From assembly GCA_965205025.1 (NCBI GenBank), contig CBDBFU010000012.1, forward strand, positions 213,015 through 277,014: 64,000 nucleotides of DNA. The letters are read 5' to 3'. This document shows, piece after piece, positions 1 to 64,000 of the stretch. Both the position numbers and the translations under genes were made by a program. The notes below the pieces were generated by a model. It had not been told where the DNA came from. It made no database searches and was given only the letters and a program-made list of their open reading frames with translations. Numbering within the stretch: the first letter of the stretch is position 1; the number at the start of each line of letters is the position of its first letter. Origin of the DNA: Candidatus Poribacteria bacterium (GTDB lineage Bacteria; Poribacteria; WGA-4E; WGA-3G).

Positions 1-1
1 C

Positions 2-259
2 CCTTTAATCACTAAAGAGAATAAGCCTTTATCAGAAATTCGGTTCGCTTTGATTCATAACCCAATTGTTATTTTTGAACCTAATAAGGTTAAAGGGGAA
101 AGACTGTTAGGTACATCCGCTATTTATGGAGATATATCTATTCCACTTCAAAACATACAATATATCCATTTTGGAGAAAAAGCAAAATCATTCAAATCCG
201 TTTTTGCTGATTGGGTTGTCCGTCCAGCAAAAGAACCAGGATTAAGTGCTGATCGATAA
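2..259 (+). CDS. Possible 3' end of a CDS running in from upstream of the window (partial); competes with a minus-strand ORF 148..387
   Basis: The frame is open from position 2 to the TAA at 257-259. The translation has no recognisable motif. The overlapping antisense ORF makes this assignment ambiguous. Confidence 0.2.
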   Translation, partial: PLITKENKPLSEIRFALIHNPIVIFEPNKVKGERLLGTSAIYGDISIPLQNIQYIHFGEKAKSFKSVFADWVVRPAKEPGLSADR

Positions 260-404
260 TCTTCGTTAATCGTTTTCCTTACCAAACTATATGTCTCTTG
301 TACGAAGATTTCTGATCCAAATTTGCTTTTGGGTAGTAGAAAATTCCAGTCCATAATTTTATTCTTTCTAACGTCACCATTCATCATCTGAAATTACTAT
401 ACCC

Positions 405-660
405 ATTTCTTATACCATTTCTGGTAATTAAAGTCTCATTAATAGAATCTCTTTAATGTAGCACAAACTTCATGAGGATTAAGTTTTAAATTCGGTAATT
501 CCCATTTTTCCAAACTTGGTAGGTTCGGTTTCCTAACCGAACCGAATTTCTAACACATTACCGAATTATTATTTTAATCTTCATCCAGTTTGTGTAGTAT
601 TTCAAGACATAAATATCACCTAAACATGGGAGAATCATTTATAGAAATGGTATAATTTCC
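405..660. mobile_element. Composite MITE-like element, same families as 42438..42705
   Basis: TIRs 'ttataccatttct' (409-421) and 'agaaatggtataa' (643-655). Inner junction 'gtagcacaaactt'...'cagtttgtgtag'. Inner insert 'aattcggtaatt...ggtaggttcggtttcctaaccgaaccg...attaccgaatt', which contains a perfect hairpin GGTTCGG-TTTCCTAA-CCGAACC. Confidence 0.65.
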
Positions 661-912
661 ACTTGAATACTTTTTGAAATATAAGATTTTCCTTAATCAA
701 ATGCTTAACATTTGATAAAATAAAGGATAATCACATCCTCATCATACTTCCATTTAACATAAGCAGAACTATCACAATCCTATTTTTCTATTGAGATTGG
801 GATACAAAAGGTAAACATCGAAATAACGAATTTACTTCAATAGATACCCAATTTACTCGTTATCTTGTGTAAATACAAATAAAAATAACACCAACGAAAA
901 GGAACACCAGAT

Positions 913-2373
913 ATGGATAAAAGACCCAATATATTGTGGTATTGTACAGACCAACAACGATTCGATACAATTGGTGCGTTAGGAAATAAACATATTCGCA
1001 CCCCCAGACTAAATGAACTTGTCCGTAAATCAGTCACATTTACGCATGCATATTGTCAATCTCCTATCTGTACACCTTCACGCGCAAGTTTCATGACGGG
1101 GATGTATCCTTCAACGCTGAGTGTTACAGGAAATGGTAACCCCGTTTTTCCGCAATACTATGAAGATCGTCTGATTTCTCATGTACTCGCACAAGAGGGA
1201 TACGATTGTGGATTAATAGGAAAACTACATCTCGCAAGTGCTTATGAGGCGCAGGAAAACCGAGTTAACGATGGATACCGGTATTTTCAATATAGCCACG
1301 ACCATGGAAAACCGAAAGCGTTTGGACACGAATATGCTGAGTGGGTACGAGAACAAGGAGAAGACTTGGCAGACATATTATCAAACAGAGTGGTCAACCA
1401 AAATCCTAAGAAGAAGACTGGACAGTTTCCTGAACCTACACCTGATTCTGATAACATACCACCACATCTACATCAGACTTATTGGTGTACAGAAAAAGCA
1501 ATTGAATTCATAAAGAAGAATAGAAGAAAAGATCAACCGTGGATGCTAAATATCAATCCATTTGATCCACATCCAGGATTTGACGCTCCATGGGAATATT
1601 ACCGACGGTATGATCCAGAAACTTTACCCGGTCCATACTTTGAAGACACCGATATACCATTTCAGAATAAATTAACCGAAGCAGGTATTGATTTTCAATC
1701 TAAAGCAACACACCCATCTGAGTTTGATGGGAAACAGGTACAGGCTTCTTATTACGCTATGATTGAACAAGTTGACCATGAGTTTGGACGAATCCTCGAT
1801 TTTCTCGATGCAGAAAACCTTCGTGATAACACTATAATTATATTTACTTCTGATCATGGAGAATCTCTCGGTGACCACGGACTACTCTACAAAGGCTGTC
1901 GTTTTTACGAAGGATTAGTAAGAGTTCCACTTATTATTTCAATGCCAACCCGTTTTCTCGCGGGTATATATAGTCATGACCTTGTTGAACTTATTGACAT
2001 TGTCCCTACCCTGTATGAACTGTTGGAAATTGATATTCCCTATTATGTTCAGGGTAAACCCCTAAATCAGATAATGCGTGGTACTGTTTTTCACAATGAA
2101 CACCGTGAAGCAGTCCGTTCAGAATTCTTCGGTGCATTAGCTACAGCCGATCAAACACATGCCACAATGTATAGAGATCAACGATGGAAGCTCGTTGTAT
2201 ACCATCAGAAAGGAATATGCGAACTCTATGATCTTCGGCACGATCCATGGGAACATCATGATCTCTCGGAAGATAATGATTATCAGGACATCAAGTGGGA
2301 ACTGATGCAGAAAAGTTTCGATGCAACTGTTTATGCACACCCACAAATGATACCACGTGTCGCGTCCCATTAA
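913..2373 (+). CDS. Arylsulfatase (formylglycine-dependent sulfatase family)
   Basis: ATG start. N-terminal sulfatase signature 'CQSPICTPSRASFMTGMYP' (the C-x-P-x-R FGly motif) and a 'TSDHGE' metal-binding motif. Length 486 aa is typical for the family. Confidence 0.85.
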   Translation: MDKRPNILWYCTDQQRFDTIGALGNKHIRTPRLNELVRKSVTFTHAYCQSPICTPSRASFMTGMYPSTLSVTGNGNPVFPQYYEDRLISHVLAQEGYDCGLIGKLHLASAYEAQENRVNDGYRYFQYSHDHGKPKAFGHEYAEWVREQGEDLADILSNRVVNQNPKKKTGQFPEPTPDSDNIPPHLHQTYWCTEKAIEFIKKNRRKDQPWMLNINPFDPHPGFDAPWEYYRRYDPETLPGPYFEDTDIPFQNKLTEAGIDFQSKATHPSEFDGKQVQASYYAMIEQVDHEFGRILDFLDAENLRDNTIIIFTSDHGESLGDHGLLYKGCRFYEGLVRVPLIISMPTRFLAGIYSHDLVELIDIVPTLYELLEIDIPYYVQGKPLNQIMRGTVFHNEHREAVRSEFFGALATADQTHATMYRDQRWKLVVYHQKGICELYDLRHDPWEHHDLSEDNDYQDIKWELMQKSFDATVYAHPQMIPRVASH

Positions 2374-2450
2374 CACACTAATACCAATTTTGTATAACCT
2401 TACCACCCTACAAATTGGTAATTGATACTTCATTCGCAAGGTGTGAATAG

Positions 2451-4364
2451 ATGACTGTAAGAGCCATACTCATCGGTTTAGCACTTGTCATCTTACAAAC
2501 GGCAATCACACCATATAATGACTACTACCTTCAAGGGACAGATATCTCAGGAAATCATTTCCCTTTAGGTGCGGTATTCACCCTCATATTCCTTACCTTA
2601 TTTATCAATCCCATCCTAAAGAAAGTTCTACCCCGAGCAATGTTAAATCCCAGAGAATTAATTGTAATTTGGGTGATGATGGTAGTTAGTTCAGCAATTC
2701 CTTCTAAAGGAATGATAGGTTTCTTGCTCCCCTATTTAGCCGCACCAGTCTATTTTGCAACCCCAGAAAATGAGTGGGCAGAGACGCTTCATTCTCACTT
2801 CCCTGAATGGTTAATAGTATGGGATAAACAAGCTGTTACGAATTTCTATGAGGGCGAATCCTCTGTGCCGTGGATACCTTGGATGAAGCCAATCCTTGTC
2901 TGGTCTGCTTTCATACTCTTATTCTATTGTGTCACAATCTGCGTTTCGATTGTCATACGAAAACAGTGGGTAGAACGCGAAAGGTATGTATTCCCACTCG
3001 TATCTATCCCTGTAGAGATGGTTCAACAAACATCTGGAAATATAAAGCTAAATGGTTTCTTTAGGAAACGTCTTATCTGGATAGGTTTCGGTATCGCAGC
3101 AGCATTCCATCTACTTAATGGATTGCACGAATACTTCCCTGCTATACCGTCTATTCCAAATAGATACGATTTATATACACCATTCACTGAACGTCCCTGG
3201 ATTGTGATGAGATGGTGGCCGCAATTCAGGTTCTTTTTATATTTCTCGGTAATAGGAATAACCTACTTTCTGGCAACAGAAATCTCCTTTAGTTGTTGGT
3301 TCTTCTTTCTCTTCTTTAAGTTACAATATATCATCATAAACGCATTTGCAATTCCCATCAGTCCTTGGATCAGTGCCAGAGGACAAACCATGGCTGCCTA
3401 TGTAATAATGGTTATCGCCTTTCTCATAAACAGTCGCGCACATATCAAAGATATAATACTGAAGTCTTTCCAACCTTCAAATTCTACTTCAATGATTGAT
3501 GATTCTGATGAAGTGCTCTCCTATAGAAGTGCATTCTTTGGTGGAATCATCAGTTTTCTACTACTAACTGCTTTATGTGTTTATGCTGGCATGTCGTTTT
3601 GGGTTGCCTGTAGTATCATCATACTCTTTTTAATTGCATCCACAGCACTGTCTTGGATGGTAGTAAACGGTGGAATGCTACTAATACAGGCACCAATGTA
3701 TCCTGTAGAATATTTTGAGATAATTACTGGTTCAAGAATCATAAATGCCAGTAGTTTAGCACTATTGGGTTTTCAAAGAGTTATGATGCGGGATTGGGGA
3801 GGTATATTGATGCCGAGTGTATTGCACGGGTTCAAAGCATCTGATCCAGTAGGGCTAAAACGAAAGAGTCTGTTCTTTGTAATGGCAATATCTATGGTTG
3901 TCGCAATCGGGGTTTCCTATGTGGCATCACTCCCATTGATATACGAAAAAGGAGGGTTAAATTTACAGCACGGTCCTTTTGTTGGTGCTCCGCGATACTT
4001 TAATCATATGGTTTCTCTAATTCAATATCCAAAAGATCCAAAAATGGGAGAAGCATATAGCATGTTATTAGGGGCGGGAATTACATCTTTTTTATTGATA
4101 ATGCAACGCCAATTTATGTGGTGGCAAATACACCCAATTGGGTATGTCATGGGTGCTGTTTATTCCTCCTATTTTCTGTGGTCATGTATGTTCGTCGGTT
4201 GGCTATTGAAGTACTTAATACTCAAAACAGGAGGAATCGGATACTATAGAAGACTCCGACCCGTATTCATGGGATTAATTATTGGAGAGTTTGGGATTAT
4301 TGGAGCATGGATGGTTCTGGGGATATTTACTGGTGTTAATTACCATAATGCACTACCGGGATAA
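2451..4364 (+). CDS. Polytopic integral membrane protein of unknown function (>12 predicted TM segments)
   Basis: ATG start, 637 aa. Long hydrophobic stretches run throughout (e.g. 'ILIGLALVILQTAI', 'VFTLIFLTLFINPIL', 'FFFLFFKLQYIIINAFAIPI'). No catalytic motif recognised. It lies directly downstream of the sulfatase gene. Confidence 0.6.
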   Translation: MTVRAILIGLALVILQTAITPYNDYYLQGTDISGNHFPLGAVFTLIFLTLFINPILKKVLPRAMLNPRELIVIWVMMVVSSAIPSKGMIGFLLPYLAAPVYFATPENEWAETLHSHFPEWLIVWDKQAVTNFYEGESSVPWIPWMKPILVWSAFILLFYCVTICVSIVIRKQWVERERYVFPLVSIPVEMVQQTSGNIKLNGFFRKRLIWIGFGIAAAFHLLNGLHEYFPAIPSIPNRYDLYTPFTERPWIVMRWWPQFRFFLYFSVIGITYFLATEISFSCWFFFLFFKLQYIIINAFAIPISPWISARGQTMAAYVIMVIAFLINSRAHIKDIILKSFQPSNSTSMIDDSDEVLSYRSAFFGGIISFLLLTALCVYAGMSFWVACSIIILFLIASTALSWMVVNGGMLLIQAPMYPVEYFEIITGSRIINASSLALLGFQRVMMRDWGGILMPSVLHGFKASDPVGLKRKSLFFVMAISMVVAIGVSYVASLPLIYEKGGLNLQHGPFVGAPRYFNHMVSLIQYPKDPKMGEAYSMLLGAGITSFLLIMQRQFMWWQIHPIGYVMGAVYSSYFLWSCMFVGWLLKYLILKTGGIGYYRRLRPVFMGLIIGEFGIIGAWMVLGIFTGVNYHNALPG

Positions 4365-4521
4365 TGCTACCTGGTATTCGACTTCTACCTTGGAATGATG
4401 TCTTTTCACGGTGTTTCTGTAGTGTGACTCAATGAATTGGTATATATGATAGAGATCATGTTATAATTCTCTAAATTACCATTACAGAATTATAATCACA
4501 TATCACAATTTGGATAGAAAA

Positions 4522-5181
4522 ATGTCAGCTCAAAATGCATCCAATACTGAAAAACTTACTCTAAAATACTTGGAAGTAGAAGAGATCACAATTACTGGTT
4601 CAGAGAATATACCTGATACAGCATTTCGTGCTGCCAAGCAGATTATATTAAAGATAACTTCTAAACATCCAGATATCCTTAACTATCTATCAGGATATGA
4701 ATGCATTCTTGTTGCACCGGAGGAGTGTGTACAGGCATCTGTAAGATGGAAAGAAGGACACTTCAAATCATCGGCAGGTTTGGCAATTGGACCGCGAAAC
4801 GATTTGGGGTTCCCCGGACGGTTAGCTGCTTCTATCGTATGGCGGAAAAAACCAAGTATGCGCGTATTTATTCACGAATTTGGACACGCAATCGGTTTTG
4901 TCATATCACAGATTGATACGCAGTATGAGCTATTATTACAACGAGCTTATAATAAAGCAATAGAATTGGGATTATGGCAAGATGAACCTTTTATTAAGAG
5001 AATAGGAAGACCGGGTCATGATCCTGTCGCTGAGTATTGGGCAGAAGGTGTTCGTAGGTGGTATTCATACGGTAAGGGACACAAATTCAAATCCAGAGAG
5101 GAATTTAAAAAATATGATCCAGGACTAACCCATTTGTTAACTCGTTGGATATCCAACGAGGAGATTCCTCTAACTTACTAA
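4522..5181 (+). CDS. Hypothetical protein with an HExxH zinc-metallopeptidase-like motif
   Basis: The ORF-track start at 4510 is TTG. The first ATG, at 4522, gives 'MSAQNAS...'. Contains 'FIHEFGHAIGF' (HExxH). No signal peptide is obvious. Confidence 0.45.
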   Translation: MSAQNASNTEKLTLKYLEVEEITITGSENIPDTAFRAAKQIILKITSKHPDILNYLSGYECILVAPEECVQASVRWKEGHFKSSAGLAIGPRNDLGFPGRLAASIVWRKKPSMRVFIHEFGHAIGFVISQIDTQYELLLQRAYNKAIELGLWQDEPFIKRIGRPGHDPVAEYWAEGVRRWYSYGKGHKFKSREEFKKYDPGLTHLLTRWISNEEIPLTY

Positions 5182-5398
5182 TATAGAATTTGTCAATTCG
5201 ATGTTTACAGGTGGGTGTGTAAAGTAATTGTCACTTTACTTAACACCAATGATATCTCAATTTCAATTCATCCAGTCTGAATTTCGAGAATTACAGATTA
5301 TTCTTCACTACTATAATTTTCGACAATTCTATTTCAAGGGGTAACTGAGAATCTAATGATAAGTCTATTTTTTGGAGTTTCTATATCAAAAATACCGT

Positions 5399-5468
5399 AC
5401 TCCAGCGGAGTACTATGTCTATAGAAAACAATATCGGAACAGTCTGACACTCCAGCGGAGTGCTATGT
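5399..5468. repeat. Two copies of a about 21-nt motif ACTCCAGCGGAGT(A/G)CTATGT about 50 bp apart
   Basis: 5399-5418 and 5449-5468. The motif contains the small hairpin ACTCC-agc-GGAGT. A third copy is at 45809-45829. Confidence 0.6.
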
Positions 5469-5865
5469 CCCAATACACTTCGTATGAAAAACATATAAGT
5501 ACTTAATTCATACTTAAGTTATAGTGTAATTAACGTATGTGATTCACGGAGAATTGGTCTACTTAAATTATAAACCCTTATAGAATAAGGGCTCGTAAAA
5601 TTGCTCCGTGAAGGTTTCCGTGAAAGTGCTATCATTTCAAAATGATAGATATTAACACTTTTTCCATTCACATTATCCATACATCTAACATAATTAGGTA
5701 TTTATCTCACTTTGAAAGTATAAGTAGCATTTGTGGTATCCAGATACAATAGCAGCGTAATGTTTAATGACAGAAACTTTACACACCCGATTGCCTTTCG
5801 TAGATTGATAAATATATATAGATGTGATATACTTTTTCCATAATTTATACAAGGAATTAATGTAA

Positions 5866-6783
5866 ATGAATACGGATAATGGCAAAGATGTTCAACAAAA
5901 GGACTTACCTGACGGAGCAAAATATCGACTTGGGAAGAGTAGTATTACAGGTAATGTAGTTTTTTCACCAGATGGTACACAACTATCTGTTTGTGGTGAT
6001 ATAGGCACTTGGATATATGATGCACAGAGTGGAGACGAGGTAAGCCTTCTCGCGGGACATAGAGAGTATGCATGGAGTGTAGCATATTCACCTGATAGTG
6101 GTACAGTAGCGACAGGAACCTATGAAGAGTTATGGTTATGGGATAGTTCTACAGGACTCCCAAAAACCACATTGAAAGAACATACTGACCATGTACGATC
6201 ACTTGCTTATTCCCCTGATGGAACTACTATCGCGAGTGGTGGGGCTGATAATCTAATCATTCTATGGGATACTGAAACAGAGTCGGTAAAATCAACTTTA
6301 AAAGGACACACAGGATCAGTAAGGAGTATTGCTTATTCCCCTGATGGTAGTATCATTGCAAGCGCGAGTTCCGATGAATCTGTTATTTTATGGCAAGCGG
6401 CATCGGGGAAATCTAAAGTGACACTCAAAGGACATACACACGTGGTAAATTCTGTGGCATATTCTCCTGATGGAGAAACGATTGTTACAGGAAGTTCCGA
6501 TGGTACTGTGCGTTTGTGGGATGCTTTCACAGGACAACGTAAGAGTACATTAGCAGATTATAAGTTTTATATATGGAGTGTTACATATTCCCCCGATGGT
6601 AACACAATTGCTGTCGGTGGTAGAGATGGTGCTGTCCGTTTCGTTGATCCTTCTTCAGGTGAATCAAATTCTGAACTAAAAGGACACATTGGTTCAGTGA
6701 GAAGTATCGCTTTTTCTCCTGATGGTAGCTTATTGGCAAGTGGTAGTGAAGACCATTCTGTACTTTTGTGGGATCTAAGTTAG
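5866..6783 (+). CDS. WD40 (beta-propeller) repeat protein
   Basis: About seven repeats of the form 'LKGHTxxVxSxAYSPDGxxIASGSxDxxxxLWD'. ATG start. Confidence 0.85.
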   Translation: MNTDNGKDVQQKDLPDGAKYRLGKSSITGNVVFSPDGTQLSVCGDIGTWIYDAQSGDEVSLLAGHREYAWSVAYSPDSGTVATGTYEELWLWDSSTGLPKTTLKEHTDHVRSLAYSPDGTTIASGGADNLIILWDTETESVKSTLKGHTGSVRSIAYSPDGSIIASASSDESVILWQAASGKSKVTLKGHTHVVNSVAYSPDGETIVTGSSDGTVRLWDAFTGQRKSTLADYKFYIWSVTYSPDGNTIAVGGRDGAVRFVDPSSGESNSELKGHIGSVRSIAFSPDGSLLASGSEDHSVLLWDLS

Positions 6784-6816
6784 TAGAATCTTGTGGAATT
6801 GTAATTGTTTTGATTG

Positions 6817-7518
6817 ATGATGGGAGATGACATAATGCAAAAGACAATACAGGCAGTGCCGTCAATTTTCTATCCTGAATCAGATGGGAAACCTATGGCA
6901 GAAACTGAAGTTCATCGGGACTTGATGATTGATTTTATACAGATGCTTAAACATCATTACAGAGATCGTGAGGATGTCTGTATTTCTGGCAATATGTTTA
7001 TGTACTATGAAGAAGGTGACGCAACGAAGTCTGTAGCACCAGATGTTTTCGTTGCTTTTAGTGTCGCGAAAAAGCAACGTAGGACATACTTGACTTGGGA
7101 GGAAGGACGTACACCTGATTTTGTGTTAGAGGTAGCAAGTCCAAGTACTTTTAAAGATGACATGAGAAAAAAGAAAGAACTCTACGCTTCTGTGCTTGAG
7201 GTGAAGGAGTATTTCATCTATGACCCACTTGGGGAAATCGTACCCAGTTTCATTGGATTTCGTTTGGATGAAGGTGTTTATGAAGAGATCGATTTTCTAA
7301 ATGACCGGTTACCATCGTCTGTATTAGGTTTGGAGTTAGGAGAACGGGAAGGTATATTAAAATTATATAATCCGACTACATCCGAATGGTTACAAACAAT
7401 GCCAGAAAGAGCAGAAACCGCTGAAGTTAGAGCAGAAACCGCTGAAGTTAGAGCAGAAACCGCTGAAGCTGAATTAGAAAAAGCTTTAGAAGAAATTGAA
7501 CGTCTTCGTGGAAAATAG
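6817..7518 (+). CDS. Uma2-family (DUF820) putative restriction-endonuclease-like protein with a C-terminal heptad-repeat tail
   Basis: N-terminal region 'ESDGKPMAETEVHRDLMIDFIQML...PDVFVAF...EEGRTPDFVLEVASPST' is typical of Uma2/DUF820. The C-terminus carries 'RAETAEV' x3, encoded by a 21-bp tandem repeat, followed by a coiled-coil-like 'ELEKALEEIERLRGK'. The ORF-track start at 6814 is TTG; ATG codons lie at 6817 and 6835. Confidence 0.7.
   Translation: MMGDDIMQKTIQAVPSIFYPESDGKPMAETEVHRDLMIDFIQMLKHHYRDREDVCISGNMFMYYEEGDATKSVAPDVFVAFSVAKKQRRTYLTWEEGRTPDFVLEVASPSTFKDDMRKKKELYASVLEVKEYFIYDPLGEIVPSFIGFRLDEGVYEEIDFLNDRLPSSVLGLELGEREGILKLYNPTTSEWLQTMPERAETAEVRAETAEVRAETAEAELEKALEEIERLRGK
7408..7470 (+). 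repeat. Perfect 21-bp tandem repeat x3 (agagcagaaaccgctgaagtt) inside the 3' end of the Uma2-like gene
   Basis: Read directly from the sequence. It encodes RAETAEV x3. The third unit has one substitution (gtt to gct). Confidence 0.9.
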
Positions 7519-7643
7519 CAAATAATGAAACTAACGATGTATTCGCTAAAATCAGTAATTATATATCAATTCTATGGAAACACTTGCAAGGTTTTCTGTA
7601 GCAACGATATACTGAATTATATCATAACAAGTTAATTGTTCGA

Positions 7644-9338
7644 CTACACTCGCATTACAACAGGTAGGACTAAAGGACTCCGTCGCATCTGTTCGGTGAA
7701 AAATCTACGGAGAGCCGTTCGAATTTCATCCTGAATTGTTTCTGTTTCGTGCTTCTGTTCATCACTGAGATTTTCGATAACTCTCCGCGTGATTTCTTTC
7801 GCTTCTTCCACAAGTTCTTCAGATTCATCCATATATACAAAACCACGAGAAACTATTTCTGGTTCGGTTGCTATCGCACCACCATCACTATGCATGACAA
7901 TAATCGGTATAACCATACCATCTTGGGAAAGCTGAATTCTATCCCGTAATACGATATCTTCAAGTCCAATCTCCGGTTTCCCATCCACCAATACTCTCCC
8001 TGATCGTCCCTCACGTTCATATACTTCACATGAATTAGCGGTGAGTTGTATGAGTTCACCGTCTTCTGCAACCCTAATATTATCTGCTGGTATCCCAACA
8101 GATTCAGCGAGTTCGGCATGTCGGATTAAATTTTGGTATTCACCGTGAATTGGGATGAAGAATTCTGGTTGTAGCAGATTTAACATCAGTTTAAGATCTT
8201 CAGATGCCCCATGACCAGAAACATGCACATTTGCATTCTTTTCATGGAAAATATTAGCTCCGCGTCTAAGTAGATGATTAATTACATTTCCAATGGATCT
8301 CTCATTTCCCGGAATCTGTCGGGCTGATATGACAACAGTGTCATTTGGTTCAATCTTCAAGAATGGATGATTGTCAAGGGCTAATAATGCTAATGCTGAT
8401 CTCGGTTCACCTTGACTACCAGTAGTAAATACCACGACCTCATCTGGTTTGAACATTGTCGCTTCACGCGCATCAATCAGAAAGTCCGGATTCATATCAA
8501 GATAACCAAGATCCATTGCAGTGCGGATATTATTGGTAAGAGAACGACCCGTAACAGCAACAAGACGCCGATGCTTTTCTGCCAAATCAACAAATTGTTG
8601 GATTCTGTGAAGACTTGAGGAGAAGGTGCAGAGAAATAATTGTTGTTCAGTATTTTGAAAGATATTGTCTACAGCATCGTAAATGCTTCGTTCGGATGGA
8701 GTTTGACCAGGCCAGTTCGCATTTGTGCTATCTGAAAGCAGAAGGAGGACACCGTCACCACCTAAACGTGCAAGGGTTTGAATATCGGATAGTTTGCCAT
8801 CCACTGGTGTTGTGTCAAATTTGAAGTCTCCTGTATGGACAATTATACCGGCAGGAGTGTGAAGTGCTATTGCTACGGCATCTGGTATACTGTGCGTAAC
8901 ATAAATGAATTCAGCCGAAAAATCTCCTAATTCTACCTGATCACCCGGTTCAATTACATTCAATTGTGCTTCTGCCAAAACACCATATTCTTTTAACCGA
9001 CCTGTTGCTATTGAAAGTGTTAACTGTGTGCCGTAAACAGGAGCATTAATCTGTTGTAGGACATACGCTAAAGCACCAATGTGATCCTCATGACCATGTG
9101 TTAGAAGGATTCCACGAACTTTTTCTTGTCTTTCAACCAGATAATGGATATCTGGGAAAATCAGATCAACACCGGGCATGTCTGAACTGGGTAACATGAA
9201 ACCTGTGTCAATGACAAGGATGTCATTTTCGGTTTCATAGACCATCATGTTTAACCCGAATTCTCCTAATCCTCCTAATGGAATTATCGATATATTATGG
9301 TTAGATATGTTATCACTCCTATAAAATGTATTTGTCAT
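7644..9338 (-). CDS. rnj: Ribonuclease J (metallo-beta-lactamase / beta-CASP RNase)
   Basis: The 'LLTHGHEDHIGALAYVL' metallo-beta-lactamase motif sits near the N-terminus of a 564-aa protein, with beta-CASP-like downstream motifs. ATG start confirmed on the minus strand. Confidence 0.85.
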   Translation of the reverse strand: MTNTFYRSDNISNHNISIIPLGGLGEFGLNMMVYETENDILVIDTGFMLPSSDMPGVDLIFPDIHYLVERQEKVRGILLTHGHEDHIGALAYVLQQINAPVYGTQLTLSIATGRLKEYGVLAEAQLNVIEPGDQVELGDFSAEFIYVTHSIPDAVAIALHTPAGIIVHTGDFKFDTTPVDGKLSDIQTLARLGGDGVLLLLSDSTNANWPGQTPSERSIYDAVDNIFQNTEQQLFLCTFSSSLHRIQQFVDLAEKHRRLVAVTGRSLTNNIRTAMDLGYLDMNPDFLIDAREATMFKPDEVVVFTTGSQGEPRSALALLALDNHPFLKIEPNDTVVISARQIPGNERSIGNVINHLLRRGANIFHEKNANVHVSGHGASEDLKLMLNLLQPEFFIPIHGEYQNLIRHAELAESVGIPADNIRVAEDGELIQLTANSCEVYEREGRSGRVLVDGKPEIGLEDIVLRDRIQLSQDGMVIPIIVMHSDGGAIATEPEIVSRGFVYMDESEELVEEAKEITRRVIENLSDEQKHETETIQDEIRTALRRFFTEQMRRSPLVLPVVMRV

Positions 9339-9420
9339 TTGTATGTTATATCAGTCTGTCTACTTATATAATGGATATCTACATACTTATCACTAATTTA
9401 TAGTTCAATTTTTGACACAC

Positions 9421-10446
9421 TTATTTCCAATCAAGGTGAGAGAAATCGTAATTTGTTGATGTGATTTGCTGCAGATTTCCCGTTAATACATCAACAATAA
9501 AAATCTCACTTGTACGCCTGCGATCCGAATCTGAACCAATAAAAGCAACCTGACGACTATCAGGAGACCATACTGGGGCACGACCTGCATATAGACTTAA
9601 GTTAATATACCCACTAAATTGTCCGTTTTCCACTTTGGCAACGCATACATTTCCAGATGTAATAAATAATATCTTCTTACCATCTGGGGACCATTTTTCG
9701 ACCTTATCACAGGGTGGTTCGTTGCGCTGCAGATACCAAGTCCTACCCATACTGACAACATCTGGTTCTGCAAGTGCCAAATACCCATCTGTGATAAATG
9801 CTATCCAATTTTTGTCTGGTGACCACTCTGGCCAATTTGTCCCTTCTGGTAATACTTCAAGCAATCTCCTATGAGGTTCTTTTACCTTTTTACCGTTTAC
9901 ATCCCAATGTAACCATCCTTTTGTCCACCGTTCACTCCGCCATCGTTTAATTTCTCCATCAACAGTTACCACCCAATTCTCTAAACGATCTTTGGGACGA
10001 TCAATTTCGACCACTACCAATACAGCGTCGTTATTGGGTGACCACCAAAAATCATGTATAGCAAACACCTTCTTGATAAGACGTTTCTTCTCTGTGCCAT
10101 CAGAAAACATGATGTATAACGACTTTGCTTCGTCAATACCAGAAATGTATGCTATTCGTTTCCTATCCATTGAGATTTTTGGCATACGCGAAATACCATT
10201 ATCCGTTAGTTTGCTATAATTTGTTCCATCTGGATTCATTATACCGATGTTATACTGGTAGAAATCCCACCATTTCTTAGTATCCCTTCCTTTCTCCAGA
10301 CGTCCCGTTGAGGCACGAAAACCGTCTTCAGTTAAAAAAGGTTCACGGACTGCAAAGACCAATTTACCCGCAGATTCCTCTGCAGACACAATCCCATTTG
10401 CTATGAGAACTAATATGAGAATTCCGAGAAGATTCTTAATTTGCAT
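9421..10446 (-). CDS. Secreted TolB-like PD40 beta-propeller protein
   Basis: N-terminal signal peptide 'MQIKNLLGILILVLIANGIVSAEE'. Multiple PD40-type 'WSPDG/WSPDS/WSPDK' repeats. Confidence 0.7.
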   Translation of the reverse strand: MQIKNLLGILILVLIANGIVSAEESAGKLVFAVREPFLTEDGFRASTGRLEKGRDTKKWWDFYQYNIGIMNPDGTNYSKLTDNGISRMPKISMDRKRIAYISGIDEAKSLYIMFSDGTEKKRLIKKVFAIHDFWWSPNNDAVLVVVEIDRPKDRLENWVVTVDGEIKRWRSERWTKGWLHWDVNGKKVKEPHRRLLEVLPEGTNWPEWSPDKNWIAFITDGYLALAEPDVVSMGRTWYLQRNEPPCDKVEKWSPDGKKILFITSGNVCVAKVENGQFSGYINLSLYAGRAPVWSPDSRQVAFIGSDSDRRRTSEIFIVDVLTGNLQQITSTNYDFSHLDWK

Positions 10447-10497
10447 AATTTCTTATTATCCTAAAGTGAGTTTGGTGTATGAGAACTGTAATAGATA

Positions 10498-13053
10498 TTA
10501 AACAACGATATTAACCAAATTATTCTTTGACACAACTATTACTTTTCTGATCGTCTTCCCTTCAATAAACTTTTGTATTTTTTCATCGGCAACTGCGGCT
10601 TCTTCTTTCTGTTCGTCGGTTGCTTCCGCAGGGAGTTGTAGACGGCTCCGAAGTTTTCCGTTTACTTGCACAACTATAGTGATGGTAGCTGTTTCAAGAA
10701 TACTTTCGTCGTATTCTGGCCATGTAGTATGTGCTATAAATCCTGATTCACCGAGACGATGCCACAATTCTTGGGTGATATGAGGAGCATAGGGCGCAAG
10801 TAAACGCAGGAAGATTTTAACTGTCTCTGTAGATAGTGATTTTTCTTGAGTTGCAGCATTGACGAATATCATCATTTGGCTAATTGCCGTATTCATCTTA
10901 TCTACCGATTCGGTATCTACAGTAACTTGTTTGATGGTTTTATGGAGTTCTCTCCAAAGCTCAGAGTCATCTGAACCTGGGCGGTCGGTCAACTTTTTGC
11001 TGAGTTCACCATTCTGTTCATCAACTACCAATCTCCAAGTACGTTGTAGGAATCGATAAACCCCCTCAACGCCAGCATCCTGCCACGGTGTACTTGCGGT
11101 AACAGGTCCAATAAACAATAGGTATAGACGAAGGGCATCAGCTCCATACTTATCAATAACATCATTTGGATTAATGACATTGAACCGGGACTTTGACATC
11201 TTCTCTAATTGAACATTGAGAGATGTACCAGATGTCTTTACTACAGTTTCATCCCCGTTTCGTTCGACTTCATGCGGATAATAGTATTTACCTGCATCAT
11301 CTTGAAAGGATTCTGCCAAAATCGTACCTTGGTTAAGAAGTCCTTGGAAAGGTTCTTTTGTGGATACCATCCCTGAATCATATAATACTTTGTGCCAAAA
11401 ACGTGCATATAGTAGATGAAGTACGGCGTGTTCCGCTCCACCCATATAAAGGTCTACTGGCATCCAGTACTGTTCAAGAGCGGTATCAAATGGAACATCC
11501 GTATTGTGAGCATCCAAAAATCTGAGATAATACCAACATGAACCTGCCCATTGTGGCATTATGTTTGTTTCTCGTGTGGCAATTTGACCATCAGGAAGTT
11601 TAACTTTTAACCACGTTTCATCCGCACGAGCAAGCGGTGGTTTCCCATCTTCAGTAGGCTTATACGCATCAATTGGTGGAAGTTCCACAGGCAAATGATT
11701 ATCTGGAAGTGGTACGATTGTACCATCCTCAAGATGCGCAAGAGGGAACGGTTCACCCCAATAGCGTTGACGCGAAAAAAGCCAGTCTCGAAGACGGTAT
11801 TGTATCTGTCCTTCCCCCTTCTTCTCTGCTTCAAGCCATGCAATCATCCTTTTCTTTGCATCATCTACACGTAACCCGTTGAGAAAATCGGAGTTTACAC
11901 AAACACCGTCTTCTTCAAACGGCTCCTCTTCAATAGGTTTTTCACCACCACTGATAACCTCTATTATAGGAATCCCAAAGGTTGTTGCGAATTCATGGTC
12001 TCGTTCATCATGCCCCGGAACAGCCATGATGGCACCAGTACCATACGTCATAAGGACATAGTCCGCTACCCAGATAGGGACAGGTTGGTTGTTGCATGGG
12101 TTAATGGCATAAGCACCTGTGAAGACACCGGTTTTTTCAGTAGCAAGGTCTGTCCGTTGCAGATCAGATTTATTTGAGGCTTCTTGAACATAATCGTAAA
12201 CTGAGGAAACCGCATCAGGGTGTGTTATTTGAGATACAAGTGGATGTTCCGGTGCTAAAACACAATAGGTTGCACCGAAGAGTGTATCTGGACGGGTTGT
12301 GAAAACCGTGAACGTATCATTTCTATCTTTTATACGGAAAGTTATTTCTGCCCCTTCAGATTTGCCAATCCAATGTCTCTGCATCTCTTTGAGACCATCA
12401 GGCCACTCCAATTGATCTAAGTCGTTCAACAGACGTTCTGCATAGGCAGTGATTTTCAGCATCCATTGATGCATTAACCGTCTTTCAACGGGGTCACCTG
12501 TATCAACGTATTTTCCATCTTTTACTTCTTCATTTGAAAGTACTGTACCTAATGCTGGACACCAATTGACAGGGACATCAGCAAGATATGCCAAGTCTTT
12601 TTTATACAGTTGGAGAAAGATCCATTGTGTCCATCTGTAATATTCTGGTATTGAGGTGTCGATTTTCCGAGACCAATCGTAGGAAAGGCCGATACGTTGA
12701 ATCTGCTGTTGAAATGTCTGAGTATTCCGTTTGGTAATACGTGCCGGATGTTCATTTTCGCGTACCGCTGTCCGTTCTGTAGGGAGTCCGAAAGCATCCC
12801 AACCCATCGGGTGCATGACATTATATCCCTGCATGCGTTTAAAATTTGCCAGAACATCGGTCGGTACGTAGTTTTTAGTATGCCCCATGTGTAATCCAGC
12901 ACCAGAAGTATAAGGAAACATTCCGAGTACATAGTATTTCGGTTTTTTCGATAATATCTCAATATCGTTTGGAATTTTAAATGCTTCTTTTTCTTTCCAT
13001 TCTGATTGCCAATACGGTTCTATTTCCCCAGGGGCATAACTATCTGTCTCCAT
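10498..13053 (-). CDS. leuS: Leucyl-tRNA synthetase
   Basis: 851 aa. Class-I 'HMGH' (HIGH-type) motif in 'SGAGLHMGHTKNY' and a 'KMSKS' motif in 'LEKMSKSRFNVINP'. ATG start, TAA stop. Confidence 0.92.
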   Translation of the reverse strand: METDSYAPGEIEPYWQSEWKEKEAFKIPNDIEILSKKPKYYVLGMFPYTSGAGLHMGHTKNYVPTDVLANFKRMQGYNVMHPMGWDAFGLPTERTAVRENEHPARITKRNTQTFQQQIQRIGLSYDWSRKIDTSIPEYYRWTQWIFLQLYKKDLAYLADVPVNWCPALGTVLSNEEVKDGKYVDTGDPVERRLMHQWMLKITAYAERLLNDLDQLEWPDGLKEMQRHWIGKSEGAEITFRIKDRNDTFTVFTTRPDTLFGATYCVLAPEHPLVSQITHPDAVSSVYDYVQEASNKSDLQRTDLATEKTGVFTGAYAINPCNNQPVPIWVADYVLMTYGTGAIMAVPGHDERDHEFATTFGIPIIEVISGGEKPIEEEPFEEDGVCVNSDFLNGLRVDDAKKRMIAWLEAEKKGEGQIQYRLRDWLFSRQRYWGEPFPLAHLEDGTIVPLPDNHLPVELPPIDAYKPTEDGKPPLARADETWLKVKLPDGQIATRETNIMPQWAGSCWYYLRFLDAHNTDVPFDTALEQYWMPVDLYMGGAEHAVLHLLYARFWHKVLYDSGMVSTKEPFQGLLNQGTILAESFQDDAGKYYYPHEVERNGDETVVKTSGTSLNVQLEKMSKSRFNVINPNDVIDKYGADALRLYLLFIGPVTASTPWQDAGVEGVYRFLQRTWRLVVDEQNGELSKKLTDRPGSDDSELWRELHKTIKQVTVDTESVDKMNTAISQMMIFVNAATQEKSLSTETVKIFLRLLAPYAPHITQELWHRLGESGFIAHTTWPEYDESILETATITIVVQVNGKLRSRLQLPAEATDEQKEEAAVADEKIQKFIEGKTIRKVIVVSKNNLVNIVV

Positions 13054-13240
13054 TGGATTGTCTCTCCTTTAAATGCCGATTTCACACACACTCTTATAAC
13101 ACTATTTCAATTGATTGGTGCAAAATTAATCCACAATTTTATGTATATATGGTATACTCGTTATCGTTATAAAATTCTAACATATCATGCTATACACTGT
13201 CAAAATAAATCATTGAGTATTCCTACTTGTTTCCATATAA

Positions 13241-14701
13241 TTGGAGAAGCAAACATTGAAGTTTAATTTATCTCGTCGAGAATTTATACGATACGGATCA
13301 ATTGCAACTGCCTCTGCTGCTGTAGGTTTTGGGTTTACAGGTGTAAGTCGAAAATTAATTAAACATGTTCCAGGTTTCAAACCTGAACCTCCTTACGTTT
13401 TTGTTCCAAGTCCTAATCAACTTATTGAATTGCCAGAAGGTTTTTCAGTTCATGCTTTTTCAAGAACAGGTGAAAAGATGGACGATGGACTCTGGGTTCC
13501 CGGTAAGCATGATGGAATGGCTGCATTTCCTGGTCCAAACGGAAAAACCATTCTTATTCGAAATCATGAGTTAACTGCTGCAGATAAGATTGTCGGTCCT
13601 TTTGGTTGGAATAACGAAAAACTCAATCTTGTTGACACTAATAAAATCTACGATATGGGTTCAAAAGAAGCACCTTGCCTCGGAGGAACAACAACGCTCA
13701 TTTATGATACACGTACAGGTACATTAGACAATCATTTCCTAAGTCTTGTAGGAACAATCCGGAATTGTGCTGGTGGACTAACGCCTTGGAACACATGGCT
13801 GTCTTGTGAGGAAGCTGTACAAAAGACAGAGAATACCTTTGAACAAGACCACGGATATAACTTTGAAGTCCCAGTTACCACAACTCATGGATTAGTAAAT
13901 GCAACACCTTTAAAGGCGATGGGGCGTTTTAATCATGAAGCAGTCGCTGTTGATGAAAAAACGGGTATTGTCTATCAAACCGAAGATAGAAACGATGGGT
14001 TATTTTATCGATATATACCAGATAAACCAGGAGAACTCATAAAAGGTGGACGACTCCAGGCTTTGAAAATACGAGATAAGAAGGCAGCCGATACCCGCAA
14101 TTGGAAAACCACACTAAATAAGTATGTACCGTGGACTTATAACCCGTATCCTGTGTTACAGGAACTTTCTGTCGAATGGGTAGATATTGAAAATGTAGAA
14201 TCACCCGATGACGATCTCCGTAAGCAAGGTGTTGAAGGGAAGGACGCTGCAGTTTTTGCCCGAGGTGAAGGTATATGGTATAGTGGTGACGCACTATATT
14301 TTACCTGCACAAATGGAGGGGTTGAACTGAAGGGACAAATATGGAAATATATACCCAGTCCTTACGAAGGTACAAGCCGGGAACAGAAAAAACCTGGAAT
14401 ACTTCAGCTATTTATTGAACCGAATGACAGCAATCTTCTTGAAAATGCTGACAATATTGCAGTTGCTCCATGGGGAGATCTAATTATTTGTGAAGATGGA
14501 CCAGGAGAACAGTACATTGTAGGTGTAACACCAGAAGGAAAAACCTATCAATTTGCAAAGAATGTATCTAACACCTCTGAGTTTGCTGGCTCTGTTTTCT
14601 CACCCGATGGTACAACAATGTTTGTCAATATCCAGACTCCAGGAATAACCCTTGCCATTACCGGTCCTTGGGGTGAAATTCGGCAACGACAGTTAGCATA
14701 A
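13241..14701 (+). CDS. Tat-signal secreted DUF839/PhoX-like protein (putative phosphatase)
   Basis: Twin-arginine motif 'SRREFIRYGSIATASAAV'. The C-terminal 'TTMFVNIQTPGITLAITGPWG' resembles the PhoX/DUF839 C-terminus. The ORF-track start is TTG (13241). Another TTG at 13256 is better spaced from a GGAG Shine-Dalgarno-like motif. There is no nearby ATG. Confidence 0.55.
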   Translation: MEKQTLKFNLSRREFIRYGSIATASAAVGFGFTGVSRKLIKHVPGFKPEPPYVFVPSPNQLIELPEGFSVHAFSRTGEKMDDGLWVPGKHDGMAAFPGPNGKTILIRNHELTAADKIVGPFGWNNEKLNLVDTNKIYDMGSKEAPCLGGTTTLIYDTRTGTLDNHFLSLVGTIRNCAGGLTPWNTWLSCEEAVQKTENTFEQDHGYNFEVPVTTTHGLVNATPLKAMGRFNHEAVAVDEKTGIVYQTEDRNDGLFYRYIPDKPGELIKGGRLQALKIRDKKAADTRNWKTTLNKYVPWTYNPYPVLQELSVEWVDIENVESPDDDLRKQGVEGKDAAVFARGEGIWYSGDALYFTCTNGGVELKGQIWKYIPSPYEGTSREQKKPGILQLFIEPNDSNLLENADNIAVAPWGDLIICEDGPGEQYIVGVTPEGKTYQFAKNVSNTSEFAGSVFSPDGTTMFVNIQTPGITLAITGPWGEIRQRQLA

Positions 14702-14805
14702 GAACTTCCCACCTTTCGTCATGTATGATAAATCGGAAGAGATCATACATCTACTTTGAATAACACCTTTGTTATTACTATTTTGGTTTATAAAGTGCCA
14801 ACGGT

Positions 14806-14832
14806 TTTAAGACAAAAATGTCTTATTTTTTA
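14806..14832 (+). terminator. Hairpin plus T-run downstream of the PhoX-like gene
   Basis: 'ttaagacaaaaatgtcttatttttta': 7-bp stem taagaca/tgtctta followed by a T-run. Confidence 0.5.
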
Positions 14833-14955
14833 TATTAGTGTAATCAATGATAAGCTTGTTTTTACTCAAAATAGTGAAAATTAGGTTTTTTACCATACTT
14901 CCAGAAACTGTCTAAGGAAATATATCAACTAATAACTGATTGCAGGGAGATAAAA

Positions 14956-15318
14956 ATGAACGTAAATTGGCAAAGACTAAATAATACTTGGCACATATTC
15001 TGTGAGGATACGATAAATATCATCCCTCATGGTTCTGAAGGTGTCTATGTAATTTTTACAAATTATAATAACATCCCCATAGCTAATTATGTTGGTAAAG
15101 GACACATCAAAGAAAGACTTAAAGAATATACTTTGTTTCATCCAATGAGAGAACGCAGGATGAACACAGGTTCATTATATGTAACATGGACATATATAAC
15201 TGATGAGAATGAACAACGTAATGCCGAAGCGTATCTTATACAGAAACTTTACCCAATAGAAAATAAACAACGTCCATTTCCAATGAATCCATATTTTACC
15301 ATGAATCTTCCTTGGTGA
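14956..15318 (+). CDS. Small GIY-YIG-like domain protein (120 aa)
   Basis: 'GVYVIFTNYNNIPIANYVGKGHIKERLKEY' fits the GIY-(x10-11)-YIG...R spacing of GIY-YIG nucleases. ATG start. Lies in a very AT-rich stretch. Confidence 0.45.
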   Translation: MNVNWQRLNNTWHIFCEDTINIIPHGSEGVYVIFTNYNNIPIANYVGKGHIKERLKEYTLFHPMRERRMNTGSLYVTWTYITDENEQRNAEAYLIQKLYPIENKQRPFPMNPYFTMNLPW

Positions 15319-15346
15319 TAAGAACAAGCGGTGAAAACTATAAGAT

Positions 15347-16315
15347 ATGCCTTATAAAGAAAGTCCTTACTTTTGCACCCCTTCACGAGATGCCATAATC
15401 TGGCGATACATGTCTATAGACAAATTTATGTTAATACTGAATAGTCAAACACTTTATTTTCCTAATATTTACAAATTCAATGACAAAAGTGAAGGAACAT
15501 TATCAGATAAATCTTTAGAGGAAGTTTATAAGACAAACTTATTTAATGAAGAGAATACACCCATAAAACAAGATGAAGCGTTCATTAAGCAGAAAGAATA
15601 TATAGAACAATCAGCGGAATTACAGACAAAAGAACAATTAGAAGAAAAAATAATGACACTACACTCATTTGCAACATTGCTAAAAGACTTTTCGAACCAT
15701 TTCATGTTTTGTAGCTGTTGGTTTAGAAAAGAACATGAAAGTTTTATAATGTGGGGAGAATATGGTGATAAAAGACACCCATCATCCATAGCCCTTCAAA
15801 CGACTATTGGAGATCTCATTGATAGTTTTGTTGAATATGATGAAGATTATGATGTTCACATAGGTAAGGTAAAATATAAAGATTATCGTGAAGAACATAT
15901 TGAGGGCTACGAGAACTTTGAACAAGAGAACTTAAACAATCCTGATAATGTACTTAAATTATTTTATGCTCCAATTCTACACAAGAAAAAGGTATTTAAT
16001 GACGAACATGAAGTCAGGGCAACTATTTCATTCAAATCTATTTGCAAACATCACTTAGAAGTTCAAGTTGATACATCAAACATACCATTTTACAGCGATA
16101 GAATGTTCACACCAGACTCCAGATACTTCAGTTCAGATACGACTAACTTAATGGATGACGTGCCCTCTGACGGTATCCCAATTAGAATTAACATAAGCAA
16201 ATTAATCAAGACTGTTGCAATATCTAAAATTGGATGGGAATATTTTCAAAAACCATTGGTAGAATTGTTAAAAAACAATAATTTATCTCCAGAAATCGTT
16301 ATTTCTGATATATAG
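15347..16315 (+). CDS. DUF2971-family protein (322 aa)
   Basis: N-terminal 'IIWRYMSIDKFMLILNSQTLYFPNIYKFNDKSEG' matches the DUF2971 hallmark (L-Y-F-s-x-P-x-x-F-N-D-x-x-E). A later 'CWFRKEHESFIMWGEYGD' block also matches. ATG start. Confidence 0.5.
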   Translation: MPYKESPYFCTPSRDAIIWRYMSIDKFMLILNSQTLYFPNIYKFNDKSEGTLSDKSLEEVYKTNLFNEENTPIKQDEAFIKQKEYIEQSAELQTKEQLEEKIMTLHSFATLLKDFSNHFMFCSCWFRKEHESFIMWGEYGDKRHPSSIALQTTIGDLIDSFVEYDEDYDVHIGKVKYKDYREEHIEGYENFEQENLNNPDNVLKLFYAPILHKKKVFNDEHEVRATISFKSICKHHLEVQVDTSNIPFYSDRMFTPDSRYFSSDTTNLMDDVPSDGIPIRINISKLIKTVAISKIGWEYFQKPLVELLKNNNLSPEIVISDI

Positions 16316-16495
16316 TTGATTATTCTGTTGATAAATATATTTGTGTCATTGTTCCACGATGTGGCGTATTTATCAAACCATGAATAATAGTATGAAAATG
16401 CTGAAAGTTGTTATACTTGAAGAGCGATCTATAATCTGATAACAAGTTGTCAAAGCGGAGAAGAGGATTCATTGCAATTAGGAGTCGTAAACACT

Positions 16496-19400
16496 ATGAA
16501 AAAACATCTGTCTCGGTTTATCCTTATTTCCACTGCTCTTTTATTTTATATCACCCAAAACGTTGCAGCACAGCAGAATCTTACACAAGATGTATATGCA
16601 ATCATAGAGCAATCCTGCCTGATATGTCACGGTGAAAACGGTTCCTATAGAGAATCACTGATCATTGAACACAAAGCACTCATTGAGAATGGAAAAATTA
16701 TCCCCGGCGATCCAGAAAGTTCTGTGTTCTATCAACGACTCATCGAAACGGATGTTGCTACAAGGATGCCGCTCGGACAACCACCACTAACCTCTGCAGC
16801 GATAGAAACAATACGCCAATGGATTGCTGCGGGTGCACCCGATTGGAATACCCCTGTCAGAGCAAATACAGACTTCATCACCCCTCAAGCCATGCTTGAG
16901 ACAATTGAGGCACATGTCCAATCCATTCCACCTTTTGACCGCACCTTTGCACGTTACTTTACATCAACCCATCTCTACAACGCAGGTGAATCGGATGAAG
17001 CATTAAAAGCCTATCAACGTGCCCTCTCTAAACTTGTCAATAGCCTCTCTTGGGGACGCGAAATCGTCAAACCGAAAGCAATTGATCCTATAGGAACTAT
17101 CTTCTACATTGATCTGCGAGACTATCAATGGGAGGTCGGCACTAACCGATGGACACAGATTGAAAGAATCTATCCCTACACGGATGAATACAACGCACCT
17201 TCTGAGACATCGCTCCATGAAAAACTGACAAGTTTGCAAGAAGAACTGAACTGCCAGGTGCCGTTTATTCATGTAGATTGGTTCGTCGCAAACGCCTCCT
17301 TGCCACCCCTCTATCACGATATTTTGCAGCTGCCACTGACAGAACGAGAACTTGAAGAAAAACTTGAGGTATCAGTTAAAGAAAATATTCAGAACGCCCC
17401 TGGGAAACGTGTCTGGCGCGCGGGTTTTAACGATTCTGGGGTCTCAAACCACAACAGAGTTGTAGAACGACACACTTTTCAACACGGTGCATACTGGAAA
17501 AGCTACGATTTTGCTGGGAGTGTTGGTACACAGAACATCTTCACGCATCCAATCTCTTTTGAACACGACGGCAGCGAAATCATTTTCAACCTACCGAACG
17601 GACTGCAAGCATACTACCTTGCAAATCAAAATGGAAACCGACTGAATGTAGCACCCACAGACATCGTCTCAAACCCTGCAGTAAGTGACCCAGCAGTCCG
17701 AAATGGACTATCCTGTATCGGATGTCATACCGAAGGAATGAAACAATTTGAAGATGAAGTCCGGAACGTCGTCGAACAGAACGCAAACCCACCCTACGAC
17801 AAAGCACGTGCACTCAGCCTTTATGTGGAAAAAGCCACAATGGATGCACTCCTCGCACAGGATACAGAACGTTACCGACAAGCTCTTCAAAAAACTGGCG
17901 ACGTGTTCGGCGGAATTGAACCCATTCAACGGTTCCATGAAGTCTTTCAAGGACCTATTGATTCAATACATGCCGCCGCATCTCTCGGACTACAAACCGA
18001 GATACTTATAAAAAATATCCAGCAGAATGTCGGACTACAAAACTTAGGATTGTTGGTTCTGGAGAACGGCACCATCAAACGGGATACATGGACACAACAA
18101 TGGACCGACATCGTTCATGCATTGGATTTCCCACAAGAAAGCATAGTAACACCCGTTGAACCGATCCCCGAACGCATTCCTGGAACTATAGTTAATATCC
18201 CTAACCCAACCCTGCGTACTGCAATTGAAGAAGCACTTGGAAAACCCTCCGGTACACCAATTACAGTGGATGACATGGCAATACTGACAACCCTTCATGG
18301 AGGTGGACAACCACCTCAAGATTTAGAGGGAATACAGTTCGCAACAAATCTCGAAAAATTATCTTTCTCACACGGTATAAATGATCTATCACCACTGGCA
18401 AGATTGACAAATTTGAAATATTTATCAATTTCTGGCTATCCTTTAGACCTGTCCCCACTGGCAGGATTGACAAATTTGGAGTATTTAAACATTGGTGGTC
18501 AAGACTTCGGTGTAACATCCGATACAGGACAGCTTAACAATGTTGGTTTTGATATATCGGCTTTAGCTGGATTAACAAAATTACATACGCTAAGACTTTT
18601 GGGTAAGAGAGTATACGACATATCACCTTTAGTTGGATTAACAGAATTACAGTGGCTAGATCTTGGGAATCTAAATCCTGGGGGTAACCGAATATCCGAC
18701 ATCTCACCTTTAGCTGGATTAACAGAATTACAGAGGCTAAATCTTACAGGTAACCCAATATCCGACATCTCACCCCTTTCAGGGTTGATTAATTTGGAAC
18801 GACTGTATCTCGGTGAGATGCACCACGAGGTTGTAGGGGGCGGGAATAATTTCAGTACCGCGCAAGGAGTACTATCTGATATATCGCCTTTAGTAGGGTT
18901 AACAAAATTACAGTCGTTATCCCTTAATAATAACAAAATATCCGACATTTCATCCCTCTCATCGTTGATTAATTTGGAACGACTGGATCTGCGCTTCAAC
19001 AACATATCCGAGGTTTCACCTCTCGCAAACTTGCAGAAATTGAGTGGCACATTAAATCTACTCGGCAACAACATATCCGAGGTTTCACCTCTCGCAAACT
19101 TGGAGAATTTATTAGCGTTACAACTACAGTTTAACAAAATATCCAACATATCCCCTTTGGATGGATTACCAGAGAAAACAAGAGTCTTTTGGTATGGTAA
19201 CCCGGGGTTCCCGAAAGGTGGTCCCAAAATAGAAGGACCATGGCTATGGGTACTGCTCCGCAACCTTCATGTTCCTCACGATGTTTTTATCCTGGAGGGG
19301 CGAAATGCTGTTTTCTGGGGGCGAAATGTTGTTTCATGGCGAAATTATGATTATTATGATTATCTTTCAGAAGCGAGTGACGGTAGTGTTACAGAACAAA

Positions 19401-20908
19401 CAATCGCAGCCGATGGCGCGACTGAGGGGAACTCCGTCGGGGAACACGTATGGACCTCACATAAAATCAATCCTACTAACACTGATAAATTTGGTGATAA
19501 AGGCAACATCTGGGAGATGTTAAGCACTATTGGAATTAAATGTCTGAACTGTTCTGGTAATGTCATTTATGGTTTGACCTATTTGTATTCACCGCGTGAA
19601 CAAAAGACGAACATGTTTGCAGGAAGTAGTGCTGGTCACAAGGTTTGGCTCAATGGAGAGTTAGTTCGAAACTGGCACGTTAGGAATAGGATATATGACC
19701 TTTATACCGATTATGAAGATGCTTTCCCCGTTACGTTGAAACAAGGTCAGAATGTCTTATTAGTTGCGGTTAATCATGGCTACGGAAATACTGGTAGGTG
19801 GCGTTTTAGTGGTGATTTTGGATTTGCCCCTGGCACAGAATACACCACATATATTCCGGGTGTGGAATATAGTCTATCTGATCCTACAATCTATGTCGGA
19901 GATACCTTCACACTTGACATCCGTGCTGAAGATGTTCACGATTTAGCGGATTGGCAATTTGATATTTCCTTTAATCCCAACGTACTTGAAGTCCTTGAAG
20001 TCAACGAGGGGGATTTCATGAAACAAAATGGAGGAAGCACCTATTTTCAGAAAGGAATAATTGATAACGCTGCTGGCAAAATCGAAGGACTCAGTTCAGC
20101 GATATTGACAGACACAGGAGTCAACGGCACGGGAGTACTACTCTCCGTGACTTTCAAAGCAAAAACTGAAGTTGAAACCCAAGTAGCACTCCATAACTTC
20201 CAACTATTAACAATCTTAGAAGAGACAATCCCTGCCGGTCCCCATAAGTTTATCTTCGCTATAACCCCAAAAAAGAAACCACTCACCGGGGATGTGAATA
20301 GGGACGGACAAGTGAACATTCGGGATATGATCCTTGTTTCACGATCCTTTGGAAAGGATGCATCCGACAACCCCGAGGCTGATGTAAATCAGGACGGCAC
20401 CATTAACATACAAGACCTAATCCTTGTTGCACAGCATTTAGGCGAAACAACTGACAACTCTGCTGCACCGACTATACTTGCCAAAGAGACAGAGCAGCTC
20501 ACACCGGCAATTATACAGAACTGGATAAAACAAGCACAGATTGAAGATGATGGTTCACTTGCTTTCCAGCAAGGAATAGAGTATCTACAACAGTTATTAG
20601 CGTCGTTGCTACCAGAAAAAACGATACTCCTACCGAACTACCCAAATCCATTCAACCCAGAGACGTGGATACCATATCAGTTAGCAACCCCTGCTGATGT
20701 CAGCATCTCTATTTATGCTGCGGACGGACAGGTTGTCCGAACACTACAATTGGGCAATTTGCCAGCAGGACACTATACAAGCCGAAGTCGGGCGGCACAT
20801 TGGGATGGCAAAAATAAAATAGGAGAATCGGTTGCAAGTGGTCTCTATTACTATACCCTTTCAGCAGATGAGTTTTCTGCCACACGAAGGATGTTGATAC
20901 TGAAGTAA
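16496..20908 (+). CDS. Giant secreted multidomain surface protein: cytochrome-c-like CxxCH N-domain, leucine-rich repeats, cohesin-like and dockerin-like modules, T9SS-type C-terminal sorting domain
   Basis: The ORF-track start at 16472 is TTG. ATG at 16496 gives 'MKKHLSRFILISTALLFYITQNVAAQQ' (signal peptide). 'CLICHGENGS' is a CxxCH heme-binding motif. There are about 15 LRRs ('ISDISPLAGLTELQRLNLTGNPISDISPL'). Dockerin-like pairs 'GDVNRDGQVNIRDMILV' and 'ADVNQDGTINIQDLILV'. C-terminal 'LLPNYPNPFNPETWIPYQL...SISIYAADGQVVRTLQLGNLPAGHYTSRSRAAHWDGKNKIGESVASGLYYYTLSADEFSATRRMLILK' is a classic Por/T9SS CTD. Confidence 0.8.
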   Translation: MKKHLSRFILISTALLFYITQNVAAQQNLTQDVYAIIEQSCLICHGENGSYRESLIIEHKALIENGKIIPGDPESSVFYQRLIETDVATRMPLGQPPLTSAAIETIRQWIAAGAPDWNTPVRANTDFITPQAMLETIEAHVQSIPPFDRTFARYFTSTHLYNAGESDEALKAYQRALSKLVNSLSWGREIVKPKAIDPIGTIFYIDLRDYQWEVGTNRWTQIERIYPYTDEYNAPSETSLHEKLTSLQEELNCQVPFIHVDWFVANASLPPLYHDILQLPLTERELEEKLEVSVKENIQNAPGKRVWRAGFNDSGVSNHNRVVERHTFQHGAYWKSYDFAGSVGTQNIFTHPISFEHDGSEIIFNLPNGLQAYYLANQNGNRLNVAPTDIVSNPAVSDPAVRNGLSCIGCHTEGMKQFEDEVRNVVEQNANPPYDKARALSLYVEKATMDALLAQDTERYRQALQKTGDVFGGIEPIQRFHEVFQGPIDSIHAAASLGLQTEILIKNIQQNVGLQNLGLLVLENGTIKRDTWTQQWTDIVHALDFPQESIVTPVEPIPERIPGTIVNIPNPTLRTAIEEALGKPSGTPITVDDMAILTTLHGGGQPPQDLEGIQFATNLEKLSFSHGINDLSPLARLTNLKYLSISGYPLDLSPLAGLTNLEYLNIGGQDFGVTSDTGQLNNVGFDISALAGLTKLHTLRLLGKRVYDISPLVGLTELQWLDLGNLNPGGNRISDISPLAGLTELQRLNLTGNPISDISPLSGLINLERLYLGEMHHEVVGGGNNFSTAQGVLSDISPLVGLTKLQSLSLNNNKISDISSLSSLINLERLDLRFNNISEVSPLANLQKLSGTLNLLGNNISEVSPLANLENLLALQLQFNKISNISPLDGLPEKTRVFWYGNPGFPKGGPKIEGPWLWVLLRNLHVPHDVFILEGRNAVFWGRNVVSWRNYDYYDYLSEASDGSVTEQTIAADGATEGNSVGEHVWTSHKINPTNTDKFGDKGNIWEMLSTIGIKCLNCSGNVIYGLTYLYSPREQKTNMFAGSSAGHKVWLNGELVRNWHVRNRIYDLYTDYEDAFPVTLKQGQNVLLVAVNHGYGNTGRWRFSGDFGFAPGTEYTTYIPGVEYSLSDPTIYVGDTFTLDIRAEDVHDLADWQFDISFNPNVLEVLEVNEGDFMKQNGGSTYFQKGIIDNAAGKIEGLSSAILTDTGVNGTGVLLSVTFKAKTEVETQVALHNFQLLTILEETIPAGPHKFIFAITPKKKPLTGDVNRDGQVNIRDMILVSRSFGKDASDNPEADVNQDGTINIQDLILVAQHLGETTDNSAAPTILAKETEQLTPAIIQNWIKQAQIEDDGSLAFQQGIEYLQQLLASLLPEKTILLPNYPNPFNPETWIPYQLATPADVSISIYAADGQVVRTLQLGNLPAGHYTSRSRAAHWDGKNKIGESVASGLYYYTLSADEFSATRRMLILK
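18330..19150 (+). repeat. Near-identical nucleotide-level repeats encoding the LRR array inside the giant surface-protein gene
   Basis: 'aacaacatatccgaggtttcacctctcgcaaacttg' recurs at about 19000 and 19060. 'atatccgacatctcaccttt' recurs several times. These repeats generate the spurious antisense ORF 18499..19263. Confidence 0.8.
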
Positions 20909-21167
20909 CCTTCCCTAACTCAAGATTTGGAATAATCATTCTTTACCGAATAAAATAAGAATTCAAAAAACTAAATAATCCTGCTTCCCCTCATTTTATC
21001 TTGACTATTTTCACATATTAAACATATAATTGTGGATTAATAGGTTTGAATATTATATCTAACCTACAAAATAAGGATACAATCTCATACCATTCTGAAT
21101 ATTAATTTGTAAACATAGTCGGATAGATTATCACTTATTCCAATTTAAGAAACAAAAGGAACACATA

Positions 21168-21935
21168 ATGAAAAAGATCACTCTAACATTTACTTTACTA
21201 TTTCTCGTTGGATTCGTAGTACAACCGGCACTATCACAAGTTGTTGATGGTCTTGTTGCATATTGGGATTTCAACGAAGGTTCAGGTAACATAGCAAAAG
21301 ATATGTCTGGTAATGGACATGACGGAGAATTGTTGGGAGATGCTCAGTGGACTAACGATGGGTATTTCGGTGGTGGAATCGTATTTGATGGTGCTGGAGA
21401 TGAGGTAAATATTCCTTATCATGCAGACCTCAATCCAGAAGTTTTCACCATTTGTGCTTGGGCAAACGTGGCAGATGGAGGAACAGGACATCGTGCTGTA
21501 ATCTCCTCTCGTGCGGATTTCCCACAACGCGGGTTTATCTTCTACTGCACCCCAGGAAATGTATGGCAGTTTTGGATTGGTGCGGGACCAGACAGTTGGA
21601 AATCTGCTCAAGGACCAGGTGTGACTGTTGACGACTGGGATCATCTCGCAGGGACTTATGCTAATGGGAATCATAGGTTTTATGTAAATGGTGAATTTGC
21701 TGCTGAACAGAAATTTAATATCGCTGTTAACCCTGAAGAGGAATTACTTATCGGGGCAGGCGCAAATGAAACTGCTAACCATAACTATTTCTTCAATGGT
21801 ACAATTGATGAAGTGCAAATCTATAACCGTGTCCTCTCCGATGACGAAATCGCAACCGTTATGACAAGTCCCGTGACTGCTGTAGAAGCCTTAGATAAGC
21901 TTGCACTTACATGGGGACAACTCAAAGCGAAGTAG
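21168..21935 (+). CDS. Secreted LamG / concanavalin-A-like lectin-fold protein, paralog 1 of 3
   Basis: Signal peptide 'MKKITLTFTLLFLVGFVVQPALSQ'. Conserved blocks 'DxSGNGHDGxLLGD', 'GDEVNIPYHxDLNPEVFTIxAWANVADGG', 'HRFYVNGEFAAEQ' and 'NGxIDEVxxYNRVLSDDEI'. Ends in '...LTWGQLKAK'. Confidence 0.8.
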   Translation: MKKITLTFTLLFLVGFVVQPALSQVVDGLVAYWDFNEGSGNIAKDMSGNGHDGELLGDAQWTNDGYFGGGIVFDGAGDEVNIPYHADLNPEVFTICAWANVADGGTGHRAVISSRADFPQRGFIFYCTPGNVWQFWIGAGPDSWKSAQGPGVTVDDWDHLAGTYANGNHRFYVNGEFAAEQKFNIAVNPEEELLIGAGANETANHNYFFNGTIDEVQIYNRVLSDDEIATVMTSPVTAVEALDKLALTWGQLKAK

Positions 21936-22025
21936 GATTTGCGATATTTGTGATTCACAGGTTTAAAGTGCTGTGTCTAAGTACAAAATAGCAACTCTCA
22001 ACAAAATTGAAACAGAGGAATAAAA

Positions 22026-22796
22026 ATGAAATATGTCACTTTAACCATAGCATTACTATTACTTATAGGACTGGCAGTACAACCAGTGCTTTCTCAAGAT
22101 CTAAAAAAAGGCATCGTAGCATATTGGGACTTCAACAAAGATGAAGGCGAAACTACCACTGATTCATCTGGCAATGGACACGATGGGACATTGTTAGGGG
22201 ATACAAAATGGACAAAAGACGGCTACTTTGGCGGCGGAGTTATGTTTGATGGTGCTGGAGATGAAGTAAATATTCCTTACCATAAGGATCTTAATCCAGA
22301 AGTATTCACTATCACTGCTTGGGCAAACGTCGCAGATGGTGGTGCTGGACATCGCGCTGTCGTATCATCTCGTGCTGACTTTCCACAACGCGGTTTTATC
22401 TTCTATTGTACTCCTCAGAACACATGGCAGTTTTGGATCGGTGCCGGAGCCAATCACTGGAAATCAGCCCAAGGTCCCGCAGTCAATCTTGATAAATGGG
22501 ATCACCTTGCTGGCACCTATGCGGACGGAAATCATAGGTTTTATGTAAATGGTGAATTTGCAGCGGAACAGAATTTTGATATTGATCTTAACCCCGATCA
22601 AGAATTTCTCATCGGTGCTGGAGCAAATGAAACCGCAAACCATAACTACTTTTTCAATGGTATAATTGATGAAGTACGTCTTTATGACCGTGTTCTGGAC
22701 GACGACGAAATCGAAGCAGTTATGAAGAGTGATTCCTTGGATGTTGAACCATCTGGTAAGATCGCTATTACTTGGGGACAACTCAAAACCAAATAG
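22026..22796 (+). CDS. Secreted LamG-fold protein, paralog 2 of 3
   Basis: Same blocks as 21168..21935, with about 70% identity by eye, visible even at DNA level. Signal peptide. Ends '...ITWGQLKTK'. Confidence 0.8.
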   Translation: MKYVTLTIALLLLIGLAVQPVLSQDLKKGIVAYWDFNKDEGETTTDSSGNGHDGTLLGDTKWTKDGYFGGGVMFDGAGDEVNIPYHKDLNPEVFTITAWANVADGGAGHRAVVSSRADFPQRGFIFYCTPQNTWQFWIGAGANHWKSAQGPAVNLDKWDHLAGTYADGNHRFYVNGEFAAEQNFDIDLNPDQEFLIGAGANETANHNYFFNGIIDEVRLYDRVLDDDEIEAVMKSDSLDVEPSGKIAITWGQLKTK

Positions 22797-22824
22797 CATC
22801 AACACTTTATCCATTTGAATTACT

Positions 22825-22871
22825 TAATATAACAAAGGAGTCGGGTTTAACCCACTCCTTTGTTATATTAA
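22825..22871 (+). terminator. Long perfect inverted repeat (17-bp stem) downstream of LamG paralog 2
   Basis: 'ttaatataacaaaggagt cgggtttaaccc actcctttgttatattaa'. Confidence 0.6.
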
Positions 22872-22876
22872 GTATA

Positions 22877-22965
22877 CAGTGTATCTCATAAATACGAATC
22901 CATTCTACCGATATAATTTCTCTTCGTAGTGGGCGGGATCTCCCCACCCGTTGTTTCAAAATTTA
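22877..22965. repeat. about 90-nt dispersed repeat ('cagtgtatctcat...ttcgtagtgggcgggatctccccaccc...ttcaaaat'), copy A
   Basis: Shares the 'cagt.tatctcat' head and the 'TTCGTAGKGG..GG.T..CC....CC' core with 39871-39965, 41961-42055 and 56560-56615. Confidence 0.5.
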
Positions 22966-23087
22966 TTACATTGACTGACTTTATAGAAAATATTGTACAT
23001 AAACCCTGAGTATTTACTTTGAAAATACCACTGTTACTTGGAAACAACTAATAACTATAAACTAATCCTTAGATGAGGGTATATGAG

Positions 23088-23852
23088 ATGAAGTATATAT
23101 GTATTACATTTGCTTTAATATTCTTTGTTGGATTCATAATACAATCGGCACTATCTAAGAATATTGATGAAGGTATCGTTGCCTATTGGGGACTAAACGA
23201 AGATAATGGTGAAACGGCTAAAGATGATTCTGGGAATGGACACGATGGAAAGTTGCTTGGAGACCCACAGTGGACAAAGGAAGGATATTTTGGAGGAGCT
23301 CTTGAATTCGATCAGGTTGGAGATGAAGTTAACGTTCCATTCCATAAAGATCTCAATCAAGAATCCTTTAGTGTGTGTGCTTGGGCAAACGTTGAACCCG
23401 GAAGTGCAAATCATCGCGCAGTTGTTTCTTGTCGTGATGCCCCGCCATTGAGTGGGTATATCTTTTATGCAGAACCAGGGAATACTTGGCAATATTGGAC
23501 TGGTGATGGGTCATGGGTATCTGTTCAGGGACCTAAGGTAAATCTTGGGGATTGGGATCATCTAACAGGGACCTATGCCGATGGTGTACAAAAGTTCTAC
23601 GTTAACGGAGAATTTGTAGGTGAAAGGAACTCTAAGATTATCGTTAATACAAGACAGGAATTTCTCATTGGTGCCGGTGGGAATGAACTCGGGGCACATC
23701 AATACCTCTTTAAGGGTAGGATTGATGAGGTGCGTTTATATGACCGTGCACTGGACGAAGACGAAATCGCAGCAGTAATGGAGAGTGAAGGATTAGCCGT
23801 GGAAGCATTTCGTAAGATTGCTGTTAAATGGGGACAACTTAAAGCAAAGTAA
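23088..23852 (+). CDS. Secreted LamG-fold protein, paralog 3 of 3 (more diverged)
   Basis: The ORF-track start 23073 gives 'MRVYEM'. ATG at 23088 gives 'MKYICITFALIFFVGFIIQSALS' (signal peptide). Same motif blocks. Ends '...VKWGQLKAK'. Confidence 0.75.
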   Translation: MKYICITFALIFFVGFIIQSALSKNIDEGIVAYWGLNEDNGETAKDDSGNGHDGKLLGDPQWTKEGYFGGALEFDQVGDEVNVPFHKDLNQESFSVCAWANVEPGSANHRAVVSCRDAPPLSGYIFYAEPGNTWQYWTGDGSWVSVQGPKVNLGDWDHLTGTYADGVQKFYVNGEFVGERNSKIIVNTRQEFLIGAGGNELGAHQYLFKGRIDEVRLYDRALDEDEIAAVMESEGLAVEAFRKIAVKWGQLKAK

Positions 23853-23914
23853 GACTATTGGACGTTCAACACTTACCATTCTTTCCTCCTGACTGTTATA
23901 GTATCCAATACTAT

Positions 23915-24245
23915 TTTTGATAATTAAAGTCTCTTTAATTGTAGCATAAACTTTCAGTTTGTGCTGTATTTCAAACATGTATAGGTGTCAATTTAGGAGA
24001 AAAAATGTTGTATCTTAGGAGAAAAAATGTTGTATCCCCAGTCCGGGAGGTGCGGTTTCCCAACCGCACCAAATTTGTGCCAAACCTTGTATTGAAAGCC
24101 TTCTCGTATAATCCGCTTCGGTTAGGAAACCGAAGCTACCGTTCTTGGATGTGCACTAAATTGACGCCTATGGTGCTGTATTTCAAAAGATACATAACAA
24201 CTGTCTATAGAATAAACAATTATAAAAATGGTATAACAATAAACC
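23915..24245. mobile_element. MITE-like element copy with two inner cores and a 22-bp tandem duplication
   Basis: 'taattaaagtctctttaattgtagcataaactttcagtttgtgctgtatttcaaa' (outer TIR junction with no insert). 'gggaggtgcggtttcccaacc' and its reverse complement 'cggttaggaaaccg'. Tandem 'ttaggagaaaaaatgttgtatc' x2 at 23993-24036. Right end '...aaaatggtataacaat'. Confidence 0.55.
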
Positions 24246-24439
24246 GATTAGTTAATCTCTTCATTGAGATAAGTATTCAATAGTAGGTATTTATATACCA
24301 TCTCTACATATATGTCAATTATTCTCACATTGTCATCGCTTAATTTTTGACACACCCAATAACTTCTATGCTATAATTAGGCATTCATAAATAGAAATCA
24401 GGGGTGTAACCCCTCCTATACAGAAGGAGCCAATATATA

Positions 24440-25468
24440 ATGGCAGATATTATTCAAGGTGCTGTTCTCGGATATGGTGCAGCATTTAATATGGGAAAAG
24501 CACACGCAAATATGATGAATAACACTGATGGAATCACATGTGTTGCCGTGTGTGATATTGATCCAGAACGGACAAAAGCTGCTGAAGCAGATTTTCCAGG
24601 TGTCCGTACATACAACACAGTTGAAGATCTGGTTGCTGATGATGATGTGGATCTCATCGCAAACGTACTGCCTCATAGTCTTCACTGTGGGCCGACTGTC
24701 GCTGCTCATAATGCGGGGAAACATGTTGTCGTTGAAAAACCGATGTGCATTACTGTGGCTGAAGCTACAGAAATGATTACTGCTGCAAAAGAGAATGATG
24801 TGATGCTTTCTGTGCATCACAACCGTCGATGGGATTCAGATTTCTGGACACTCCGAGAACTTGTTCAATCCGGTATTATCGGTAAAGTTTTTAGCGTTGA
24901 AATGTGGGGTGGTGGTTACGGAAGACCTAATCCCAATTGGTGGCGAAGTGTAAAAGCAATCTCGGGTGGACATTTCTATGATTGGGGCGCACACTTCCTC
25001 GATTGGTTACTCAATGTCCTTGAAGCACCTATGATAAATGTTACAGGGTTCATGCAACCTAATCTTGTTTGGGAGGATATTACGAATGAAGACCATGTGC
25101 AGGCAGTAATACGATTCGCTGGAGCGAAATATGTCGCTGAGGGCGCATCTGCAAACATACAGATGTCAAGTATTGCTAAGGTCGGTGGAGATAAATGGAA
25201 ACTCCTCGGCTCACATGGGGCAATCGTATCTGAAGGCGGGGAATATAAAGTACTATCCGAAGTTGAAGGACATCCAAAAGAGCAGAAAGTCGGATTTCAT
25301 GGTAGACCCGGTCCAAGTTATTACCAAAATATCGTGGCTCACATAAACGATGGAACACCTTTGCTTGTCACCCCTGAATCTGCACGACGCGTTATCGCAA
25401 TTATGGATTTGGCAGAAAAATCCGCAAAAACCCATCAGTCTGAAACCATTCCCTATGAATTTGAATAA
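24440..25468 (+). CDS. Gfo/Idh/MocA-family NAD(P)-dependent oxidoreductase
   Basis: N-terminal Rossmann 'AVLGYGAAFNMGKAHANMM' and the typical 'EKPM' block. A strong Shine-Dalgarno 'aaggag' sits 8 nt upstream of the ATG. Confidence 0.75.
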   Translation: MADIIQGAVLGYGAAFNMGKAHANMMNNTDGITCVAVCDIDPERTKAAEADFPGVRTYNTVEDLVADDDVDLIANVLPHSLHCGPTVAAHNAGKHVVVEKPMCITVAEATEMITAAKENDVMLSVHHNRRWDSDFWTLRELVQSGIIGKVFSVEMWGGGYGRPNPNWWRSVKAISGGHFYDWGAHFLDWLLNVLEAPMINVTGFMQPNLVWEDITNEDHVQAVIRFAGAKYVAEGASANIQMSSIAKVGGDKWKLLGSHGAIVSEGGEYKVLSEVEGHPKEQKVGFHGRPGPSYYQNIVAHINDGTPLLVTPESARRVIAIMDLAEKSAKTHQSETIPYEFE

Positions 25469-25487
25469 TCTATATTAATTTACATAC

Positions 25488-25520
25488 ATATAAGGCGGAG
25501 TAAATTCCGCCTTATATTTT
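25488..25520 (+). terminator. Rho-independent-type terminator hairpin after the oxidoreductase gene
   Basis: 'ataaggcggagtaaattccgccttatatttt': a GC-rich stem followed by a T-run. Confidence 0.6.
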
Positions 25521-25554
25521 CACTAAACAATTACCTTCCCTCCAATTTCCGAAT

Positions 25555-26571
25555 ATGAAAGCAATTTTATTTGAGAATACACATAAGATCAGCATACAAG
25601 ACATACCTGTTCCAACTCTTGATGCCGGAGATGTACTTATCCAAATGGAATTATGTGGAATATGTGCATCTGACATTGCTGCACTCCGTGGTGATGTAAC
25701 TGACTATACTCCACCCGTAATAATGGGACATGAACTGGCTGGAATAGTAGTTGAAAGTCGACACTCCCAAGTGAAAGTTGGAGAACGGGTCACTGTAAAT
25801 CCAATGCTCTCATGCGGTGAGTGTGCAAATTGTCAAAATGACCAAGACAAGTATTGCAATAAAATTGAAGGTATTGGACACGACATTGATGGAGGATATG
25901 CAGAGTATATCCGAATGCCAAAACATGGTGTTGATACTAACAAACTTATCACCGTACCTGATAATCTACCTCCAGAAGAATTGCTCTTCCTTGAACCATT
26001 AGGATGTTGTCTAAATGCAATGTCAGATACAATCTTCAAAAACAGTGTTGCAATCCTTGGAGCAGGTCCAATTGGTTTATTGTTAACCCAACTAACAAAA
26101 AGAAAAGGTTTAACAACCTATGTGATTGATCCACTTTTACATCGAAGAAAAATTGCTGAAACTGTTGGTGCCGAGGAAACCTTTGATATCTCACCAGACA
26201 GTATTGAGAATCTAAAAGAGATTACCAATGGTGGTGTTGACACAGTTATTTCTGCCACTACCAATAATACAGCTGCAATATCCCTCGCTACTTCTATCGT
26301 ACGAAAAGGGGGTTGTATAAATTACTTTGGTCTTTCACCTGAAGGTGAGGAGCTCAAAATCAACTTAGAAGAATTTCATTATACAGGACACAAGTTGATG
26401 GCATCCTGGGCATTTTCCCGATCAAGTCTCGAAGAATCTCGCCAACTCTTGCTTGAAAAAGCACTTAACTTCATACCTTTGATAACTGATCGGTTTCCAA
26501 TCATAAAAGGTTTAGAGGCATTTGAGAATGCAATCGCGCATCGCGGTGTCAAAACCATACTGCATCCCTAA
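25555..26571 (+). CDS. Zinc-dependent medium-chain alcohol/polyol dehydrogenase
   Basis: 'CGICASDIAALRGD' and 'GHELAGIVVE' zinc-ligand motifs. Structural-zinc Cys cluster 'CGECANCQNDQDKYC'. Rossmann 'ILGAGPIGLL'. Confidence 0.85.
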   Translation: MKAILFENTHKISIQDIPVPTLDAGDVLIQMELCGICASDIAALRGDVTDYTPPVIMGHELAGIVVESRHSQVKVGERVTVNPMLSCGECANCQNDQDKYCNKIEGIGHDIDGGYAEYIRMPKHGVDTNKLITVPDNLPPEELLFLEPLGCCLNAMSDTIFKNSVAILGAGPIGLLLTQLTKRKGLTTYVIDPLLHRRKIAETVGAEETFDISPDSIENLKEITNGGVDTVISATTNNTAAISLATSIVRKGGCINYFGLSPEGEELKINLEEFHYTGHKLMASWAFSRSSLEESRQLLLEKALNFIPLITDRFPIIKGLEAFENAIAHRGVKTILHP

Positions 26572-26850
26572 GAACATTTCCCCGCCACTAAAGACAATTC
26601 CACTCCATTTTACACTTCATTAATTCCAGACATAATATTAGTAATATCTTCTTCTATTGGTTTTTGTCAGTTAGAAGCCTAATAATTCTAACTATATTTG
26701 TTCTTCATTTTTCACAGAATGATATTAGAAAAAGGTTAGATTCTGTAACTTTTTTCAAGATTTATAGTTTCTTATTTAGGTAGGATACACATTAAAAATA
26801 ACAATAAGACATACTTTAAATATATATAACAATGATCAGTTTAATAAGTC

Positions 26851-26892
26851 CTGTGAATTCAGAATTGTCTGATAAATTCTGTGAATTCACAG
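26851..26892. promoter_or_regulatory. Duplicated palindromic site TGTGAATTCA(CA) upstream of nfo
   Basis: 'cctgtgaattcagaattgtctgataaattctgtgaattcacag'. The second copy is a perfect 12-bp palindrome (tgtgaattcaca), about 80 bp upstream of the nfo start. Confidence 0.3.
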
Positions 26893-26972
26893 TAAAATAC
26901 TGTCAACAATGAATATGGAAGGAGATACCTAAGTAACGGATAATATCAGTATTCGCCACTTAGAATTAGCTT

Positions 26973-27812
26973 ATGAACCTCGGTGCACATGTTTCCACAG
27001 CGGGTGGAATTCATAACTCTATCAAAAATGGTGTTGATCTCAAATGTGACGCAATCCAGATTTTTCTTACGAATCCAAATCGTTGGGAATCAAAACCACC
27101 CTCACCTGATATAATAGATGAATTTCGTCAAGCTTGGGAAAACTCTTCTATCAAAGATATAATCGTTCATGATATTCATCTAAGTAATCTTGCATCCCCA
27201 AAAAAAGATGTGTTAGAAAAATCTCAAAAAAAATTTAAGCACCAGATTGAACTTTGTCAACAATCGGGTATATTACTATTTAATACACATCTCGGAGCAC
27301 ATCTTGGTGAAGGTGAAGAATTTGGGTTGAAACAGCTAAGTGATAGTTTGGACTTAATGTTTGAAACAGCTGATGCCACAGATGTAATAGTCTTACTTGA
27401 AACAACTGCTGGTCAAGGAACAAACTTGGGGTACTGTTTTGAACATCTTCGTGATGTAATAGGAATGTCAAATTATCCTGATCGATTCGGTGTCTGTTTA
27501 GATACCTGTCATGTTTTTGCCGCAGGATATGATCTGCGTACTGAAGAGGATTGTGAAACTACTTTTGATAAATTTGATGAGATAATTGGTTTGGAAAGAC
27601 TCAATGCATTTCATATTAACGATGCCAAATCAGAATATAACAGTCGTGTAGATAGGCATGAACATATAGGAGAAGGGAATATTGGTTCAACAGCATTTGA
27701 ATATATTTTAAATGACTCACGTTTTGCTGAAACGCCACTCATCATTGAAACACCAAAGATGAATACAATGCATGGTAAAAATCTAAAAGTCTTACGTGGT
27801 TTAGTGAAATAG
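26973..27812 (+). CDS. nfo: Endonuclease IV (AP endonuclease family 2)
   Basis: 'MNLGAHVSTAGGIHNSIKNGVDLKCDAIQIFLTNPNRW' is a canonical Nfo N-terminus. Downstream His/Asp/Glu metal-ligand blocks ('HINDAKSEYNSRVDRHEHIGEG'). Confidence 0.88.
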   Translation: MNLGAHVSTAGGIHNSIKNGVDLKCDAIQIFLTNPNRWESKPPSPDIIDEFRQAWENSSIKDIIVHDIHLSNLASPKKDVLEKSQKKFKHQIELCQQSGILLFNTHLGAHLGEGEEFGLKQLSDSLDLMFETADATDVIVLLETTAGQGTNLGYCFEHLRDVIGMSNYPDRFGVCLDTCHVFAAGYDLRTEEDCETTFDKFDEIIGLERLNAFHINDAKSEYNSRVDRHEHIGEGNIGSTAFEYILNDSRFAETPLIIETPKMNTMHGKNLKVLRGLVK

Positions 27813-28088
27813 AAAACATAGCAGGAAATAGTACCCAACGAATCTATAGTTATAGGAATATTATTAACGTGAGTTTGAAAATAGTTATATGAACATCATT
27901 TCCAAAATATGGTATTATAATGGATCATGAAAGCATATAGAAGATCCTGATAAGTGCGGATTCACGTTGAGTATAAGTTGTGGTACATACACAAGCTTTG
28001 TCCAAACCCAAGGCACGTGCACTGACAGAGATTACGACAACCGTGATGATAATAAAGACAATTTCAATCAACTTTTCAATTTTTATTT

Positions 28089-29396
28089 ATGGATACAGCA
28101 AGAATTCAGATAAAAGCAGGAAACGGTGGAAACGGGTGTATTAGTTTCCGTAGAGAAAAATTCGTACCTCGAGGTGGTCCTGATGGTGGTGATGGTGGGA
28201 AGGGAGGACACGTCATCCTCGTCGCAACCCTTGGGATGAGCACACTAATTGATTTACACCATAATCCTCGCCAATCAGCCGAAAATGGTGGGCACGGTAC
28301 AGGTAAGAAGCGAGATGGCGCGGATGGTGCAGATCGAATCATAAAGGTTCCTGTTGGTACTATCATTAAAGACTTTGATACTGAAGAAATACTTGCGGAT
28401 CTCACACAACCTGATCAATCTGTTATCGCTGCACGGGGTGGTATCGGTGGAAAGGGAAATTCACGATTCAAGAGTAGTACTTTTCAGAGTCCACGGGTCG
28501 CTGAAAAAGGAGAACCCGGTATTGAACGGGAGATCAGTCTTGAAGTTAAAATAATTGCGGATGTCGGTTTAGTAGGGTATCCAAATGCTGGAAAATCAAC
28601 TTTACTCTCACGGACATCCGCTGCAACTCCAAAAATCGCTTCCTATCCTTTCACTACGCTTATACCGAACTTAGGGGTTGTTCGAATTGATCAAGAACAG
28701 AATTTTGTTTTGGCTGACATACCAGGTCTGATTGAAGGCGCACATAAAGGGGCAGGTTTAGGACACCAATTTTTACGGCATATTGAACGTACCAAAATGC
28801 TTATCCATGTTATTGATCTTAGTGCAATAGATGGTCGAGATCCAATTGAAGATTACGAACAATTGAATCTTGAACTTGGACACTATAATTCACTGTTGAC
28901 TGAACTCCCTCAACTCATTGCATTAAATAAGGTTGATATGCCTGAATCAGAATCAAATATAGAACGAGTGAAAGCATATTTTGGAAAAAGAAAAGTATTT
29001 CCAATTTCTGCAATTACGGGTGAGGGGATCAATTCTCTCATGCAACAAGCCTACAGATCCCTACAATATCTTGAGTCTAAGGCAAGGGAAGAAGCAGAAA
29101 CAACCATCACATTTGAACATGAATTACCTCCCGAACCTCGCAAACGTTTTGAACTGGAAAAGACCGAAGAAGGCTTTATTGTTACAGGGGATGAACCAAA
29201 ACGAGCTGTGGTTATGACAGATATGGAGAACGAACAAGCATTGATGCTCCTATTCCGTAAATTAAAAAAAATGGGAGTGATAAACGCTCTCACACGTTCA
29301 GGCGTCAAAGAAGGCGATACGATTAAAATTGATGATTTCGAATTCACCTACAGTCCTAAAGTAATAAAATCAAATGACACAGAACGGACAGATTAA
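28089..29396 (+). CDS. obg: GTPase Obg/CgtA
   Basis: Obg-fold glycine-rich N-terminus 'IKAGNGGNGCISFRREKFVPRGGPDGGDGGKGGHVIL'. G1 'GYPNAGKSTLLS', G3 'DIPGLIEGA' and a C-terminal TGS/Obg_CT-like tail. Confidence 0.9.
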   Translation: MDTARIQIKAGNGGNGCISFRREKFVPRGGPDGGDGGKGGHVILVATLGMSTLIDLHHNPRQSAENGGHGTGKKRDGADGADRIIKVPVGTIIKDFDTEEILADLTQPDQSVIAARGGIGGKGNSRFKSSTFQSPRVAEKGEPGIEREISLEVKIIADVGLVGYPNAGKSTLLSRTSAATPKIASYPFTTLIPNLGVVRIDQEQNFVLADIPGLIEGAHKGAGLGHQFLRHIERTKMLIHVIDLSAIDGRDPIEDYEQLNLELGHYNSLLTELPQLIALNKVDMPESESNIERVKAYFGKRKVFPISAITGEGINSLMQQAYRSLQYLESKAREEAETTITFEHELPPEPRKRFELEKTEEGFIVTGDEPKRAVVMTDMENEQALMLLFRKLKKMGVINALTRSGVKEGDTIKIDDFEFTYSPKVIKSNDTERTD

Positions 29397-29432
29397 AATC
29401 TTATCTTATCCTACAATAGCCAACCCATAAAA

Positions 29433-30578
29433 ATGCACTCTATGCAAAATACACCAACTTACAATAGAAATGGATTATCGGCTGTTAAACGGATTGTTGT
29501 AAAGGTTGGGAGTAGTACAATCTCTGATAATCTGGTTATCAATGAAGCTGCACTTGATGGACTTGTTCACGATTTAGCAACTGTTAAGCAGCAAGGAATT
29601 GAAGTTATTCTTGTTACTTCAGGAGCAATTGCTGCAGGCTGGCCTCACCTCGGTTTTTCAACCCGTCCTCAGACACTTCCTGAATTACAAGCTGCCGCAG
29701 CAGTCGGACAGACACGTCTTATGTCAGAATATGCTGACCGATTTTCACACTACAAACAATGTGTGGCACAAGTGCTTCTCACACAAGATGACTTTTCGGA
29801 TCGAAGACGTTATACCCGAATGAATGACACTTTGCAAACGCTACTCCAACTCAATGCTATTCCAATTATTAATGAAAATGATAGTGTTTCCGTGGAGGAA
29901 ATTAGGGTTGGTGACAACGACACACTATCAGCCTATGTTACAAACCTTGCACAAGCCGATTTACTTATAATCCTATCAGATCAGCAAGGGTTTTTTACCG
30001 AAGATCCACGGTTCAATCCTGATTCTGAATTACTACACACCATTACTGATATTTCCGATGAAACCTGGCAGGCTGCTGGTGATGCTGGGACAAATAGCGG
30101 TACAGGCGGAATGCTAACAAAGTTACGTGCAGCCGAAATCGTTACTGGGTCTGGAGAAATGATGGTGATTGCTTTTGGTCGAGAACCCCTTGTTATCACA
30201 CGTATTTTAAAAGGTGAATTACTCGGTACACTTTTTATGCCAAATACTCGTATGTCAGGACGTAAAAGATGGATAGCATATTCTCGTCCACCAAAGGGAT
30301 ATCTTGTGGTAGATAAAGGTGCGCGCAATGCCCTTGAGCAAAATGGAAGAAGTTTATTGCCTGCTGGTATACAGCGAGTAGTAGGACACTTCAACTATCA
30401 AGACACAGTCTCGTGTATTTCTGAAAACGGTGCAGAATTCGCAAGAGGTTTAACAAACTATAATTCCACAGAGACAACAAAACTCGCTGGTAAACAAACA
30501 CAAGATATAGAAAACATCCTCGGTTATCACGATTACGATGAAGTAATTCATCGGGATAATCTAGTCCTACTCGGTTAA
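29433..30578 (+). CDS. proB: Glutamate 5-kinase with C-terminal PUA domain
   Basis: 'VKRIVVKVGSSTISDN' amino-acid-kinase N-terminus. 381 aa includes a PUA-like tail. Conserved obg-proB synteny. Confidence 0.88.
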   Translation: MHSMQNTPTYNRNGLSAVKRIVVKVGSSTISDNLVINEAALDGLVHDLATVKQQGIEVILVTSGAIAAGWPHLGFSTRPQTLPELQAAAAVGQTRLMSEYADRFSHYKQCVAQVLLTQDDFSDRRRYTRMNDTLQTLLQLNAIPIINENDSVSVEEIRVGDNDTLSAYVTNLAQADLLIILSDQQGFFTEDPRFNPDSELLHTITDISDETWQAAGDAGTNSGTGGMLTKLRAAEIVTGSGEMMVIAFGREPLVITRILKGELLGTLFMPNTRMSGRKRWIAYSRPPKGYLVVDKGARNALEQNGRSLLPAGIQRVVGHFNYQDTVSCISENGAEFARGLTNYNSTETTKLAGKQTQDIENILGYHDYDEVIHRDNLVLLG

Positions 30579-30629
30579 TTTTTCACACACAAAAATATGA
30601 AGTATAAAACTCACGGAATTTATAGACAT

Positions 30630-30712
30630 ATTTCAGTTTGTACGGTATTTCAAACCATGCTTATCAACTTTTCATAGGATAAACATCTATAGAAATGGTA
30701 TTACTTGAACAT
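30630..30712. repeat. Half-copy (right arm) of the outer MITE family
   Basis: 'tttcagtttgtacggtatttcaaacc...ctatagaaatggtattac'. Confidence 0.45.
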
Positions 30713-30857
30713 TTCTATAAACCAACCCAATCGAATGATTCACAAGTAAACCAGAATACGCATTATGCGTTACAATTAGTGATAAAATGAACTTCTTAAA
30801 ATAGGAGACAGAATGCGTTGAATGAATTAATGTCTCAGCGGATTCTTGTGGTAATTT

Positions 30858-31973
30858 ATGATTAGACTTTATGCTCTGATATTCGGAGTCATTATAATTT
30901 TTCACAATAATGTATATGCAGGACCAGGACGGACGGGTGCTCAAATATTAAATCTGGGTGGAGGAGCACGAGCCAGAGCATTAGGAGACGCATTTTCTGC
31001 TATGTCTGGAGATGTAACAACCTCCCTATGGAATCCCAGTGGCTTGGCAATTTTGCCTGAAAGTAAATTACAGACTGGACGGAAAGGTGCTCAAGCTTCA
31101 ATGTTCTATACCGATTATAGTGGTCCTTTTGGTGAAGCAGGTGAAGGTTTATATTATACTTTTGTCTCTGGGGCAATACCTTTAGGAGAATACGGGACAG
31201 TCGGAGCAACACTACAGCTGCAAGGACAAGGAACTATAGCGGTTACCAGTGATTCACCTGACATCTTACGGGAGGAGAGTCTCGGGACAAACATGGCACT
31301 AACCTTATCCTATGCTGATAGTATTACACAGTCTTTGACCGGTGGTATAAATGGAAAAATGATCCGGATGGTCTTAGGAAGAGAGAGTGGTAGTTCCTAC
31401 GCCGTAGACCTTGGAATTCAATATAAGTTGCCTTTTGTTGAGATTATCCCGACAACAATCGGTGCAGTCATACAAAATGTCGGACCAGGTATTTCTTTTA
31501 TTGATGAGAACCAGGCAGATCCATTACCACGTTTGTTTAGATTAGGAACTTCAACGAGTCTGTATCAAGATAGATATAACCATGTACGCTTAGTATCTGG
31601 TATTACTGCTTATATTGATAAATTGAGAGAGGATGAAATAGAATTAGAGGCAGACTTGGAAAGAATTAATGCCGATAGAACTGAAAAACTTACAAAAAGT
31701 CAACTCTTATCAGATAGAGGCGTGGGTATTAGAGCATTTGAATGGCGGCATCTGCAAAAGAATATTGGACTGGAGTATTGGCTTGTAAACATTCTCGCAT
31801 TAAGAATTGGGTATAAGTCTGAACCAGGAATCTCTCTACCCAATTGGTTTGATCATGTTACCTATGGAATTGGAGCTAAGGTTTCTATGTTCAATCTTGA
31901 TATAACTTATGGACCCCGTTTCGGTCCAAGTCAAGAACGGTTGATTGAATTTACGGGTTTAGTACTATTTTAA
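30858..31973 (+). CDS. Outer-membrane beta-barrel of the PorV/LptO-like (UPF0164) family, T9SS-associated
   Basis: Signal peptide, then 'GRTGAQILNLGGGARARALGDAFSAMSGDVTTSLWNPSGLA', which matches the PorV-family N-terminal signature (GAxFL.IG..ARA.AMGDA..A...D..S..WNPAGLA). Ends in an aromatic 'LVLF'. Confidence 0.55.
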   Translation: MIRLYALIFGVIIIFHNNVYAGPGRTGAQILNLGGGARARALGDAFSAMSGDVTTSLWNPSGLAILPESKLQTGRKGAQASMFYTDYSGPFGEAGEGLYYTFVSGAIPLGEYGTVGATLQLQGQGTIAVTSDSPDILREESLGTNMALTLSYADSITQSLTGGINGKMIRMVLGRESGSSYAVDLGIQYKLPFVEIIPTTIGAVIQNVGPGISFIDENQADPLPRLFRLGTSTSLYQDRYNHVRLVSGITAYIDKLREDEIELEADLERINADRTEKLTKSQLLSDRGVGIRAFEWRHLQKNIGLEYWLVNILALRIGYKSEPGISLPNWFDHVTYGIGAKVSMFNLDITYGPRFGPSQERLIEFTGLVLF

Positions 31974-31998
31974 TGAATTGAGGTACATTATAATCGTG

Positions 31999-32796
31999 AT
32001 GTTAAATAAGAGAATAGTTTTATATATTGCACTAATTACCTTACTCCCCTCTATTGTTTTTGCATCCCAACTATCACAATCTTCAATATTCAATGGATTT
32101 CATTTAAGGTCGTCAATTGGATCAAAAATACTTAAAGATGAATCTTCCACTACATTAGTCACAACTAATAATTCAACTGCTCTGAAATCTCCAAATGAAG
32201 CATTTTTGTATTCAATGGTTGTCCCAGGTTTAGGACAGATTAACAATGGTGCAAAATATGGGTACATCTATACTGCTGCTGAAGTAGGATTATTGACGAC
32301 CTTTTTTATTCTGCGAAACAATGCAGCGAATACACGAGAAAACTACCGTGATATCGTAAGAGACAATGTAATCTTTGAAGGTCCAGGAAATTTTGAGAAT
32401 TGGGATCCAATTGAAGATTTTGAACATGCCACACAATATGAGAACTGGAATCACGTATATGATTCAGATGCAACAAGAGATCGTACCGGGAAATGGTATT
32501 GGAAAGATCTTGATCCGACTTTAAAAAGTGAAAAGGATACAGAAATTGACTTTGATTCAAAATATAGATTAGAAGCTTTTGATTTAAGAGAACAAGCAAA
32601 TGATAGATTTCAAACCGCACGGACTGTCTTAGGAGTAGTGATTCTTAACCATATTGTTAGTGCCGTTGAAGCACGTATAAACACAATACGATACAATAAT
32701 CAACATTTACAGAACAATAGTTTTGAAATTGAAACAAATACTGATATTTCATCTGGATCCATTACTGGAGTTCTGGTTTTTAAGAAAAGGTTTTAG
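31999..32796 (+). CDS. DUF5683-like secreted/membrane protein
   Basis: The ORF-track start 31978 is TTG. ATG at 31999 gives the signal peptide 'MLNKRIVLYIALITLLPSIVFAS'. 'FLYSMVVPGLGQINNGAKYGYIYTAAEVGLL' matches the DUF5683 hallmark (S..vPGlGQiyN..ywK). Confidence 0.5.
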   Translation: MLNKRIVLYIALITLLPSIVFASQLSQSSIFNGFHLRSSIGSKILKDESSTTLVTTNNSTALKSPNEAFLYSMVVPGLGQINNGAKYGYIYTAAEVGLLTTFFILRNNAANTRENYRDIVRDNVIFEGPGNFENWDPIEDFEHATQYENWNHVYDSDATRDRTGKWYWKDLDPTLKSEKDTEIDFDSKYRLEAFDLREQANDRFQTARTVLGVVILNHIVSAVEARINTIRYNNQHLQNNSFEIETNTDISSGSITGVLVFKKRF

Positions 32797-32808
32797 AAGG
32801 AGAAATCA

Positions 32809-33747
32809 ATGTCGTTAGAGTTACCGCAACTATTGGATGCTCTAAATTCTGTAACAACCATTCCCATTATCCCATTTAATGATGGTAAGATAGATTATGC
32901 TGGTCATTCAAAGAATATTGACTATTTAATGACAAATAACTATCTGGATGAAGACCGGAAACGGGTCATTGCAATTGCAGGCACAAGTTTAATACATCAT
33001 ATATCTGAAACGAATCAGTTGAGATTAATTGAGAGAACGGGAGCACTGATGGGGAATGATGGTGTATTGATGTCCGGTATTGTTCCAAACCCTATTAAAC
33101 AAGCAGGACAACTCATTGAAGCGCAATCTGAACTAAATAGACCACCAGATGTCTATTTATTGATGCCGTTAACAGGGGTTTCTAATCCAGATGGTATATA
33201 TGAAGAGTATATGCAATTTGCTGAAAATTTTGGAACTAAATGTAATGCAAGATTTATCTACTATTTCCGACAAAAACGGGATTTAGAAGTTGTTATACGT
33301 TTGTTGAATGATTCACCACATTTTATTGGCGTAAAAATCGGTACAGATATGGATGATGTACAACCGATTGTTGAAGGTGTTGGGAATAACGGGATTGTCA
33401 TGTGGGGTATAGGGGATAGATGTACACAACCTGCTCAATTAGGTACGAAAGGTCATACATCAGGTATCGCAGTTGCTTATGCACGTGCTTCAGATGAGAT
33501 CAATAATGCACAACGGAAGAGCGATTACGATACATCTGCGCGTATTGAAGCAGATATTAGTTCACTTGAAGAAATTCGGTTCATGAATGAACGGATATAC
33601 AATTATTCAGCTGTCGTTGAGACTATGATTTTAGGTGGTTTTGAAGATATTGAGGCTGGAACAGGGGGACCTTTTAACCCACGTGTACCACCTGAAATTA
33701 GAAAAAAACTTAAAACAATTACACAGGATTTAAAACGATATCATTAG
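32809..33747 (+). CDS. DapA/NAL-family (dihydrodipicolinate synthase / N-acetylneuraminate lyase-like) aldolase, tentative
   Basis: 'TIPIIPFNDGKIDYAGHSKNIDYL...VIAIAGTSLIHHISETNQLRLIE' follows the TPF..dG.iD...id.l...G..GTtGE..Ls..E pattern only loosely. Strong SD 'aaggag' upstream. Confidence 0.4.
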   Translation: MSLELPQLLDALNSVTTIPIIPFNDGKIDYAGHSKNIDYLMTNNYLDEDRKRVIAIAGTSLIHHISETNQLRLIERTGALMGNDGVLMSGIVPNPIKQAGQLIEAQSELNRPPDVYLLMPLTGVSNPDGIYEEYMQFAENFGTKCNARFIYYFRQKRDLEVVIRLLNDSPHFIGVKIGTDMDDVQPIVEGVGNNGIVMWGIGDRCTQPAQLGTKGHTSGIAVAYARASDEINNAQRKSDYDTSARIEADISSLEEIRFMNERIYNYSAVVETMILGGFEDIEAGTGGPFNPRVPPEIRKKLKTITQDLKRYH

Positions 33748-33837
33748 TCAATCTCCTCTACGTATGCTACAACTCGAATCCGGGATTATTTATCCTGGAT
33801 AGCGGACTAATTGACTCTGCAGTGAGAATACCACCCA

Positions 33838-35544
33838 ATGTCATTTGATAGCTTAATCCTTAGAAATGTCACACACGAATATCAACAAACATTCTTGGGT
33901 GGAACAATACGACATATCCAACAAGTTAACCCTACCGATTTTTCATTCAAAATCGCACATGGTACACACACTCATTGGATCATTATTTCGGCACATTCTA
34001 CCCATGCACGGACACATCTGATTCATAAATCCCCTCCAGGTCAAAAGCAATCCTATTTGGCGGATTTTCTATCAACTCATCTAAAACATGGTACCATTAC
34101 CGATATTTCTCAGATTGGCTTGGATCGGATCTTAAGAATTTCAGTTCAACCTGTATCTGATGATCCAATACAACCAAACCCAAAATCCCTTTACTTAGAA
34201 TTTATGGGGAAACATAGTAATATCATCCTAATTGACGATACCGATAAAAGAATCCTTGAATGTTTGAAACATATTGACGAATCTATAAGTCGATTCCGTG
34301 AAGTTCTTCCAGGAGAAAACTATACTTTACCACCTCAACAGGACAAATTAGATCCTTTTTCCATTGATGAAGCACAGTTTTCTCAGATTTCTCAAGACAC
34401 CGATGGAGGTTGGAAATCTCTTTTTAACAATATTGATGGTTTAAGTCCTACTCTTGCAAAAGAAATAATTAAAAGAGCAGAAAATACAAAACTATGGGAG
34501 GCATTCAAGCAAGTTATCAAATATTTTCACATAGAACATAGTGTGCCTCAAGTAATTATAGATGGTGAAAAACCTTTAGTCGCTTCATCCCTACCCTTAC
34601 ATCAATTTTCAGATACTGAATCATTACCATTTAATACAATGAGTGAAGCACTCACAACATATTATAATAGAGTATCTGAAAACGAAAAAAGAATAGCTGA
34701 TAAGAACAAACTTTTACAAGCCTTAAAAAAGCAAGAAAGTTTACTAAAACGAAAAGAGAAAGGATTAACACAGGATTTAGCGAGAGCAGAGAATGCAGAT
34801 AATTATCGGATACAAGGGGAGTTAATATTAGCAAATATTAATAAAATTACACGCGGACAGAAAAGTGCAGAATTGCAGAATTATTATAGTCCAGATCTTG
34901 AAACCCTTATGATTTCTCTTGATCCTGAATTAACTCCATCTGATAATGCACAGAGATATTTCAAAAAATATACGAAAGCGAAACGTGGTTATTCTGAGAT
35001 TCAACAGAGACTCGCTGACCTCGAAGCAGAACATGAAGTATTAAATTCAAATGAATCTAAAGTTGCTTCAGCAGAAACACTTCAAGAACTGGATAAGATT
35101 CTAAATGAATTTATTCAGATTGGTTATATCAAAACCCAAAAACATGGCAAACAACAAGATACAGGAGAAGGACCATTTCGACGATATACATCATCTAACG
35201 GTTTCCAAATTTATGTTGGACGTAATAGTCAATCAAACGATCTGTTGCTACGTCAGATTGCTAAACCTCGTGATATGTGGCTTCATGCAAAGCAGATTCA
35301 CGGTTCGCATGTAATTATCCGTAATCCTGAAAACCGTCCTGATATTCCAATGCCAACTTTACTCCAAGCCGCACAACTTGCAGCCTTTTATAGTAAGGCA
35401 CATCATTCCAGTTATGTCCCAGTTGACTACACCTGGGCGCGCTATGTCGTGAAACGTAAGGGAAATGTAGCAGGTTTTGTACATTACACTCAGGAAAAAA
35501 CTCTATATGTTGAACCTGCTGTCCCTTCCTTAGTGAAAGACTGA
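33838..35544 (+). CDS. RqcH/FbpA-like NFACT-family protein (fibronectin-binding protein A N-terminal domain + DUF814)
   Basis: 'MSFDSLILRNVTHEYQQTFLGGTIRHIQQVNPTDFSFKI' (FbpA N-terminus), central coiled-coil, and C-terminal 'WLHAKQIHGSHVIIRN' (DUF814/NFACT-R motif). Confidence 0.8.
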   Translation: MSFDSLILRNVTHEYQQTFLGGTIRHIQQVNPTDFSFKIAHGTHTHWIIISAHSTHARTHLIHKSPPGQKQSYLADFLSTHLKHGTITDISQIGLDRILRISVQPVSDDPIQPNPKSLYLEFMGKHSNIILIDDTDKRILECLKHIDESISRFREVLPGENYTLPPQQDKLDPFSIDEAQFSQISQDTDGGWKSLFNNIDGLSPTLAKEIIKRAENTKLWEAFKQVIKYFHIEHSVPQVIIDGEKPLVASSLPLHQFSDTESLPFNTMSEALTTYYNRVSENEKRIADKNKLLQALKKQESLLKRKEKGLTQDLARAENADNYRIQGELILANINKITRGQKSAELQNYYSPDLETLMISLDPELTPSDNAQRYFKKYTKAKRGYSEIQQRLADLEAEHEVLNSNESKVASAETLQELDKILNEFIQIGYIKTQKHGKQQDTGEGPFRRYTSSNGFQIYVGRNSQSNDLLLRQIAKPRDMWLHAKQIHGSHVIIRNPENRPDIPMPTLLQAAQLAAFYSKAHHSSYVPVDYTWARYVVKRKGNVAGFVHYTQEKTLYVEPAVPSLVKD

Positions 35545-35653
35545 TATTTCTTCTTCAACCAATCTTGGTTAACCTTCCTCCATTGCCAAGAATTTGTTGA
35601 CACAATACCTGCATATAATTATACTTACTCTCAATAAAAGGAGGAATAGTACA

Positions 35654-36373
35654 ATGTTACAGAAGCTAATACTGGTATTGCTTGTAATTTGTTGTATAAT
35701 ATCTTTTTCTGTAGAACAAACAATCGCCTTAGAAGAATGGGTGCCAATTGATATAGAACCCTATTCAAATACGAAATTAAAAGGTCATCAATGGTGGACA
35801 TTGAATGCTGGTGACAGCACGTACTCTCGTCTTCCTATTGGTGAAGTAGCAGATTTTGAAGGTCCTGAGAAAGAGGTTAAATTTCAGATAATTGATGGAG
35901 CAATTGTCCTTTTCGGTACAAATGCTGCTCGATGGCCGAAATCTGTTGACGATATTACTATCGGTGGAAAAGCAAAATCAATATATTTTCTGCATGCAAC
36001 GGGTTGGAGCGCAGCGGGTGTACCAAGTTATAAGTTTGTAATGAATTATAATGGTGGAAAGCAAGAAGTCCTTGAAATGATTACCAATGTCAACTCACAT
36101 GATTGGTGTCATGAAACAAAAGTATTTGAAGATAAAAACTCCGTTTGGGGGTGGACATTAAATGAAGGACCTCCGTGTGGACACGCAGGGGCAATCACGA
36201 CGAAATGGGATAATCCTCATCCTACCTCCGAAATTATATCTATTGATGCAGTTTCCTTAGAATTAGGTGCTGTACCCATAATTCTTGCAATTTCATTAGG
36301 TGATGGGTCATTGGATGTATACCCAACAGAAAAAATGACACTTACATGGGGAAGTCTCAAAAAGTCATTCTGA
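35654..36373 (+). CDS. Secreted hypothetical protein (about 240 aa) sharing the C-terminal 'TWGxLKK' tail with the LamG paralogs
   Basis: The ORF-track start 35594 is TTG. ATG at 35654 is preceded by SD 'aaaggagg' and gives the signal peptide 'MLQKLILVLLVICCIISFS'. Ends '...MTLTWGSLKKSF'. Confidence 0.6.
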   Translation: MLQKLILVLLVICCIISFSVEQTIALEEWVPIDIEPYSNTKLKGHQWWTLNAGDSTYSRLPIGEVADFEGPEKEVKFQIIDGAIVLFGTNAARWPKSVDDITIGGKAKSIYFLHATGWSAAGVPSYKFVMNYNGGKQEVLEMITNVNSHDWCHETKVFEDKNSVWGWTLNEGPPCGHAGAITTKWDNPHPTSEIISIDAVSLELGAVPIILAISLGDGSLDVYPTEKMTLTWGSLKKSF

Positions 36374-36412
36374 GATTAAGAATATCACGAGTCTAATGCT
36401 TAAATTGATGCC

Positions 36413-36439
36413 TATAGGGCGGGGAAACCCCGCCCTACG
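36413..36439. terminator. Bidirectional terminator hairpin between convergent genes
   Basis: 'tagggcggggaaaccccgcccta': 10-bp GC-rich stem with an 'aaa' loop. Confidence 0.6.
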
Positions 36440-36506
36440 ATAATTTATGAACTTGATTACCGAACTATTTAAACTTCATCTGGCTCATCAAATTACCTTC
36501 CAATAT

Positions 36507-37394
36507 TTAACCCTTTGGTAAGAATTGACGAAGATGGTTTCCACCGATCGCAAAACCTTCCAATCCAGGGGCACCACGATCCTCATTTTCAACACACAAC
36601 ACATAATCATATCCAGATTCAAGCAATGCCCCAATAATTGTTCCCCAATTCAACTGTCCTCTACCGGGAACACGATACTGCCACCACCAATTTCCAATTA
36701 TTCCCTGACGGAATAACATGCGTGGACTAATCTCACAATCTTTGACATCCGCATAATACCATTTACCATCAAACATTCGAATTGCATCCTCTGCAGGTAA
36801 TATTCCCATCCACAACCAATGGGATGGATCGCAAGATAGACCCAAGGCTTCTGATGGTACAGACTGAAGAATACGTTCCCACATCTCAGGATTACAAGCG
36901 ATATTCCCCATACGCACTGCACAATCCAAAGCGAGTTTCACACCTTTGTCCTCAGCGTATTCAACCACAGGTGTCCACATTTCCTTAAAACGTCCTACCA
37001 ATTCTACAGAACGATCACCAGGATTGCCTGGATCCGATGAAAATTGTCCATAAAAGTGCCAACTCACAGGACTACCAGCATATGTTACAACCACAGGTGT
37101 ATCAAGAATATGTGCAGCCTCAACTGCTTGTATTAGGTTATCACGCGCAGTATTACGTGTTTCTAAGTCATCATCCAGAAGATTACAATGTGCTGTTAAT
37201 GCAGCAACATAAATACTTACTTCAGACAATAAATCCTTGACTTCTTCACCTTCAGATTCTATAATCTTGTTCGGTTCAAATAAGCCATTTACATTCGGTC
37301 TGATTGCATCAAAGTTGTTAGCTATTGACCATTCTGCACATTCCTGAAGACTCCATGCACCACCACCGACACTCGTGCTAAAACAAATATCCAT
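36507..37394 (-). CDS. Sugar phosphate isomerase/epimerase (xylose-isomerase-like TIM-barrel) family protein
   Basis: 295 aa. Multiple conserved His/Glu/Asp residues in TIM-barrel-like spacing ('LALDCAV', 'PSHWLWMG', 'VLCVENEDRG'). Confidence 0.55.
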   Translation of the reverse strand: MDICFSTSVGGGAWSLQECAEWSIANNFDAIRPNVNGLFEPNKIIESEGEEVKDLLSEVSIYVAALTAHCNLLDDDLETRNTARDNLIQAVEAAHILDTPVVVTYAGSPVSWHFYGQFSSDPGNPGDRSVELVGRFKEMWTPVVEYAEDKGVKLALDCAVRMGNIACNPEMWERILQSVPSEALGLSCDPSHWLWMGILPAEDAIRMFDGKWYYADVKDCEISPRMLFRQGIIGNWWWQYRVPGRGQLNWGTIIGALLESGYDYVLCVENEDRGAPGLEGFAIGGNHLRQFLPKG

Positions 37395-37437
37395 ATTATA
37401 ACCCCAATGAGAGAAATCAAATCATAGTATAACAGTT

Positions 37438-38112
37438 ATGCAAATTATTTGTGAAGGTAATATAAAGACTCAACTACTTGACCTATATCAACAACTACAA
37501 TCAGAACACGGAAAATTAAGATGGTGGCCAGCAGATACTCCTTTTGAAGTGGCTCTTGGGGCAATTCTTACGCAAGCAACTGCATGGCGAAATGTCGAGA
37601 AGGCACTGGATAATCTAAAAGCTGCCGATAAGTTTACACCCGAAAAAATCAATAAACTCAATCAAGACGAGTTGGAAGAACTTGTACGACCTTCTGGTTA
37701 TTTTCGAGTTAAGGCAAAGAAGGTACGGGCATTTGTTGAACATCTTATTGAACGCCCCATGTCTGCCATGTTCAAGCAGGATGTTCCTGAGTTAAGAGAA
37801 GAATTGCTATCTATCTTCGGTGTAGGTCCGGAAACTGCAGATTCAATTATCTTGTATGCTGCAGAAAAACCAAGTTTTGTTGTTGATACTTACACATACA
37901 GATTGGTGAGTAGATTAGGATGGGTTGAAGGTAATTTTCACTATGAAAGACTAAGAGCTCTATTTATGGATAACCTTCCGCACGATGTTGAACTATTCAA
38001 CGAATACCATGCACTCGTCGTACGGCATGGTGCACGAGTATGTAAAAAAACTCCTGAGTGCATAGCCTGTTGTCTACAAGAAAATTGTGATTACTATTCC
38101 AATTTAGAATAG
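37438..38112 (+). CDS. HhH-GPD-family DNA glycosylase (endonuclease III-like)
   Basis: HhH motif 'LLSIFGVGPETADSIILYA' with a downstream Asp. 224 aa. Confidence 0.7.
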   Translation: MQIICEGNIKTQLLDLYQQLQSEHGKLRWWPADTPFEVALGAILTQATAWRNVEKALDNLKAADKFTPEKINKLNQDELEELVRPSGYFRVKAKKVRAFVEHLIERPMSAMFKQDVPELREELLSIFGVGPETADSIILYAAEKPSFVVDTYTYRLVSRLGWVEGNFHYERLRALFMDNLPHDVELFNEYHALVVRHGARVCKKTPECIACCLQENCDYYSNLE

Positions 38113-38115
38113 AGT

Positions 38116-38230
38116 TATACCATTTCTTATTATTAAAGTCGCTTAAATGTAACATAAACTTCCAGTTTGTGCGGTATTTCAAGACTTCCATGCCATCGTT
38201 CCATAACAACTATTTATGGAAAAGGTATTA
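38116..38230. mobile_element. Short (about 115 bp) outer-family MITE copy without inner insert
   Basis: 'ttataccatttcttattattaaagtcgcttaaatgtaacataaacttccagtttgtgcggtatttcaag...tatggaaaaggtattac'. Abuts the 3' end of the FG-GAP gene. Confidence 0.55.
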
Positions 38231-39883
38231 CTTTTCTTCTGTAATGGTAATAAATTGATTAGATTCAACATCTTTCAATGTCTGAACATGACCACAAATC
38301 CATTCCACTGTCACCAAATCAATCTTCTCAACATTTCCTAAACCAAAATGTAATCTCATATCATTCTGACTGAGATATCCCGAACCACTCTTAACCTCCC
38401 GAATTTGGGTTAAGTTATCTGTCCTAACAGACACACGTGCTCCAATAGCATCTTTTGCACAATGCATCCCCACAAGTCTTACAGATAACCAATTCCGTGA
38501 GTTTCCATTCTCATTACGGATAACAGTCGGGGAATCTTTAAGGTTTGCTACAACAATATCCACATCACCATCATTATCAATATCTCCAAATGCTGTTCCT
38601 CTACTTACTTTGTGTGGTAAAGCCAGATCTACCTCTTCAAATGTAACCCCTTCTTTACTCATAAATAGTTGGTTAGGCTGTGTGTATGTACCCACAGGAT
38701 CATAATCTTCAACATTATCATCCAAATGTCCGTTAGCAACAAAGAGATCCAACCAACCATCGTTGTTAAAATCCATGAAATCCACACCCCAAGCCAAATA
38801 CGGTAGACTCTTTGCTCCTATTCCGATTGGAAAACTCACATCCTTAAAATACTTCTCATGCTCATTATGATAGATGTTATTTACCTGATCCTGAAAATTC
38901 GTAATGACAATATCCAGAAATCCGTCATTGTCATAATCACCAAGATTTGCTCCCATTCCGCTATAAGGACGTCCTTCCTCACTTAACGCAACACCACTAA
39001 ATAAGGCATCTTCAGTAAACGTGCCATCTCCATTGTTATAGTAGAGCATATCAGGTGTTGTGTCATTCGCAATAAAAATATCTATATCACCATCATTATC
39101 CACATCGCCACAAACCACACCCAAACCTTTTCCCGCAGGGGCAGTAATACCTGCTTTTTCGGTTACATCAGTAAACGTTCCGCCACCATTGTTACGGTAG
39201 AGTATATCTGCTTCGGCATTGAGTGCTTCAGGTGTGCAATACACAGGAATATCTTGATGGGTACACTCAGGATTAGATTCTGTATCAAATTGAACATAAT
39301 TGACAACATATAGATCAAGGTATCCATCCGCATCATAATCTATAAAAGCACACCCACTACTGAATTGACTACCACCCACACCTGTCTGATCGGTTACATC
39401 GGTAAATGTACCATCACCATTATTCTTATATAGTATATTCTTACCATAATTTGTTACATACAAATCGACGAATCCATCATTATTGAAATCACCTACGCAA
39501 CATCCATTCCCGTATCCGATATCCCCCACAGAGGCGTCATTTGTCACATCGGTATACTTACCATTATCGTTGCGATATAACACATTCGTCGCACCTTTTT
39601 CAGATGCAACCCATGGTAAATCCGAGCCGTTAACCAAGTACAAATCTAAATCTCCATCATTATCATAATCAAATAAAGCCAAACCTCTACCGAGGGGTTC
39701 GATAAAGTACTTCCTACCACTCTCTCCATTGACATCTTGAAAATCAATTCCAAGTTCATCTGTTATCTCACTAAAAACTGGATTATCAGATAAAAAAGGC
39801 GAGTCCTGAGTCAATGTATTCTTTACTGGAAAAAGTAGAAAAAGAATGGATAGAATCCACATGAAATATACAGTCAGTCTCAT
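38228..39883 (-). CDS. Secreted FG-GAP/VCBS-repeat protein with C-terminal ASPIC/UnbV domain
   Basis: Signal peptide. Repeated 'YxNNGDGTFTDVT' and 'DxDxDGxxDLxV' FG-GAP calcium-binding motifs. C-terminal 'SGSGYLSQNDMRLHFGLG' is the ASPIC/UnbV hallmark. Confidence 0.8.
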   Translation of the reverse strand: MRLTVYFMWILSILFLLFPVKNTLTQDSPFLSDNPVFSEITDELGIDFQDVNGESGRKYFIEPLGRGLALFDYDNDGDLDLYLVNGSDLPWVASEKGATNVLYRNDNGKYTDVTNDASVGDIGYGNGCCVGDFNNDGFVDLYVTNYGKNILYKNNGDGTFTDVTDQTGVGGSQFSSGCAFIDYDADGYLDLYVVNYVQFDTESNPECTHQDIPVYCTPEALNAEADILYRNNGGGTFTDVTEKAGITAPAGKGLGVVCGDVDNDGDIDIFIANDTTPDMLYYNNGDGTFTEDALFSGVALSEEGRPYSGMGANLGDYDNDGFLDIVITNFQDQVNNIYHNEHEKYFKDVSFPIGIGAKSLPYLAWGVDFMDFNNDGWLDLFVANGHLDDNVEDYDPVGTYTQPNQLFMSKEGVTFEEVDLALPHKVSRGTAFGDIDNDGDVDIVVANLKDSPTVIRNENGNSRNWLSVRLVGMHCAKDAIGARVSVRTDNLTQIREVKSGSGYLSQNDMRLHFGLGNVEKIDLVTVEWICGHVQTLKDVESNQFITITEEK

Positions 39884-39965
39884 AAATATGAATCGTTCCT
39901 ACCGATAATATGACCTTTCGTAGGGGCAGGTTCTCCTTACCCTAATAGTGTCAATTTTAGCATTA
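39871..39965. repeat. Same about 90-nt repeat, copy B; overlaps the start codon of the FG-GAP gene (minus strand)
   Basis: 'cagtcagtctcataaatatgaatcgttcctaccgataatatgacctttcgtaggggcaggttctccttaccc'. Confidence 0.5.
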
Positions 39966-39994
39966 ACGTCAGTTTGACAATAAAAAAATGTCAG

Positions 39995-40050
39995 TTCGAT
40001 AAACAGAATTTTGTCCTGAAGATAGTCTTTGTAGCACAAACTTTCCAGTT
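39995..40050. repeat. Fragment of the outer MITE family (central junction only)
   Basis: 'tttgtagcacaaactttccagtttgtgcactc'. Confidence 0.4.
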
Positions 40051-40362
40051 TGTGCACTCTGGTGTTAACTAAAAGATCGGGTTACAGTGTGCTTATCAAA
40101 CTCACGTTAGCATTAGGATCTTTGTAGGCATGATTCCGATCCCCGATCCTTTCATTATATTGTACCTGATAAGATCTAAGTATTCTCCAAAAATATCATT
40201 TATGAAATATAGTTTTTTATATCGCATAGTAAACGGATTATGATATAATCAGATAAAATAGTCCTTCATAAATACCAGTCTTTTAATCTATAATTCTGGT
40301 GAATATATTATAGATGTTCCACTTGTTATTATCCAATTAAGTTTGAAACCAGGAGAGAAATA

Positions 40363-41328
40363 ATGGCAAATTTACGTTTTGGTGTTGTCGGTTTAGGTAT
40401 GGGAATGAATCGATCAAGTATTATCCACAGCACAGAGGGTGCTGAACTCGTCGCTGTTGCTGATCTTGATGAAAATCGACGGAAGGCAGCAGAGGAAAGG
40501 TTTGGGTGTGAAAGTCATGACGACGCTTTAGAAATGTTTGATCGAGATGATATTGATGTAGGAATGATTATGACACCAAGTGGTCTCCACGGCAAGTTCG
40601 GGGAAGAAGCAGCACGCCGCGGAAAACATGTCATTACCACAAAACCTATGGATGTGAGCGTCGAAAATTGTAATTCGCTCATCAAAACCTGTGAAGAGAA
40701 TAATGTAAAACTGCTTGTTGACTTTGGCGAACGGTACGGAAATCATAATCGAAGAATTAAAACTGCTTTAGATCAAGGGGCACTCGGCAGACCTTTACTG
40801 TGTGAACTCCGGATGAAATGGAAACGACCTGATAGCTACTATGTCGGTTGGCATGGTACATGGGAATTTGATGGTGGTGGTTCAATTATGAACCAAGGGG
40901 TACACTATATTGATCTAATGTTGTGGTTTATGGGACCTGTAAAACGGATCATAGGTGCTCATTTTGATGTTTACGACCACGAAAATTGCGAAACAGAAGA
41001 TATGACCTCTGCCATATTAGAATTTGAAAACGGTGCTCTTGGACACGTTTTGACGACGACAACATTTCCTGGAAGTAGTGTTTCAATGATTCACATTCAT
41101 GGCGAGAAAGGCATTGTCGGTCTTGGACCAGAAATGTGGCAGTTCGCTGACGATGAAGAACCTGAAATTGAACTTCCAGCATATCCTGACAATGTTATTC
41201 AGGATGCACTACAAGTTATTAACGATGGCGCGTCCCCAGCAGTTGATGGTTATGAAGGTAGACGATCCGTTGAACTCAACATGGCTATATATGAATGTGC
41301 CCGAACAGGAAAACCCATTACAATGTAA
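40363..41328 (+). CDS. Gfo/Idh/MocA-family oxidoreductase (second copy)
   Basis: 'LRFGVVGLGMGMNRSS' Rossmann N-terminus and a 'TTKPMD' block. 321 aa. Confidence 0.75.
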   Translation: MANLRFGVVGLGMGMNRSSIIHSTEGAELVAVADLDENRRKAAEERFGCESHDDALEMFDRDDIDVGMIMTPSGLHGKFGEEAARRGKHVITTKPMDVSVENCNSLIKTCEENNVKLLVDFGERYGNHNRRIKTALDQGALGRPLLCELRMKWKRPDSYYVGWHGTWEFDGGGSIMNQGVHYIDLMLWFMGPVKRIIGAHFDVYDHENCETEDMTSAILEFENGALGHVLTTTTFPGSSVSMIHIHGEKGIVGLGPEMWQFADDEEPEIELPAYPDNVIQDALQVINDGASPAVDGYEGRRSVELNMAIYECARTGKPITM

Positions 41329-41526
41329 AATCTCAAATTATCTTTTATATCCGGTGCGGTTCCCATAGAATTCATTCACGAATTCTACTTTAATCCCCGC
41401 ATCGGATATCCATACTCTCAAAATTATTTATACAGAAATAGAAAACAAGCTCAAACAAATACAACACGCACAATAAATTATCCTTTAATATCCCTTTCTG
41501 ATTTTTCCAAACTATATTTATTCAAA

Positions 41527-42283
41527 AAAATAAAATGAAGAAAACAAAAACTTCTAACAACAAATATACATACATCACAACAACCTAAAGTAAATTAAAA
41601 ATATATGTCAAAATAAACTGGAGAATAGGATTATCTATGTTAGAATTACAACTAAAAACATCAGAAATCTTAACAATTGAGAATCATTCACAAATCATAT
41701 ATATTCGTAGCCTAATAAAACAGGTACAGTGGATTATCAAAGTCAGTTTCACCACATATTTTTTTAGTTTTTCAAATTTTAAAATTTTACACCTATTAAT
41801 CAAATCCTTTGTTATCCCAATCCCTAACAGGGTTTACAGCGAATTAAAAAGTCATTTTTTTAAAAGCGACTCAAAAAACTTGAAAAACTTGAAAAACTCA
41901 AAAAACTTGAAAATAGACCTATTTCAAACAATGCACACTATCATATACATCAGTAAACTACAGTGTATCTCATTACTACGAAGCGTCTATACAGATAGAA
42001 TTTTCTTCGTAGTGGCAGGATTTCCCTGTCCATTGGTTCAAAATATTGCAAATGGTAAAACCAATGAATCCTCCAAATCTATGATTTATGAGATATGTTC
42101 TAATGCCTTGTCAAAATCAAAGGATAAGATATTTCACATTCAAACAATTCCAAATCAATGGATCAAAAGAAAAGTAAAAGACACAAAATTCATCCACAAT
42201 TTATATTTGGTGCAAATTCTTGTAACCTTAAAAAAGTGGCTCTAAACCCAGTGTACTACTGACGAGAAAGAGGTTTTACCAAT
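41527..42283 (+). repeat. ~760-bp repeated element, copy 1; contains a 9-bp iteron-like tandem array (aaaaacttg)x4 and a copy of the 'TTCGTAG..' motif; carries a low-complexity ORF (41637..42245)
   Basis: It shares these blocks with 63221..64000: 'aaaataaaatgaagaaaaca..cttctaacaac', 'ttttaaaattttacacc.att.atcaaatcctttgttatcccaatccc.aacagggtttacagc', the (aaaaacttg)n array, and 'caaattcttgtaaccttaaaaaagtg.ctctaaacccagtgta.tactgacg.gaaa.aggttttaccaa'. Confidence 0.8.
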
Positions 42284-42437
42284 GTCACACCATGTGACAA
42301 AAAGTGTAACTTTTATCAACATATTGGTAATATATAATTAACTATTCGTGAACAACTAAAACAGTAAATTACACAAGAATTACCCTTGAATAACTAAAAA
42401 CTAAAAACTATAAACTATAAACTGTTAACTGTTAACT

Positions 42438-42705
42438 AATACCATTTCTAATTGAAAATGTCTCTTTTTTGTACCACAAACTTTATGAAGATAAAGAAAA
42501 TATTTCGGTAATTCTAATTTTCCAAAACCCGGTAGGTGCGGTTTCCTAACCACGGGGAATGCTAAATAGCATTCATACCGTTGATTTGGATCTTTTTCCA
42601 AAATTACCGAATTTAAATATTAATCTTCATTCAGTTTGTGACCTGAAAAATGGCTACCATAATAACCGCCTAATGAGACAATAATTTATAGTAATAGTAT
42701 AATAA
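42438..42705. mobile_element. Composite MITE-like element: outer element with an inner hairpin element inserted
   Basis: Outer TIRs are 'taataccatttct...' and '...tagtaatagtataat'. There is an internal 'gtaccacaaactt'/'cagtttgtgac' junction. The inserted inner element is bounded by 'ttcggtaatt'/'aattaccgaatt' and carries the 'ggtaggtgcggtttcctaacc' core. Confidence 0.6.
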
Positions 42706-42999
42706 CCATAAGTTCTGTCATATTCAGGAAAAAACTTTAAATATCCTTATGTGCTTTTAACCTTGACTTAAACATTCTACATAGGATATAATTGACACAA
42801 CGTATATATTTGTGACTTAGGTATAGAAGGTTTAATCATATTAAGTATTACCACGTAATGTAAAAGGCAACATCGTTAATCTAAGAAGAGAAAGTTCAAC
42901 CGTATAAACAATTTACAAGATTAATCTTATATTATCTGATTATCACTGAATGCTACTTATAATAGCGATATAACAGGTAACCCCACTTAGGAGGACACA

Positions 43000-44313
43000 A
43001 TGCCTAATAGAGACAGTTTAAACACAGACTGTGAAGGATTTTATCGCAGAGATCTAATTAAAGCGGGTGTACTTGGCTTTTTTGGTTTTGGTCTCACCGA
43101 CTTCTTTCGGCTGAAAGCATTCGCAGAACCCACTGCAAAACCCGGCACCGCAAAATCAGTTATTCTGGTATGGTTAGGGGGTGGTCCCAGCCATCTTGAT
43201 ATGTGGGATCTCAAACCCAATGCACCAGAAGAGATTCGTGGACTTTTCAAACCTATCAATACCAATGTCAATGGGATACAGATCAGCGAACATATGCCGA
43301 AACTGGCACAACAAACAGACAAACTATGTATCGTTAGGTCTATGACCTCACCCGAAGCAGCACATGAACGTGGAACGCACTACATGATTACTGGATATCA
43401 ACCTCTACCAGGTTTTGCTGTTCCCGGACACGGAGCTGTTGTTTCCAAACTTAAAGAACAACGTAGTGCTTTACCCCCATATATCGCTATTCCTTCACCT
43501 GTTGCTTATGGTGATGGAGGATTCTTAGGCGCATCACTTGCTCCATTTTCTCCTAACGGCAATCCCGCAAGCAAAAACTTCAAAGTACGGGATTTAGAAC
43601 CACCAAAAGGTGTTTCCTACGAAAGAGTTGAAGGACGGCGTAACCTACGAGATGCAGTTGATACGGCATTCAAGAAATATGAAGCAGGAAACCCACGCGT
43701 TGAAGCAATGGATAATTTCTATACTGCTGCTTACAACCTAATGAGTTCTGAAGATGCACGGGCTGCATTCGACCTTAATAACGAACCTAAGCAGATCCGG
43801 GACGCATATCTACGAAATACTTTTGGACAAAGTTGCCTACTGGCTCGTAGACTTGTTGAAGCTGGCGTAAACTTTGTCACTGTAAGCAATGGTGGTTGGG
43901 ATAACCATAACAATATCTTTTCTTCACTACCCGGCAAACTCAATAACTTTGATACCACAATGGCAACACTCATAAATGATCTCACACAACGTGGACTACT
44001 TGATAGTACACTGGTGATTGCTATGGGTGAGTTCGGTAGAACTCCTGTAATCAACCGTAACGGTGGAAGGGATCATCATTCTCGAGTATTCTCAATAATG
44101 CTTGCTGGTGGTGGTGTAAAAGGTGGACAAGTTGTTGGGGCTTCCGATCCATTTGGAATGGAACCCGCAGAGACACCTGTACGACCCGAAGATCTTTCTG
44201 CTACTATCTATAAGAGTCTCGGTATCGATTACAATCAAAGTATTGAATCCCCTGATGGTGTCCGCATTGTACTTTCTCGCGGTGGACGGCCTATCCGAGG
44301 TGTCTTAGCATAA
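43000..44313 (+). CDS. DUF1501-family protein (sulfatase-like fold) with Tat-type signal
   Basis: 'RRDLIKAGVLGFFGFGLTDF' Tat-like N-terminus. Conserved DUF1501 blocks 'VWLGGGPSHLDMWDLKP' and 'GEFGRTPVINRNGGRDHH'. Confidence 0.8.
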   Translation: MPNRDSLNTDCEGFYRRDLIKAGVLGFFGFGLTDFFRLKAFAEPTAKPGTAKSVILVWLGGGPSHLDMWDLKPNAPEEIRGLFKPINTNVNGIQISEHMPKLAQQTDKLCIVRSMTSPEAAHERGTHYMITGYQPLPGFAVPGHGAVVSKLKEQRSALPPYIAIPSPVAYGDGGFLGASLAPFSPNGNPASKNFKVRDLEPPKGVSYERVEGRRNLRDAVDTAFKKYEAGNPRVEAMDNFYTAAYNLMSSEDARAAFDLNNEPKQIRDAYLRNTFGQSCLLARRLVEAGVNFVTVSNGGWDNHNNIFSSLPGKLNNFDTTMATLINDLTQRGLLDSTLVIAMGEFGRTPVINRNGGRDHHSRVFSIMLAGGGVKGGQVVGASDPFGMEPAETPVRPEDLSATIYKSLGIDYNQSIESPDGVRIVLSRGGRPIRGVLA

Positions 44314-44534
44314 GCAGAATGGGTATCACTATTTTGCATTAATGTAGTGCTGGGGTTTACAATTGTTGACACCAGCACTACACACTGCTAACTGAGGTTG
44401 AGGCTTGATAGTTCTCTGGAATTCTGATGATGGTTAGCCTGAATTAGCAGATCATTATATTCCGGCTGTTATACCTTCCTACATATTAATCTTTTCCTCC
44501 ATATCAAACCTTCCTCATTGCATGGATTTATACC

Positions 44535-45578
44535 ATGAAAAACAACTGCTTTTATTTTATCTCTTTCTTTTCATCAATTTTTCTGTGTGTTCTGTTTGGA
44601 AATATAACCCAAGCAGATGAGCATTTGCAGGAACAGAGAGAAAAATTATCCCCAATCTGGTCAGTACAATTTAGTCCTGATGGACGTACACTGGCTGTTG
44701 GTAAATATCAGTGGGTCGAACTCTGGGATATTGAGACACAGAAAATGATACACGCCTATGAACCTCATGCCGGACGGGTCCGGTGTATTAAGTTTTCTGA
44801 AGATGGAAAAACACTCTTCGCTGGTGGTGGTTCAGCTGCACAGAGTGGAGAAATTAAACTCTGGGATGTTCCAACTGAAGAACTCATTAAGACCATTGAG
44901 ATACATGCAGACACCATTGAATCTATTGCTATCAGTCCAGATAACGCAAAATTGCTGACAGCAAGTATGGATGAGTTTAGCGCAGTAATTGACCTATCGC
45001 TGCATGATGAAAACCTTTCTATTGCTGATCAGGCAAAATGGCTCACTCAGCATGTCGGGAGAGTTTTGAGTACGCTTTACCATCCAAGCGGAAGTTTCTT
45101 CGTCACTGGGAGTGAAGACAAGACTTTAAAAGTATGGGATGCAAAGGATTATTCAGTTCTGGTCAGTTTTGATGGAAACGATGATTCTGTTTATTCACTC
45201 GCCTATGCTGATCGAGAAAACCTGATTGTTTCAGGTTCAGCTGATACCACTGTCAGATCTTGGAGAATCACACAAACAAACAACGGTGAGACCCGGGGAG
45301 ACCCAGTTCGACAATTCAACCAACATGAAGGTCCAGTCTATAGTGTTGATTGTGGTATTTCGAATGGAATAGAGATAATCGCATCAGGAAGTGCTGATAC
45401 ATCTGTCATTATTTGGAACATTCGCAACGGGAACAGACGCCGTACCTTTAACGATGCAACAGATGAAGTCTATACTGTACATATCAGTCCAGATGGTAAT
45501 CATGTTGCTTCCGGAAGTCGGGACGGGAAGGTTCGGATTTGGAATATCAGTAATAATTCTTTATCACATGAATTCTAA
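44535..45578 (+). CDS. Secreted WD40 repeat protein
   Basis: Signal peptide 'FYFISFFSSIFLCVLFG'. WD repeats 'GSxDxTVRxWxI' and 'SGSRDGKVRIWNI'. Confidence 0.8.
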   Translation: MKNNCFYFISFFSSIFLCVLFGNITQADEHLQEQREKLSPIWSVQFSPDGRTLAVGKYQWVELWDIETQKMIHAYEPHAGRVRCIKFSEDGKTLFAGGGSAAQSGEIKLWDVPTEELIKTIEIHADTIESIAISPDNAKLLTASMDEFSAVIDLSLHDENLSIADQAKWLTQHVGRVLSTLYHPSGSFFVTGSEDKTLKVWDAKDYSVLVSFDGNDDSVYSLAYADRENLIVSGSADTTVRSWRITQTNNGETRGDPVRQFNQHEGPVYSVDCGISNGIEIIASGSADTSVIIWNIRNGNRRRTFNDATDEVYTVHISPDGNHVASGSRDGKVRIWNISNNSLSHEF

Positions 45579-45671
45579 CATAACCCAAGTTGCTACAAAT
45601 GCATTTTGATCGTTTCAACACAGTTTTCAGCACACTTTACTTACCCCAGATGAAGTTAAAAAAATAAAATA

Positions 45672-45756
45672 GGTAATTTGGACCCAGAGCTGGTAGGTGC
45701 GGTTTCCTAACCGTACCGGATTCTACAAGAAACTGAAAATTACCCGAATAAATTCT
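45672..45756. repeat. Solo copy of the inner hairpin element
   Basis: 'ggtaatttgg...ctggtaggtgcggtttcctaaccgtaccgg...aaaattacccgaat'. Confidence 0.5.
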
Positions 45757-45776
45757 TTAACTTCATGAGGGGTGAT

Positions 45777-45829
45777 ATGTCCATAGAAAAATGTATATCA
45801 CCGTCCTGCACTCCAGCGGAGTGCTATGT
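45777..45829. repeat. Third copy of the ACTCCAGCGGAGTGCTATGT motif, with the associated 'tgtc(c/t)atagaaaa' block
   Basis: 'atgtccatagaaaaatgtatatcaccgtcctgcactccagcggagtgctatgt'. Confidence 0.55.
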
Positions 45830-45910
45830 AAGTAAATATATGGCAACATAGGTTAACATTTTATCAAAGGAACATATTCAGATCTGACACATAATTGGAG
45901 GTGGAATACC

Positions 45911-48907
45911 ATGCGTGTAAATAAGAAATCTACCATTTTAAATAGACATATACGCAATACGGGTTCAATCAAATTCGTCATACTCTTTCTATGCCTCATA
46001 CTGCTGTATTCAATTGGTACACCCTATTGTGTAAATGCCCAAACCACACCACGATTGAATTCGTTATTTCCTGCGGGTGCACAGGTAGGAAAATCAGTTG
46101 AGGTAAAAATTGAAAGTTCAGATTTAGAAGGCGCGCATACACTTATCGTTGAAGGTGAACCCGGGATTAAAGGGGTACTCAACCCAGGCGGGGGAGAAGT
46201 TGATGAAACTCACAAACCTGTATTTGAAGCCAATTGTGGACAGTGCCACGAACTACGTTCACCAAGTAACCGATCAATGACTGCTACACAATGGCAAAAT
46301 GTGGTTAAACGAATGGTTACTGAAAAAGGTGCAGATATTAATGAAGACGATCAGTCAAAGATAATCCACTATCTAAAATCCGCTGCAAAAGCAACCGGGG
46401 GTATGACGGTTGAGTTCGATATCGCACCGGATGCACAAATCGGTGTACGTGAAATACGTATTGTTGGTAGGAACGGAACTTCAACCGCATGGCCATTTGA
46501 AGTCAGTGATGTCGCTGATATAGTTGAAACTGAATCTAACGATAATTCAGAATCCGCTACATCCATAGAATTACCTATTATTATCAATGGAGTCATCAAT
46601 CCGGGTGGGGATGAGGATTACTACGCATTTCAAGGAACAGAAGGGGATCGTTGTGTCTTCAATGTGAAAGCATACCGCTATAATAACATTAGTCAACAAT
46701 ACTTCAATCCCACAATATCACTATATGATATCAATGGTAAAGAACTCGCACGTAGCAACGGCTTTTTTAGCCTTGATCCACTCATAGATTTCACATTACC
46801 GGAAGATGGAGTCTATTTTCTACGTATTCGTGACCTACTTTACCGTGGAAATCCTAATTCTGTATACAGATTAACAAGTGGTGTTGTTCCTTACAATACC
46901 TATATATATCCAACAGGGGGTGAAATCGGGACTGTAACACAAACCACAATCGGTGGTGAGAATTTACCTGAAACCAAATGGGATGTCGATTTACCAAGCG
47001 ACCATCCACCAGGGATAAAACTTGTCCGGACACCCTTCGGGATCTTTCCATTCATAGCAAATGAATATACAGAAGATATAGAACTAATTTCAGAAAACAC
47101 AAGCAATACTGAAGACACGGATACAGCAGATAGTAATGAAGGACAGGTACGTAACGCTGAATCTGAAATACTATTCCAAACTAAATGTACCGTTTGTCAT
47201 GAACTTCGATCTCCAAACAACAGAGCACTGACTGCCGAACAGTGGGAAAATACTATCATCCGTATGTCAGAGAAAGAAAATGCGGATATTACACCTACAG
47301 ATAGAGATCGTATCATCGCTTTTGTTGCTGAAGAAGTTGAACGAATGGGACAACTCATAGCAAAACAAATTGAAGTATCACAACATATTGAAACACCTGG
47401 TGCAATCAGTGGACGTATCTCAATACCTGGAGAGACAGACTACTACAAGTTCACAATTGCTGAAGGTTCACGCCTCGGCCCGTGGTGGGTTATACACCCG
47501 TTTGATAATGAAGACGAAAAAGGATTCGATACTGTGTATCCTCCTGAAGTTGAAATTGACTTCAAAAAGGAGTATACCGGTAAAGATGGACGAATTATAA
47601 AATGGTATCGGACAAATAGAAGAGGAGAAAACGTCTTTTCTAATGTTCCCGAAGATGATGTCACCGGATACGCACTTACCTATTTTGAATCTGAAAGAGA
47701 TCAAAAATATCTGTTATCACTCGGTTCAGATGATACCATAAAGATTTGGGTGAATGACCAACTGATCTTTAGCAAGTATGTTCATAGACCTCTCAGACGC
47801 GCGGACGATGTCATTGAATTACCAATATCTAAAGGAAGAAACAAAATCCTATTCAAAATTACAAATGGGTACGGTCCCTGGGGATTCTTCGCTGATATCG
47901 GGGGCTATTCCATAGAATTATTTGCCGAAAACCTCAATTCCCCTCTAAGTCCTTCACTAACCCTTTTGAATCCAGAGGGACGAGTTATTAGGAATAACGC
48001 TGGTACAGGTGGCAGAAGAAATGCTGTTATAGACTATAGTTTTGCACAGCCCGGAATATACGGATTACGTGTGGAAGATGTAGCTGGTAATGGTGGCGCA
48101 GGTTATGTATACCATTTAGATATACGACCAACTGTGCCCGACTTTGCTATATCAGTTACACCTGATAATCCTAATATAGGACGGGGTGGCACAGTGCTCA
48201 TGGATGTTACATTACAACGTCGCGTAGGATTCACCGAACCCATACTATTATCCGTTGAAAACCTGCCACCCGGTATAAAAGCAAGCCAGAGTGCTATTCT
48301 CTCTGAAGGGGGGAACGAACAAGGATTCCTCACACTTACTGCTGAGCCAGATGCAGATTTAGTACATAGTGTCGTTCAAGTGGTTGGTACAGTTACCACA
48401 TCAGCTGGGCAGCAGATTCGACGGGCTGCAACACCTGTTGAAGTATATCGTGTACAAAACTCAAATCAAACAGTCAGACGGAAAAATGTGGTCGTCAGTG
48501 TGACTGAATCAACTCCATTGATTGTAACTGTGGATCCAAATGAAGTAATTGTGACACCAGACGGACCAGTTGAGATTACTGTCAAGGTAAACCGAAAAAA
48601 AGGTAATCGACAGAATATGAACCTAACTGTTGTCGGTTTGCCTTTTGGTGTTGAACTTCAAAGACAGACAACTGTGCTTCGATCAGGAAAATCTGAGGCA
48701 ACAATCACACTCGTTCCAGATATAGTTGCCACTGGAGATAATGAATTAAGACGAAATCCATTCATTGGAAACAACCAGACCAGACCACATACATTTGTTG
48801 TGAACGCGTCTGTTGGGAACCGTCGAGTCGCAAGCAGTCCTGCTGTTGATCTCTGGATTGGAAACCCACCAACTTCTGATGAGCAGACAAATATTGGTGG
48901 TAATTAA
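45911..48907 (+). CDS. Large secreted protein with two CxxCH cytochrome-c-type motifs each followed by a PPC (pre-peptidase C-terminal)-like domain, plus C-terminal Ig-like repeats
   Basis: Signal peptide. 'CGQCHELRSPSNRSMTATQWQNVVKRM' and 'CTVCHELRSPNNRALTAEQWENTIIRM' are a duplicated module. 'GDEDYYAFQGTEGDRCVFNV' and 'GETDYYKFTIAEGSRL' are PPC-like D-x-D-x-Y-x-F motifs. Confidence 0.6.
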   Translation: MRVNKKSTILNRHIRNTGSIKFVILFLCLILLYSIGTPYCVNAQTTPRLNSLFPAGAQVGKSVEVKIESSDLEGAHTLIVEGEPGIKGVLNPGGGEVDETHKPVFEANCGQCHELRSPSNRSMTATQWQNVVKRMVTEKGADINEDDQSKIIHYLKSAAKATGGMTVEFDIAPDAQIGVREIRIVGRNGTSTAWPFEVSDVADIVETESNDNSESATSIELPIIINGVINPGGDEDYYAFQGTEGDRCVFNVKAYRYNNISQQYFNPTISLYDINGKELARSNGFFSLDPLIDFTLPEDGVYFLRIRDLLYRGNPNSVYRLTSGVVPYNTYIYPTGGEIGTVTQTTIGGENLPETKWDVDLPSDHPPGIKLVRTPFGIFPFIANEYTEDIELISENTSNTEDTDTADSNEGQVRNAESEILFQTKCTVCHELRSPNNRALTAEQWENTIIRMSEKENADITPTDRDRIIAFVAEEVERMGQLIAKQIEVSQHIETPGAISGRISIPGETDYYKFTIAEGSRLGPWWVIHPFDNEDEKGFDTVYPPEVEIDFKKEYTGKDGRIIKWYRTNRRGENVFSNVPEDDVTGYALTYFESERDQKYLLSLGSDDTIKIWVNDQLIFSKYVHRPLRRADDVIELPISKGRNKILFKITNGYGPWGFFADIGGYSIELFAENLNSPLSPSLTLLNPEGRVIRNNAGTGGRRNAVIDYSFAQPGIYGLRVEDVAGNGGAGYVYHLDIRPTVPDFAISVTPDNPNIGRGGTVLMDVTLQRRVGFTEPILLSVENLPPGIKASQSAILSEGGNEQGFLTLTAEPDADLVHSVVQVVGTVTTSAGQQIRRAATPVEVYRVQNSNQTVRRKNVVVSVTESTPLIVTVDPNEVIVTPDGPVEITVKVNRKKGNRQNMNLTVVGLPFGVELQRQTTVLRSGKSEATITLVPDIVATGDNELRRNPFIGNNQTRPHTFVVNASVGNRRVASSPAVDLWIGNPPTSDEQTNIGGN

Positions 48908-48976
48908 GCTCCATATAAATGAAAATTGCTCAAACATTCTAAGTACAAGTCAAAACTCATTATAGTATCAATTTTG

Positions 48977-49040
48977 TAAGACGAGGTATCAAGAATGCCG
49001 CGAGGGCATTCATTATAATTTGATACCTCGTCTTATCTTT
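48977..49040 (+). terminator. Compound terminator: 15/16-bp outer stem enclosing an inner GC hairpin, then a T-run
   Basis: 'taagacgaggtatcaa gaatgccgcgagggcattc attataatt tgatacctcgtctta tcttttatttt'. Confidence 0.6.
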
Positions 49041-49086
49041 TATTTTCTATACTCAAATATAATATTACGACATTACGGAGGTGTAA

Positions 49087-52000
49087 ATGTCAGGATACTA
49101 TCGATTCCCTACCATTTCAAAGGATACTATTGTTTTTGTGTGTGAAGACGATTTATGGACAGTTTCTGTAACAGGCGGTGTTGCACGGAGACTTACATCA
49201 AATTTAGGGGCAACTGGATCTCCCCAATTATCACCAAATGGAGAAATCCTTGCTTTTGCTGGACGTGAAGAAGGTCCAACTGAAGTGTATGTAATGCCTG
49301 CTCTTGGCGGTGAAGCAAAGAGATTAACATACCAAGGAAGTCAAGCAAGTATTGTCGGTTGGAGTTCTGATGGGGAGAATATCCTGTATTCAAGCGGGGC
49401 AAATTCTGCCTTTGGTGCTTGGATATGGAGTCTATCTCCGGAAGGTGGAGAACCACAACGACTACCTTACGGACCTGCTAATCATGTGTCCTATGGGAGT
49501 AATGGTGGTGTAATACTGGGTCGATTAACACGTGAACCGGCAAGATGGAAACGTTATCGCGGAGGAACTGCAGGACAACTATGGATAGATGTAGATGGAG
49601 ACGGAGAATTTCAACCATTCAAGCCAGTTGAGAGTAATTTCACAACACCGATGTGGATTGGGGATCGCATATACTTCATTTCCGATCACCAAGGTGTTGG
49701 AAATATCTATTCATGCGACACCTCCGGTGAAGATTTGCAACGGCATACTCATCAAGAAACATACTACTGTAGATCAGCACAAACTGATGGTACAAGAATT
49801 GTCTACCATGCAGGTGGGGACCTATGGATACACGAAATAGAAGAAAATAATAATTATCAAGTCGATGTTGATTTTCGAAGTCCACGCATACAAAGACAAC
49901 GCAAATTTGTCAATCCTACCAAATATCTTCAAGAATATTCACCATCTGCTGATGGGAAATTAATATCATTAACTGCTCGGGGCAAGTTATTCACAATGGG
50001 AAATTGGGATGGAGCTGTTCTACAACATGGGGATAGGAATGGCACACGCTACCGTAAAACAGAATGGCTAAATGATGGCAAACGCATTGTAACTCTTTCA
50101 GATGCTGGTGGCGAAGAAGCACTTGAAATTCATACATGCAATGGTAGTGAAGAGATACGCCGCTTAGATAACCTTGATATTGGACATGTTCGTCATTTGG
50201 CAGTTTGTCCTAAAGGTGATGACCTGAAAGATCAACTCTTAATTGTCAATCATAGGTTAGAACTTCTCCTCATAGAATTGGATGAACCAACGCTTCGAGT
50301 GCTTGATAAAAGCTTACACAGACGGATTTCAGGTGCAACTTGGTCACCAGATGGTAAATGGATAGCATATAGTTTTCCTGCAACAGAGACTACCTCATCC
50401 ATTAAGGTATGCAATGTTGAAACGGGGGATATATCATTCATTACACAACCAGAATTCAGCGATTATGCCCCGGCATGGGATCCAGATGGTAAATTCCTTT
50501 ATTTTTTATCACAGCGCGAATTTGATCCGGTGGGGGATTCACTACACTTTGATCTCGGTTTCCCTGTTTCCACACGTCCCCTCTTGGTAACACTGCAGAA
50601 GGATACACCAAATCCATTTATCCCCACTGCTCCTTCATCCGATGAAGAAAAGGATAAGGAGAAAGAAGAAAACGAGGATAAGGATAAGGACGAGAATAAT
50701 AATACAGATGAGACTAATGGAAAAGATGAGGATTCTAAAGAGAAAGAAGAAAAGAAGAAGAGAAAACCCATTGTCATAGATTTAGACGGTATTCAACAAC
50801 GGGTTGTTGCGTTTCCATATACACACGCAAATTATGGGCAAATTGCTGGGATTGAAGGCAAGGCTATTTTTACATCCTTTCCTGTTCAACATGCGGTTAA
50901 TTCTCCTGGTGAAGAAGACGGTTCTGGTGGTAAAGGGAAATTGCATGCTTACGATTTTAAAGAACAGAAAAAGGAAGTATTAGTTGGGGATATCGGTAAT
51001 TTTCAACTAACAAGAGATTACAAATCCTTGGTATACCGAACAGGAGATCGAATACGGGTCATTAAAGCCGGTAGAAAAGCGGAAGATGACCGAAAAGGGG
51101 AAAAGAAAGGCAGTAATCCGAGACACAACGGTTGGATCAATATAAGCCGTATCAGACCTTCTGTAATTCCATCTGCTGAGTGGGCACAAATGTACAGGGA
51201 AGCGTGGAGACTGCAACGCGATTATTTCTGGACTGAAGATTTGTCCGACGTTGATTGGGAAGATGTTTACAAACGCTATCTACCTCAACTTGAAAAAGTT
51301 GCTACTCGGGCAGAATTCTCTGATCTTATGTGGGAAATGCAGGGAGAACTCGGAACATCTCATGCCTATGAATCAGGTGGAGACTACCGGAGTTCACCAA
51401 ACTACGCACAAGGATTTCTTGGGGCGGATTACAGTTACGATTCTGAAAATGAGGGGTATCGTATAACCCATATTGTTCAGGGTGATACATGGAATGAACG
51501 TAGAGATTCTCCACTAAGAGCACCAGGAATTAACATCCAAGAAGGTGATGTTCTCCTATCTATCGGTGGACAAAAACTAAGTGAAAATGTCTCTCCGGGT
51601 GAGTTATTGGTTAATCTTGCTGGACAAGAGGTACAGACAACGTTCAAGAATGCTTCGGATGGTGAAAAACGGGTTGTCACCATGAAAATCCTCGGTAGTG
51701 AATCTGAATTACGATACCGTGAATGGGTGTCACAGAATAGAAAATATGTACACGAAAAAACTGATGGAAAGATCGGGTATGTTCACATTCCAGATATGGG
51801 AAGACGTGGTTATGCAGAATTCCATCGAGGATACTTATGTGAAGTCAGTTATCCCGGACTACTCGTGGATGTTCGATATAATGGTGGTGGAAACGTCTCC
51901 CAGCTGATATTGGAGAAATTGTCTCGTCGACGTATTGCGTATGTACAACCACGATGGGGTACACCAAATTCATATCCGGCTTCATCGGTTTTGGGACCTA

Positions 52001-52392
52001 TGGCAGTTGTCACAAATGAAAATGCTGGTTCTGATGGAGACATCTTCTCACACTGCTTCAAGTTAATGGACTTAGGAAAACTTATCGGAAAACGTACATG
52101 GGGCGGTGTAATTGGTATATCTCCACATCAAGGCTTCGTTGATGGAGGATCAACAACCCAACCCGAATACTCATTCTGGTTTGTTGATGTTGGATGGAAC
52201 GTAGAAAACTATGGAACCGATCCTGACATAGAAGTAGACTATCGACCACAAGACTATACCACAGACAGCGATCCACAACTCGATTGTGCAATTGAACTCC
52301 TGCTACAGGAAATGGAAGAGAATCCACCACAACTCCCAGATTTCGGTGACCGTCCACGTCTTACACTTCCAACTTTACCCAAAGCAGAATAG
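49087..52392 (+). CDS. Tricorn-protease-like S41 peptidase (N-terminal beta-propellers plus C-terminal S41 domain) with an acidic/Lys-rich low-complexity insert
   Basis: '[35 protein letters not shown]' is a tricorn-type N-terminus. PD40-like '[10 protein letters not shown]' and '[10 protein letters not shown]'. Insert '[44 protein letters not shown]'. 1101 aa. Confidence 0.75.
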   Translation: [1101 protein letters not shown]

Positions 52393-52463
52393 TAGTTTCC
52401 AGTTAGATCTACTTCGTAAGGTATATAACTCAATTATTATCTCAAGGTTTAACCAGAGAACAG

Positions 52464-55400
52464 ATGCGAAAACTTTTTGCTCCACGATGTAGTGTTCTGA
52501 TTTTCTTTTGTTTCTACATTGCCACTGCACATGCCCAAGATAGGGTTCCCACTCATCCCGTTGATGGCACTTTCATCAAAGAGTGGTTGGTGCTGGGTCC
52601 CTTCTTTCCAGAGGATTTGGAGACCGATTTCCTCGCGTCAGTTAACGGCGAGGTTCTTGTTAATCCCAAACCCGGCGATACAGTGACCACCGCTGATGGA
52701 AAGATGTTGACTTGGACGGTATACCGTAGCAAAGGAAACCTTTTCAATCTGCTTCATGCTGTTGGAAACCATCGAGAGGCGGTCTGCTATACTTTCTGCC
52801 TATTGGAAAGCGATCGAGGTGGTGATGGAGAGTTTCTTGTCGGCAGTGATGATGGCGTTGTGGTTTTTCTCAACGGTCAGAGGGTACACACACAGCCAAT
52901 TAGGAGACCTATGGTCGTAGATGAAGATAGGGTCGCTGTTTCATTGCGCCCAGGCAAAAACCGCTGTCTGATGAAGGTCTCAAACGGGTACCAGAATTGG
53001 GCATTAACAGCGCGTGTTTTTCCATCTACTCGTGCAGTGATAGCAGGCGTCATTTCCAATGAAACAGGGAAGACCTTATCCAATGCCATCGTGAACCTGT
53101 GGCAAGGCAGGACCCTGATTGCAAAAACAGAGACCGACACCAGAGGGAATTATCAGTTTTCGGTCTATCCAGCAAGTGGACACTATGATATTCAAGCCAC
53201 CCACGGGGACAGAGGCACTTGGAAGATAGATGTACAACTTTCTACTGGTGTGCGGGTAAACATGAACTTGACTTTACAGAAAGCTATCAGTATCTCTGGG
53301 CACCTGCTAACGCTTGATAATACCCCACATGTTGGTGTCCTTGTGGAAGCATTATCTCTTGGCGAGAGTGGGCCCCGCCAAAGGAGGGTAACGACCTTTT
53401 CAGATAGAGTAGGAAGATATAAATTCATCAACCTGGAACCTGGATCGTATCAATTACGTTGCCACACCTCGGGCGCGTATAGCAGTTTTCAAAAAATAAT
53501 TGTCTCCGTTAGTTCCGAAAAAACTGAGAATATTGGTTTCAGTTTTCCTCCTTTCAAACATGGGACATGGAAAAACTACACTTATCTGGATGGATTGAAA
53601 GATAACTTTATTGAGTCGATTTACCAAGACCGAGACGGTTTTCTTTGGTTTGGGACGCTCAGTAGTGGTGTCTCTCGGTACGATGGCGAAAGGTTCGCCA
53701 ACTTCACCACGGATGATGGTCTTGCATCCGACTCTATCCGATGGATCCATGAAGACAATGCGGGACACCTCTGGTTTAGCACTTGGGGAGTTGGCGTTTC
53801 TCGGTATGATGGCGAAGAGTTTATTAACTTCACCACGGATGAGGGACTCGCATCCAACTTTGTCCGGGCGATTCATCAGGACCGGGAGGGTTACATCTGG
53901 TTCGGGACATACGACGGCGTTTCTCGGTACGATGGTGAAAAGTTCGTCAACTTCACCACAGATGAAGGACTCGTATCCAACTTTGTCCATGCGATCCATG
54001 AAGACAAAGCGGGACACCTCTGGTTTGGCACTTGGGAGGTTGGCGTTTCTCGGTATGATGGAGAAGAGTTTATCAGTTTCACCACGGATGAGGGACTCGT
54101 ATCTAACTCTGTAGCGACGATTCATCAGGACCGGGAGGGTTACATCTGGTTCGGGACAAACGACGGCGTTTCTCGGTACGATGGTGAAAAGTTTGTAAAC
54201 TTCACCACAGATGAGGGCCTCGCATCCAACTTTGTCCAAGCGATTCATCAGGACCGGGAGGGTTACATCTGGTTCGGGACAAGCGGTGGTGCTTCTCGGT
54301 ATGATGGCGAAAAGTTTGTAAACTTCACAATCGGTAAGGGGCCCGCATTTAACGTTGTGACGGCGATCCATCAAGACCGTGAGGGTTACATCTGGTTTGG
54401 AACAGAGGGCAATGGGCTTAGTCAATACGATAGCAGCGGGGTAATCAACTACACGACTTCTGATGGGCTCGTAGACAATCTTGTTTACACAATTTATCAA
54501 GACCATGAAGGGTACATCTGGTTTGGAACCAGGGGCGGAATTAGTCGATATGATGGCGAAAAGTTTATCAATTTTACAACCGATGCTGGACTCGTACACG
54601 ATTTTGTAAATTCGATCTATCAAGACCGTGAGGGGTACATCTGGTTCGGGACACAAGACGGAGTCTCCCAATACGATGGCGAAAAGTTCGTCAACTTCAC
54701 AATTAATGACGGACTCCCAAGCAATTCCGTATGGGCGATCTATCAAGACCATGAGGGTTACATCTGGTTCGGGACAAATGGTAGTGGGGTCTCTCAATAT
54801 GATGGTGAAAATTTTATTAACTTCAATACCGAAGACGGATTGGCACAAAATTATGTGATCTCAATTTATCAAGACCGTGAGGGTTACATCTGGTTCGGGA
54901 CAAACAACGGCGTTTCTCGGTACGATGGCGTAGAGTTCGTCAACTTTACCACGGATGCGGGGCTTGCATCCAACTTTGTCTATGCGATCCATGAAGACAA
55001 AGCGGGACACCTCTGGTTTGGAACCACAGGCGGCGAGGGGGTCTCCCGATATGACGGTGTGAATTTTGTCAACTTCACAAACACTGATGGACTCGCGCAA
55101 AATGATGCAACCTCGATTTACAAAGACCGAGACGGTTTTCTCTGGTTTGGGACGCTCAGCGGTGGTGTCTCTCAATATGACGGGACCGCCTGGACATCTT
55201 TAGATACGCGAGATGGACTCATAAGTGATCAGATTTCAAAAATTTATCAAGACTCAGATGGAAGGTTCTGGTTTGCAACGCTTGATGGGGTGTCCCAATA
55301 CAACCCGAATCGCGTTCCACCGCGTGTGCGGATCGTTTCAGTTCAGAGCCACAAGACATCTGCACAAACTGAATCTCTTAAGACAATTAAGGACATTATG

Positions 55401-56501
55401 ACCGATACTCGTGTAACTATCAAGTATAGTAGTATTGACTTCAAAACCCTAAAAGAAAAACGACAGTATCGAGTTCGCATCAAAGAGATTGACGCTGATT
55501 GGCGTAAACCAACACTATCGGACACCCTTAATATCAGCTTTGATAAACCGGGAACTTATACTTTCGAGGTCGTTGCAATTGACCGTGACCTAAACTACTC
55601 TAACCCGGCAAGCTTGACGTTGACTGTTGTGTTACCGTGGTATCAAAATAAGTGGATTCTCTATCCTTTAGGTGGAGCGATTGTTGTGTTAATGTTACTT
55701 TGTGGTACCTTTGTGTATCGTTACTACCAGCAGCATCAACAAGTTTTAGCCTATCAGCGGGAAGCGGTTTCTGAACTCGCTGATGCACAAGAGATGCAGA
55801 TGGGATTAATACCGCAAACCCCCCCTGAGGTCCCAGGATTTGAGATTGCAGGAGTCTGTATCTCTGCCCGTACCGTCAGTGGGGATTTTTTTGACTATGT
55901 TCCGCTCAGCAACGGAACGCTTGCGGTTGTGCTGGCAGATGTCGCCGGTAAAGGTATGAAGGGGGCAATGAATGCTATTTTATCTTCTGGTGCACTTTAT
56001 TCTGTGGCGCAGTTGGAAATGTCTTCATCTCAAATGTTGTGGGCATTGAACCAGAATCTTTATTCTCGATTTCAACGATATACTAATTGTGCTATGGCGA
56101 TACTGACAATTGACCCAACGGATAAGACGTTTAAATATGCTAACGCCGGAATTCCTTATCCTATGATCAAACGTGGTGAAGGTGATGTTGAAGAAATATC
56201 AATAGATGGACTCCCATTGGGCGCGTTTAAATCATCTGAATATGAAGAAACACCATCCGTTGAACTGAAGTCTGGAAATTTAATAATCCTTTTCAGTGAT
56301 GGCATTACCGAAGCATCTCAAAGAGACAATTCTGACCAACTTTACATGGAAACCGACCGCTTGACATACCTTATCAAAGAACTGGATAAAACAATGAACG
56401 CAGAAGCGGTGATAGATGCGATTATTAACGATGTTCGTGATTTTTCTGGTGACACTCAACAGAACGACGACATGACTATTGTAGTTATCAAAGCATTGTA
56501 A
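52464..56501 (+). CDS. Membrane-anchored sensor: periplasmic CarboxypepD_reg-like domains, about 18 Reg_prop (two-component regulator propeller) repeats, a Y_Y_Y-like Ig domain, one TM, and a cytoplasmic PP2C/SpoIIE-type Ser/Thr phosphatase
   Basis: Signal peptide. About 18 x 'GYIWFGTxxGVSRYDGEKFVNFTTDEGLxSN'. TM 'ILYPLGGAIVVLMLLCGTFVY'. SpoIIE-like 'SGDFFDYVPL...LADVAGKGMKGAM...FSDGITEA...NDDMTIVVIKAL'. No histidine-kinase motifs. Confidence 0.8.
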   Translation: MRKLFAPRCSVLIFFCFYIATAHAQDRVPTHPVDGTFIKEWLVLGPFFPEDLETDFLASVNGEVLVNPKPGDTVTTADGKMLTWTVYRSKGNLFNLLHAVGNHREAVCYTFCLLESDRGGDGEFLVGSDDGVVVFLNGQRVHTQPIRRPMVVDEDRVAVSLRPGKNRCLMKVSNGYQNWALTARVFPSTRAVIAGVISNETGKTLSNAIVNLWQGRTLIAKTETDTRGNYQFSVYPASGHYDIQATHGDRGTWKIDVQLSTGVRVNMNLTLQKAISISGHLLTLDNTPHVGVLVEALSLGESGPRQRRVTTFSDRVGRYKFINLEPGSYQLRCHTSGAYSSFQKIIVSVSSEKTENIGFSFPPFKHGTWKNYTYLDGLKDNFIESIYQDRDGFLWFGTLSSGVSRYDGERFANFTTDDGLASDSIRWIHEDNAGHLWFSTWGVGVSRYDGEEFINFTTDEGLASNFVRAIHQDREGYIWFGTYDGVSRYDGEKFVNFTTDEGLVSNFVHAIHEDKAGHLWFGTWEVGVSRYDGEEFISFTTDEGLVSNSVATIHQDREGYIWFGTNDGVSRYDGEKFVNFTTDEGLASNFVQAIHQDREGYIWFGTSGGASRYDGEKFVNFTIGKGPAFNVVTAIHQDREGYIWFGTEGNGLSQYDSSGVINYTTSDGLVDNLVYTIYQDHEGYIWFGTRGGISRYDGEKFINFTTDAGLVHDFVNSIYQDREGYIWFGTQDGVSQYDGEKFVNFTINDGLPSNSVWAIYQDHEGYIWFGTNGSGVSQYDGENFINFNTEDGLAQNYVISIYQDREGYIWFGTNNGVSRYDGVEFVNFTTDAGLASNFVYAIHEDKAGHLWFGTTGGEGVSRYDGVNFVNFTNTDGLAQNDATSIYKDRDGFLWFGTLSGGVSQYDGTAWTSLDTRDGLISDQISKIYQDSDGRFWFATLDGVSQYNPNRVPPRVRIVSVQSHKTSAQTESLKTIKDIMTDTRVTIKYSSIDFKTLKEKRQYRVRIKEIDADWRKPTLSDTLNISFDKPGTYTFEVVAIDRDLNYSNPASLTLTVVLPWYQNKWILYPLGGAIVVLMLLCGTFVYRYYQQHQQVLAYQREAVSELADAQEMQMGLIPQTPPEVPGFEIAGVCISARTVSGDFFDYVPLSNGTLAVVLADVAGKGMKGAMNAILSSGALYSVAQLEMSSSQMLWALNQNLYSRFQRYTNCAMAILTIDPTDKTFKYANAGIPYPMIKRGEGDVEEISIDGLPLGAFKSSEYEETPSVELKSGNLIILFSDGITEASQRDNSDQLYMETDRLTYLIKELDKTMNAEAVIDAIINDVRDFSGDTQQNDDMTIVVIKAL
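53560..55200 (+). repeat. about 87-bp periodic, near-identical nucleotide repeats encoding the Reg_prop array
   Basis: 'gagggttacatctggttcgggaca' recurs about 8 times. These repeats generate the spurious 464-aa antisense ORF 53454..54848. Confidence 0.85.
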
Positions 56502-56559
56502 AAACCGTTACGATATTTGGTTTGTTCTGTTGTGTCTTCCCTCTATTGTAGTTATCAAT

Positions 56560-56615
56560 TACAGTAAATTTCAAAATTACTTATACATTCGTAGGGGCTG
56601 GGTTCACCTTGTCCT
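56560..56615. repeat. Core of the same repeat, copy D
   Basis: 'cattcgtaggggctgggttcaccttgtcc'. Confidence 0.4.
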
Positions 56616-56992
56616 TCATTGCCAGAAATATCTTTGGCAATGTTGCCATCATTTTTATCTAATAGGTAAACCGCCTCAATGGTATCCTAAGGTAGAAGTC
56701 TGTTGGTTTTAAATGAGGATACAAGTTTTACCCTGGTAAGCCAATAAAAATCAGTCTGATTCTCATTGACAACAGGGTTATTTAGTTTTCAATTTTTTGG
56801 GCGTTTTTTATCACAGTTGTTAATAATCTATAAAATAGCAGATATAGTGTGACTTTTCACACCATATCTGCTATGATTCACCTTAAAACAATCACTTTTT
56901 AAGGTGAATATTGACAAAAAGAAAATCTTGCCACTTGGTAGATATGTTAGTAGAAGTTTTGACCCACGCAACAAGAAAGGAAACGACATCCG

Positions 56993-57420
56993 TTGAAGTC
57001 AATACTCGGTCTCCTCGTTGTTGGACTTATTGTGGGCATAAATAAATATCTGGACTGGGCGGGGGAGTATCACAAGTATTCCAAATATCGCTATATCTAC
57101 AAAGACCTAAACACAAGAGAAGAAAAACATAAAATCCACTATGGGATTACAAGTCTGTCCCCTGAGAAAGCGTCAGCAGAACGCTTACTATCTTTACGGC
57201 GTGGACATTGGTCAATAGAGAACAAGTCGCACTGGATGCGGGACACGCCCCTTGGAGAAGATTCATCACCTGTCTGATCTGGTGCTATTCCACAAGTCAT
57301 GGCAGCATTGCGAAATACAGCATTATCCGTATTCCGGTTCATAGGAGCTACACGGATTGCTGATATGATGAAATATTATGCTTCAAATCCTAAAATCGCA
57401 GTAAACATCATAAAATGAGA
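56993..57420 (+). pseudogene. Degenerate C-terminal fragment of a DDE transposase (IS4/ISAs1-type 'HWSIEN' family) with an in-frame TGA
   Basis: '...ITSLSPEKASAERLLSLRRGHWSIENKSHWMRDTPLGEDSSPV*SGAIPQVMAALRNTALSVFRFIGATRIADMMKYYASNPKIAVNIIK*'. The TGA at 57275-57277 is in frame. The N-terminal about 250 aa of a normal transposase, including the DDE residues, is absent. Other genes in this window use TGA as a stop. Confidence 0.6.
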
Positions 57421-57546
57421 AGTCTTAAAACTAAATAACCATGAAAGGGCAGGCTATTATGTTTTCAAATATTATAAGAAATGTTATGATATCAATCAGT
57501 AATTAGAAGCGATTCTGAAAATACTCATATTATAGGAATAGAATAT

Positions 57547-59184
57547 ATGAATGAACAACTTTCCCATCCTTTTATAAATGATGCAGCATTTAGAGACGCT
57601 GAAAAACGTGTTTTGGGAAATATTCTCACACAATTTGAAGAACTATCCAATGATGAGCTTGAGGAATTAGTTAAAACGAATGTGGAATTTCTTGGAAATG
57701 ATCATATCCGGAAGATTATTGGAAGTACTTATAACAAAGAAATAGAATCCGTTGAATATACTATTGGAAGTGCTAATTTTAATGAGAAGATCCTATCGAA
57801 TGCCTGTGCAAAGATGGAAGGGAAATGGGTAATTTCGGTAGATGAATCAATGGTGGATACAGAGAGTTTTGTCGGTGAAGTCGTATACAGACATAGTTGT
57901 GCATTCGGATATAAAATCCCAAAAACCTTGGATGAAGAAATTGTACCCAAGGAAGAGAGGATACTGGCAGTTTCATCAATTCTACGACTCCAAGATGAGG
58001 AAGATTTTGATAGAAAAATGGCACTCTTAACCTACATGCTCAACCTGTATGTTGCTTATTATACAGCAAAGATTCTTCAGTCATTGAATCAACCTATATA
58101 CGCTGTGATTTTACATGGACCTCTAATTCGGTTAATTGCCCCGTTTTTGAATCTTCTTTTTCGGAAGGAGGATATCAAAAAAGTCGTTACTGCTGATACT
58201 GAACCGCTTATAGATACTACTGATGAGATAAAAACGATTGCTTGTGGCGACTTGCTAGATTTAATAGTGGATGATCCAATTTATCAAGGTATCTCAGAAC
58301 AATTTATTGGATTATTTCCCAGAGAAAGATTGCAAAATGTGAAAGAAAGATTAGATAAAGGTGAAATAATCGGGATTGGATTTTATTTTTCTTTGCTCAG
58401 AAAATTGTCAGACTTAGCTAAAGAGATGAATTTTCACCTGATCAGTTGTGTAGATAATGCCACTTCAACAGAGTATTCAAAATTATATGTCCAGTATCAA
58501 ATTGAGCGTTTCGGGCAGGATTCTATTAACCAGGAAATCCTTCGCAAATTATTTGCAGCTTACGGTGTAAACTTTAGCAAGCAGTTCATAAAGGAAAGGT
58601 TTCGAGACTTAATTGACAAATCAGGTTGGGATGATGAAATGATTCATGCTTTTTCACTGAAATTTGATAATGAAAAGTCAATAGAATCCGAATTTACTCA
58701 ACCTGTGCCGATCCGGAGATATTTTACAGGTGGTAAAAATCAGGATATATTCGGGTTTAGGTTTGGTTCTGCATTTATTTCTGAAGATCCGTCACGGGAA
58801 ACTTTAATCAATCAGATTATAGATACTCTGTACCCGTTTAAAGACTACAGAATGTTAATGAGTTTTGTCCGTACAAGTGCTCTTAAGGCTCCAATTCGGG
58901 TGGAATTCCTTGAACAAGGAGGGGAAGATAATTGGAAAGAGGTATTGGCCTCAATCTATATTTCAAGTCTTCCGTACGGCAGTTATGGGTTACCAATATT
59001 CTTGTATTATGCAGATAAAATGGTGCGGATGCCGAAAGAAATTATATCAGTTGTTACTGAATCATACCTTGTTGAACAAGCAACGAGAGCATTGCATCAA
59101 ATCGGTTTGAGTGATGTAAAGTTAAAGGATGTCTTTTTAGGGGTCACGCAAAAGTTTAGAAGAGATTTCTATGAGCGAGGGTGA
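57547..59184 (+). CDS. Hypothetical 545-aa protein, first gene of the HerA/TGT cassette; tentatively NurA-like (RNase-H-like nuclease)
   Basis: ATG start. The TGA stop overlaps the upstream GTG of the next gene. There is no unambiguous motif. 'KWVISVDESMVD' (about aa 95), 'AVILHGPLIRL' (about aa 185) and 'HLISCVDNATS' (about aa 300) resemble the spacing of the acidic motifs of NurA-type nucleases, but this is weak. Confidence 0.7.
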   Translation: MNEQLSHPFINDAAFRDAEKRVLGNILTQFEELSNDELEELVKTNVEFLGNDHIRKIIGSTYNKEIESVEYTIGSANFNEKILSNACAKMEGKWVISVDESMVDTESFVGEVVYRHSCAFGYKIPKTLDEEIVPKEERILAVSSILRLQDEEDFDRKMALLTYMLNLYVAYYTAKILQSLNQPIYAVILHGPLIRLIAPFLNLLFRKEDIKKVVTADTEPLIDTTDEIKTIACGDLLDLIVDDPIYQGISEQFIGLFPRERLQNVKERLDKGEIIGIGFYFSLLRKLSDLAKEMNFHLISCVDNATSTEYSKLYVQYQIERFGQDSINQEILRKLFAAYGVNFSKQFIKERFRDLIDKSGWDDEMIHAFSLKFDNEKSIESEFTQPVPIRRYFTGGKNQDIFGFRFGSAFISEDPSRETLINQIIDTLYPFKDYRMLMSFVRTSALKAPIRVEFLEQGGEDNWKEVLASIYISSLPYGSYGLPIFLYYADKMVRMPKEIISVVTESYLVEQATRALHQIGLSDVKLKDVFLGVTQKFRRDFYERG

Positions 59185-59198
59185 AAGGAGAAAAGAGA

Positions 59199-61199
59199 AT
59201 GGTTTTGGGAATAATCTTTGGTGAAACATCAACGCAGGAATTTTCCTTTCTATTTGGAGATGTAGATGGCGAACGTCAAAATCAATTGAAATTTTCCTAT
59301 GTTGAAGTTAATATACCTGAAAGTAATGATAAGGTTGTTGCTAAAGTTATTGATGTAAATACAGAGAATCCACTATTGGCAAAAGATACTGCAAAGTTTT
59401 ATTCGGAGCACGAAACAGTTGGAATTTCGGTCCCTGATATAATATCGCACCGATTCACTTTGTATCAAGCCAAATGTGAAGTAATGGGGATCTATAATAG
59501 TATAGAAAACAAAATAGAACCCCTAACGCAGGCGATAAAACCCGGTGAGAAAGTAGAACTATTATCCAATGATGTGCTCAATCAACTCTTCTCTGCAAGC
59601 GAGGAATGGCATTTTCCCCTTGGATATGTTGAGATACCCGGCAGACAAACACATGCTCAAGTATCTTTGAAAGCAGACTCAATCATTACGATGCACGCTT
59701 GTGTTTTTGGCATGACAGGAATGGGTAAAACCACAACATCTGCTGTGCTCTTAGAAGAATTAATGTTCCGTGGTGCAAAGATCATCGTATTTGATCCACA
59801 CGCTGATTATATACATATTAATCGGATACGTCAAAAACTCAATGATGATTTTTCAGAAAGAATTCATAAGCATCAAGGCCTGATAGATAAAATATCAGAA
59901 TACAAGGAATTATTAATAAGTAAATGGTCAAGTAACTGGTCTCAGAGAGAAGTCAAACCTTGGGATGATTTTGATCCATCATTCAAAGATCTTATAAATG
60001 AGAAAGTCAATGAAGAATTAACATCTGAGAATATTTTTTATCGCTTACTTAGTTTATGTTCAATTAAAAATCGTAATCTAATGGTTGACTCTACGCGCAT
60101 CTCTGAACAATTGGATGACATTATTGACGGAATCACGCATCTTGATTTACATAATGGAATCCCTCAGGAACTCATTCACCGGAAGTTGACTATTAAGTTT
60201 AATGCTTTTCCTAGCCTCCAAGTATATACAGATAAAAGTCCTTACTTCACAATGAGATTGATTGAAGCAATAGCGGGTGAAGGTTTTTCAGAGGCACAAG
60301 AAGGTTTTGTAATTGATTGGCTGTCGCACCCACCAAAGCCGAATTTATCTGATGAACAACTTCTTTACTACTTAAAATCACGTATTAAGGATATGCCTAA
60401 ATCAAAAGACGGCAAACCCAATCCATCCCAAGTTCCTCTAAACCGAATTGTTGATAAGGCAAGCCGGACTGTCGTGTCTTTGATAAAACGAAAGTGCACG
60501 TCTCTAAATATCAGTAATTTTGTTGATGCTTTTTGTGCAAAGGGTGAGAGTTTATCTAATGTGGCGACAGCGGTATTTGATCTTTCAGATTTGGAAAATG
60601 ATCACGCAAGGCGAGCTTTGATTTATGCTGTTATGGAATTTGCTTTTGATAGGTATAAATCAAAAAGTTTTATTGTAGAAAAAGATAATCATCATGTAGG
60701 CAAAGATGCACATCCTGTACTTTTTGCTCTTGAGGAAGCAAGGACATTAATCCCCCGGCAAGATGAAAGTAGCACTACCGGAGAAATGCATCCCGCGACC
60801 AGAGCAGCTCGACTTGCAGCAAGACAAATTGCAACTGAAGGACGGAAGATGGGACTTGGTATGCTTGTTATCTCGCAAAAACCCGCTTCAGTAGATCCAA
60901 TAACTGTTTCTCAAGCAAATACGTTAATTTTGCACCGAGTTATTAACCCGGATGATCAGACGTACATCCGTAATGTTGGCGAATCTTTAGCTAGTGAAGA
61001 TTTGGAAACTTTGAAAACTGTAAAAGAAGGTGTTGCTATTGTTACGGGTGATGCCTTAAAAACCAGAATGTCTACATTAGTTAAAGTCAGAAATCGTTAT
61101 AGTGAACCTGGCACTGAAAAACCTCGCCCAATAGAAAGATTTTGGAACGATCCTAATAGAGAGACTTCAAGTGAAGTTCCTGAGTCTACAACGGAATAA
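59199..61199 (+). CDS. HerA/FtsK-type (DUF87) hexameric ATPase
   Basis: The ORF-track GTG start at 59181 overlaps the upstream stop. ATG at 59199 is preceded by SD 'aaaggag'. HAS-barrel-like N-terminus 'MVLGIIFGETSTQEFSFLF'. Walker A 'FGMTGMGKTTTSAV'. 'IIVFDPHADY' (HerA DPHGEY-type). Walker-B region 'VLFALEEARTLIP'. Hallmark 'GRKMGLGMLVISQKPASVDPITVSQANTLILHRVINPDD'. Confidence 0.85.
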   Translation: MVLGIIFGETSTQEFSFLFGDVDGERQNQLKFSYVEVNIPESNDKVVAKVIDVNTENPLLAKDTAKFYSEHETVGISVPDIISHRFTLYQAKCEVMGIYNSIENKIEPLTQAIKPGEKVELLSNDVLNQLFSASEEWHFPLGYVEIPGRQTHAQVSLKADSIITMHACVFGMTGMGKTTTSAVLLEELMFRGAKIIVFDPHADYIHINRIRQKLNDDFSERIHKHQGLIDKISEYKELLISKWSSNWSQREVKPWDDFDPSFKDLINEKVNEELTSENIFYRLLSLCSIKNRNLMVDSTRISEQLDDIIDGITHLDLHNGIPQELIHRKLTIKFNAFPSLQVYTDKSPYFTMRLIEAIAGEGFSEAQEGFVIDWLSHPPKPNLSDEQLLYYLKSRIKDMPKSKDGKPNPSQVPLNRIVDKASRTVVSLIKRKCTSLNISNFVDAFCAKGESLSNVATAVFDLSDLENDHARRALIYAVMEFAFDRYKSKSFIVEKDNHHVGKDAHPVLFALEEARTLIPRQDESSTTGEMHPATRAARLAARQIATEGRKMGLGMLVISQKPASVDPITVSQANTLILHRVINPDDQTYIRNVGESLASEDLETLKTVKEGVAIVTGDALKTRMSTLVKVRNRYSEPGTEKPRPIERFWNDPNRETSSEVPESTTE

Positions 61200-61217
61200 A
61201 TCAGACTTAAGTAAAAA

Positions 61218-62987
61218 ATGTGTTGGATGGGAATAGTAATAATGTCAGAATGTTTACAATCTAATCAGCAGCAACACACGGGAGGTAATTTGTTGATTTT
61301 AGGATGTTCTGACCGAAAACGTGAGTGTTACGGAAGCGCCCCAGCACTTGAAGTTTATGACGGTCCAAACTTCCAAACCCTCCGAAAGTACTTCAGGGAA
61401 AATGGATGGCCTCCCGGTCTTATAATAAAAATAATCTCTGCTAAATATAAAATCATTGACGCTACAACAATTATTGAACCCTATGATGAGCGACTGGATA
61501 AAGAAACAGCGAAAAAAATGAGGAATCGAGTAAGGTATCATTTAAAAAAAATTGAGCACCCAAAATCTGTTTTCGTCAATATGGGTAAGAACTATTTACC
61601 TGCAATTTCTTGCATTAAGTCTTTATATAATCCTGACAGAATTGAGTATGCAAAAGGTGGATATGTACAAAAACGCAAGGAGCTTAAACAGTGGCTTGAA
61701 GGTTTATCAAATAACACTGCTACAATCAATTCTCAAGAACAATCAGATAAGAAGTCTTATCTTTACTTTTTTCCAGATTGGAATGATTATGTTTATGAAT
61801 CTTTCGATCCAGAGAAAATAGATGAAAATCGGAAACCTGAGAAAGGAGTAAAAAAGTACGCTCACGAGATATTTAAGGATGATCCGCCTTATGACGGTTT
61901 ACTCCTCAGTCTTGCCCAACTGCAAACTAAAAATGGACAACTTACCCGACTTGATGAAAAAGGCTCATCGAATTTTCGAACTGAGATGCGGGTTCCTAAT
62001 AGGCTTTTATTATTCGGAGATTGCGGTGCTTTTTCATACATTGAGGATGAAAAGCCTCCCATTTCCTGTGAGGATGCGGCTTTTCGGTATAGTCAATTCG
62101 GTTTTGACCTTGGGACATCTGTCGATCATATACCGATTTCATCGATATCCAAAAGAAAGCAACGATACCGGATGGACTTAACAGCTGAAAATGCCAAAAA
62201 GTTTTTAGAAATTTGTCAGAACAACGAATACGAATTCGATCCAATTGGGAGCATACAAGGTATCATACCTAAACATTATGCTAAATTTGCCAGTGAATAT
62301 ATTAAATGGGGATATGAGCATGTTGCATTAGGTGGATTAGTACGTAGACAAGATTCAGATATTGTAGAAATAGTTGCAGCTGTTCGGGAGGCATTACAGA
62401 AAAGCACATGGAGTAAAAATAAAAATATTTGGGTACATCTTTTTGGCATTCTGAGACCAAATCTTCAACCCATTTTTCGGGAACTTGGTGTTTCCAGTTT
62501 TGACAGCGCATCTTACTTGAGAAAAGCGTGGTCAAGTCCAAATAGGAGCTATTTAACTGCATCTGGAAAGTGGTACGGAAGCATCCGAGTACCTTTTAGT
62601 ACATCAAAACCAATGCGCGAAGTTGCGAAATCTGATGCTAAGTTTTCTAAGAATGGTGCTATGCAGAAATTGGAAAAAGAATGTCTTACGAACCTTAAAC
62701 TTTTTGATGATAGGAAAATATCAGAGGAGAAAGTTCTTGAGAACATTAATGAATATAGTGCACTGCTTCAACGAAAAAAAACATATAACCATTTTTCCGA
62801 AAGACATAAGGAGTTATTAGATGAACGCCCTTGGAAAAAATGTAAATGTAAGATTTGCCAAGATTTGGGTATACATGTTGTAGTTTTCAGGGGAGCAAAC
62901 CGTAACAGACGAAGAGGTTTCCACAATACCTGGGTATTTTATCACAAAATTCTACATAAAGGTCGCAAAATATCATCTAAAGAGTAA
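61218..62987 (+). CDS. tRNA-guanine-transglycosylase (TGT/DpdA)-fold protein with an extra ~190-aa N-terminal domain
   Basis: C-terminal zinc site 'CKCKICQDLGIHVVVFRGANRNRRRGFHNTWVFYH' (C-x-C-x2-C...H, as in the TGT family). 'HLFGILRPNLQPIFRELGVSSFDSASY' resembles TGT 'MGVGKP...GVDMFDCV'. 'LLLFGDCGAFSYIED' fits the substrate-pocket Asp region. The N-terminal 'LLILGCSDRKRECYGSAPALEVYDGPNFQTLRKY...' is not part of the canonical TGT barrel. ATG 61218, with an alternative at 61242. Confidence 0.7.
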   Translation: MCWMGIVIMSECLQSNQQQHTGGNLLILGCSDRKRECYGSAPALEVYDGPNFQTLRKYFRENGWPPGLIIKIISAKYKIIDATTIIEPYDERLDKETAKKMRNRVRYHLKKIEHPKSVFVNMGKNYLPAISCIKSLYNPDRIEYAKGGYVQKRKELKQWLEGLSNNTATINSQEQSDKKSYLYFFPDWNDYVYESFDPEKIDENRKPEKGVKKYAHEIFKDDPPYDGLLLSLAQLQTKNGQLTRLDEKGSSNFRTEMRVPNRLLLFGDCGAFSYIEDEKPPISCEDAAFRYSQFGFDLGTSVDHIPISSISKRKQRYRMDLTAENAKKFLEICQNNEYEFDPIGSIQGIIPKHYAKFASEYIKWGYEHVALGGLVRRQDSDIVEIVAAVREALQKSTWSKNKNIWVHLFGILRPNLQPIFRELGVSSFDSASYLRKAWSSPNRSYLTASGKWYGSIRVPFSTSKPMREVAKSDAKFSKNGAMQKLEKECLTNLKLFDDRKISEEKVLENINEYSALLQRKKTYNHFSERHKELLDERPWKKCKCKICQDLGIHVVVFRGANRNRRRGFHNTWVFYHKILHKGRKISSKE

Positions 62988-63220
62988 CATAGATGATTCT
63001 CTCGGAGAACTATACAATCCTGTAAATCTTGGTAATCCTACAAATCTTGGTTCAGACAGTACAGGGTGTGTAATCTTTTTGTCACTTTTGAAAGCACTAA
63101 TAAATTCTCAATTCCATATACACCTATTTAGAGTTTGCCGATTACAAGGAATTCTTCACTACATTACTGCGCTTAGATATCCATCACTGACTTACCCAAA
63201 ATATAAACATTGAAGAAATC

Positions 63221-64000
63221 AAAATAAAATGAAGAAAACATTAACTTCTAACAACTAATATACATCTATTACATTAAAACAAAATGCATGAATATTATTT
63301 ATCATAATGAAAATAAATTTGAAATTATTGGTACACTATGGCAAAATTAATCTGGATTATACCCTGCACAATAGAAGTGTTTCATTAATTATAGGTTTTA
63401 TTATATGTGCTAAATTAACTATCTGGAGTAGAAGAAAATCCATGTTAGAATTACGAATAAAACATTCAGAATTGTCTCCTTATGAGAATCATCCTAAGAA
63501 CATACATACTCATAATCTAAAAAAGCTGGTACAGAGGATTATTGTACCGAATTACACCATATATTTTTTTAGTTTTTTTAGTTTTAAAATTTTACACCGA
63601 TTCATCAAATCCTTTGTTATCCCAATCCCCAACAGGGTTTACAGCATTTCAAAAAGTAATTTCTTAAAAAGCGATTTGAAAAACTTGAAAAACTTAAAGA
63701 ACTTGAAAAACTTAAAATTTGAGCAGCAACAAACAAAACAGACGATCATACACACAAGAAAACCACTAAACGTTTCGAAGGATATAATTACATTTCTTCT
63801 GTGGGTAAGGATTCCGATCCCGATCTTAACTACTTTACATATCCCTAAGATATTTAACATTCAAACAATTTCAAAACAATGGATTAGAAGAATAAAAAAA
63901 GACACAGCATACACTATTTTTGCAAATTCTTGTAACCTTAAAAAAGTGTCTCTAAACCCAGTGTAGTACTGACGGGAAAAAGGTTTTACCAAAGTTACAC
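63221..64000 (+). repeat. about 760-bp repeated element, copy 2 (runs to the window edge); direct orientation relative to copy 1; contains (aaaaacttg)-type iteron array and a low-complexity ORF (63307..63966)
   Basis: See 41527..42283. The array here reads 'gaaaaacttgaaaaacttaaagaacttgaaaaacttaaaa'. Confidence 0.8.

Follow-up and report, generated by a model that had tools for sequence, protein, structure and literature searches.

A Candidatus Poribacteria genome encodes what may be a minimal, Dpd-like form of 7-deazaguanine restriction-modification, a reading to which we assign a probability of about 0.5. The analysed window is a 64,000-nt stretch of that genome (GCA_965205025.1, CBDBFU010000012.1:213015-277014), read as a single strand. 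Three intact ORFs, all on the + strand, are packed within 57547-62987: gene A (57547-59184, 545 aa), gene B (59181-61199, 672 aa counted from GTG) and gene C (61218-62987, 589 aa). The stop codon of gene A and the GTG start (59181) of gene B overlap, the gap between genes B and C is 18 nt, and these coordinates bear out the single, co-oriented and tightly packed unit described in the first-pass annotation. The trio is real, but its components number four: DpdA here carries a fused DpdC-like DUF6884 domain, which other lineages encode as a gene of its own.

Gene C (61218..62987, +) holds two Pfam domains in one ORF, an architecture shared by about 100 of its best 120 homologues; homologues point to the ATG at 61242 (M9) as its possible true start. 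Its DpdA (DNA-guanine transglycosylase) domain occupies aa 180-579 (61755..62954, +). The original placement of this protein in the TGT superfamily can be narrowed to DpdA: residues 183-578 score 338.6 bits against the NCBIfam DpdA equivalog NF041059 (cut-off 200), the PADLOC DpdA model is matched at 1.9e-95, and the Salmonella DNA-guanine transglycosylase (PDB 7ui4) is matched at E = 8.4e-60. The scores against tRNA TGT models are far under their cut-offs (33.2 vs 350 bits; 20.1 vs 47.6 bits). The zinc signature C-x-C-x2-C...H that had been noticed is made up of C542, C544, C547 and H569, which align with WRKCECNIC...RGFHN of 7ui4. The equivalents of S. Montevideo DpdA active-site residues (in brackets) are D268 (D95), F272 (F99), D303 (D130), Q347 (H181), G372-G373 (G206-G207), F409 (L236) and D429 (D256), and they are invariant in alignment A3 together with the zinc residues. 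The Gln at the His181 position is the residue of bacterial tRNA TGT. In S. Montevideo DpdA, Asp95 serves as acid/base, Asp256 as nucleophile and Phe99 in base stacking, and Asp130 is likewise catalytic (PMC10164549). The sequence supports the assignment of gene C as a DNA-acting DpdA and not a tRNA TGT, and the enzyme would insert preQ0 into double-stranded DNA. Some of its orthologues are labelled 'tRNA-guanine transglycosylase DpdA' at NCBI. No relatives of gene C were found on viral contigs.

Residues 27-131 of gene C (61296..61610, +), missed at first, are a DUF6884 domain, which makes the gene a two-domain fusion. The domain scores 40.5 bits against PF21818 (cut-off 30), has a YaaA-like ('cantaloupe') fold and carries the family motifs CxxxK and LSAxxG as GCSDRK (C30..K34) and ISAKY (S74 A75), along with YDGP (47-50) and EPYD (87-90). 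Family and fold suggest that it is related to DpdC, to YaaA and to the catalytic core of ArcS (ArcS-C1), and the 7-substituent of the deazaguanine that has been inserted is its predicted target. Canonical DpdC has been reported to carry a DUF6884 domain. The PADLOC DpdC models do not match the domain of gene C and match its relatives weakly (2e-5 to 8e-4). A weak fold match (probability 0.91) links the DUF5591 protein of Vibrio phage nt-1 to this N-terminal domain.

Gene A (57547..59184, +) appears by profile and fold to be a divergent NurA-family nuclease. As a single sequence it scores 19.5 bits against Pfam PF09376 (gathering cut-off 21); many orthologues have a precomputed match to this profile, and all distant relatives reached with the gene A family profile are above its threshold. 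The NurA (RNase H/PIWI-like) fold was found, and hhalign of the family against NurA gave E = 7e-25, in line with the initially queried naming of the protein as NurA-like. Its conserved motifs are IDES (D99), QDEED (E151/E152), LHGPL (H190), GCV(E/D)..S.EY (aa 300-311) and, towards the C-terminus, RVEF (451-454) and YGLPIFLYYADK..R (D490, K491, R494). D99, E151/E152, H190 and D490 are invariant or near-invariant and appear to lie on the strands and helix expected for a NurA active site. The metal-binding catalytic residues of archaeal NurA are Asp, Glu, Asp and His. His190 and Asp490 of gene A occupy what we take to be the classical Asp and His positions, i.e., they are apparently swapped, and because of this departure nuclease activity is not certain. 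The protein is also longer than the matched solved NurA chains (319-396 aa). Its family is tiny, with 63 clusters among 1.84 billion representatives, and is confined to the NurA/HerA/DpdA context; NCBI labels some orthologues 'DNA double-strand break repair nuclease NurA'.

Gene B encodes a HerA-type hexameric translocase ATPase. Its likelier start is the ATG at 59199 (59199..61199, +) and not the alternative GTG at 59181, since AAGGAG precedes this ATG and homologues begin 12-15 nt past the NurA stop. The HerA motifs quoted earlier are all present in the translation; numbered from the GTG, Walker A GMTGMGKTT lies at aa 177-185 (K183), DPHADY at 205-210, Walker B LFALEEAR at 514-521, GRKMGLG at 554-560 and SQANTLILHRV at 577-587. 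Membership of the HerA/DUF87 ATPases is confirmed by PF01935 (71.8 vs 23.2 bits, 1.1e-19) and by the PADLOC HerA model (2.1e-37). The best NCBIfam match is helicase_HerA, the archaeal repair HerA, at 2.7e-35 and far under the equivalog cut-off. Among solved structures, eight chains of the HerA class are matched at E <= 1e-7, and the closest, 9x1l_A, is HerA from an archaeal HerA-NurA complex.

Directly upstream of the cassette, and not a functional part of it, lies the C-terminal fragment of a DDE transposase (56993..57277, +). It covers positions 127-178 of the 200 in PF01609 DDE_Tnp_1 just below threshold (E = 1.1e-4, 22.5 bits, cut-off 23), in agreement with the decayed IS remnant reported earlier. 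The neighbouring repeat of ~760 bp is likewise real (41527-42290 vs 63221-64000, 77-93% identity). The AT-richness perceived by eye is present but marginal: the GC content of 0.370 is lower than the 0.403 +/- 0.036 of the other ORFs and within about 1 SD of it. The recent horizontal acquisition and island context proposed in the first-pass annotation now look doubtful, given this GC content, the housekeeping genes around the cassette in the window, which form no defence island, and the synteny of the cassette with an upstream Tricorn-like gene in 8 Poribacteria loci. PADLOC recognised no system in the window, and gene A has no PADLOC model.

The conservation of the genes was assessed in genomic loci seeded with gene A, 19 in all, 17 of which had enough sequence. 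The gene herA adjoins gene A in every one of the 19 loci, as it does in the window. A NurA-like protein, HerA, DpdA and DUF6884 occur together in 17/17 sufficiently complete loci, from Poribacteria, Thermochlorobacter and Aquificota (Hydrogenothermaceae), and the position of DUF6884 varies: it precedes NurA, or it follows or is fused to DpdA. The trio is thus kept in other genomes, and since it is co-conserved in at least three phyla despite shuffled order and gene fusion, its adjacency is not due to chance. The DpdA/DUF6884 pair partners more often with UvrD and a PD-(D/E)XK nuclease, and the NurA/HerA cassette is the rarer branch of this larger family. Composite loci (L013, L015-L017, L019, L022 and L028/L029) carry both helicase-nuclease pairs beside a single DpdA gene. 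In one locus (L007), NurA and HerA are 67% and 64% identical to those of the window and DpdA comes from another lineage (40%; tree), which suggests that the arms communicate via the DNA mark and not through a fixed protein interface. Four loci with ample flanks have DpdA/DUF6884 without any helicase-nuclease, whereas no NurA-HerA pair lacking DpdA turned up in the census; this asymmetry is as expected of restriction-modification, at a small n of 4 loci. An ATPase nearly always adjoins DpdA/DUF6884, and the helicase-nuclease genes are often flanked by DUF6884 and DpdA within a single operon. Taxonomically, the distribution is patchy. Three cassettes (L003, L016 and L026) are decayed or IS-interrupted, one (L024) has Cas3 and Cas4 on either side, and another (L001) adjoins an MmeI-like RM gene.

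Loci related to the DpdA/DUF6884 pair also recurrently encode YhhQ/Vut_1 (16 loci), QueD (15), FolE2 (7), QueC (5) and a QueE-like radical-SAM protein (5). No preQ0 synthesis genes were seen beside NurA/HerA-type loci, and, as first reported, none is visible in the window among ORFs of at least 150 aa, a limit below which a QueD of ~120 aa would fall. The same set of window ORFs lacks DpdB (ParB/DndB-like ATPase), which is not found beside related cassettes either, and DpdD-K (SNF2/DEAD helicases, PLD nuclease and others), so that the cassette does stand without the known Dpd partners. These window ORFs also lack the BRC/BREX parts PglZ, DUF6079/BrxC-like, STAND NTPase and DUF4007. A TdpC-like gene is not present.

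If the cassette is a restriction-modification system, preQ0 would be supplied by the queuosine pathway of the host, encoded elsewhere in the genome. Using the double-displacement mechanism of TGT enzymes, DpdA, which has strong homology and an intact active site, would then put preQ0 in the place of guanines in the cell's own dsDNA, with D429 as the probable nucleophile and D268 as the general acid/base. Judging from family, fold and fusion, the DUF6884 domain (Cys-x3-Lys) may turn the nitrile of dPreQ0 into the final mark, which could be ADG-like or G+-like. By analogy and comparative genomics, a HerA hexamer and the NurA-family nuclease would thread and degrade unmarked DNA and spare marked self DNA, as TdpAB of the phosphorothioate Tdp system does. 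HerA-NurA and UvrD with PD-(D/E)XK would be two interchangeable arms of the same DpdA/DUF6884 writer family. An effector role of the helicase-nuclease pair is indicated because the same writer pairs with either arm and composite loci carry both, and also because NurA-HerA never occurs without DpdA, cassettes decay or take IS insertions, and two of them lie beside defence genes. Points that speak against the restriction-modification reading are the housekeeping surroundings in the window, the synteny in 8 Poribacteria loci, the lack of a PADLOC system call, the departure of gene A from the classical NurA active site, the low number of orphan writers and the absence of preQ0 synthesis genes beside NurA/HerA-type loci.

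HerA may instead serve the modification step, because Salmonella DpdA needs the ATPase DpdB and DpdB is absent here. In such a machine HerA (UvrD in the sister loci) would replace DpdB and open or scan DNA for DpdA, the nuclease would nick DNA or load the motor, and the mark would be epigenetic or protective and not guide a built-in restriction. The dependence of Salmonella DpdA on ATP hydrolysis by DpdB is strict, and its authors propose a helicase-like local unwinding (PMC10164549); the near-constant adjacency of the ATPase and the frequent position of the helicase-nuclease genes between DUF6884 and DpdA fit this as well. However, a dedicated nuclease (NurA or PD-(D/E)XK) is always beside the motor and is needless for a pure writer, two pairs per single DpdA are redundant for a helper and what one would expect of alternative restriction arms, phage DpdA enzymes do without DpdB when inserting preQ0, and no motor lies close to DpdA/DUF6884 in a few loci. 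We consider this explanation rather unlikely.

Very unlikely is a DNA-damage or repair module, in which DUF6884 (YaaA/YfjM-like) would sense damaged or abasic sites, DpdA would replace damaged guanine with guanine and HerA-NurA would resect ends. In its favour, YaaA belongs to the peroxide stress response and binds DNA, YfjM, which has a DUF6884 domain, came up among the proteins that interact with abasic and RNA-base lesions, DpdA performs guanine-for-guanine exchange in vitro (PMC10164549), HerA-NurA is a classical end-resection machine and the neighbourhood in the window is housekeeping. Yet the relatives are linked to genes for preQ0 synthesis and the YhhQ transporter, needless for guanine repair, and the patchy distribution, the decayed or IS-hit cassettes, the occasional defence neighbours and the small gene A family do not fit. 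That a housekeeping HerA-NurA repair operon lies by chance beside a TGT that modifies tRNA agrees with the NCBI names of the orthologues and with the archaeal repair HerA as best NCBIfam match of gene B, but it is effectively refuted by the co-occurrence in 17/17 informative loci of three phyla with shuffled order and domain fusion. It also conflicts with gene C passing the DpdA equivalog while falling far under the tRNA TGT models, and with the confinement of the gene A family to the DpdA context.

To extend the restriction-modification reading, we tentatively suggest that the cassette and its UvrD/PD-(D/E)XK sisters might form an unrecognised family of minimal 7-deazaguanine RM systems. A single DpdC-like::DpdA writer would serve interchangeable, plug-in helicase-nuclease arms without DpdB and DpdD-K. 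The mark would be read directly, by stalling of the motor-nuclease, or else DUF6884 would have a second task as reader and either permit or stop the nuclease; the product of DUF6884 is perhaps neither ADG nor G+.

No description of a NurA/HerA/DpdA architecture was found in the literature searched, the coverage of which is incomplete. The earlier claim that no such system has been described holds to that extent, but two known systems come near: the HerA/FtsK and TGT of BRC (PMC12839542), and the restriction arm of TdpABC. BRC (BREX-Related Capture; NAR 2026) has seven components, PglZ, DUF6079/BrxC-like, STAND NTPase, DUF4007/BrxA-like, HerA, GNAT and TGT, of which TGT is present in a subset of loci with a proposed role in 7-deazaguanine self-marking; no DpdC homologue was reported (PMC12839542). 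Like the cassette, it has both a HerA/FtsK translocase and a homologue of TGT/DpdA, and no DpdB, but it is without the NurA and the DpdC-like domain of the cassette, which in turn is without the BREX-like parts. In TdpABC, the coupling of a HerA/NurA-like restriction arm to DNA modification is established (An et al. 2025, Nat Chem Biol; PDB 8wet). Its mark is a backbone phosphorothioate made by TdpC, whereas that of the cassette would be a 7-deazaguanine base made by DpdA. TdpA and TdpB are not orthologous to the cassette proteins: TdpA (8wet_A) matches gene B at E = 0.004, against 1.4e-22 for the archaeal HerA, and TdpB resembles gene A in fold with no sequence match.

Canonical Dpd (dpdA-K; Salmonella Montevideo, Kineococcus; Thiaville 2016, Yuan 2018, Gedara 2023) has a bDpdA-type transglycosylase whose catalytic Asp triad and zinc site are also those of the cassette, a DpdC-family (DUF6884/DUF328) partner for the inserted preQ0, which is a predicted role in the cassette, and presumably the same logic of modification with helicase/nuclease restriction. 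Its islands cluster with queC/D/E, folE and yhhQ, and so do the relatives of the cassette. Canonical Dpd comprises 11 genes with DpdB and DpdD-K, in place of which the cassette, with 3-4 genes, has HerA and NurA; its DpdC-like domain is short (~150 aa, against ~300 positions in the PADLOC DpdC models) and fused to DpdA, and its DpdA has Gln where S. Montevideo DpdA has His181. The archaeal/bacterial HerA-NurA end-resection complex shares with the cassette the adjacent and probably translationally coupled herA and nurA and the NurA fold of gene A. In contrast to it, the cassette has no mre11/rad50 linkage and is strictly linked to DpdA and DUF6884, and gene A is longer than the solved NurA chains that it matches and detectable by profile or fold only. 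Enzymes that derivatise dPreQ0 in DNA, namely DpdA2 and ArcS2 of Vibrio phage nt-1 and also DpdC, resemble the cassette in joining a transglycosylase to a small 'cantaloupe-fold' enzyme with a C-x3-K-type motif.

Three intact open reading frames were found on the forward strand, exactly where the first-pass annotation had placed three co-oriented genes: gene A (57547-59184), encoding a NurA-like protein; gene B (59181-61199 from a GTG start), encoding a HerA ATPase; and gene C (61218-62987), encoding a DUF6884::DpdA fusion. The GTG start of gene B overlaps the stop of gene A, and genes B and C are separated by 18 nt. The likelier start of gene B is an ATG at 59199 with AAGGAG ahead of it, because homologous HerA genes begin 12-15 nt past the NurA stop. 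The source is probably a Candidatus Poribacteria MAG, and the closest relatives come from Poribacteria, with identities of up to 81-92%; exact-sequence look-ups with the products of genes A and C matched no record. Promoter and terminator scans gave a signal no higher than shuffled expectation.

Gene B is recognizable from its sequence as a HerA-class ATPase. It matches Pfam DUF87 (1.1e-19) and the PADLOC HerA model (2.1e-37), every HerA motif previously quoted from it was located, and its nearest solved relative is 9x1l_A, the HerA of an archaeal HerA-NurA complex (1.4e-22). About 330 residues separate Walker A from Walker B (aa 177-521, window 59709-60743), and residues 145-625 align to only ~290 positions of the PADLOC mad8 model, which suggests a large insertion within the ATPase domain. 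Gene A scored 19.5 bits on the Pfam NurA model, just below the cut-off of 21. Searches of the PDB by sequence, including with the family profile, gave nothing meaningful, and matches came from fold comparison alone. The proteins reached by the family profile all lie above the Pfam NurA threshold, and a profile-profile comparison of the family with NurA gave a probability of 99.6% (E = 7e-25). D99, E151/E152, H190 and D490 are invariant or nearly invariant across homologues, and presumably occupy the expected positions of the NurA metal site, as a candidate site. Gene A is accordingly named here a predicted divergent NurA. No PADLOC model matches it, which is a gap in that tool.

The earlier assignment of gene C to the TGT superfamily was borne out and sharpened to DpdA by an equivalog score and an alignment to a solved DpdA. 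Residues 183-578 scored 338.6 bits on the NCBIfam DpdA equivalog model (cut-off 200), scores on the tRNA TGT models were far under their cut-offs, and gene C aligns to 7ui4, the crystal structure of Salmonella Montevideo DpdA, with E = 8.4e-60. The catalytic residues shown or proposed for that enzyme (PMC10164549) are found in gene C as D268 (D95), F272 (F99), D303 (D130), G372-G373 (G206-G207) and D429 (D256). The zinc ligands C542, C544, C547 and H569 are also kept, and these and the retained catalytic residues are invariant in 11 diverse homologues. Two substitutions were seen relative to the Salmonella enzyme, His181 to Gln (Q347) and Leu236 to Phe. By homology, the DpdA domain of gene C is predicted to be catalytically competent. 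Viral contigs yielded no relative of gene C, so a phage or anti-restriction origin is unsupported.

The three genes described at first are real, but a further domain in gene C had been overlooked: residues 27-131 match DUF6884 (PF21818, 40.5 bits against a cut-off of 30), with the family-defining motifs CxxxK and LSAxxG kept as GCSDRK and ISAKY. A search of the PDB by sequence with the DUF6884 profile gave nothing meaningful, and only fold comparison succeeded. According to the Pfam paper, DUF6884 is distantly related to YaaA (PF03883) and has a DNA-binding cleft. DpdC, which converts preQ0-DNA to ADG-DNA, has been assigned to PF03883 (DUF328), and a published dpd survey gives DUF6884 as the Pfam domain of dpdC. 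Stand-alone DUF6884 proteins from orthologous cassettes score above threshold for both PF21818 and PF03883, and weakly match the DUF5591 and PADLOC DpdC models. DUF5591, which carries a PC-x3-K motif, forms the catalytic C1 core of archaeosine synthase. A phage ArcS2 has no other domain and turns dPreQ0 into dG+ in DNA when it and DpdA2 are expressed together. Among viral structures, the DUF6884 domain of gene C was matched in fold by phage DUF6884/YaaA proteins and weakly by a DUF5591 protein of phage nt-1 (probability 0.91). Given these matches to YaaA, DpdC and DUF5591 relatives, the domain belongs to their fold group, of which DpdC and ArcS2 have each been shown to act on preQ0 after its insertion in DNA, derivatising its nitrile.

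A genome-wide scan with gene A as seed returned 19 loci (14 from Poribacteria, two from Thermochlorobacter, two from Hydrogenothermaceae of the Aquificota and one from an uncultured bacterium). The view that the three genes form one unit stood up to this check: a NurA-like protein, HerA, DUF6884 and DpdA occur together in all 17 loci uncut by a contig end, across three phyla and in shuffled order. A separate DUF6884 gene lies 5' of nurA and overlaps it in Thermochlorobacter, Aquificota and JGI metagenome contigs; it is a gene of its own downstream of dpdA in the homologous loci L007 and L021, and most Poribacteria, the window among them, have it fused to dpdA. The gene A family is very small (63 clusters at E <= 1e-3 among 1.84 billion representatives) and, in the loci examined, was met only in the NurA-HerA-DUF6884-DpdA context. 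The alternative that a housekeeping HerA-NurA repair operon lies by chance next to a tRNA TGT is ruled out by the co-conservation, the fusion and the equivalog score. Several homologous loci are disrupted: HerA is split by an insertion of ~1.2 kb in L016 (11644-14831) and by a frameshift in L003/L023 of Thermochlorobacter (11639-13565), L026 has NurA and DpdA in fragments (9732-16513), and IS transposase genes are inserted in the cassettes of L008 (11869-13002) and L015 (14586-15941).

It had also been proposed that the context fits a horizontally acquired accessory module. The flanking IS fragment and repeated ~760-bp element are both present, but a recently acquired AT-rich island was rejected, since the GC content of the cassette (0.370) is within about one SD of the other ORFs of the window (0.403 +/- 0.036) and the site is syntenic, the cassette and the upstream Tricorn-like gene being found together in eight Poribacteria loci. 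The cassette is surrounded by housekeeping genes (Tricorn-like protease, LeuRS, RNase J, Obg and NFACT), and no tRNA genes or Rfam matches were found in the window as possible integration-site markers. The mobile-island reading is therefore a weak one. The ~760-bp element, which may be mobile or a paralogous gene, is AT-rich (~30% GC) and occurs as direct copies at 41527-42290 and 63221-64000 with 77-93% identity. Each copy carries an ORF with no Pfam match (41637-42245, 202 aa; 63307-63966, 219 aa), and the second, with a KNLKNLKNL repeat, reaches the window end.

Elsewhere in the window, 12 tandem copies of a 123-126-nt unit (53667-55164, the highest GC in the window) lie inside a 1345-aa gene (52464-56501), whose product carries them as Reg_prop (two-component regulator propeller) repeats and has a SpoIIE/PP2C phosphatase domain at its C-terminus. 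At 21168-23852, three paralogous genes in tandem, each of ~255 aa, encode Laminin_G_3 domains, with DNA repeats 66-76% identical. A Uma2-family putative restriction endonuclease and an HhH-GPD base-excision glycosylase (6814-7518 and 37438-38112) are unlinked to the cassette.

In other loci the cassette has defence genes as neighbours, with HicA, PIN, Fic or GmrSD near some of them. The Hydrogenothermaceae MAG locus L024 (5964-21367), which looks like a defence island, has Cas3 and an AAA_14/DUF4143 ATPase upstream of the cassette; downstream it has Cas4, a 1262-aa SF1 helicase, and one GP88-family and one RlaP/MazG-like protein. In the JGI metagenome loci L001/L002 (15091-18279), the four-gene cassette is followed, at most 2 nt past dpdA, by a gene for a 1062-aa MmeI-like N6-methyltransferase/Eco57I-type protein, which may couple a further R-M activity to the cassette.

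With gene C as seed, a metagenome scan gave 80 loci, which were annotated with local HMMs. DpdA/DUF6884 lies beside a UvrD-type helicase and a PD-(D/E)XK nuclease in 49 of them, both this pair and NurA-HerA are present in two, and the other 29 are mostly short contigs or members of a more distant DpdA group. The UvrD/PD-(D/E)XK sister is much commoner in metagenomes than the window-type cassette. It occurs in several gene orders (L030-L085; e.g. L005 10001-14859, L066 430-6705) and often adjoins a YhhQ, QueD, QueC, FolE2 or QueE-like gene. Near related loci, the YhhQ/Vut_1 preQ0 transporter family was counted at 16 loci, QueD at 15, FolE2 at seven, QueC and a QueE-like radical-SAM protein at five each and MazG at four; no 7-deazaguanine genes were found beside NurA/HerA-type loci. 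None was present among the window ORFs of >=150 aa either, in line with the initial reading, and a local HMM scan of the rest of the window found no UvrD, PD-(D/E)XK, extra DUF6884 or DpdA copy.

Six of the 17 genome loci are composite, with both helicase-nuclease pairs beside one DpdA gene. Composite Poribacteria loci are L013, L015, L016, L017, L019, L022, L028 and L029; in L017, L028 and L029, DUF6884 is present twice, as a stand-alone gene ahead of nurA and as a fusion with DpdA. In a neighbour-joining tree of DpdA domains, two lineages are paired with NurA-HerA: an unfused clade (Aquificota, Thermochlorobacter, L007/L021), and the fused DpdA of the window, which falls inside the UvrD-type fused clade beside the composite Poribacteria loci. 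L007 is 67% identical to the window in NurA and 64% in HerA but only 40% in DpdA; modules have been exchanged. The more distant DpdA group (L086, L091, L092, L096-L099; e.g. L086 3068-11249) is laid out differently: an additional, shorter DpdA paralogue is encoded on the other strand, and the loci also encode a ~250-aa DUF6884-like protein and a small HTH protein, to which five of them add a ~1000-aa AAA_22 protein. Another layout, with extra DpdA paralogues, is seen in L104, L107 and partly L105 (HerA in L104 and L107), and may be BRC-like.

Homology identifies the cassette products as a HerA ATPase, a protein of the NurA fold and a DpdA predicted to be catalytically competent. DpdA would place preQ0 made by the host in genomic DNA, its fused DpdC/ArcS-like domain would turn this preQ0 into the final mark, and HerA-NurA would break down DNA without the mark. 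Five points lead us to infer that the helicase-nuclease pair is a restriction arm. Two unrelated pairs are interchangeable, and one writer can coexist with both. Alternative restriction modules likewise share one modification module in the Dnd and Ssp systems. Replacement of the writer under a conserved NurA-HerA suggests communication via the DNA mark. The writer is sometimes alone and NurA-HerA never is, in small numbers of loci. Finally, TdpABC is a published phosphorothioate R-M system in which the TdpAB complex is HerA/NurA-like. The main rival is that HerA substitutes for DpdB as an ATP-dependent helper of DpdA, a role compatible with restriction.

According to a 2025 review, restriction activity tied to the 11-gene Dpd system "has not been further explored". 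If the proposed restriction role is true, a cassette of three to four genes would be a far more tractable model for how restriction machinery reads 7-deazaguanine DNA marks, as one operon unites a writer (DpdC-like::DpdA) with a well-understood type of motor-nuclease (HerA-NurA); it also has a natural UvrD/PD-(D/E)XK sister, and both arms are found in composite loci. DpdA may then function without DpdB, the TdpAB principle of a modification-gated HerA-NurA arm would be widened from backbone to base marks, and the DpdC::DpdA fusion could be useful for writing deazaguanines into DNA. The interest is solid because the cassette is small, conserved and directly testable. The published dpd survey demanded dpdA and dpdB together, and would have missed such loci. 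No description of a NurA/HerA/DpdA or a UvrD/PD-(D/E)XK/DpdA cassette was found in the literature, where a mention of either in PMC4801273 (Thiaville 2016) or PMC10966956 (2024 MMBR review) is possible.

Three known systems can be compared with the cassette. BRC systems (PMC12839542) have HerA and TGT in common with it; it was rejected as a member, since their defining PglZ, BrxC-like, STAND and BrxA-like parts are missing, whereas NurA and the DpdC-like domain are additions. Membership of canonical Dpd was likewise rejected, as DpdB and DpdD-K are absent, although the cassette would work in the same manner. It would also work like TdpABC, but the likeness of the proteins is at fold level only and orthology to TdpAB was rejected. 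The initial interpretation holds for the most part but was incomplete. The cassette is best read as a Dpd-type system for 7-deazaguanine whose effector arm resembles TdpAB.

What the first reader, a model, noticed from the sequence alone, without database searches (positions are those of the whole stretch)
57547..59184. Gene A: a 545-aa orphan upstream of HerA. Is it the NurA-equivalent nuclease?
The position, immediately 5' of HerA and translationally coupled to it, is exactly where nurA sits in archaeal and Deinococcus herA-nurA operons. In known bacterial HerA defence systems this position is where the effector (SIR2, DUF4297) sits.

The sequence has acidic clusters at roughly the right spacing for an RNase-H-like fold ('ISVDES', 'ILHGPL', 'SCVDNATS'). 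I cannot confirm NurA motifs by eye, and at 545 aa it is longer than typical NurA (about 340-450 aa). It may therefore be a new effector/sensor domain partnered with HerA.
Basis: inference. Interest (0 to 1): 0.55.

Follow-up and report, generated by a model that had tools for sequence, protein, structure and literature searches.

The report
Divergent NurA nuclease in HerA–DpdA cassette
Gene A is a divergent NurA-type nuclease paired with a HerA DNA motor, and the pair always sits beside enzymes that put 7-deazaguanine into DNA, so it is probably the DNA-cutting arm of an undescribed compact restriction-modification-like system.

Summary

It is a distinct NurA subfamily. The first-strand Asp (D99) is kept. 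The canonical helix-α1 Glu is replaced by a hydrophobic residue while an invariant Glu follows D99 ("DES"). The second Asp is His (HGPL), paired with an acidic residue where Sulfolobus NurA has Lys.

The larger finding is context. In six phyla, NurA-like and HerA are flanked by a DpdC-like DUF6884 domain and a DpdA-type DNA-guanine transglycosylase, fused here as the third gene. There is no DpdB and no DpdD-K.

Best reading (about 0.5): DpdA/DUF6884 mark self DNA with 7-deazaguanine, and HerA-NurA degrades unmarked DNA. Main rival: HerA-NurA replaces DpdB as the modification motor. No paper in the searchable library links NurA to DpdA.

The parts
57547..59184 (+). Gene A: divergent NurA-family (RNase-H-like fold) nuclease subunit, 545 aa
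57841..57849 (+). D99-E100-S101 ('ISVDES'): first-strand catalytic Asp motif. It aligns with 'IDGG' in the Pfam-passing NurA relatives (A3).
   Evidence: Invariant in 23/23 and 30/30 aligned sequences. Aligns to 'IDGG' in Pfam-passing NurA relatives. The equivalent Asp is D58 in Sulfolobus NurA, where D58A abolishes nuclease activity (PMC3326311), and D49 in T. kodakarensis (PMC12977600). E100 is Gly or Ala in the canonical-type relatives.
58114..58125 (+). H190-G-P-L193 ('ILHGPL'): motif at the end of strand beta4, at the position of the second catalytic Asp of NurA (D133 in Sulfolobus)
   Evidence: G-P-L is invariant. Position 190 is His in most clades and Asp ('DGPL') in the Aquificota clade. 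Pfam-passing NurA relatives also carry HGPL.
58453..58455 (+). D303 (in 'SCVDNATSTEY'): acidic residue coupled to H190, assigned here to the position of the conserved Lys K202 of Sulfolobus NurA
   Evidence: E or D wherever position 190 is His, and Lys wherever 190 is Asp, with no exception among 25 sequences. K202 and D133 are described in PMC3326311. The assignment to K202 rests on strand position and on the coupling with residue 190, not on a residue-level alignment to Sulfolobus NurA.
59014..59019 (+). D490-K491 in 'LPIFLYYADK': C-terminal active-site / HerA-contact motif at the end of the Pfam NurA domain
   Evidence: D490 is invariant. It aligns with 'NLDVVDK' of NurA relatives. The Pfam NurA match ends at residue 494, profile position 253 of 254. 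The model has pLDDT <50 over 477-506, so the geometry was not assessed.
59185..59191 (+). Shine-Dalgarno-like AAAGGAG in front of the probable HerA ATG start
   Evidence: Sequence read.
59199..61199 (+). HerA-type hexameric ATPase/translocase. Probable ATG start at 59199; alternative GTG at 59181 overlaps the gene A stop. Walker A is at 59709-59732 (K177) and Walker B at 60720-60740.
   Evidence: Pfam DUF87 1.1e-19, PADLOC HerA 2.1e-37, NCBIfam HerA models all below their cut-offs. Closest solved chain is the T. kodakarensis HerA of the HerA-NurA complex, 9x1l_A, E 1.4e-22. Motifs located.
61218..62987 (+). Third gene: fusion of a DpdC-like DUF6884 domain (nt 61296-61610, CxxxK at 61305-61319) and a DpdA DNA-guanine transglycosylase (nt 61764-62951, CxCxxC zinc motif at 62841-62858)
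   Evidence: Pfam DUF6884 40.5 bits (cut-off 30) and TGT 34.2 bits. NCBIfam DpdA equivalog 338.6 bits (cut-off 200). PADLOC DpdA 1.9e-95. PDB 7ui4 DNA-guanine transglycosylase, E 8.4e-60 over residues 180-579. DUF6884 is the Pfam domain of DpdC (bioRxiv 10.1101/2025.02.24.639861) and is related to YaaA/PF03883 (PMC11701544).

Best explanation
Gene A encodes a divergent NurA-family nuclease subunit with an RNase-H-like fold. It works with the adjacent HerA ATPase. By analogy with solved archaeal HerA-NurA complexes, a HerA hexamer uses ATP to thread DNA into a NurA dimer, which cuts it.

Here the pair is not a stand-alone repair machine. It is one half of a conserved cassette whose other half is a DpdA DNA-guanine transglycosylase plus a DpdC-like DUF6884 domain. 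Those enzymes replace guanine in DNA with preQ0 and probably convert it further.

The most likely function is a compact restriction-modification-like system. DpdA/DUF6884 mark the cell's own DNA with a 7-deazaguanine base, and HerA-NurA translocates on and degrades DNA that lacks the mark.

Shown: the NurA fold and family relationship, HerA adjacency, DpdA identity, and conservation of the cassette.

Inferred: nuclease activity despite a remodelled active site (D99, E100, H190, D303, D490), complex formation with HerA, the modification chemistry, and discrimination between marked and unmarked DNA.

Sub-confidences: NurA homologue about 0.9; functionally tied to DpdA/DUF6884 about 0.8; restriction arm about 0.5.
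For: NurA identity:
- Pfam NurA hits in 30/30 family members.
- Foldseek top 10 are all NurA.
- hhalign probability 99.87 to proteins that pass the Pfam NurA cut-off.

Conserved candidate catalytic residues: D99, E100, E137, G191-P192-L193 and D490 are invariant, and position 190 is always His or Asp, across sequences down to 23% identity. This argues that an active site is retained.

HerA partner: the closest solved chain is the HerA of an archaeal HerA-NurA complex.

Cassette conservation:
- HerA follows the NurA-like gene in every locus that extends far enough (27 of 28 genome loci).
- A DpdA or TGT-like gene follows wherever the contig extends far enough, except L026, where the ~150 nt left after HerA cannot show one. 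A DUF6884 gene or domain was detected in most loci, though it was not seen or not checked in L017, L021, L024 and L027.
- This holds in Poribacteria, Thermochlorobacter, Aquificota, Blastocatellia, cyanobacteria and Chloroflexota.

DpdA identity: NCBIfam equivalog 338.6 bits against a cut-off of 200, and 7ui4 at E 8.4e-60.

No other restriction candidate sits in the window's three-gene version. Related loci add further DNA-degrading modules: UvrD-type helicase with PD-(D/E)XK nuclease, Cas4, or an MmeI-like type IIG enzyme.

The HerA-NurA mechanism is taken from PMC3326311 and PMC12977600.
Against: - No experiment exists; all loci come from metagenome-assembled genomes.
- The canonical helix-α1 catalytic Glu (Sulfolobus E116) aligns to a hydrophobic residue (V169) in every member. 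Nuclease activity is therefore not guaranteed, and the proposed substitute E100 is only an inference from alignment patterns.
- The tools do not expose model coordinates, and the C-terminal active-site segment 477-506 has pLDDT <50. Active-site geometry was not inspected.
- The modification genes flank the HerA-NurA pair in a single operon rather than forming a separate module. That arrangement fits a single modification machine equally well.
- Canonical DpdA needs the ATPase DpdB, which is absent here, so HerA could be its replacement.
- The cassette has native codon composition and a fixed chromosomal position in one Poribacteria lineage. It has no relatives in the phage, plasmid or viral collections. 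This is less island-like than many defence systems.
- No preQ0 synthesis genes were seen in the part of the window that was scanned.
Confidence: 0.5

Rival explanations
1. HerA-NurA is the modification motor, not the restriction arm. HerA ATPase, with NurA as a DNA-gating or nicking ring, takes the place of the missing DpdB. It opens or remodels DNA so that DpdA can exchange guanine for preQ0 and DUF6884 can process it. On this reading the cassette is a modification-only system, or one that relies on restriction genes located elsewhere.
For: - DpdB, the ATPase needed by canonical DpdA, is absent from the locus. The requirement for DpdB is stated in the abstract of PMC10164549 and in PMC12839542.
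- The four functions are interleaved in one operon, in the order DUF6884-NurA-HerA-TGT.
- The canonical NurA Glu is lost.
- Several related loci carry separate nuclease modules that could do the restricting.
Against: - Candidate metal-binding residues D99, E100 and D490 are invariant, and position 190 is always His or Asp. A purely structural ring would be expected to relax these.
- Phage DpdA enzymes are reported to work without DpdB (my own recollection of the phage DpdA literature, not checked here).
- Every characterised HerA-NurA complex is a processive DNA-degrading machine (PMC3326311, PMC12977600).
Confidence: 0.2
2. The NurA-like protein has lost catalysis and serves as a sensor or scaffold. 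It forms a ring that reads modified versus unmodified DNA, or docks DpdA on HerA. Any cleavage is done by other nucleases.
For: - The helix-α1 Glu is replaced by a hydrophobic residue in all members, and the second Asp is replaced by His in most.
- About 290 residues of family-specific helical extensions and insertions have no Pfam match.
- UvrD/PD-(D/E)XK or Cas4 genes are present in many related loci.
Against: - D99, E100, E137 and D490 are strictly invariant. The coupled swap between H190/E303 and D190/K303 looks like maintenance of an active site.
- His in place of the last Asp is tolerated in the related PIWI catalytic tetrads (established knowledge of Argonaute DEDH/DEDD sites).
- The window's version has no other nuclease gene.
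Confidence: 0.12
3. It is an ordinary housekeeping HerA-NurA pair for double-strand-break end resection, as in archaea and Deinococcus, and the adjacency to DpdA is incidental.
For: - The closest solved HerA and NurA structures come from DNA-repair complexes.
- The cassette has native codon composition and a stable position next to the tricorn protease gene in Poribacteria.
Against: - Linkage to a TGT/DpdA gene, and in most loci to DUF6884, persists across six phyla at 23-40% protein identity and through gene fusion and fission.
- No Mre11 or Rad50 genes appear in the neighbourhoods that were examined.
- The family is very rare: 61 cluster representatives among 1.84 billion. That is not what a core repair function would show.
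- The NCBIfam repair-HerA equivalog scores 122 bits against a cut-off of 970.
Confidence: 0.06
4. Gene A is a non-NurA effector of a known bacterial HerA defence system (SIR2-HerA or DUF4297-HerA type), or a wholly new effector domain.
For: The window protein itself falls just under the Pfam NurA cut-off.
Against: - No PADLOC hit at E<=1.
- No SIR2 or DUF4297 Pfam hit at E<=1.
- The fold is NurA, with a clear gap to the next fold class.
Confidence: 0.02

Closest known systems
Archaeal/Deinococcus NurA of the HerA-NurA end-resection complex (Pfam PF09376; PDB 2ygk, 3tal, 9x1l, 7f6d, 1zup)
   Same: - First-strand catalytic Asp in the same motif position.
- G-x-L motif after strand beta4.
- C-terminal Y...D motif at the end of the domain.
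- Gene immediately next to herA.
- The partner HerA is closest to the HerA of an archaeal HerA-NurA complex.
   Different: - Sequence identity is only 10-16%, and no sequence-level hit to any solved NurA was found, even with family profiles.
- It is 545 aa against 319-450 aa, with extra N-terminal helices and two helical insertions.
- 'DES' replaces 'DG(S/G)'.
- The helix-α1 Glu (Sulfolobus E116) is replaced by a hydrophobic residue.
- The second Asp is His, and the residue assigned here to the conserved-Lys position (K202) is acidic.
- There is no Mre11-Rad50 neighbourhood. It is always linked to DpdA/TGT and usually to DUF6884.
Dpd 7-deazaguanine restriction-modification system (dpdA-K; Salmonella Montevideo type)
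   Same: - A bona fide DpdA: NCBIfam equivalog, and 7ui4 at E 8.4e-60.
- A domain of the DpdC type (DUF6884, YaaA-like).
- The same expected chemistry: preQ0 inserted into DNA, possibly converted to dADG.
   Different: - No DpdB (ParB/DndB-like ATPase).
- None of the DpdD-K helicase/PLD restriction genes.
- HerA-NurA occupies their place.
- DUF6884 is fused to DpdA here, or is encoded upstream of NurA in other phyla.
- No PADLOC or NCBIfam DpdC model matched at E<=1.
TdpABC phosphorothioate-based system (TdpAB complex, PDB 8wet)
   Same: - The system pairs a DNA-modification enzyme with the TdpAB complex as its restriction side (PMC12914056). My recollection is that TdpA is a HerA-like hexameric ATPase.
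- This is the same design logic as proposed here.
   Different: - The mark is a backbone phosphorothioate made by TdpC, not a 7-deazaguanine base made by DpdA.
- There is no detectable sequence similarity.
- Details of how TdpAB senses the mark come from my memory of An et al. 2025, which the library does not hold.
HerA/FtsK + GNAT + TGT 'BREX-related capture' (BRC) systems (PMC12839542)
   Same: A HerA-type translocase is combined with a TGT-family DNA-modifying enzyme in a predicted defence locus, without DpdB or DpdC.
   Different: - BRC has PglZ, BrxC-like DUF6079, a STAND NTPase, DUF4007 and GNAT, and no NurA. None of these is present here.
- The cassette here has NurA and DUF6884 instead.
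SIR2-HerA and DUF4297-HerA anti-phage systems
   Same: A two-gene core in which an effector gene sits next to herA.
   Different: The effector here is a NurA-fold protein, not SIR2 or DUF4297. PADLOC gives no hit for gene A.

Membership tests
NurA (PF09376) | NurA-type RNase-H-like fold | tested here: met
   [not shown]
NurA (PF09376) | Sequence match to the Pfam NurA model above the gathering score (21 bits) | tested here: inconclusive
   The window protein scores 19.5 bits, E 7e-4, and only over its C-terminal residues 429-494. All 30 aligned homologues match at E<=0.01, best 2.8e-7. The family profile reaches proteins that pass the cut-off at 26-48 bits, and hhalign to them gives probability 99.87, E 6.6e-32.
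NurA (PF09376) | Catalytic Asp on the first strand (Sulfolobus D58, T. kodakarensis D49) | tested here: met
   D99 is invariant and aligns with the D of 'IDGG' in Pfam-passing NurA relatives.
NurA (PF09376) | Catalytic Glu on helix α1 (Sulfolobus E116), about 17-19 residues before the second Asp | tested here: not met
   The invariant Glu of the Pfam-passing relatives aligns to V169 of the window protein. That position is hydrophobic in all 17 family representatives. E100, E137 and N166 are invariant and may compensate, but this is inference.
NurA (PF09376) | Second catalytic Asp after strand beta4 (Sulfolobus D133) with a nearby conserved Lys (K202) | tested here: inconclusive
   The window protein has His190 with an acidic D303. 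The Aquificota members of the same family have the canonical Asp with Lys. Pfam-passing NurA relatives also use His with Glu. The position is therefore conserved but the chemistry is altered.
NurA (PF09376) | Gene adjacent to herA; toroidal dimer that docks on a HerA hexamer | tested here: met
   Adjacency holds in the window and in every related locus that extends far enough. Dimerisation and docking cannot be tested with these tools.
Dpd 7-deazaguanine system | DpdA DNA-guanine transglycosylase | tested here: met
   NCBIfam NF041059 at 338.6 bits against a cut-off of 200. PADLOC DpdA 1.9e-95. PDB 7ui4 at E 8.4e-60.
Dpd 7-deazaguanine system | DpdB (ParB/DndB-like ATPase) next to DpdA | tested here: not met
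   None of the four ORFs of the locus matched a ParB, DndB or DpdB model in Pfam, PADLOC or NCBIfam. None appeared in the related loci that were inspected.
Dpd 7-deazaguanine system | DpdC (DUF6884 / YaaA-like) that converts dPreQ0 to dADG | tested here: inconclusive
   The DUF6884 domain is present above the Pfam cut-off (40.5 against 30 bits) and carries a CxxxK motif. No PADLOC or NCBIfam DpdC model matched at E<=1. Activity cannot be tested.
Dpd 7-deazaguanine system | DpdD-K restriction genes (SNF2/DEAD helicases, PLD nuclease and others) | tested here: not met
   Absent from the locus. The window ends 1 kb after dpdA, so genes further downstream cannot be excluded.
SIR2-HerA / DUF4297-HerA defence systems | SIR2 or DUF4297 effector next to HerA | tested here: not met
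   Gene A has no PADLOC hit at E<=1 and no SIR2 or DUF4297 Pfam hit. Its fold is NurA.
TdpABC phosphorothioate system | TdpC-type phosphorothioation enzyme together with a TdpA/TdpB pair | not tested
   [not shown]

The most novel reading that the evidence does not exclude
The DUF6884 / NurA-like / HerA / DpdA cassette is a previously undescribed, self-contained 7-deazaguanine restriction-modification machine. In it a HerA-NurA translocase-nuclease replaces both the DpdB loader and the eight-gene DpdD-K restriction module. It uses a NurA active site whose catalytic Glu has moved from helix α1 to the residue after the first Asp.
Probability: 0.4. Interest if true: 0.7.

Novelty: new variant of a known kind. 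Interest (0 to 1): 0.55.

Why it matters
If the reading is right, three things follow.

1. 7-deazaguanine DNA marking has been coupled at least twice to quite different restriction machineries. Here the partner is the same HerA-NurA engine that archaea use for DNA-end resection. This would parallel the phosphorothioate-based TdpABC system and point to a general "modification enzyme plus HerA-NurA" design.

2. It would give a three- or four-gene, experimentally tractable model for two open questions. One is how a translocase-nuclease senses a base modification. The other is how DpdA works without DpdB.

3. The NurA subfamily, with its relocated acidic residue and the His/acid versus Asp/Lys swap, is a natural experiment on the plasticity of RNase-H-like active sites.

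The cassette occurs in sponge-symbiont Poribacteria and in thermophiles. Their DNA modifications could affect metagenome sequencing signals.

Tried and rejected
- Sequence searches of the PDB with gene A alone and with three family profiles (A1, A2, A3) found no NurA. The link to solved NurA structures therefore rests on fold comparison and on Pfam. For the same reason a residue-by-residue alignment to Sulfolobus or Pyrococcus NurA could not be produced.
- PADLOC and NCBIfam gave nothing useful for gene A.
- An exact-sequence look-up of the window protein and of P0001 found no contig on record.
- No relatives were found in viral contigs, phage genomes or plasmids. A mobile-element origin was not supported.
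- The promoter and terminator scan was no better than shuffled sequence.
- The lower GC of the operon looked like an island signal, but GC3 (0.28-0.31) equals that of neighbouring genes. The idea of recent transfer was dropped.
- A search for preQ0 synthesis genes among ten nearby window ORFs found only housekeeping genes.
- Literature searches linking NurA with DpdA, deazaguanine or TGT, and a search for PDC-M57, found nothing relevant.
- Iyer et al. 2013 (NAR 41:7635) and An et al. 2025 (Nat Chem Biol) are not held. A prior mention there cannot be ruled out.
- Model coordinates are not exposed, so distances between candidate catalytic residues could not be measured.
Full report
**1. Observation**

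The window has an ATG-initiated ORF of 545 codons at 57547-59184 on the + strand. Two ORFs follow it.
- A 672-aa ORF is a HerA ATPase: Pfam DUF87 1.1e-19, and 15 PADLOC HerA-type models with a best E-value of 2.1e-37.
- A 589-aa ORF at 61218-62987.

The stated 4-nt overlap with HerA assumes a GTG start at 59181. An ATG at 59199, preceded by AAAGGAG, gives a 14-nt spacer, which is the spacing called in homologous loci. Either way the two genes are tightly linked.

**2. What gene A is**

*Homologues.* A search of 5.8 billion proteins returned 95 homologues at 35-100% identity. Many carry a precomputed PF09376 (NurA) hit, and NCBI names one of them NurA.

*Pfam.* The window protein itself scores 19.5 bits against Pfam NurA, where the cut-off is 21, and only over residues 429-494. 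All 30 members of alignment A1 match NurA at E<=0.01, with a best value of 2.8e-7.

*Family size and link to NurA.* An exhaustive profile search of 1.84 billion cluster representatives found only 61 relatives, so the family is rare. The weakest full-length hits pass the Pfam NurA threshold at 26-48 bits. They align to the family with hhalign probability 99.87, E 6.6e-32, over 390 columns.

*Fold.* An AlphaFold2 model (pLDDT 74.7, pTM 0.77) was compared with solved structures.
- Foldseek: the ten best hits are all NurA (E 7e-6 to 3e-4), and the next hit is at E 0.14.

Sequence-only searches of the PDB found no NurA, which shows how divergent this protein is.

**3. A remodelled active site**

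Published Sulfolobus work gives D58, E116 and D133 as catalytic residues, with conserved K202 and Y298 (PMC3326311). I compared three sets of sequences: the family across six phyla (A2), the Pfam-passing relatives (A3), and a joint alignment.

- D99 is invariant and corresponds to the first Asp.
- The residue after it is an invariant Glu (E100), where canonical-type NurA has Gly.
- The helix-α1 Glu of the canonical-type relatives aligns to a hydrophobic residue (V169) in every family member. Y163 and N166 are invariant on that helix.
The Asp/Lys state matches Sulfolobus D133/K202. The split coincides with one clade, so it counts as one evolutionary event, not as statistics.
- D490 in "LPIFLYYADK" is invariant and lies at the end of the Pfam domain. 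The model is unreliable over 477-506.

My inference is that an active site is maintained but rebuilt from D99, E100, H190, D303 and D490.

Because one defining catalytic feature was tested and not met, I file the protein as a distinct subfamily of the NurA superfamily, not as a canonical NurA.

**4. Context**

*The third gene.* It is a fusion of two domains.
- A DUF6884 domain: 40.5 bits against a cut-off of 30, with a CxxxK motif.
- A DpdA DNA-guanine transglycosylase: NCBIfam equivalog 338.6 bits against a cut-off of 200, PADLOC 1.9e-95, and PDB 7ui4 at E 8.4e-60.

DUF6884 is the Pfam domain found in DpdC (bioRxiv 10.1101/2025.02.24.639861). It is related to YaaA/PF03883 (PMC11701544), which is the family given for DpdC in PMC12839542.

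*Conservation.* In 28 genome loci from Poribacteria, Thermochlorobacter, Hydrogenothermaceae/Thermovibrio/Desulfurobacteriaceae, Blastocatellia, cyanobacteria and Chloroflexota:
- HerA follows the NurA-like gene in every locus that extends far enough.
- A DpdA or a more divergent TGT-like gene follows wherever the contig extends far enough, except L026, where only about 150 nt remain after HerA.
- DUF6884 was detected in most loci. It is either fused to DpdA (most Poribacteria loci) or a small gene overlapping the start of the NurA-like gene (other phyla). It was not seen or not checked in L017, L021, L024 and L027.

*Accessory genes.* Many related loci carry additional modules.
- A UvrD-type helicase is found in L009, L011, L012, L013, L015, L018, L023, L024 and L027. 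A PD-(D/E)XK nuclease domain accompanies it in L011 and L023, the two loci where this was checked.
- L020 carries Cas4 and an SF1 helicase.
- L001 and L002 carry an MmeI-like type IIG enzyme.

None of these is in the window. No DpdB and no DpdD-K genes were seen in any locus.

*Other context.*
- The HerA is closest to the HerA of the T. kodakarensis HerA-NurA complex.
- The cassette has no relatives in the viral, phage or plasmid collections.
- In eight Poribacteria genomes, as in the window, the cassette lies downstream of the tricorn protease gene.
- Its GC3 matches that of its neighbours.

**5. Mechanism**

*Established for archaeal complexes.* A HerA hexamer hydrolyses ATP to move DNA into the NurA dimer, which cleaves it, and a first-strand Asp mutant is dead (PMC3326311, PMC12977600).

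*Established for Dpd.* DpdA inserts preQ0 into DNA with help from the ATPase DpdB, and DpdC converts it to dADG (PMC10164549 abstract; PMC12839542).

*Best-supported reading here (about 0.5).* This is a restriction-modification-like system. DpdA/DUF6884 mark self DNA, and HerA-NurA degrades unmarked DNA. The tdpABC phosphorothioate system is the precedent: its TdpB is a structural neighbour of gene A, and TdpAB forms the restriction side (PMC12914056; the mechanistic details are from memory).

*Rivals.*
- HerA-NurA replaces DpdB as the motor for modification (0.2).
- The NurA-like protein is a non-catalytic sensor or scaffold (0.12).
- It is an ordinary repair pair (0.06).
- It is a non-NurA effector (0.02).

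**6. Novelty**

Full-text searches found no paper that links NurA with DpdA, deazaguanine or TGT. The nearest published case is the HerA/FtsK + GNAT + TGT "BRC" system, which has BREX-like parts and no NurA (PMC12839542). Two potentially relevant papers are not held.

Gene A alone is a divergent member of a known superfamily. The cassette is a new variant of known kinds: Dpd-type modification combined with HerA-NurA. Interest 0.55.

Noticed in passing
L023:7349-10108; L011:15957-19051; L020:14899-15411 and 17579-21367; L027:7072-9642; also L009, L012, L013, L015, L018, L024: Many related cassettes carry an extra UvrD-type SF1 helicase. In L023 it is fused to a PD-(D/E)XK nuclease; in L011 the two are separate genes; L020 has a stand-alone Cas4 instead. 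The nuclease part was checked only in L011, L020 and L023. The genes lie between HerA and DpdA, after DpdA, or upstream of NurA. The window's version lacks them, but the window ends 1 kb after dpdA.
   Followed up: partly
L001/L002:15091-18279: In the Thermochlorobacter-like loci a 1062-aa MmeI-like type IIG methyltransferase/endonuclease (N6_Mtase, Eco57I) directly follows the TGT gene of the cassette.
   Followed up: no
window 58114-58116 and 58453-58455 (residues 190 and 303 of gene A): There is a coupled swap. His190 with Glu/Asp303 occurs in most clades, and Asp190 with Lys303 (the Sulfolobus NurA D133/K202 state) occurs in the Aquificota clade. Residues 487 and 491 also differ between the two groups. 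The swap coincides with a single clade split.
   Followed up: partly
window 56993-57277 (and 56502-57546): A 94-codon ORF ends in '...RRGHWSIENKSHWMRDTPLGEDSS'. It looks like the C-terminal remnant of a transposase and has a weak tblastn match in L018. It lies in the 1-kb non-coding gap just upstream of gene A.
   Followed up: partly
window 52464-56501: A 1345-aa Reg_prop/Y_Y_Y/SpoIIE phosphatase gene has GC3 0.46, against about 0.29 for its neighbours. It sits between the tricorn protease gene and the cassette. The eight other Poribacteria loci that share the tricorn neighbour have no match to it, so it is probably an insertion.
   Followed up: partly
window 62988-64000: The 1 kb downstream of dpdA is 29.7% GC. 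It includes a short tandem-like run (GAAAAACTTGAAAAACTTAAAGAACTTGAAAAACTTAAAA, about 63675-63720). The 219-codon ORF at 63307-63966 has only a sub-threshold Pfam hit and looks spurious.
   Followed up: no
L011:14586-15941 (- strand); L012:11626-13422: A DDE_5 transposase is inserted inside the cassette of one Poribacteria genome, between DUF6884 and the UvrD gene. In another genome the HerA match starts only at residue 186, after a 1.8-kb gap, which suggests a disrupted or interrupted herA.
   Followed up: no
L028-L032 (for example L029:13400-14746): In cyanobacterial and Chloroflexota cassettes the gene after HerA is a 448-aa protein with no Pfam hit. It has only weak similarity (E about 1e-5 to 2e-7) to the TIM-barrel core of DpdA. 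L027 instead has a TGT fused to DUF5591. The base-exchange enzyme of the cassette is therefore diverse and may install different bases.
   Followed up: partly

What the first reader, a model, noticed from the sequence alone, without database searches (positions are those of the whole stretch)
61218..61790. Uncharacterised ~190-aa N-terminal domain fused to the TGT-fold core of gene C
Canonical bacterial TGT and DpdA proteins (about 380-420 aa) start directly with the (beta/alpha)8 barrel. Here roughly 190 residues precede the first recognisable barrel motif ('LLLFGDCGAF'). This region begins 'GNLLILGCSDRKRECYGSAPALEVYDGPNFQTLRKYFRENGWPPGLIIKIISAKYKIIDATTIIEPYDERL', which I cannot assign to any family with confidence.

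An extra domain on a base-exchange enzyme is the obvious place for substrate targeting, for instance DNA versus tRNA, or for interaction with the HerA ATPase.
Basis: inference. Interest (0 to 1): 0.55.

Follow-up and report, generated by a model that had tools for sequence, protein, structure and literature searches.

The report
DpdC-like domain fused to DpdA
The unexplained front end of this DNA base-swapping enzyme belongs to a known protein family (DUF6884) that includes DpdC, the enzyme that finishes the same DNA mark, so the gene probably encodes a two-in-one DNA-marking enzyme in a compact bacterial defence-type system that I did not find described in print.

Summary
ORF 61218-62987 (589 aa, probable true start M9 at 61242) has about 180 residues in front of the DpdA homology, which starts at residue 180-183.

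DUF6884 contains DpdC, the enzyme that converts preQ0-DNA to ADG-DNA. Two lines link this domain to DpdC:
- Longer plasmid DpdA fusions match both my domain profile and a DpdC profile.
- Unfused relatives sit in the DpdC position next to dpdA.

The fusion occurs in over 15 phyla. It is not tied to HerA:
- 69 of 82 loci carry a UvrD-like helicase, in 66 together with a Cas4-like PD-(D/E)XK nuclease.
- 12 loci, all Poribacteria where named and including this window, have the gene-A/HerA pair.
- 9 have another HerA pair.
- DpdB is absent from all but one locus.
- preQ0 genes are nearby in 25 loci.

Best reading: a bifunctional DpdC-like/DpdA 7-deazaguanine DNA-modifying enzyme in a compact, DpdB-less Dpd variant. 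The chemistry is inferred, not shown.

The parts
61218..62987 (+). Whole gene: DUF6884(DpdC-like)-DpdA fusion, 589 aa. The probable true start is ATG 61242 (M9).
   Evidence: ORF list. Pfam DUF6884 plus TGT. NCBIfam DpdA. Start inferred from alignment A1.
61281..61712 (+). DUF6884 / YaaA-fold domain, residues about 22-165.
61305..61319 (+). CxxxK motif (C30-S-D-R-K34), the putative active-site motif of DUF6884.
   Evidence: C30 is 100% and K34 96% conserved in 84 fused proteins. The motif is named in the Pfam paper PMC11701544. Codons were read directly from the sequence.
61434..61451 (+). Variant of the 'LSAxxG' motif: I73-S74-A75-K-Y-K78.
   Evidence: S74 is 100% and A75 99% conserved. Position 78 is Gly in 68 of 84 proteins but K or E in the Poribacteria clade.
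61713..61754 (+). Low-confidence, poorly conserved linker, residues 166-179.
   Evidence: pLDDT below 50-60. Mean identity for residues 166-182 is 46%.
61755..62954 (+). DpdA (DNA-guanine transglycosylase) domain, residues 180-579. It carries D268, D303, D429 and Zn ligands C542, C544, C547 and H569.
   Evidence: 7UI4 alignment, E 8.4e-60. Foldseek to 7UI4, E 2.5e-27. Residues were mapped from PMC10164549 and are invariant in A1.
59181..61199 (+). HerA-type ATPase (672 aa), the operon partner.
   Evidence: Pfam DUF87, E 1.1e-19, and PADLOC HerA, E 2e-37. Its start overlaps the stop of gene A by 4 nt.
57547..59184 (+). Gene A (545 aa), in the NurA position upstream of HerA. Its family is unproven.
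   Evidence: The only hit is sub-threshold Pfam NurA (E 7e-4, 19.5 bits against a cutoff of 21). No PADLOC, NCBIfam or PDB-sequence hit. It is conserved with HerA in 12 loci.

Best explanation
Residues about 22-165 are a DUF6884 domain with the YaaA 'cantaloupe' fold. This is the same superfamily as DpdC, the enzyme that hydrates preQ0 in DNA to the amide ADG. The domain is fused through a flexible linker to a catalytically intact DpdA.

The protein would be a two-step DNA modifier. The DpdA half exchanges a guanine in DNA for preQ0. The N-terminal half then acts on that flipped-out 7-deazaguanine, most likely converting dPreQ0 to dADG. The invariant Cys30 is a candidate nucleophile and Lys34, Tyr47, Ser74 and Lys152 are candidate helpers.

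DpdB, the ATPase that canonical DpdA needs, is absent. The co-operonic HerA motor, or a UvrD-like helicase in most relatives, presumably supplies the ATP-driven DNA handling. The partner nuclease (gene A here, a Cas4-like PD-(D/E)XK nuclease elsewhere) would be the restriction arm.

Shown here:
- the domain's identity and fold;
- conservation of its motif residues;
- an intact DpdA active site;
- the fusion's spread across phyla and its gene partners;
- linkage to preQ0 genes.

Inferred, not shown:
- the chemistry of the N-terminal domain;
- the role of the motor and of the nuclease;
- a defence function.
For: Domain identity and fold:
- Pfam DUF6884 is above threshold.
- C30 is 100% conserved, K34 96%, Y47, S74, G147 and K152 100%, A75 and Y89 99%, in 84 fused proteins from many phyla.
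- The domain is as conserved as the barrel.

Link to DpdC:
- Canonical DpdC (PADLOC DpdC E 6e-142) hits DUF6884 just below threshold, and about a third of DpdC homologues carry a precomputed PF21818 hit.
- A preprint lists DUF6884 as the dpdC domain.
- The 689-714 aa plasmid DpdA fusions match both my N-terminal HMM (1e-11 to 8e-9) and a DpdC HMM (2.5e-14 to 1e-10).
- The motifs line up in hhalign.

Unfused relatives occupy the DpdC position:
- QueD, DUF6884, then a TGT gene overlapping by 4 nt.
- YhhQ ... DUF6884, c10, HerA, TGT.

DpdC's activity is established in PMC10164549.

DpdA half: equivalog score 338.6 against a cutoff of 200. The catalytic Asp residues and the Zn site are invariant.

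Context:
- QueC, QueD, QueE or YhhQ lie within about 10 kb in 25 loci.
- 80 of 82 loci have a motor partner.
- A DpdB homologue is present in 1 of 85 loci.
Against: - Direct similarity to canonical DpdC is weak: PADLOC DpdC E 0.013, hhalign P 0.006 with probability 6%, and the DpdC HMM does not hit the window protein.
- The roughly 140-residue C-terminal half of DpdC is missing here.
- DUF6884 is a broad family. Most relatives are stand-alone proteins of about 150 aa, and some are phage proteins. B. subtilis YfjM has been linked to DNA lesions. So family membership does not fix the reaction.
- The Poribacteria clade lacks the motif glycine (K78), and this protein has V150 where 98% have Gly.
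- No preQ0 genes lie in this window.
- No catalytic mechanism of DpdC was found in the passages I read to compare against.
Confidence: 0.55

Rival explanations
1. The domain is a non-catalytic DNA-binding, base-flipping or site-recognition module. It targets DpdA to DNA or to specific sites, and the mark stops at dPreQ0.
For: YaaA, the closest solved fold, co-purifies with dsDNA and has a basic cleft but no known catalysis. Some Dpd islands lack dpdC and are thought to make only dPreQ0. Direct similarity to DpdC is weak.
Against: Strict invariance of a Cys, two Lys, two Tyr and a Ser across more than 15 phyla is more typical of an active site than of a DNA-binding surface. Canonical DpdA binds DNA without such a domain. 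Unfused relatives sit where dpdC sits.
Confidence: 0.2
2. The domain is catalytic but carries out different chemistry on DNA. Examples are another 7-deazaguanine derivative, or recognition or processing of an abasic or damaged site that arises during base exchange. In that case the module might serve DNA repair rather than defence.
Against: The bridge to DpdC through the long fusions. Linkage to preQ0 synthesis and transport genes. Patchy distribution across phyla, different neighbourhoods in related genomes and a transposase remnant next to the operon look like a mobile island rather than housekeeping repair.
Confidence: 0.15
3. The domain is an adaptor that docks the enzyme onto the HerA hexamer.
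For: It is co-operonic with HerA here and in 11 other loci, all Poribacteria where the source is named.
Against: The same fused domain, with the same invariant residues, occurs with UvrD-like helicases and no HerA in 59 of 82 loci (56 of them with the PD-(D/E)XK nuclease as well). Unfused DUF6884 also occurs in dpd-like clusters without HerA.
Confidence: 0.04
4. The TGT half acts on tRNA or on a protein rather than on DNA, as the TGT-like Cap10 of type IV CBASS is proposed to do. The N-terminal domain would then serve that substrate.
For: TGT-fold proteins in defence systems can be proposed to act on proteins (PMC13376578). RefSeq names the protein 'tRNA-guanine transglycosylase DpdA'.
Against: It scores well above the DpdA equivalog cutoff and only 33 bits on the archaeal tRNA TGT model, cutoff 350. 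The best structural match is the DNA preQ0 insertase 7UI4. All partners are DNA motors and nucleases. There are no CD-NTase or QueC-like Cap9 neighbours.
Confidence: 0.04

Closest known systems
DpdC of the Salmonella/Enterobacterales Dpd system (dPreQ0-DNA to dADG-DNA)
   Same: Same superfamily: DUF6884, related to YaaA/DUF328. Shared motif residues are C-x3-K, Y-x-G, S-A, Y and G-x-x-Y-x-x-A. The genetic association with DpdA and with preQ0 genes is also shared. Bridging sequences match both profiles.
   Different: Only about 145 aa here against 318 aa, so the C-terminal half of DpdC is absent. Direct sequence similarity is marginal. The domain is fused to DpdA instead of being a separate protein. 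The activity is untested.
DpdA, DNA preQ0 insertase (PDB 7UI4)
   Same: The C-terminal 400 residues align end to end. The acid/base and nucleophile Asp residues, the base-binding Asp, the Gly-Gly loop and the Zn site are all present.
   Different: It carries an extra N-terminal domain. No DpdB partner is encoded nearby. His181 is replaced by an invariant Gln (Q347), as in tRNA TGTs.
E. coli YaaA (DUF328, PDB 5CAJ) and Pfam DUF6884 members such as B. subtilis YfjM
   Different: YaaA is a stand-alone protein of about 260 aa in the peroxide-stress response with no known catalysis. Sequence identity is 14%.
Canonical Dpd restriction-modification island (dpdA-K)
   Same: It uses a DpdA plus a DpdC-type module and is linked to preQ0 supply. 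It is also linked to helicases and nucleases that could restrict unmodified DNA.
   Different: DpdB and DpdD-K are absent. They are replaced by one helicase/translocase-nuclease pair: gene A with HerA here, and a UvrD-like helicase with a Cas4-like nuclease in most relatives. The system is three genes instead of about eleven.
Long DpdC-like-DpdA fusions (689-714 aa) on Nostoc, Picosynechococcus and Paenibacillus plasmids
   Same: The same two-domain logic, with DUF6884/DpdC-like at the N-terminus and DpdA at the C-terminus. RefSeq also labels them simply 'DpdA'.
   Different: The N-terminal part is longer and closer to DpdC. The partners are different: DEAD/DEAH helicases, a second short TGT-like gene and DpdJ. 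The DpdA halves are 36-40% identical to this one.
BREX-related capture (BRC) systems with HerA/FtsK plus TGT (PMC12839542)
   Same: A HerA-type translocase and a TGT homologue sit in one defence-type locus, with no DpdB.
   Different: BRC is defined by PglZ, DUF6079, a STAND NTPase, DUF4007 and GNAT, and its authors report no DpdC homologue. None of those components is present here.

Membership tests
Pfam DUF6884 (PF21818) | HMM score above the gathering threshold | tested here: met
   40.5 bits for the whole protein and 43.3 bits for residues 1-191, against a cutoff of 30. Residues 27-131 cover profile positions 3-107 of 135.
Pfam DUF6884 (PF21818) | Conserved CxxxK motif | tested here: met
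   C30-S-D-R-K34. C30 is 100% and K34 96% conserved in 84 fused proteins. The motif is described in PMC11701544.
Pfam DUF6884 (PF21818) | Conserved LSAxxG motif | tested here: inconclusive
   The sequence here is I-S-A-K-Y-K. S74 and A75 are kept, but Gly is replaced by Lys. Position 78 is Gly in 68 of 84 relatives and K or E in the Poribacteria clade.
Pfam DUF6884 (PF21818) | YaaA-like alpha/beta 'cantaloupe' fold | tested here: met
   [not shown]
DpdC (functional family) | Significant match to DpdC sequence models | tested here: not met
   The best PADLOC DpdC hit is E 0.013. There is no NCBIfam hit. My DpdC HMM does not hit the window protein. Homology is only transitive, through the long fusions.
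DpdC (functional family) | Full-length architecture of about 318 aa including the C-terminal half | tested here: not met
   The domain ends at about residue 165 and DpdA begins at 180.
DpdC (functional family) | Genetic coupling to dpdA and to preQ0 supply | tested here: met
   It is fused to DpdA here. Unfused relatives lie next to a TGT gene. preQ0 genes are nearby in 25 loci.
DpdC (functional family) | Converts dPreQ0 in DNA to dADG | not testable with these tools
   This needs nucleoside LC-MS or an in vitro assay. The activity is known only for Salmonella DpdC.
DpdA (NCBIfam NF041059) | Equivalog HMM score above the cutoff | tested here: met
   338.6 bits against a cutoff of 200, residues 183-578.
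DpdA (NCBIfam NF041059) | Catalytic Asp95 and Asp256, base-binding Asp130, and the Zn site | tested here: met
   D268, D429, D303 and C542/C544/C547/H569 are all invariant in A1. His181 is Gln347.
Canonical Dpd system | DpdB (ParB/DGQHR ATPase) encoded with DpdA | tested here: not met
   No DpdB lies next to the gene. A DpdB homologue is present in 1 of 85 loci, and that locus is not the window.
Canonical Dpd system | Restriction genes dpdD-K | tested here: not met
   The neighbours here are gene A and HerA. In most relatives they are a UvrD-like helicase and a PD-(D/E)XK nuclease.
PUA or other tRNA-binding module | Match to PUA models or fold | tested here: not met
   No PUA hit in Pfam at E up to 1. 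The top folds are YaaA and AF0587.
HerA-NurA pair | HerA ATPase domain | tested here: met
   Pfam DUF87 E 1.1e-19 and PADLOC HerA E 2e-37.
HerA-NurA pair | NurA nuclease domain in the upstream gene | tested here: inconclusive
   Pfam NurA scores 19.5 bits against a cutoff of 21 and covers the C-terminal 66 residues only. A profile of 12 orthologues finds nothing in PDB sequences.
BRC (BREX-related capture) system | PglZ, DUF6079, STAND NTPase and DUF4007 together with HerA | tested here: not met
   None of these is among the operon genes or the recurrent neighbours. The definition comes from PMC12839542.

The most novel reading that the evidence does not exclude
The fusion is the modification core of a widespread, so far undescribed minimal 7-deazaguanine restriction-modification or defence system that lacks DpdB. 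One polypeptide would write the complete dADG mark. An interchangeable end-resection-type motor-nuclease pair would both power base exchange and destroy unmarked DNA. Three such pairs are seen: a UvrD-like helicase with a Cas4-like nuclease, gene A with HerA, and c10 with a second HerA type.
Probability: 0.35. Interest if true: 0.75.

Novelty: new variant of a known kind. Interest (0 to 1): 0.55.

Why it matters
Databases label these proteins simply 'tRNA-guanine transglycosylase DpdA', which hides a second, probably catalytic, domain.

If the reading is right, it would show three things:
- The two chemical steps of dADG formation can be carried by one protein.
- DpdA does not need DpdB, because generic helicase/translocase-nuclease pairs can take its place.
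- 7-deazaguanine DNA marking extends to many uncultured phyla, such as Poribacteria, Planctomycetota, Chloroflexota, Latescibacterota and Acidobacteriota, in a three-gene format small enough to test in E. coli.

It would also give DUF6884, a large family of unknown function, an experimentally tractable member. The substrate would be supplied by the neighbouring domain, and the invariant Cys/Lys pair gives a direct mutational test.

Tried and rejected
- NCBIfam on the N-terminal part alone found nothing, even at E 10.
- PDB sequence search with the full protein found only DpdA and archaeal TGT, and nothing for the N-terminus.
- Direct hhalign of my N-terminal profile against a DpdC profile gave a sensible alignment but only 6% probability. 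I therefore rely on the bridging fusions.
- The word-index homologue search with the N-terminus alone returned only 15 proteins, mostly fragments. The exhaustive representative search was more useful.
- The afdb50 fold library was unavailable.
- P0001, the exact window protein, is not in the contig index, so I could not see beyond the window end.
- A profile of gene A found nothing in PDB sequences. Gene A and c10 are not detectably related.
- The apparent 'split' gene pair P0122/P0106 is a 59-nt overlapping frameshift, not a natural split.
- Promoter and terminator scans were at background level. The operon's GC is only slightly below the window mean.
- Literature searches for DpdA with HerA, NurA or UvrD found no description of this system.
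- Rejected readings: a longer TGT barrel, a PUA domain, and a HerA-specific adaptor.
Full report
**Observation**

The ORF at 61218-62987 (+) encodes 589 aa. NCBIfam's DpdA equivalog model covers residues 183-578 at 338.6 bits against a cutoff of 200. The solved Salmonella DNA preQ0 insertase DpdA (7UI4) aligns to residues 180-579, beginning at about its own residue 3. It is also the best structural match of a full-length AlphaFold2 model (Foldseek E 2.5e-27).

Three details need correction:
- 'LLLFGDCGAF' is at residues 263-272. Residues 180-262 are DpdA's own N-terminal segment.
- The real start is probably M9 (61242). At least 90% of 64 homologues have Met there and most have nothing upstream.
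- The folded extra domain is residues about 22-165, followed by a poorly conserved, low-confidence linker.

**What the domain is**

It can be assigned to a family. Residues 27-131 match Pfam DUF6884 (PF21818) at E 3.6e-10, 40.5 bits against a cutoff of 30. They also match the PADLOC candidate-defence model PDC-M57A. There is no PUA hit and no match to TGT N-terminal strands.

Here the first motif is C30-S-D-R-K34. The second is I-S-A-K-Y-K, with the glycine replaced by lysine.

I aligned 84 fused homologues recovered from species-representative genomes, which are 33-78% identical to the query. In that set:
- C30, P42, A43, Y47, W64, P65, S74, G147 and K152 are invariant.
- K34, G49, A75 and Y89 are at least 96% conserved.

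The domain is as conserved as the TGT barrel, at 62% against 66% mean identity. The Poribacteria clade carries K or E at the motif glycine. This protein and its closest relative have V150 where 98% have Gly.

**Link to DpdC**

[quoted passage not shown] The literature assigns DpdC either to DUF328/YaaA or to DUF6884.

I took a canonical DpdC from an Enterobacter plasmid dpd island (PADLOC DpdC E 6e-142). It hits DUF6884 just below threshold (E 6e-5) and YaaA more weakly. About a third of its homologues carry a precomputed PF21818 hit.

Direct similarity of the window domain to DpdC is marginal:
- PADLOC DpdC gives E 0.013.
- hhalign gives P 0.006 with 6% probability, although the PAxxxYxG, LSAxxG and GxxYxxAI blocks align. 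The CxxxK motif is also present in DpdC (C10...K14).

Two independent bridges exist.
- First, 'DpdA' proteins of 689-714 aa on Nostoc, Picosynechococcus and Paenibacillus plasmids have an N-terminal region that matches both my N-terminal HMM (1e-11 to 8e-9) and my DpdC HMM (2.5e-14 to 1e-10).
- Second, unfused relatives of the window domain sit where dpdC sits. One case is a 239-aa DUF6884 gene overlapping by 4 nt the start of a 397-aa TGT gene, with queD upstream. Another is an operon DUF6884(154 aa)-c10-HerA-TGT downstream of a yhhQ preQ0-transporter gene.

The window domain lacks the roughly 140-residue C-terminal half of DpdC. I therefore file it as a DUF6884 member of the DpdC type by homology and context. 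I do not file it as a demonstrated DpdC.

**The DpdA half is intact**

I mapped the residues shown or proposed to be essential in Salmonella DpdA onto the alignment:
- D95 corresponds to D268.
- F99 corresponds to F272.
- D130 corresponds to D303.
- G206-G207 correspond to G372-G373.
- D256 corresponds to D429.
- The Zn ligands are C542, C544, C547 and H569.

All of these are invariant in 65 sequences. His181 is an invariant Gln (Q347) in this family.

**Distribution and partners**

The fusion is common. There are 935 database hits, and nearly all of the best 120 are full-length. A scan of one genome per species found 130 loci, and the best 80 all cover both domains. They come from Poribacteria, Planctomycetota, Chloroflexota, Latescibacterota, Acidobacteriota, Bacillota, Nitrospirota, Pseudomonadota and other phyla. 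The closest relatives (56-78% identical) are Candidatus Poribacteria, so the window is probably poribacterial.

I called ORFs in all loci and clustered the neighbours. The 82 non-duplicate loci fall into these classes:

| Partner genes within 8 kb | Loci |
|---|---|
| UvrD-like helicase (~790 aa) + PD-(D/E)XK nuclease only | 56 |
| Gene A + HerA only (includes the window) | 8 |
| UvrD-like/PD-(D/E)XK + a second HerA type with unassigned c10 (~640 aa) | 6 |
| UvrD-like/PD-(D/E)XK + gene A/HerA | 4 |
| c10 + second HerA type only | 3 |
| UvrD-like helicase only | 3 |
| None | 2 |

The PD-(D/E)XK nuclease is PF12705 with weak Cas4 hits. In most loci the UvrD-like helicase and the nuclease lie directly downstream of the fusion gene. 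The HerA association is therefore a minority, lineage-restricted variant, and the N-terminal domain cannot be a HerA-specific adaptor.

Other context:
- A DpdB homologue occurs in only 1 of 85 loci.
- preQ0 synthesis or uptake genes (QueC, QueD, QueE, YhhQ/Vut_1) lie within about 10 kb in 25 loci. None is in this window.
- In related Poribacteria the cassette sits in a different neighbourhood.
- Here a DDE-transposase remnant lies just upstream.

Gene A (57547-59184) has only a sub-threshold NurA hit and no PDB-sequence relative. Its nuclease status rests on gene order and is unproven.

**Mechanism**

The best-supported reading is a bifunctional modifier. The DpdA half exchanges G for preQ0. 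The tethered DUF6884 domain acts on the new base, most likely hydrating the nitrile to give dADG. C30 would be a plausible nucleophile by analogy with Cys-dependent nitrile chemistry. That analogy is my own inference.

Canonical DpdA needs ATP hydrolysis by DpdB, and DpdB is missing here. The conserved motor partner is the obvious substitute, and the partner nuclease is the obvious restriction arm. Three different motor-nuclease pairs have been recruited, and two of the pairs resemble DNA-end resection machines. This suggests that the fusion needs the function rather than a particular protein.

None of this chemistry or biology is shown here. The rivals are a non-catalytic DNA-binding or targeting domain, different chemistry on a lesion or on another deazaguanine derivative, and, much less likely, a HerA adaptor or a non-DNA substrate.

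**Novelty**

Pfam's precomputed annotations already record the PF21818 + PF01702 architecture, and RefSeq calls these proteins DpdA. So the domain itself is a new member of a known family.

I found no paper describing the fusion or a DpdB-less DpdA system paired with UvrD-like/PD-(D/E)XK or HerA/NurA-like genes. The large dpd survey required dpdA and dpdB together, so it would have missed these loci. The HerA + TGT 'BRC' systems are built from different components and lack a DpdC homologue. The held library is incomplete, so prior description cannot be excluded.

I rate it a new variant of a known kind, the Dpd 7-deazaguanine system.

Noticed in passing
window 56993-57277 (+): A 94-aa ORF is a C-terminal fragment of a DDE transposase (Pfam DDE_Tnp_1, E 1e-4, just under threshold). 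It lies between the sensor protein and the operon and suggests a mobile or rearranged island edge.
   Followed up: partly
window 52464-56501 (+): A 1345-aa protein with 14 two-component-regulator propeller repeats, a Y_Y_Y domain and a C-terminal SpoIIE/PP2C phosphatase domain. Its repeats create long spurious antisense ORFs such as 53454-54848.
   Followed up: partly
window 63000-64000: The tail is very AT-rich (GC 0.30) and has short tandem repeats, for example 63676-63717 (9 nt x 4.8). The 219-aa ORF 63307-63966, with its 'LKNLKNLKN' run, looks spurious. In related Poribacteria loci this position holds small conserved genes instead (c18, an example of which carries a UPF0175 hit, plus c14 and c16).
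   Followed up: partly
L093 1435-6851: An unfused version of the system: DUF6884 (154 aa, 43% identical to the window domain), c10 (627 aa), HerA (603 aa) and TGT (403 aa), with a YhhQ/Vut_1 preQ0 transporter gene upstream.
   Followed up: partly
L086 7071-9215; L087 6152-8221; L088 1074-3149: A second kind of DpdC-like-DpdA fusion (689-714 aa) on cyanobacterial and Paenibacillus plasmids. It is annotated only as DpdA. It sits next to a second short TGT-like gene, and to DEAD/DEAH helicases (Nostoc, Picosynechococcus) or a P-loop NTPase and DpdJ with queCDE and a VUT-family gene upstream (Paenibacillus).
   Followed up: partly
window 62256-62258 (Q347): The base-recognition His181 of Salmonella DpdA is an invariant Gln in this fusion family, as in tRNA-guanine transglycosylases. 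This may bear on base specificity.
   Followed up: no
window 57547-59184 (+): Gene A (545 aa) has no significant family in Pfam, NCBIfam, PADLOC or PDB sequences, yet is 61-81% identical across 12 loci. Calling it NurA rests on a sub-threshold hit and on gene order.
   Followed up: partly
L032 9003-9956 and 9 other loci (cluster c9); L018 8746-9525 (cluster c26): Two neighbours recur in the UvrD-type loci. One is a protein of about 317 aa with no Pfam or PADLOC hit (10 loci). The other is a HAD-family hydrolase (4 loci).
   Followed up: no
[not shown]
   Followed up: no
L011, L020, L056, L014; L029, L034, L035, L038, L049: Some loci carry two motor(-nuclease) sets around one fusion gene: gene A/HerA plus a UvrD-like helicase (with the PD-(D/E)XK nuclease where the locus extends far enough), or c10/HerA plus UvrD-like/PD-(D/E)XK.
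   Followed up: no
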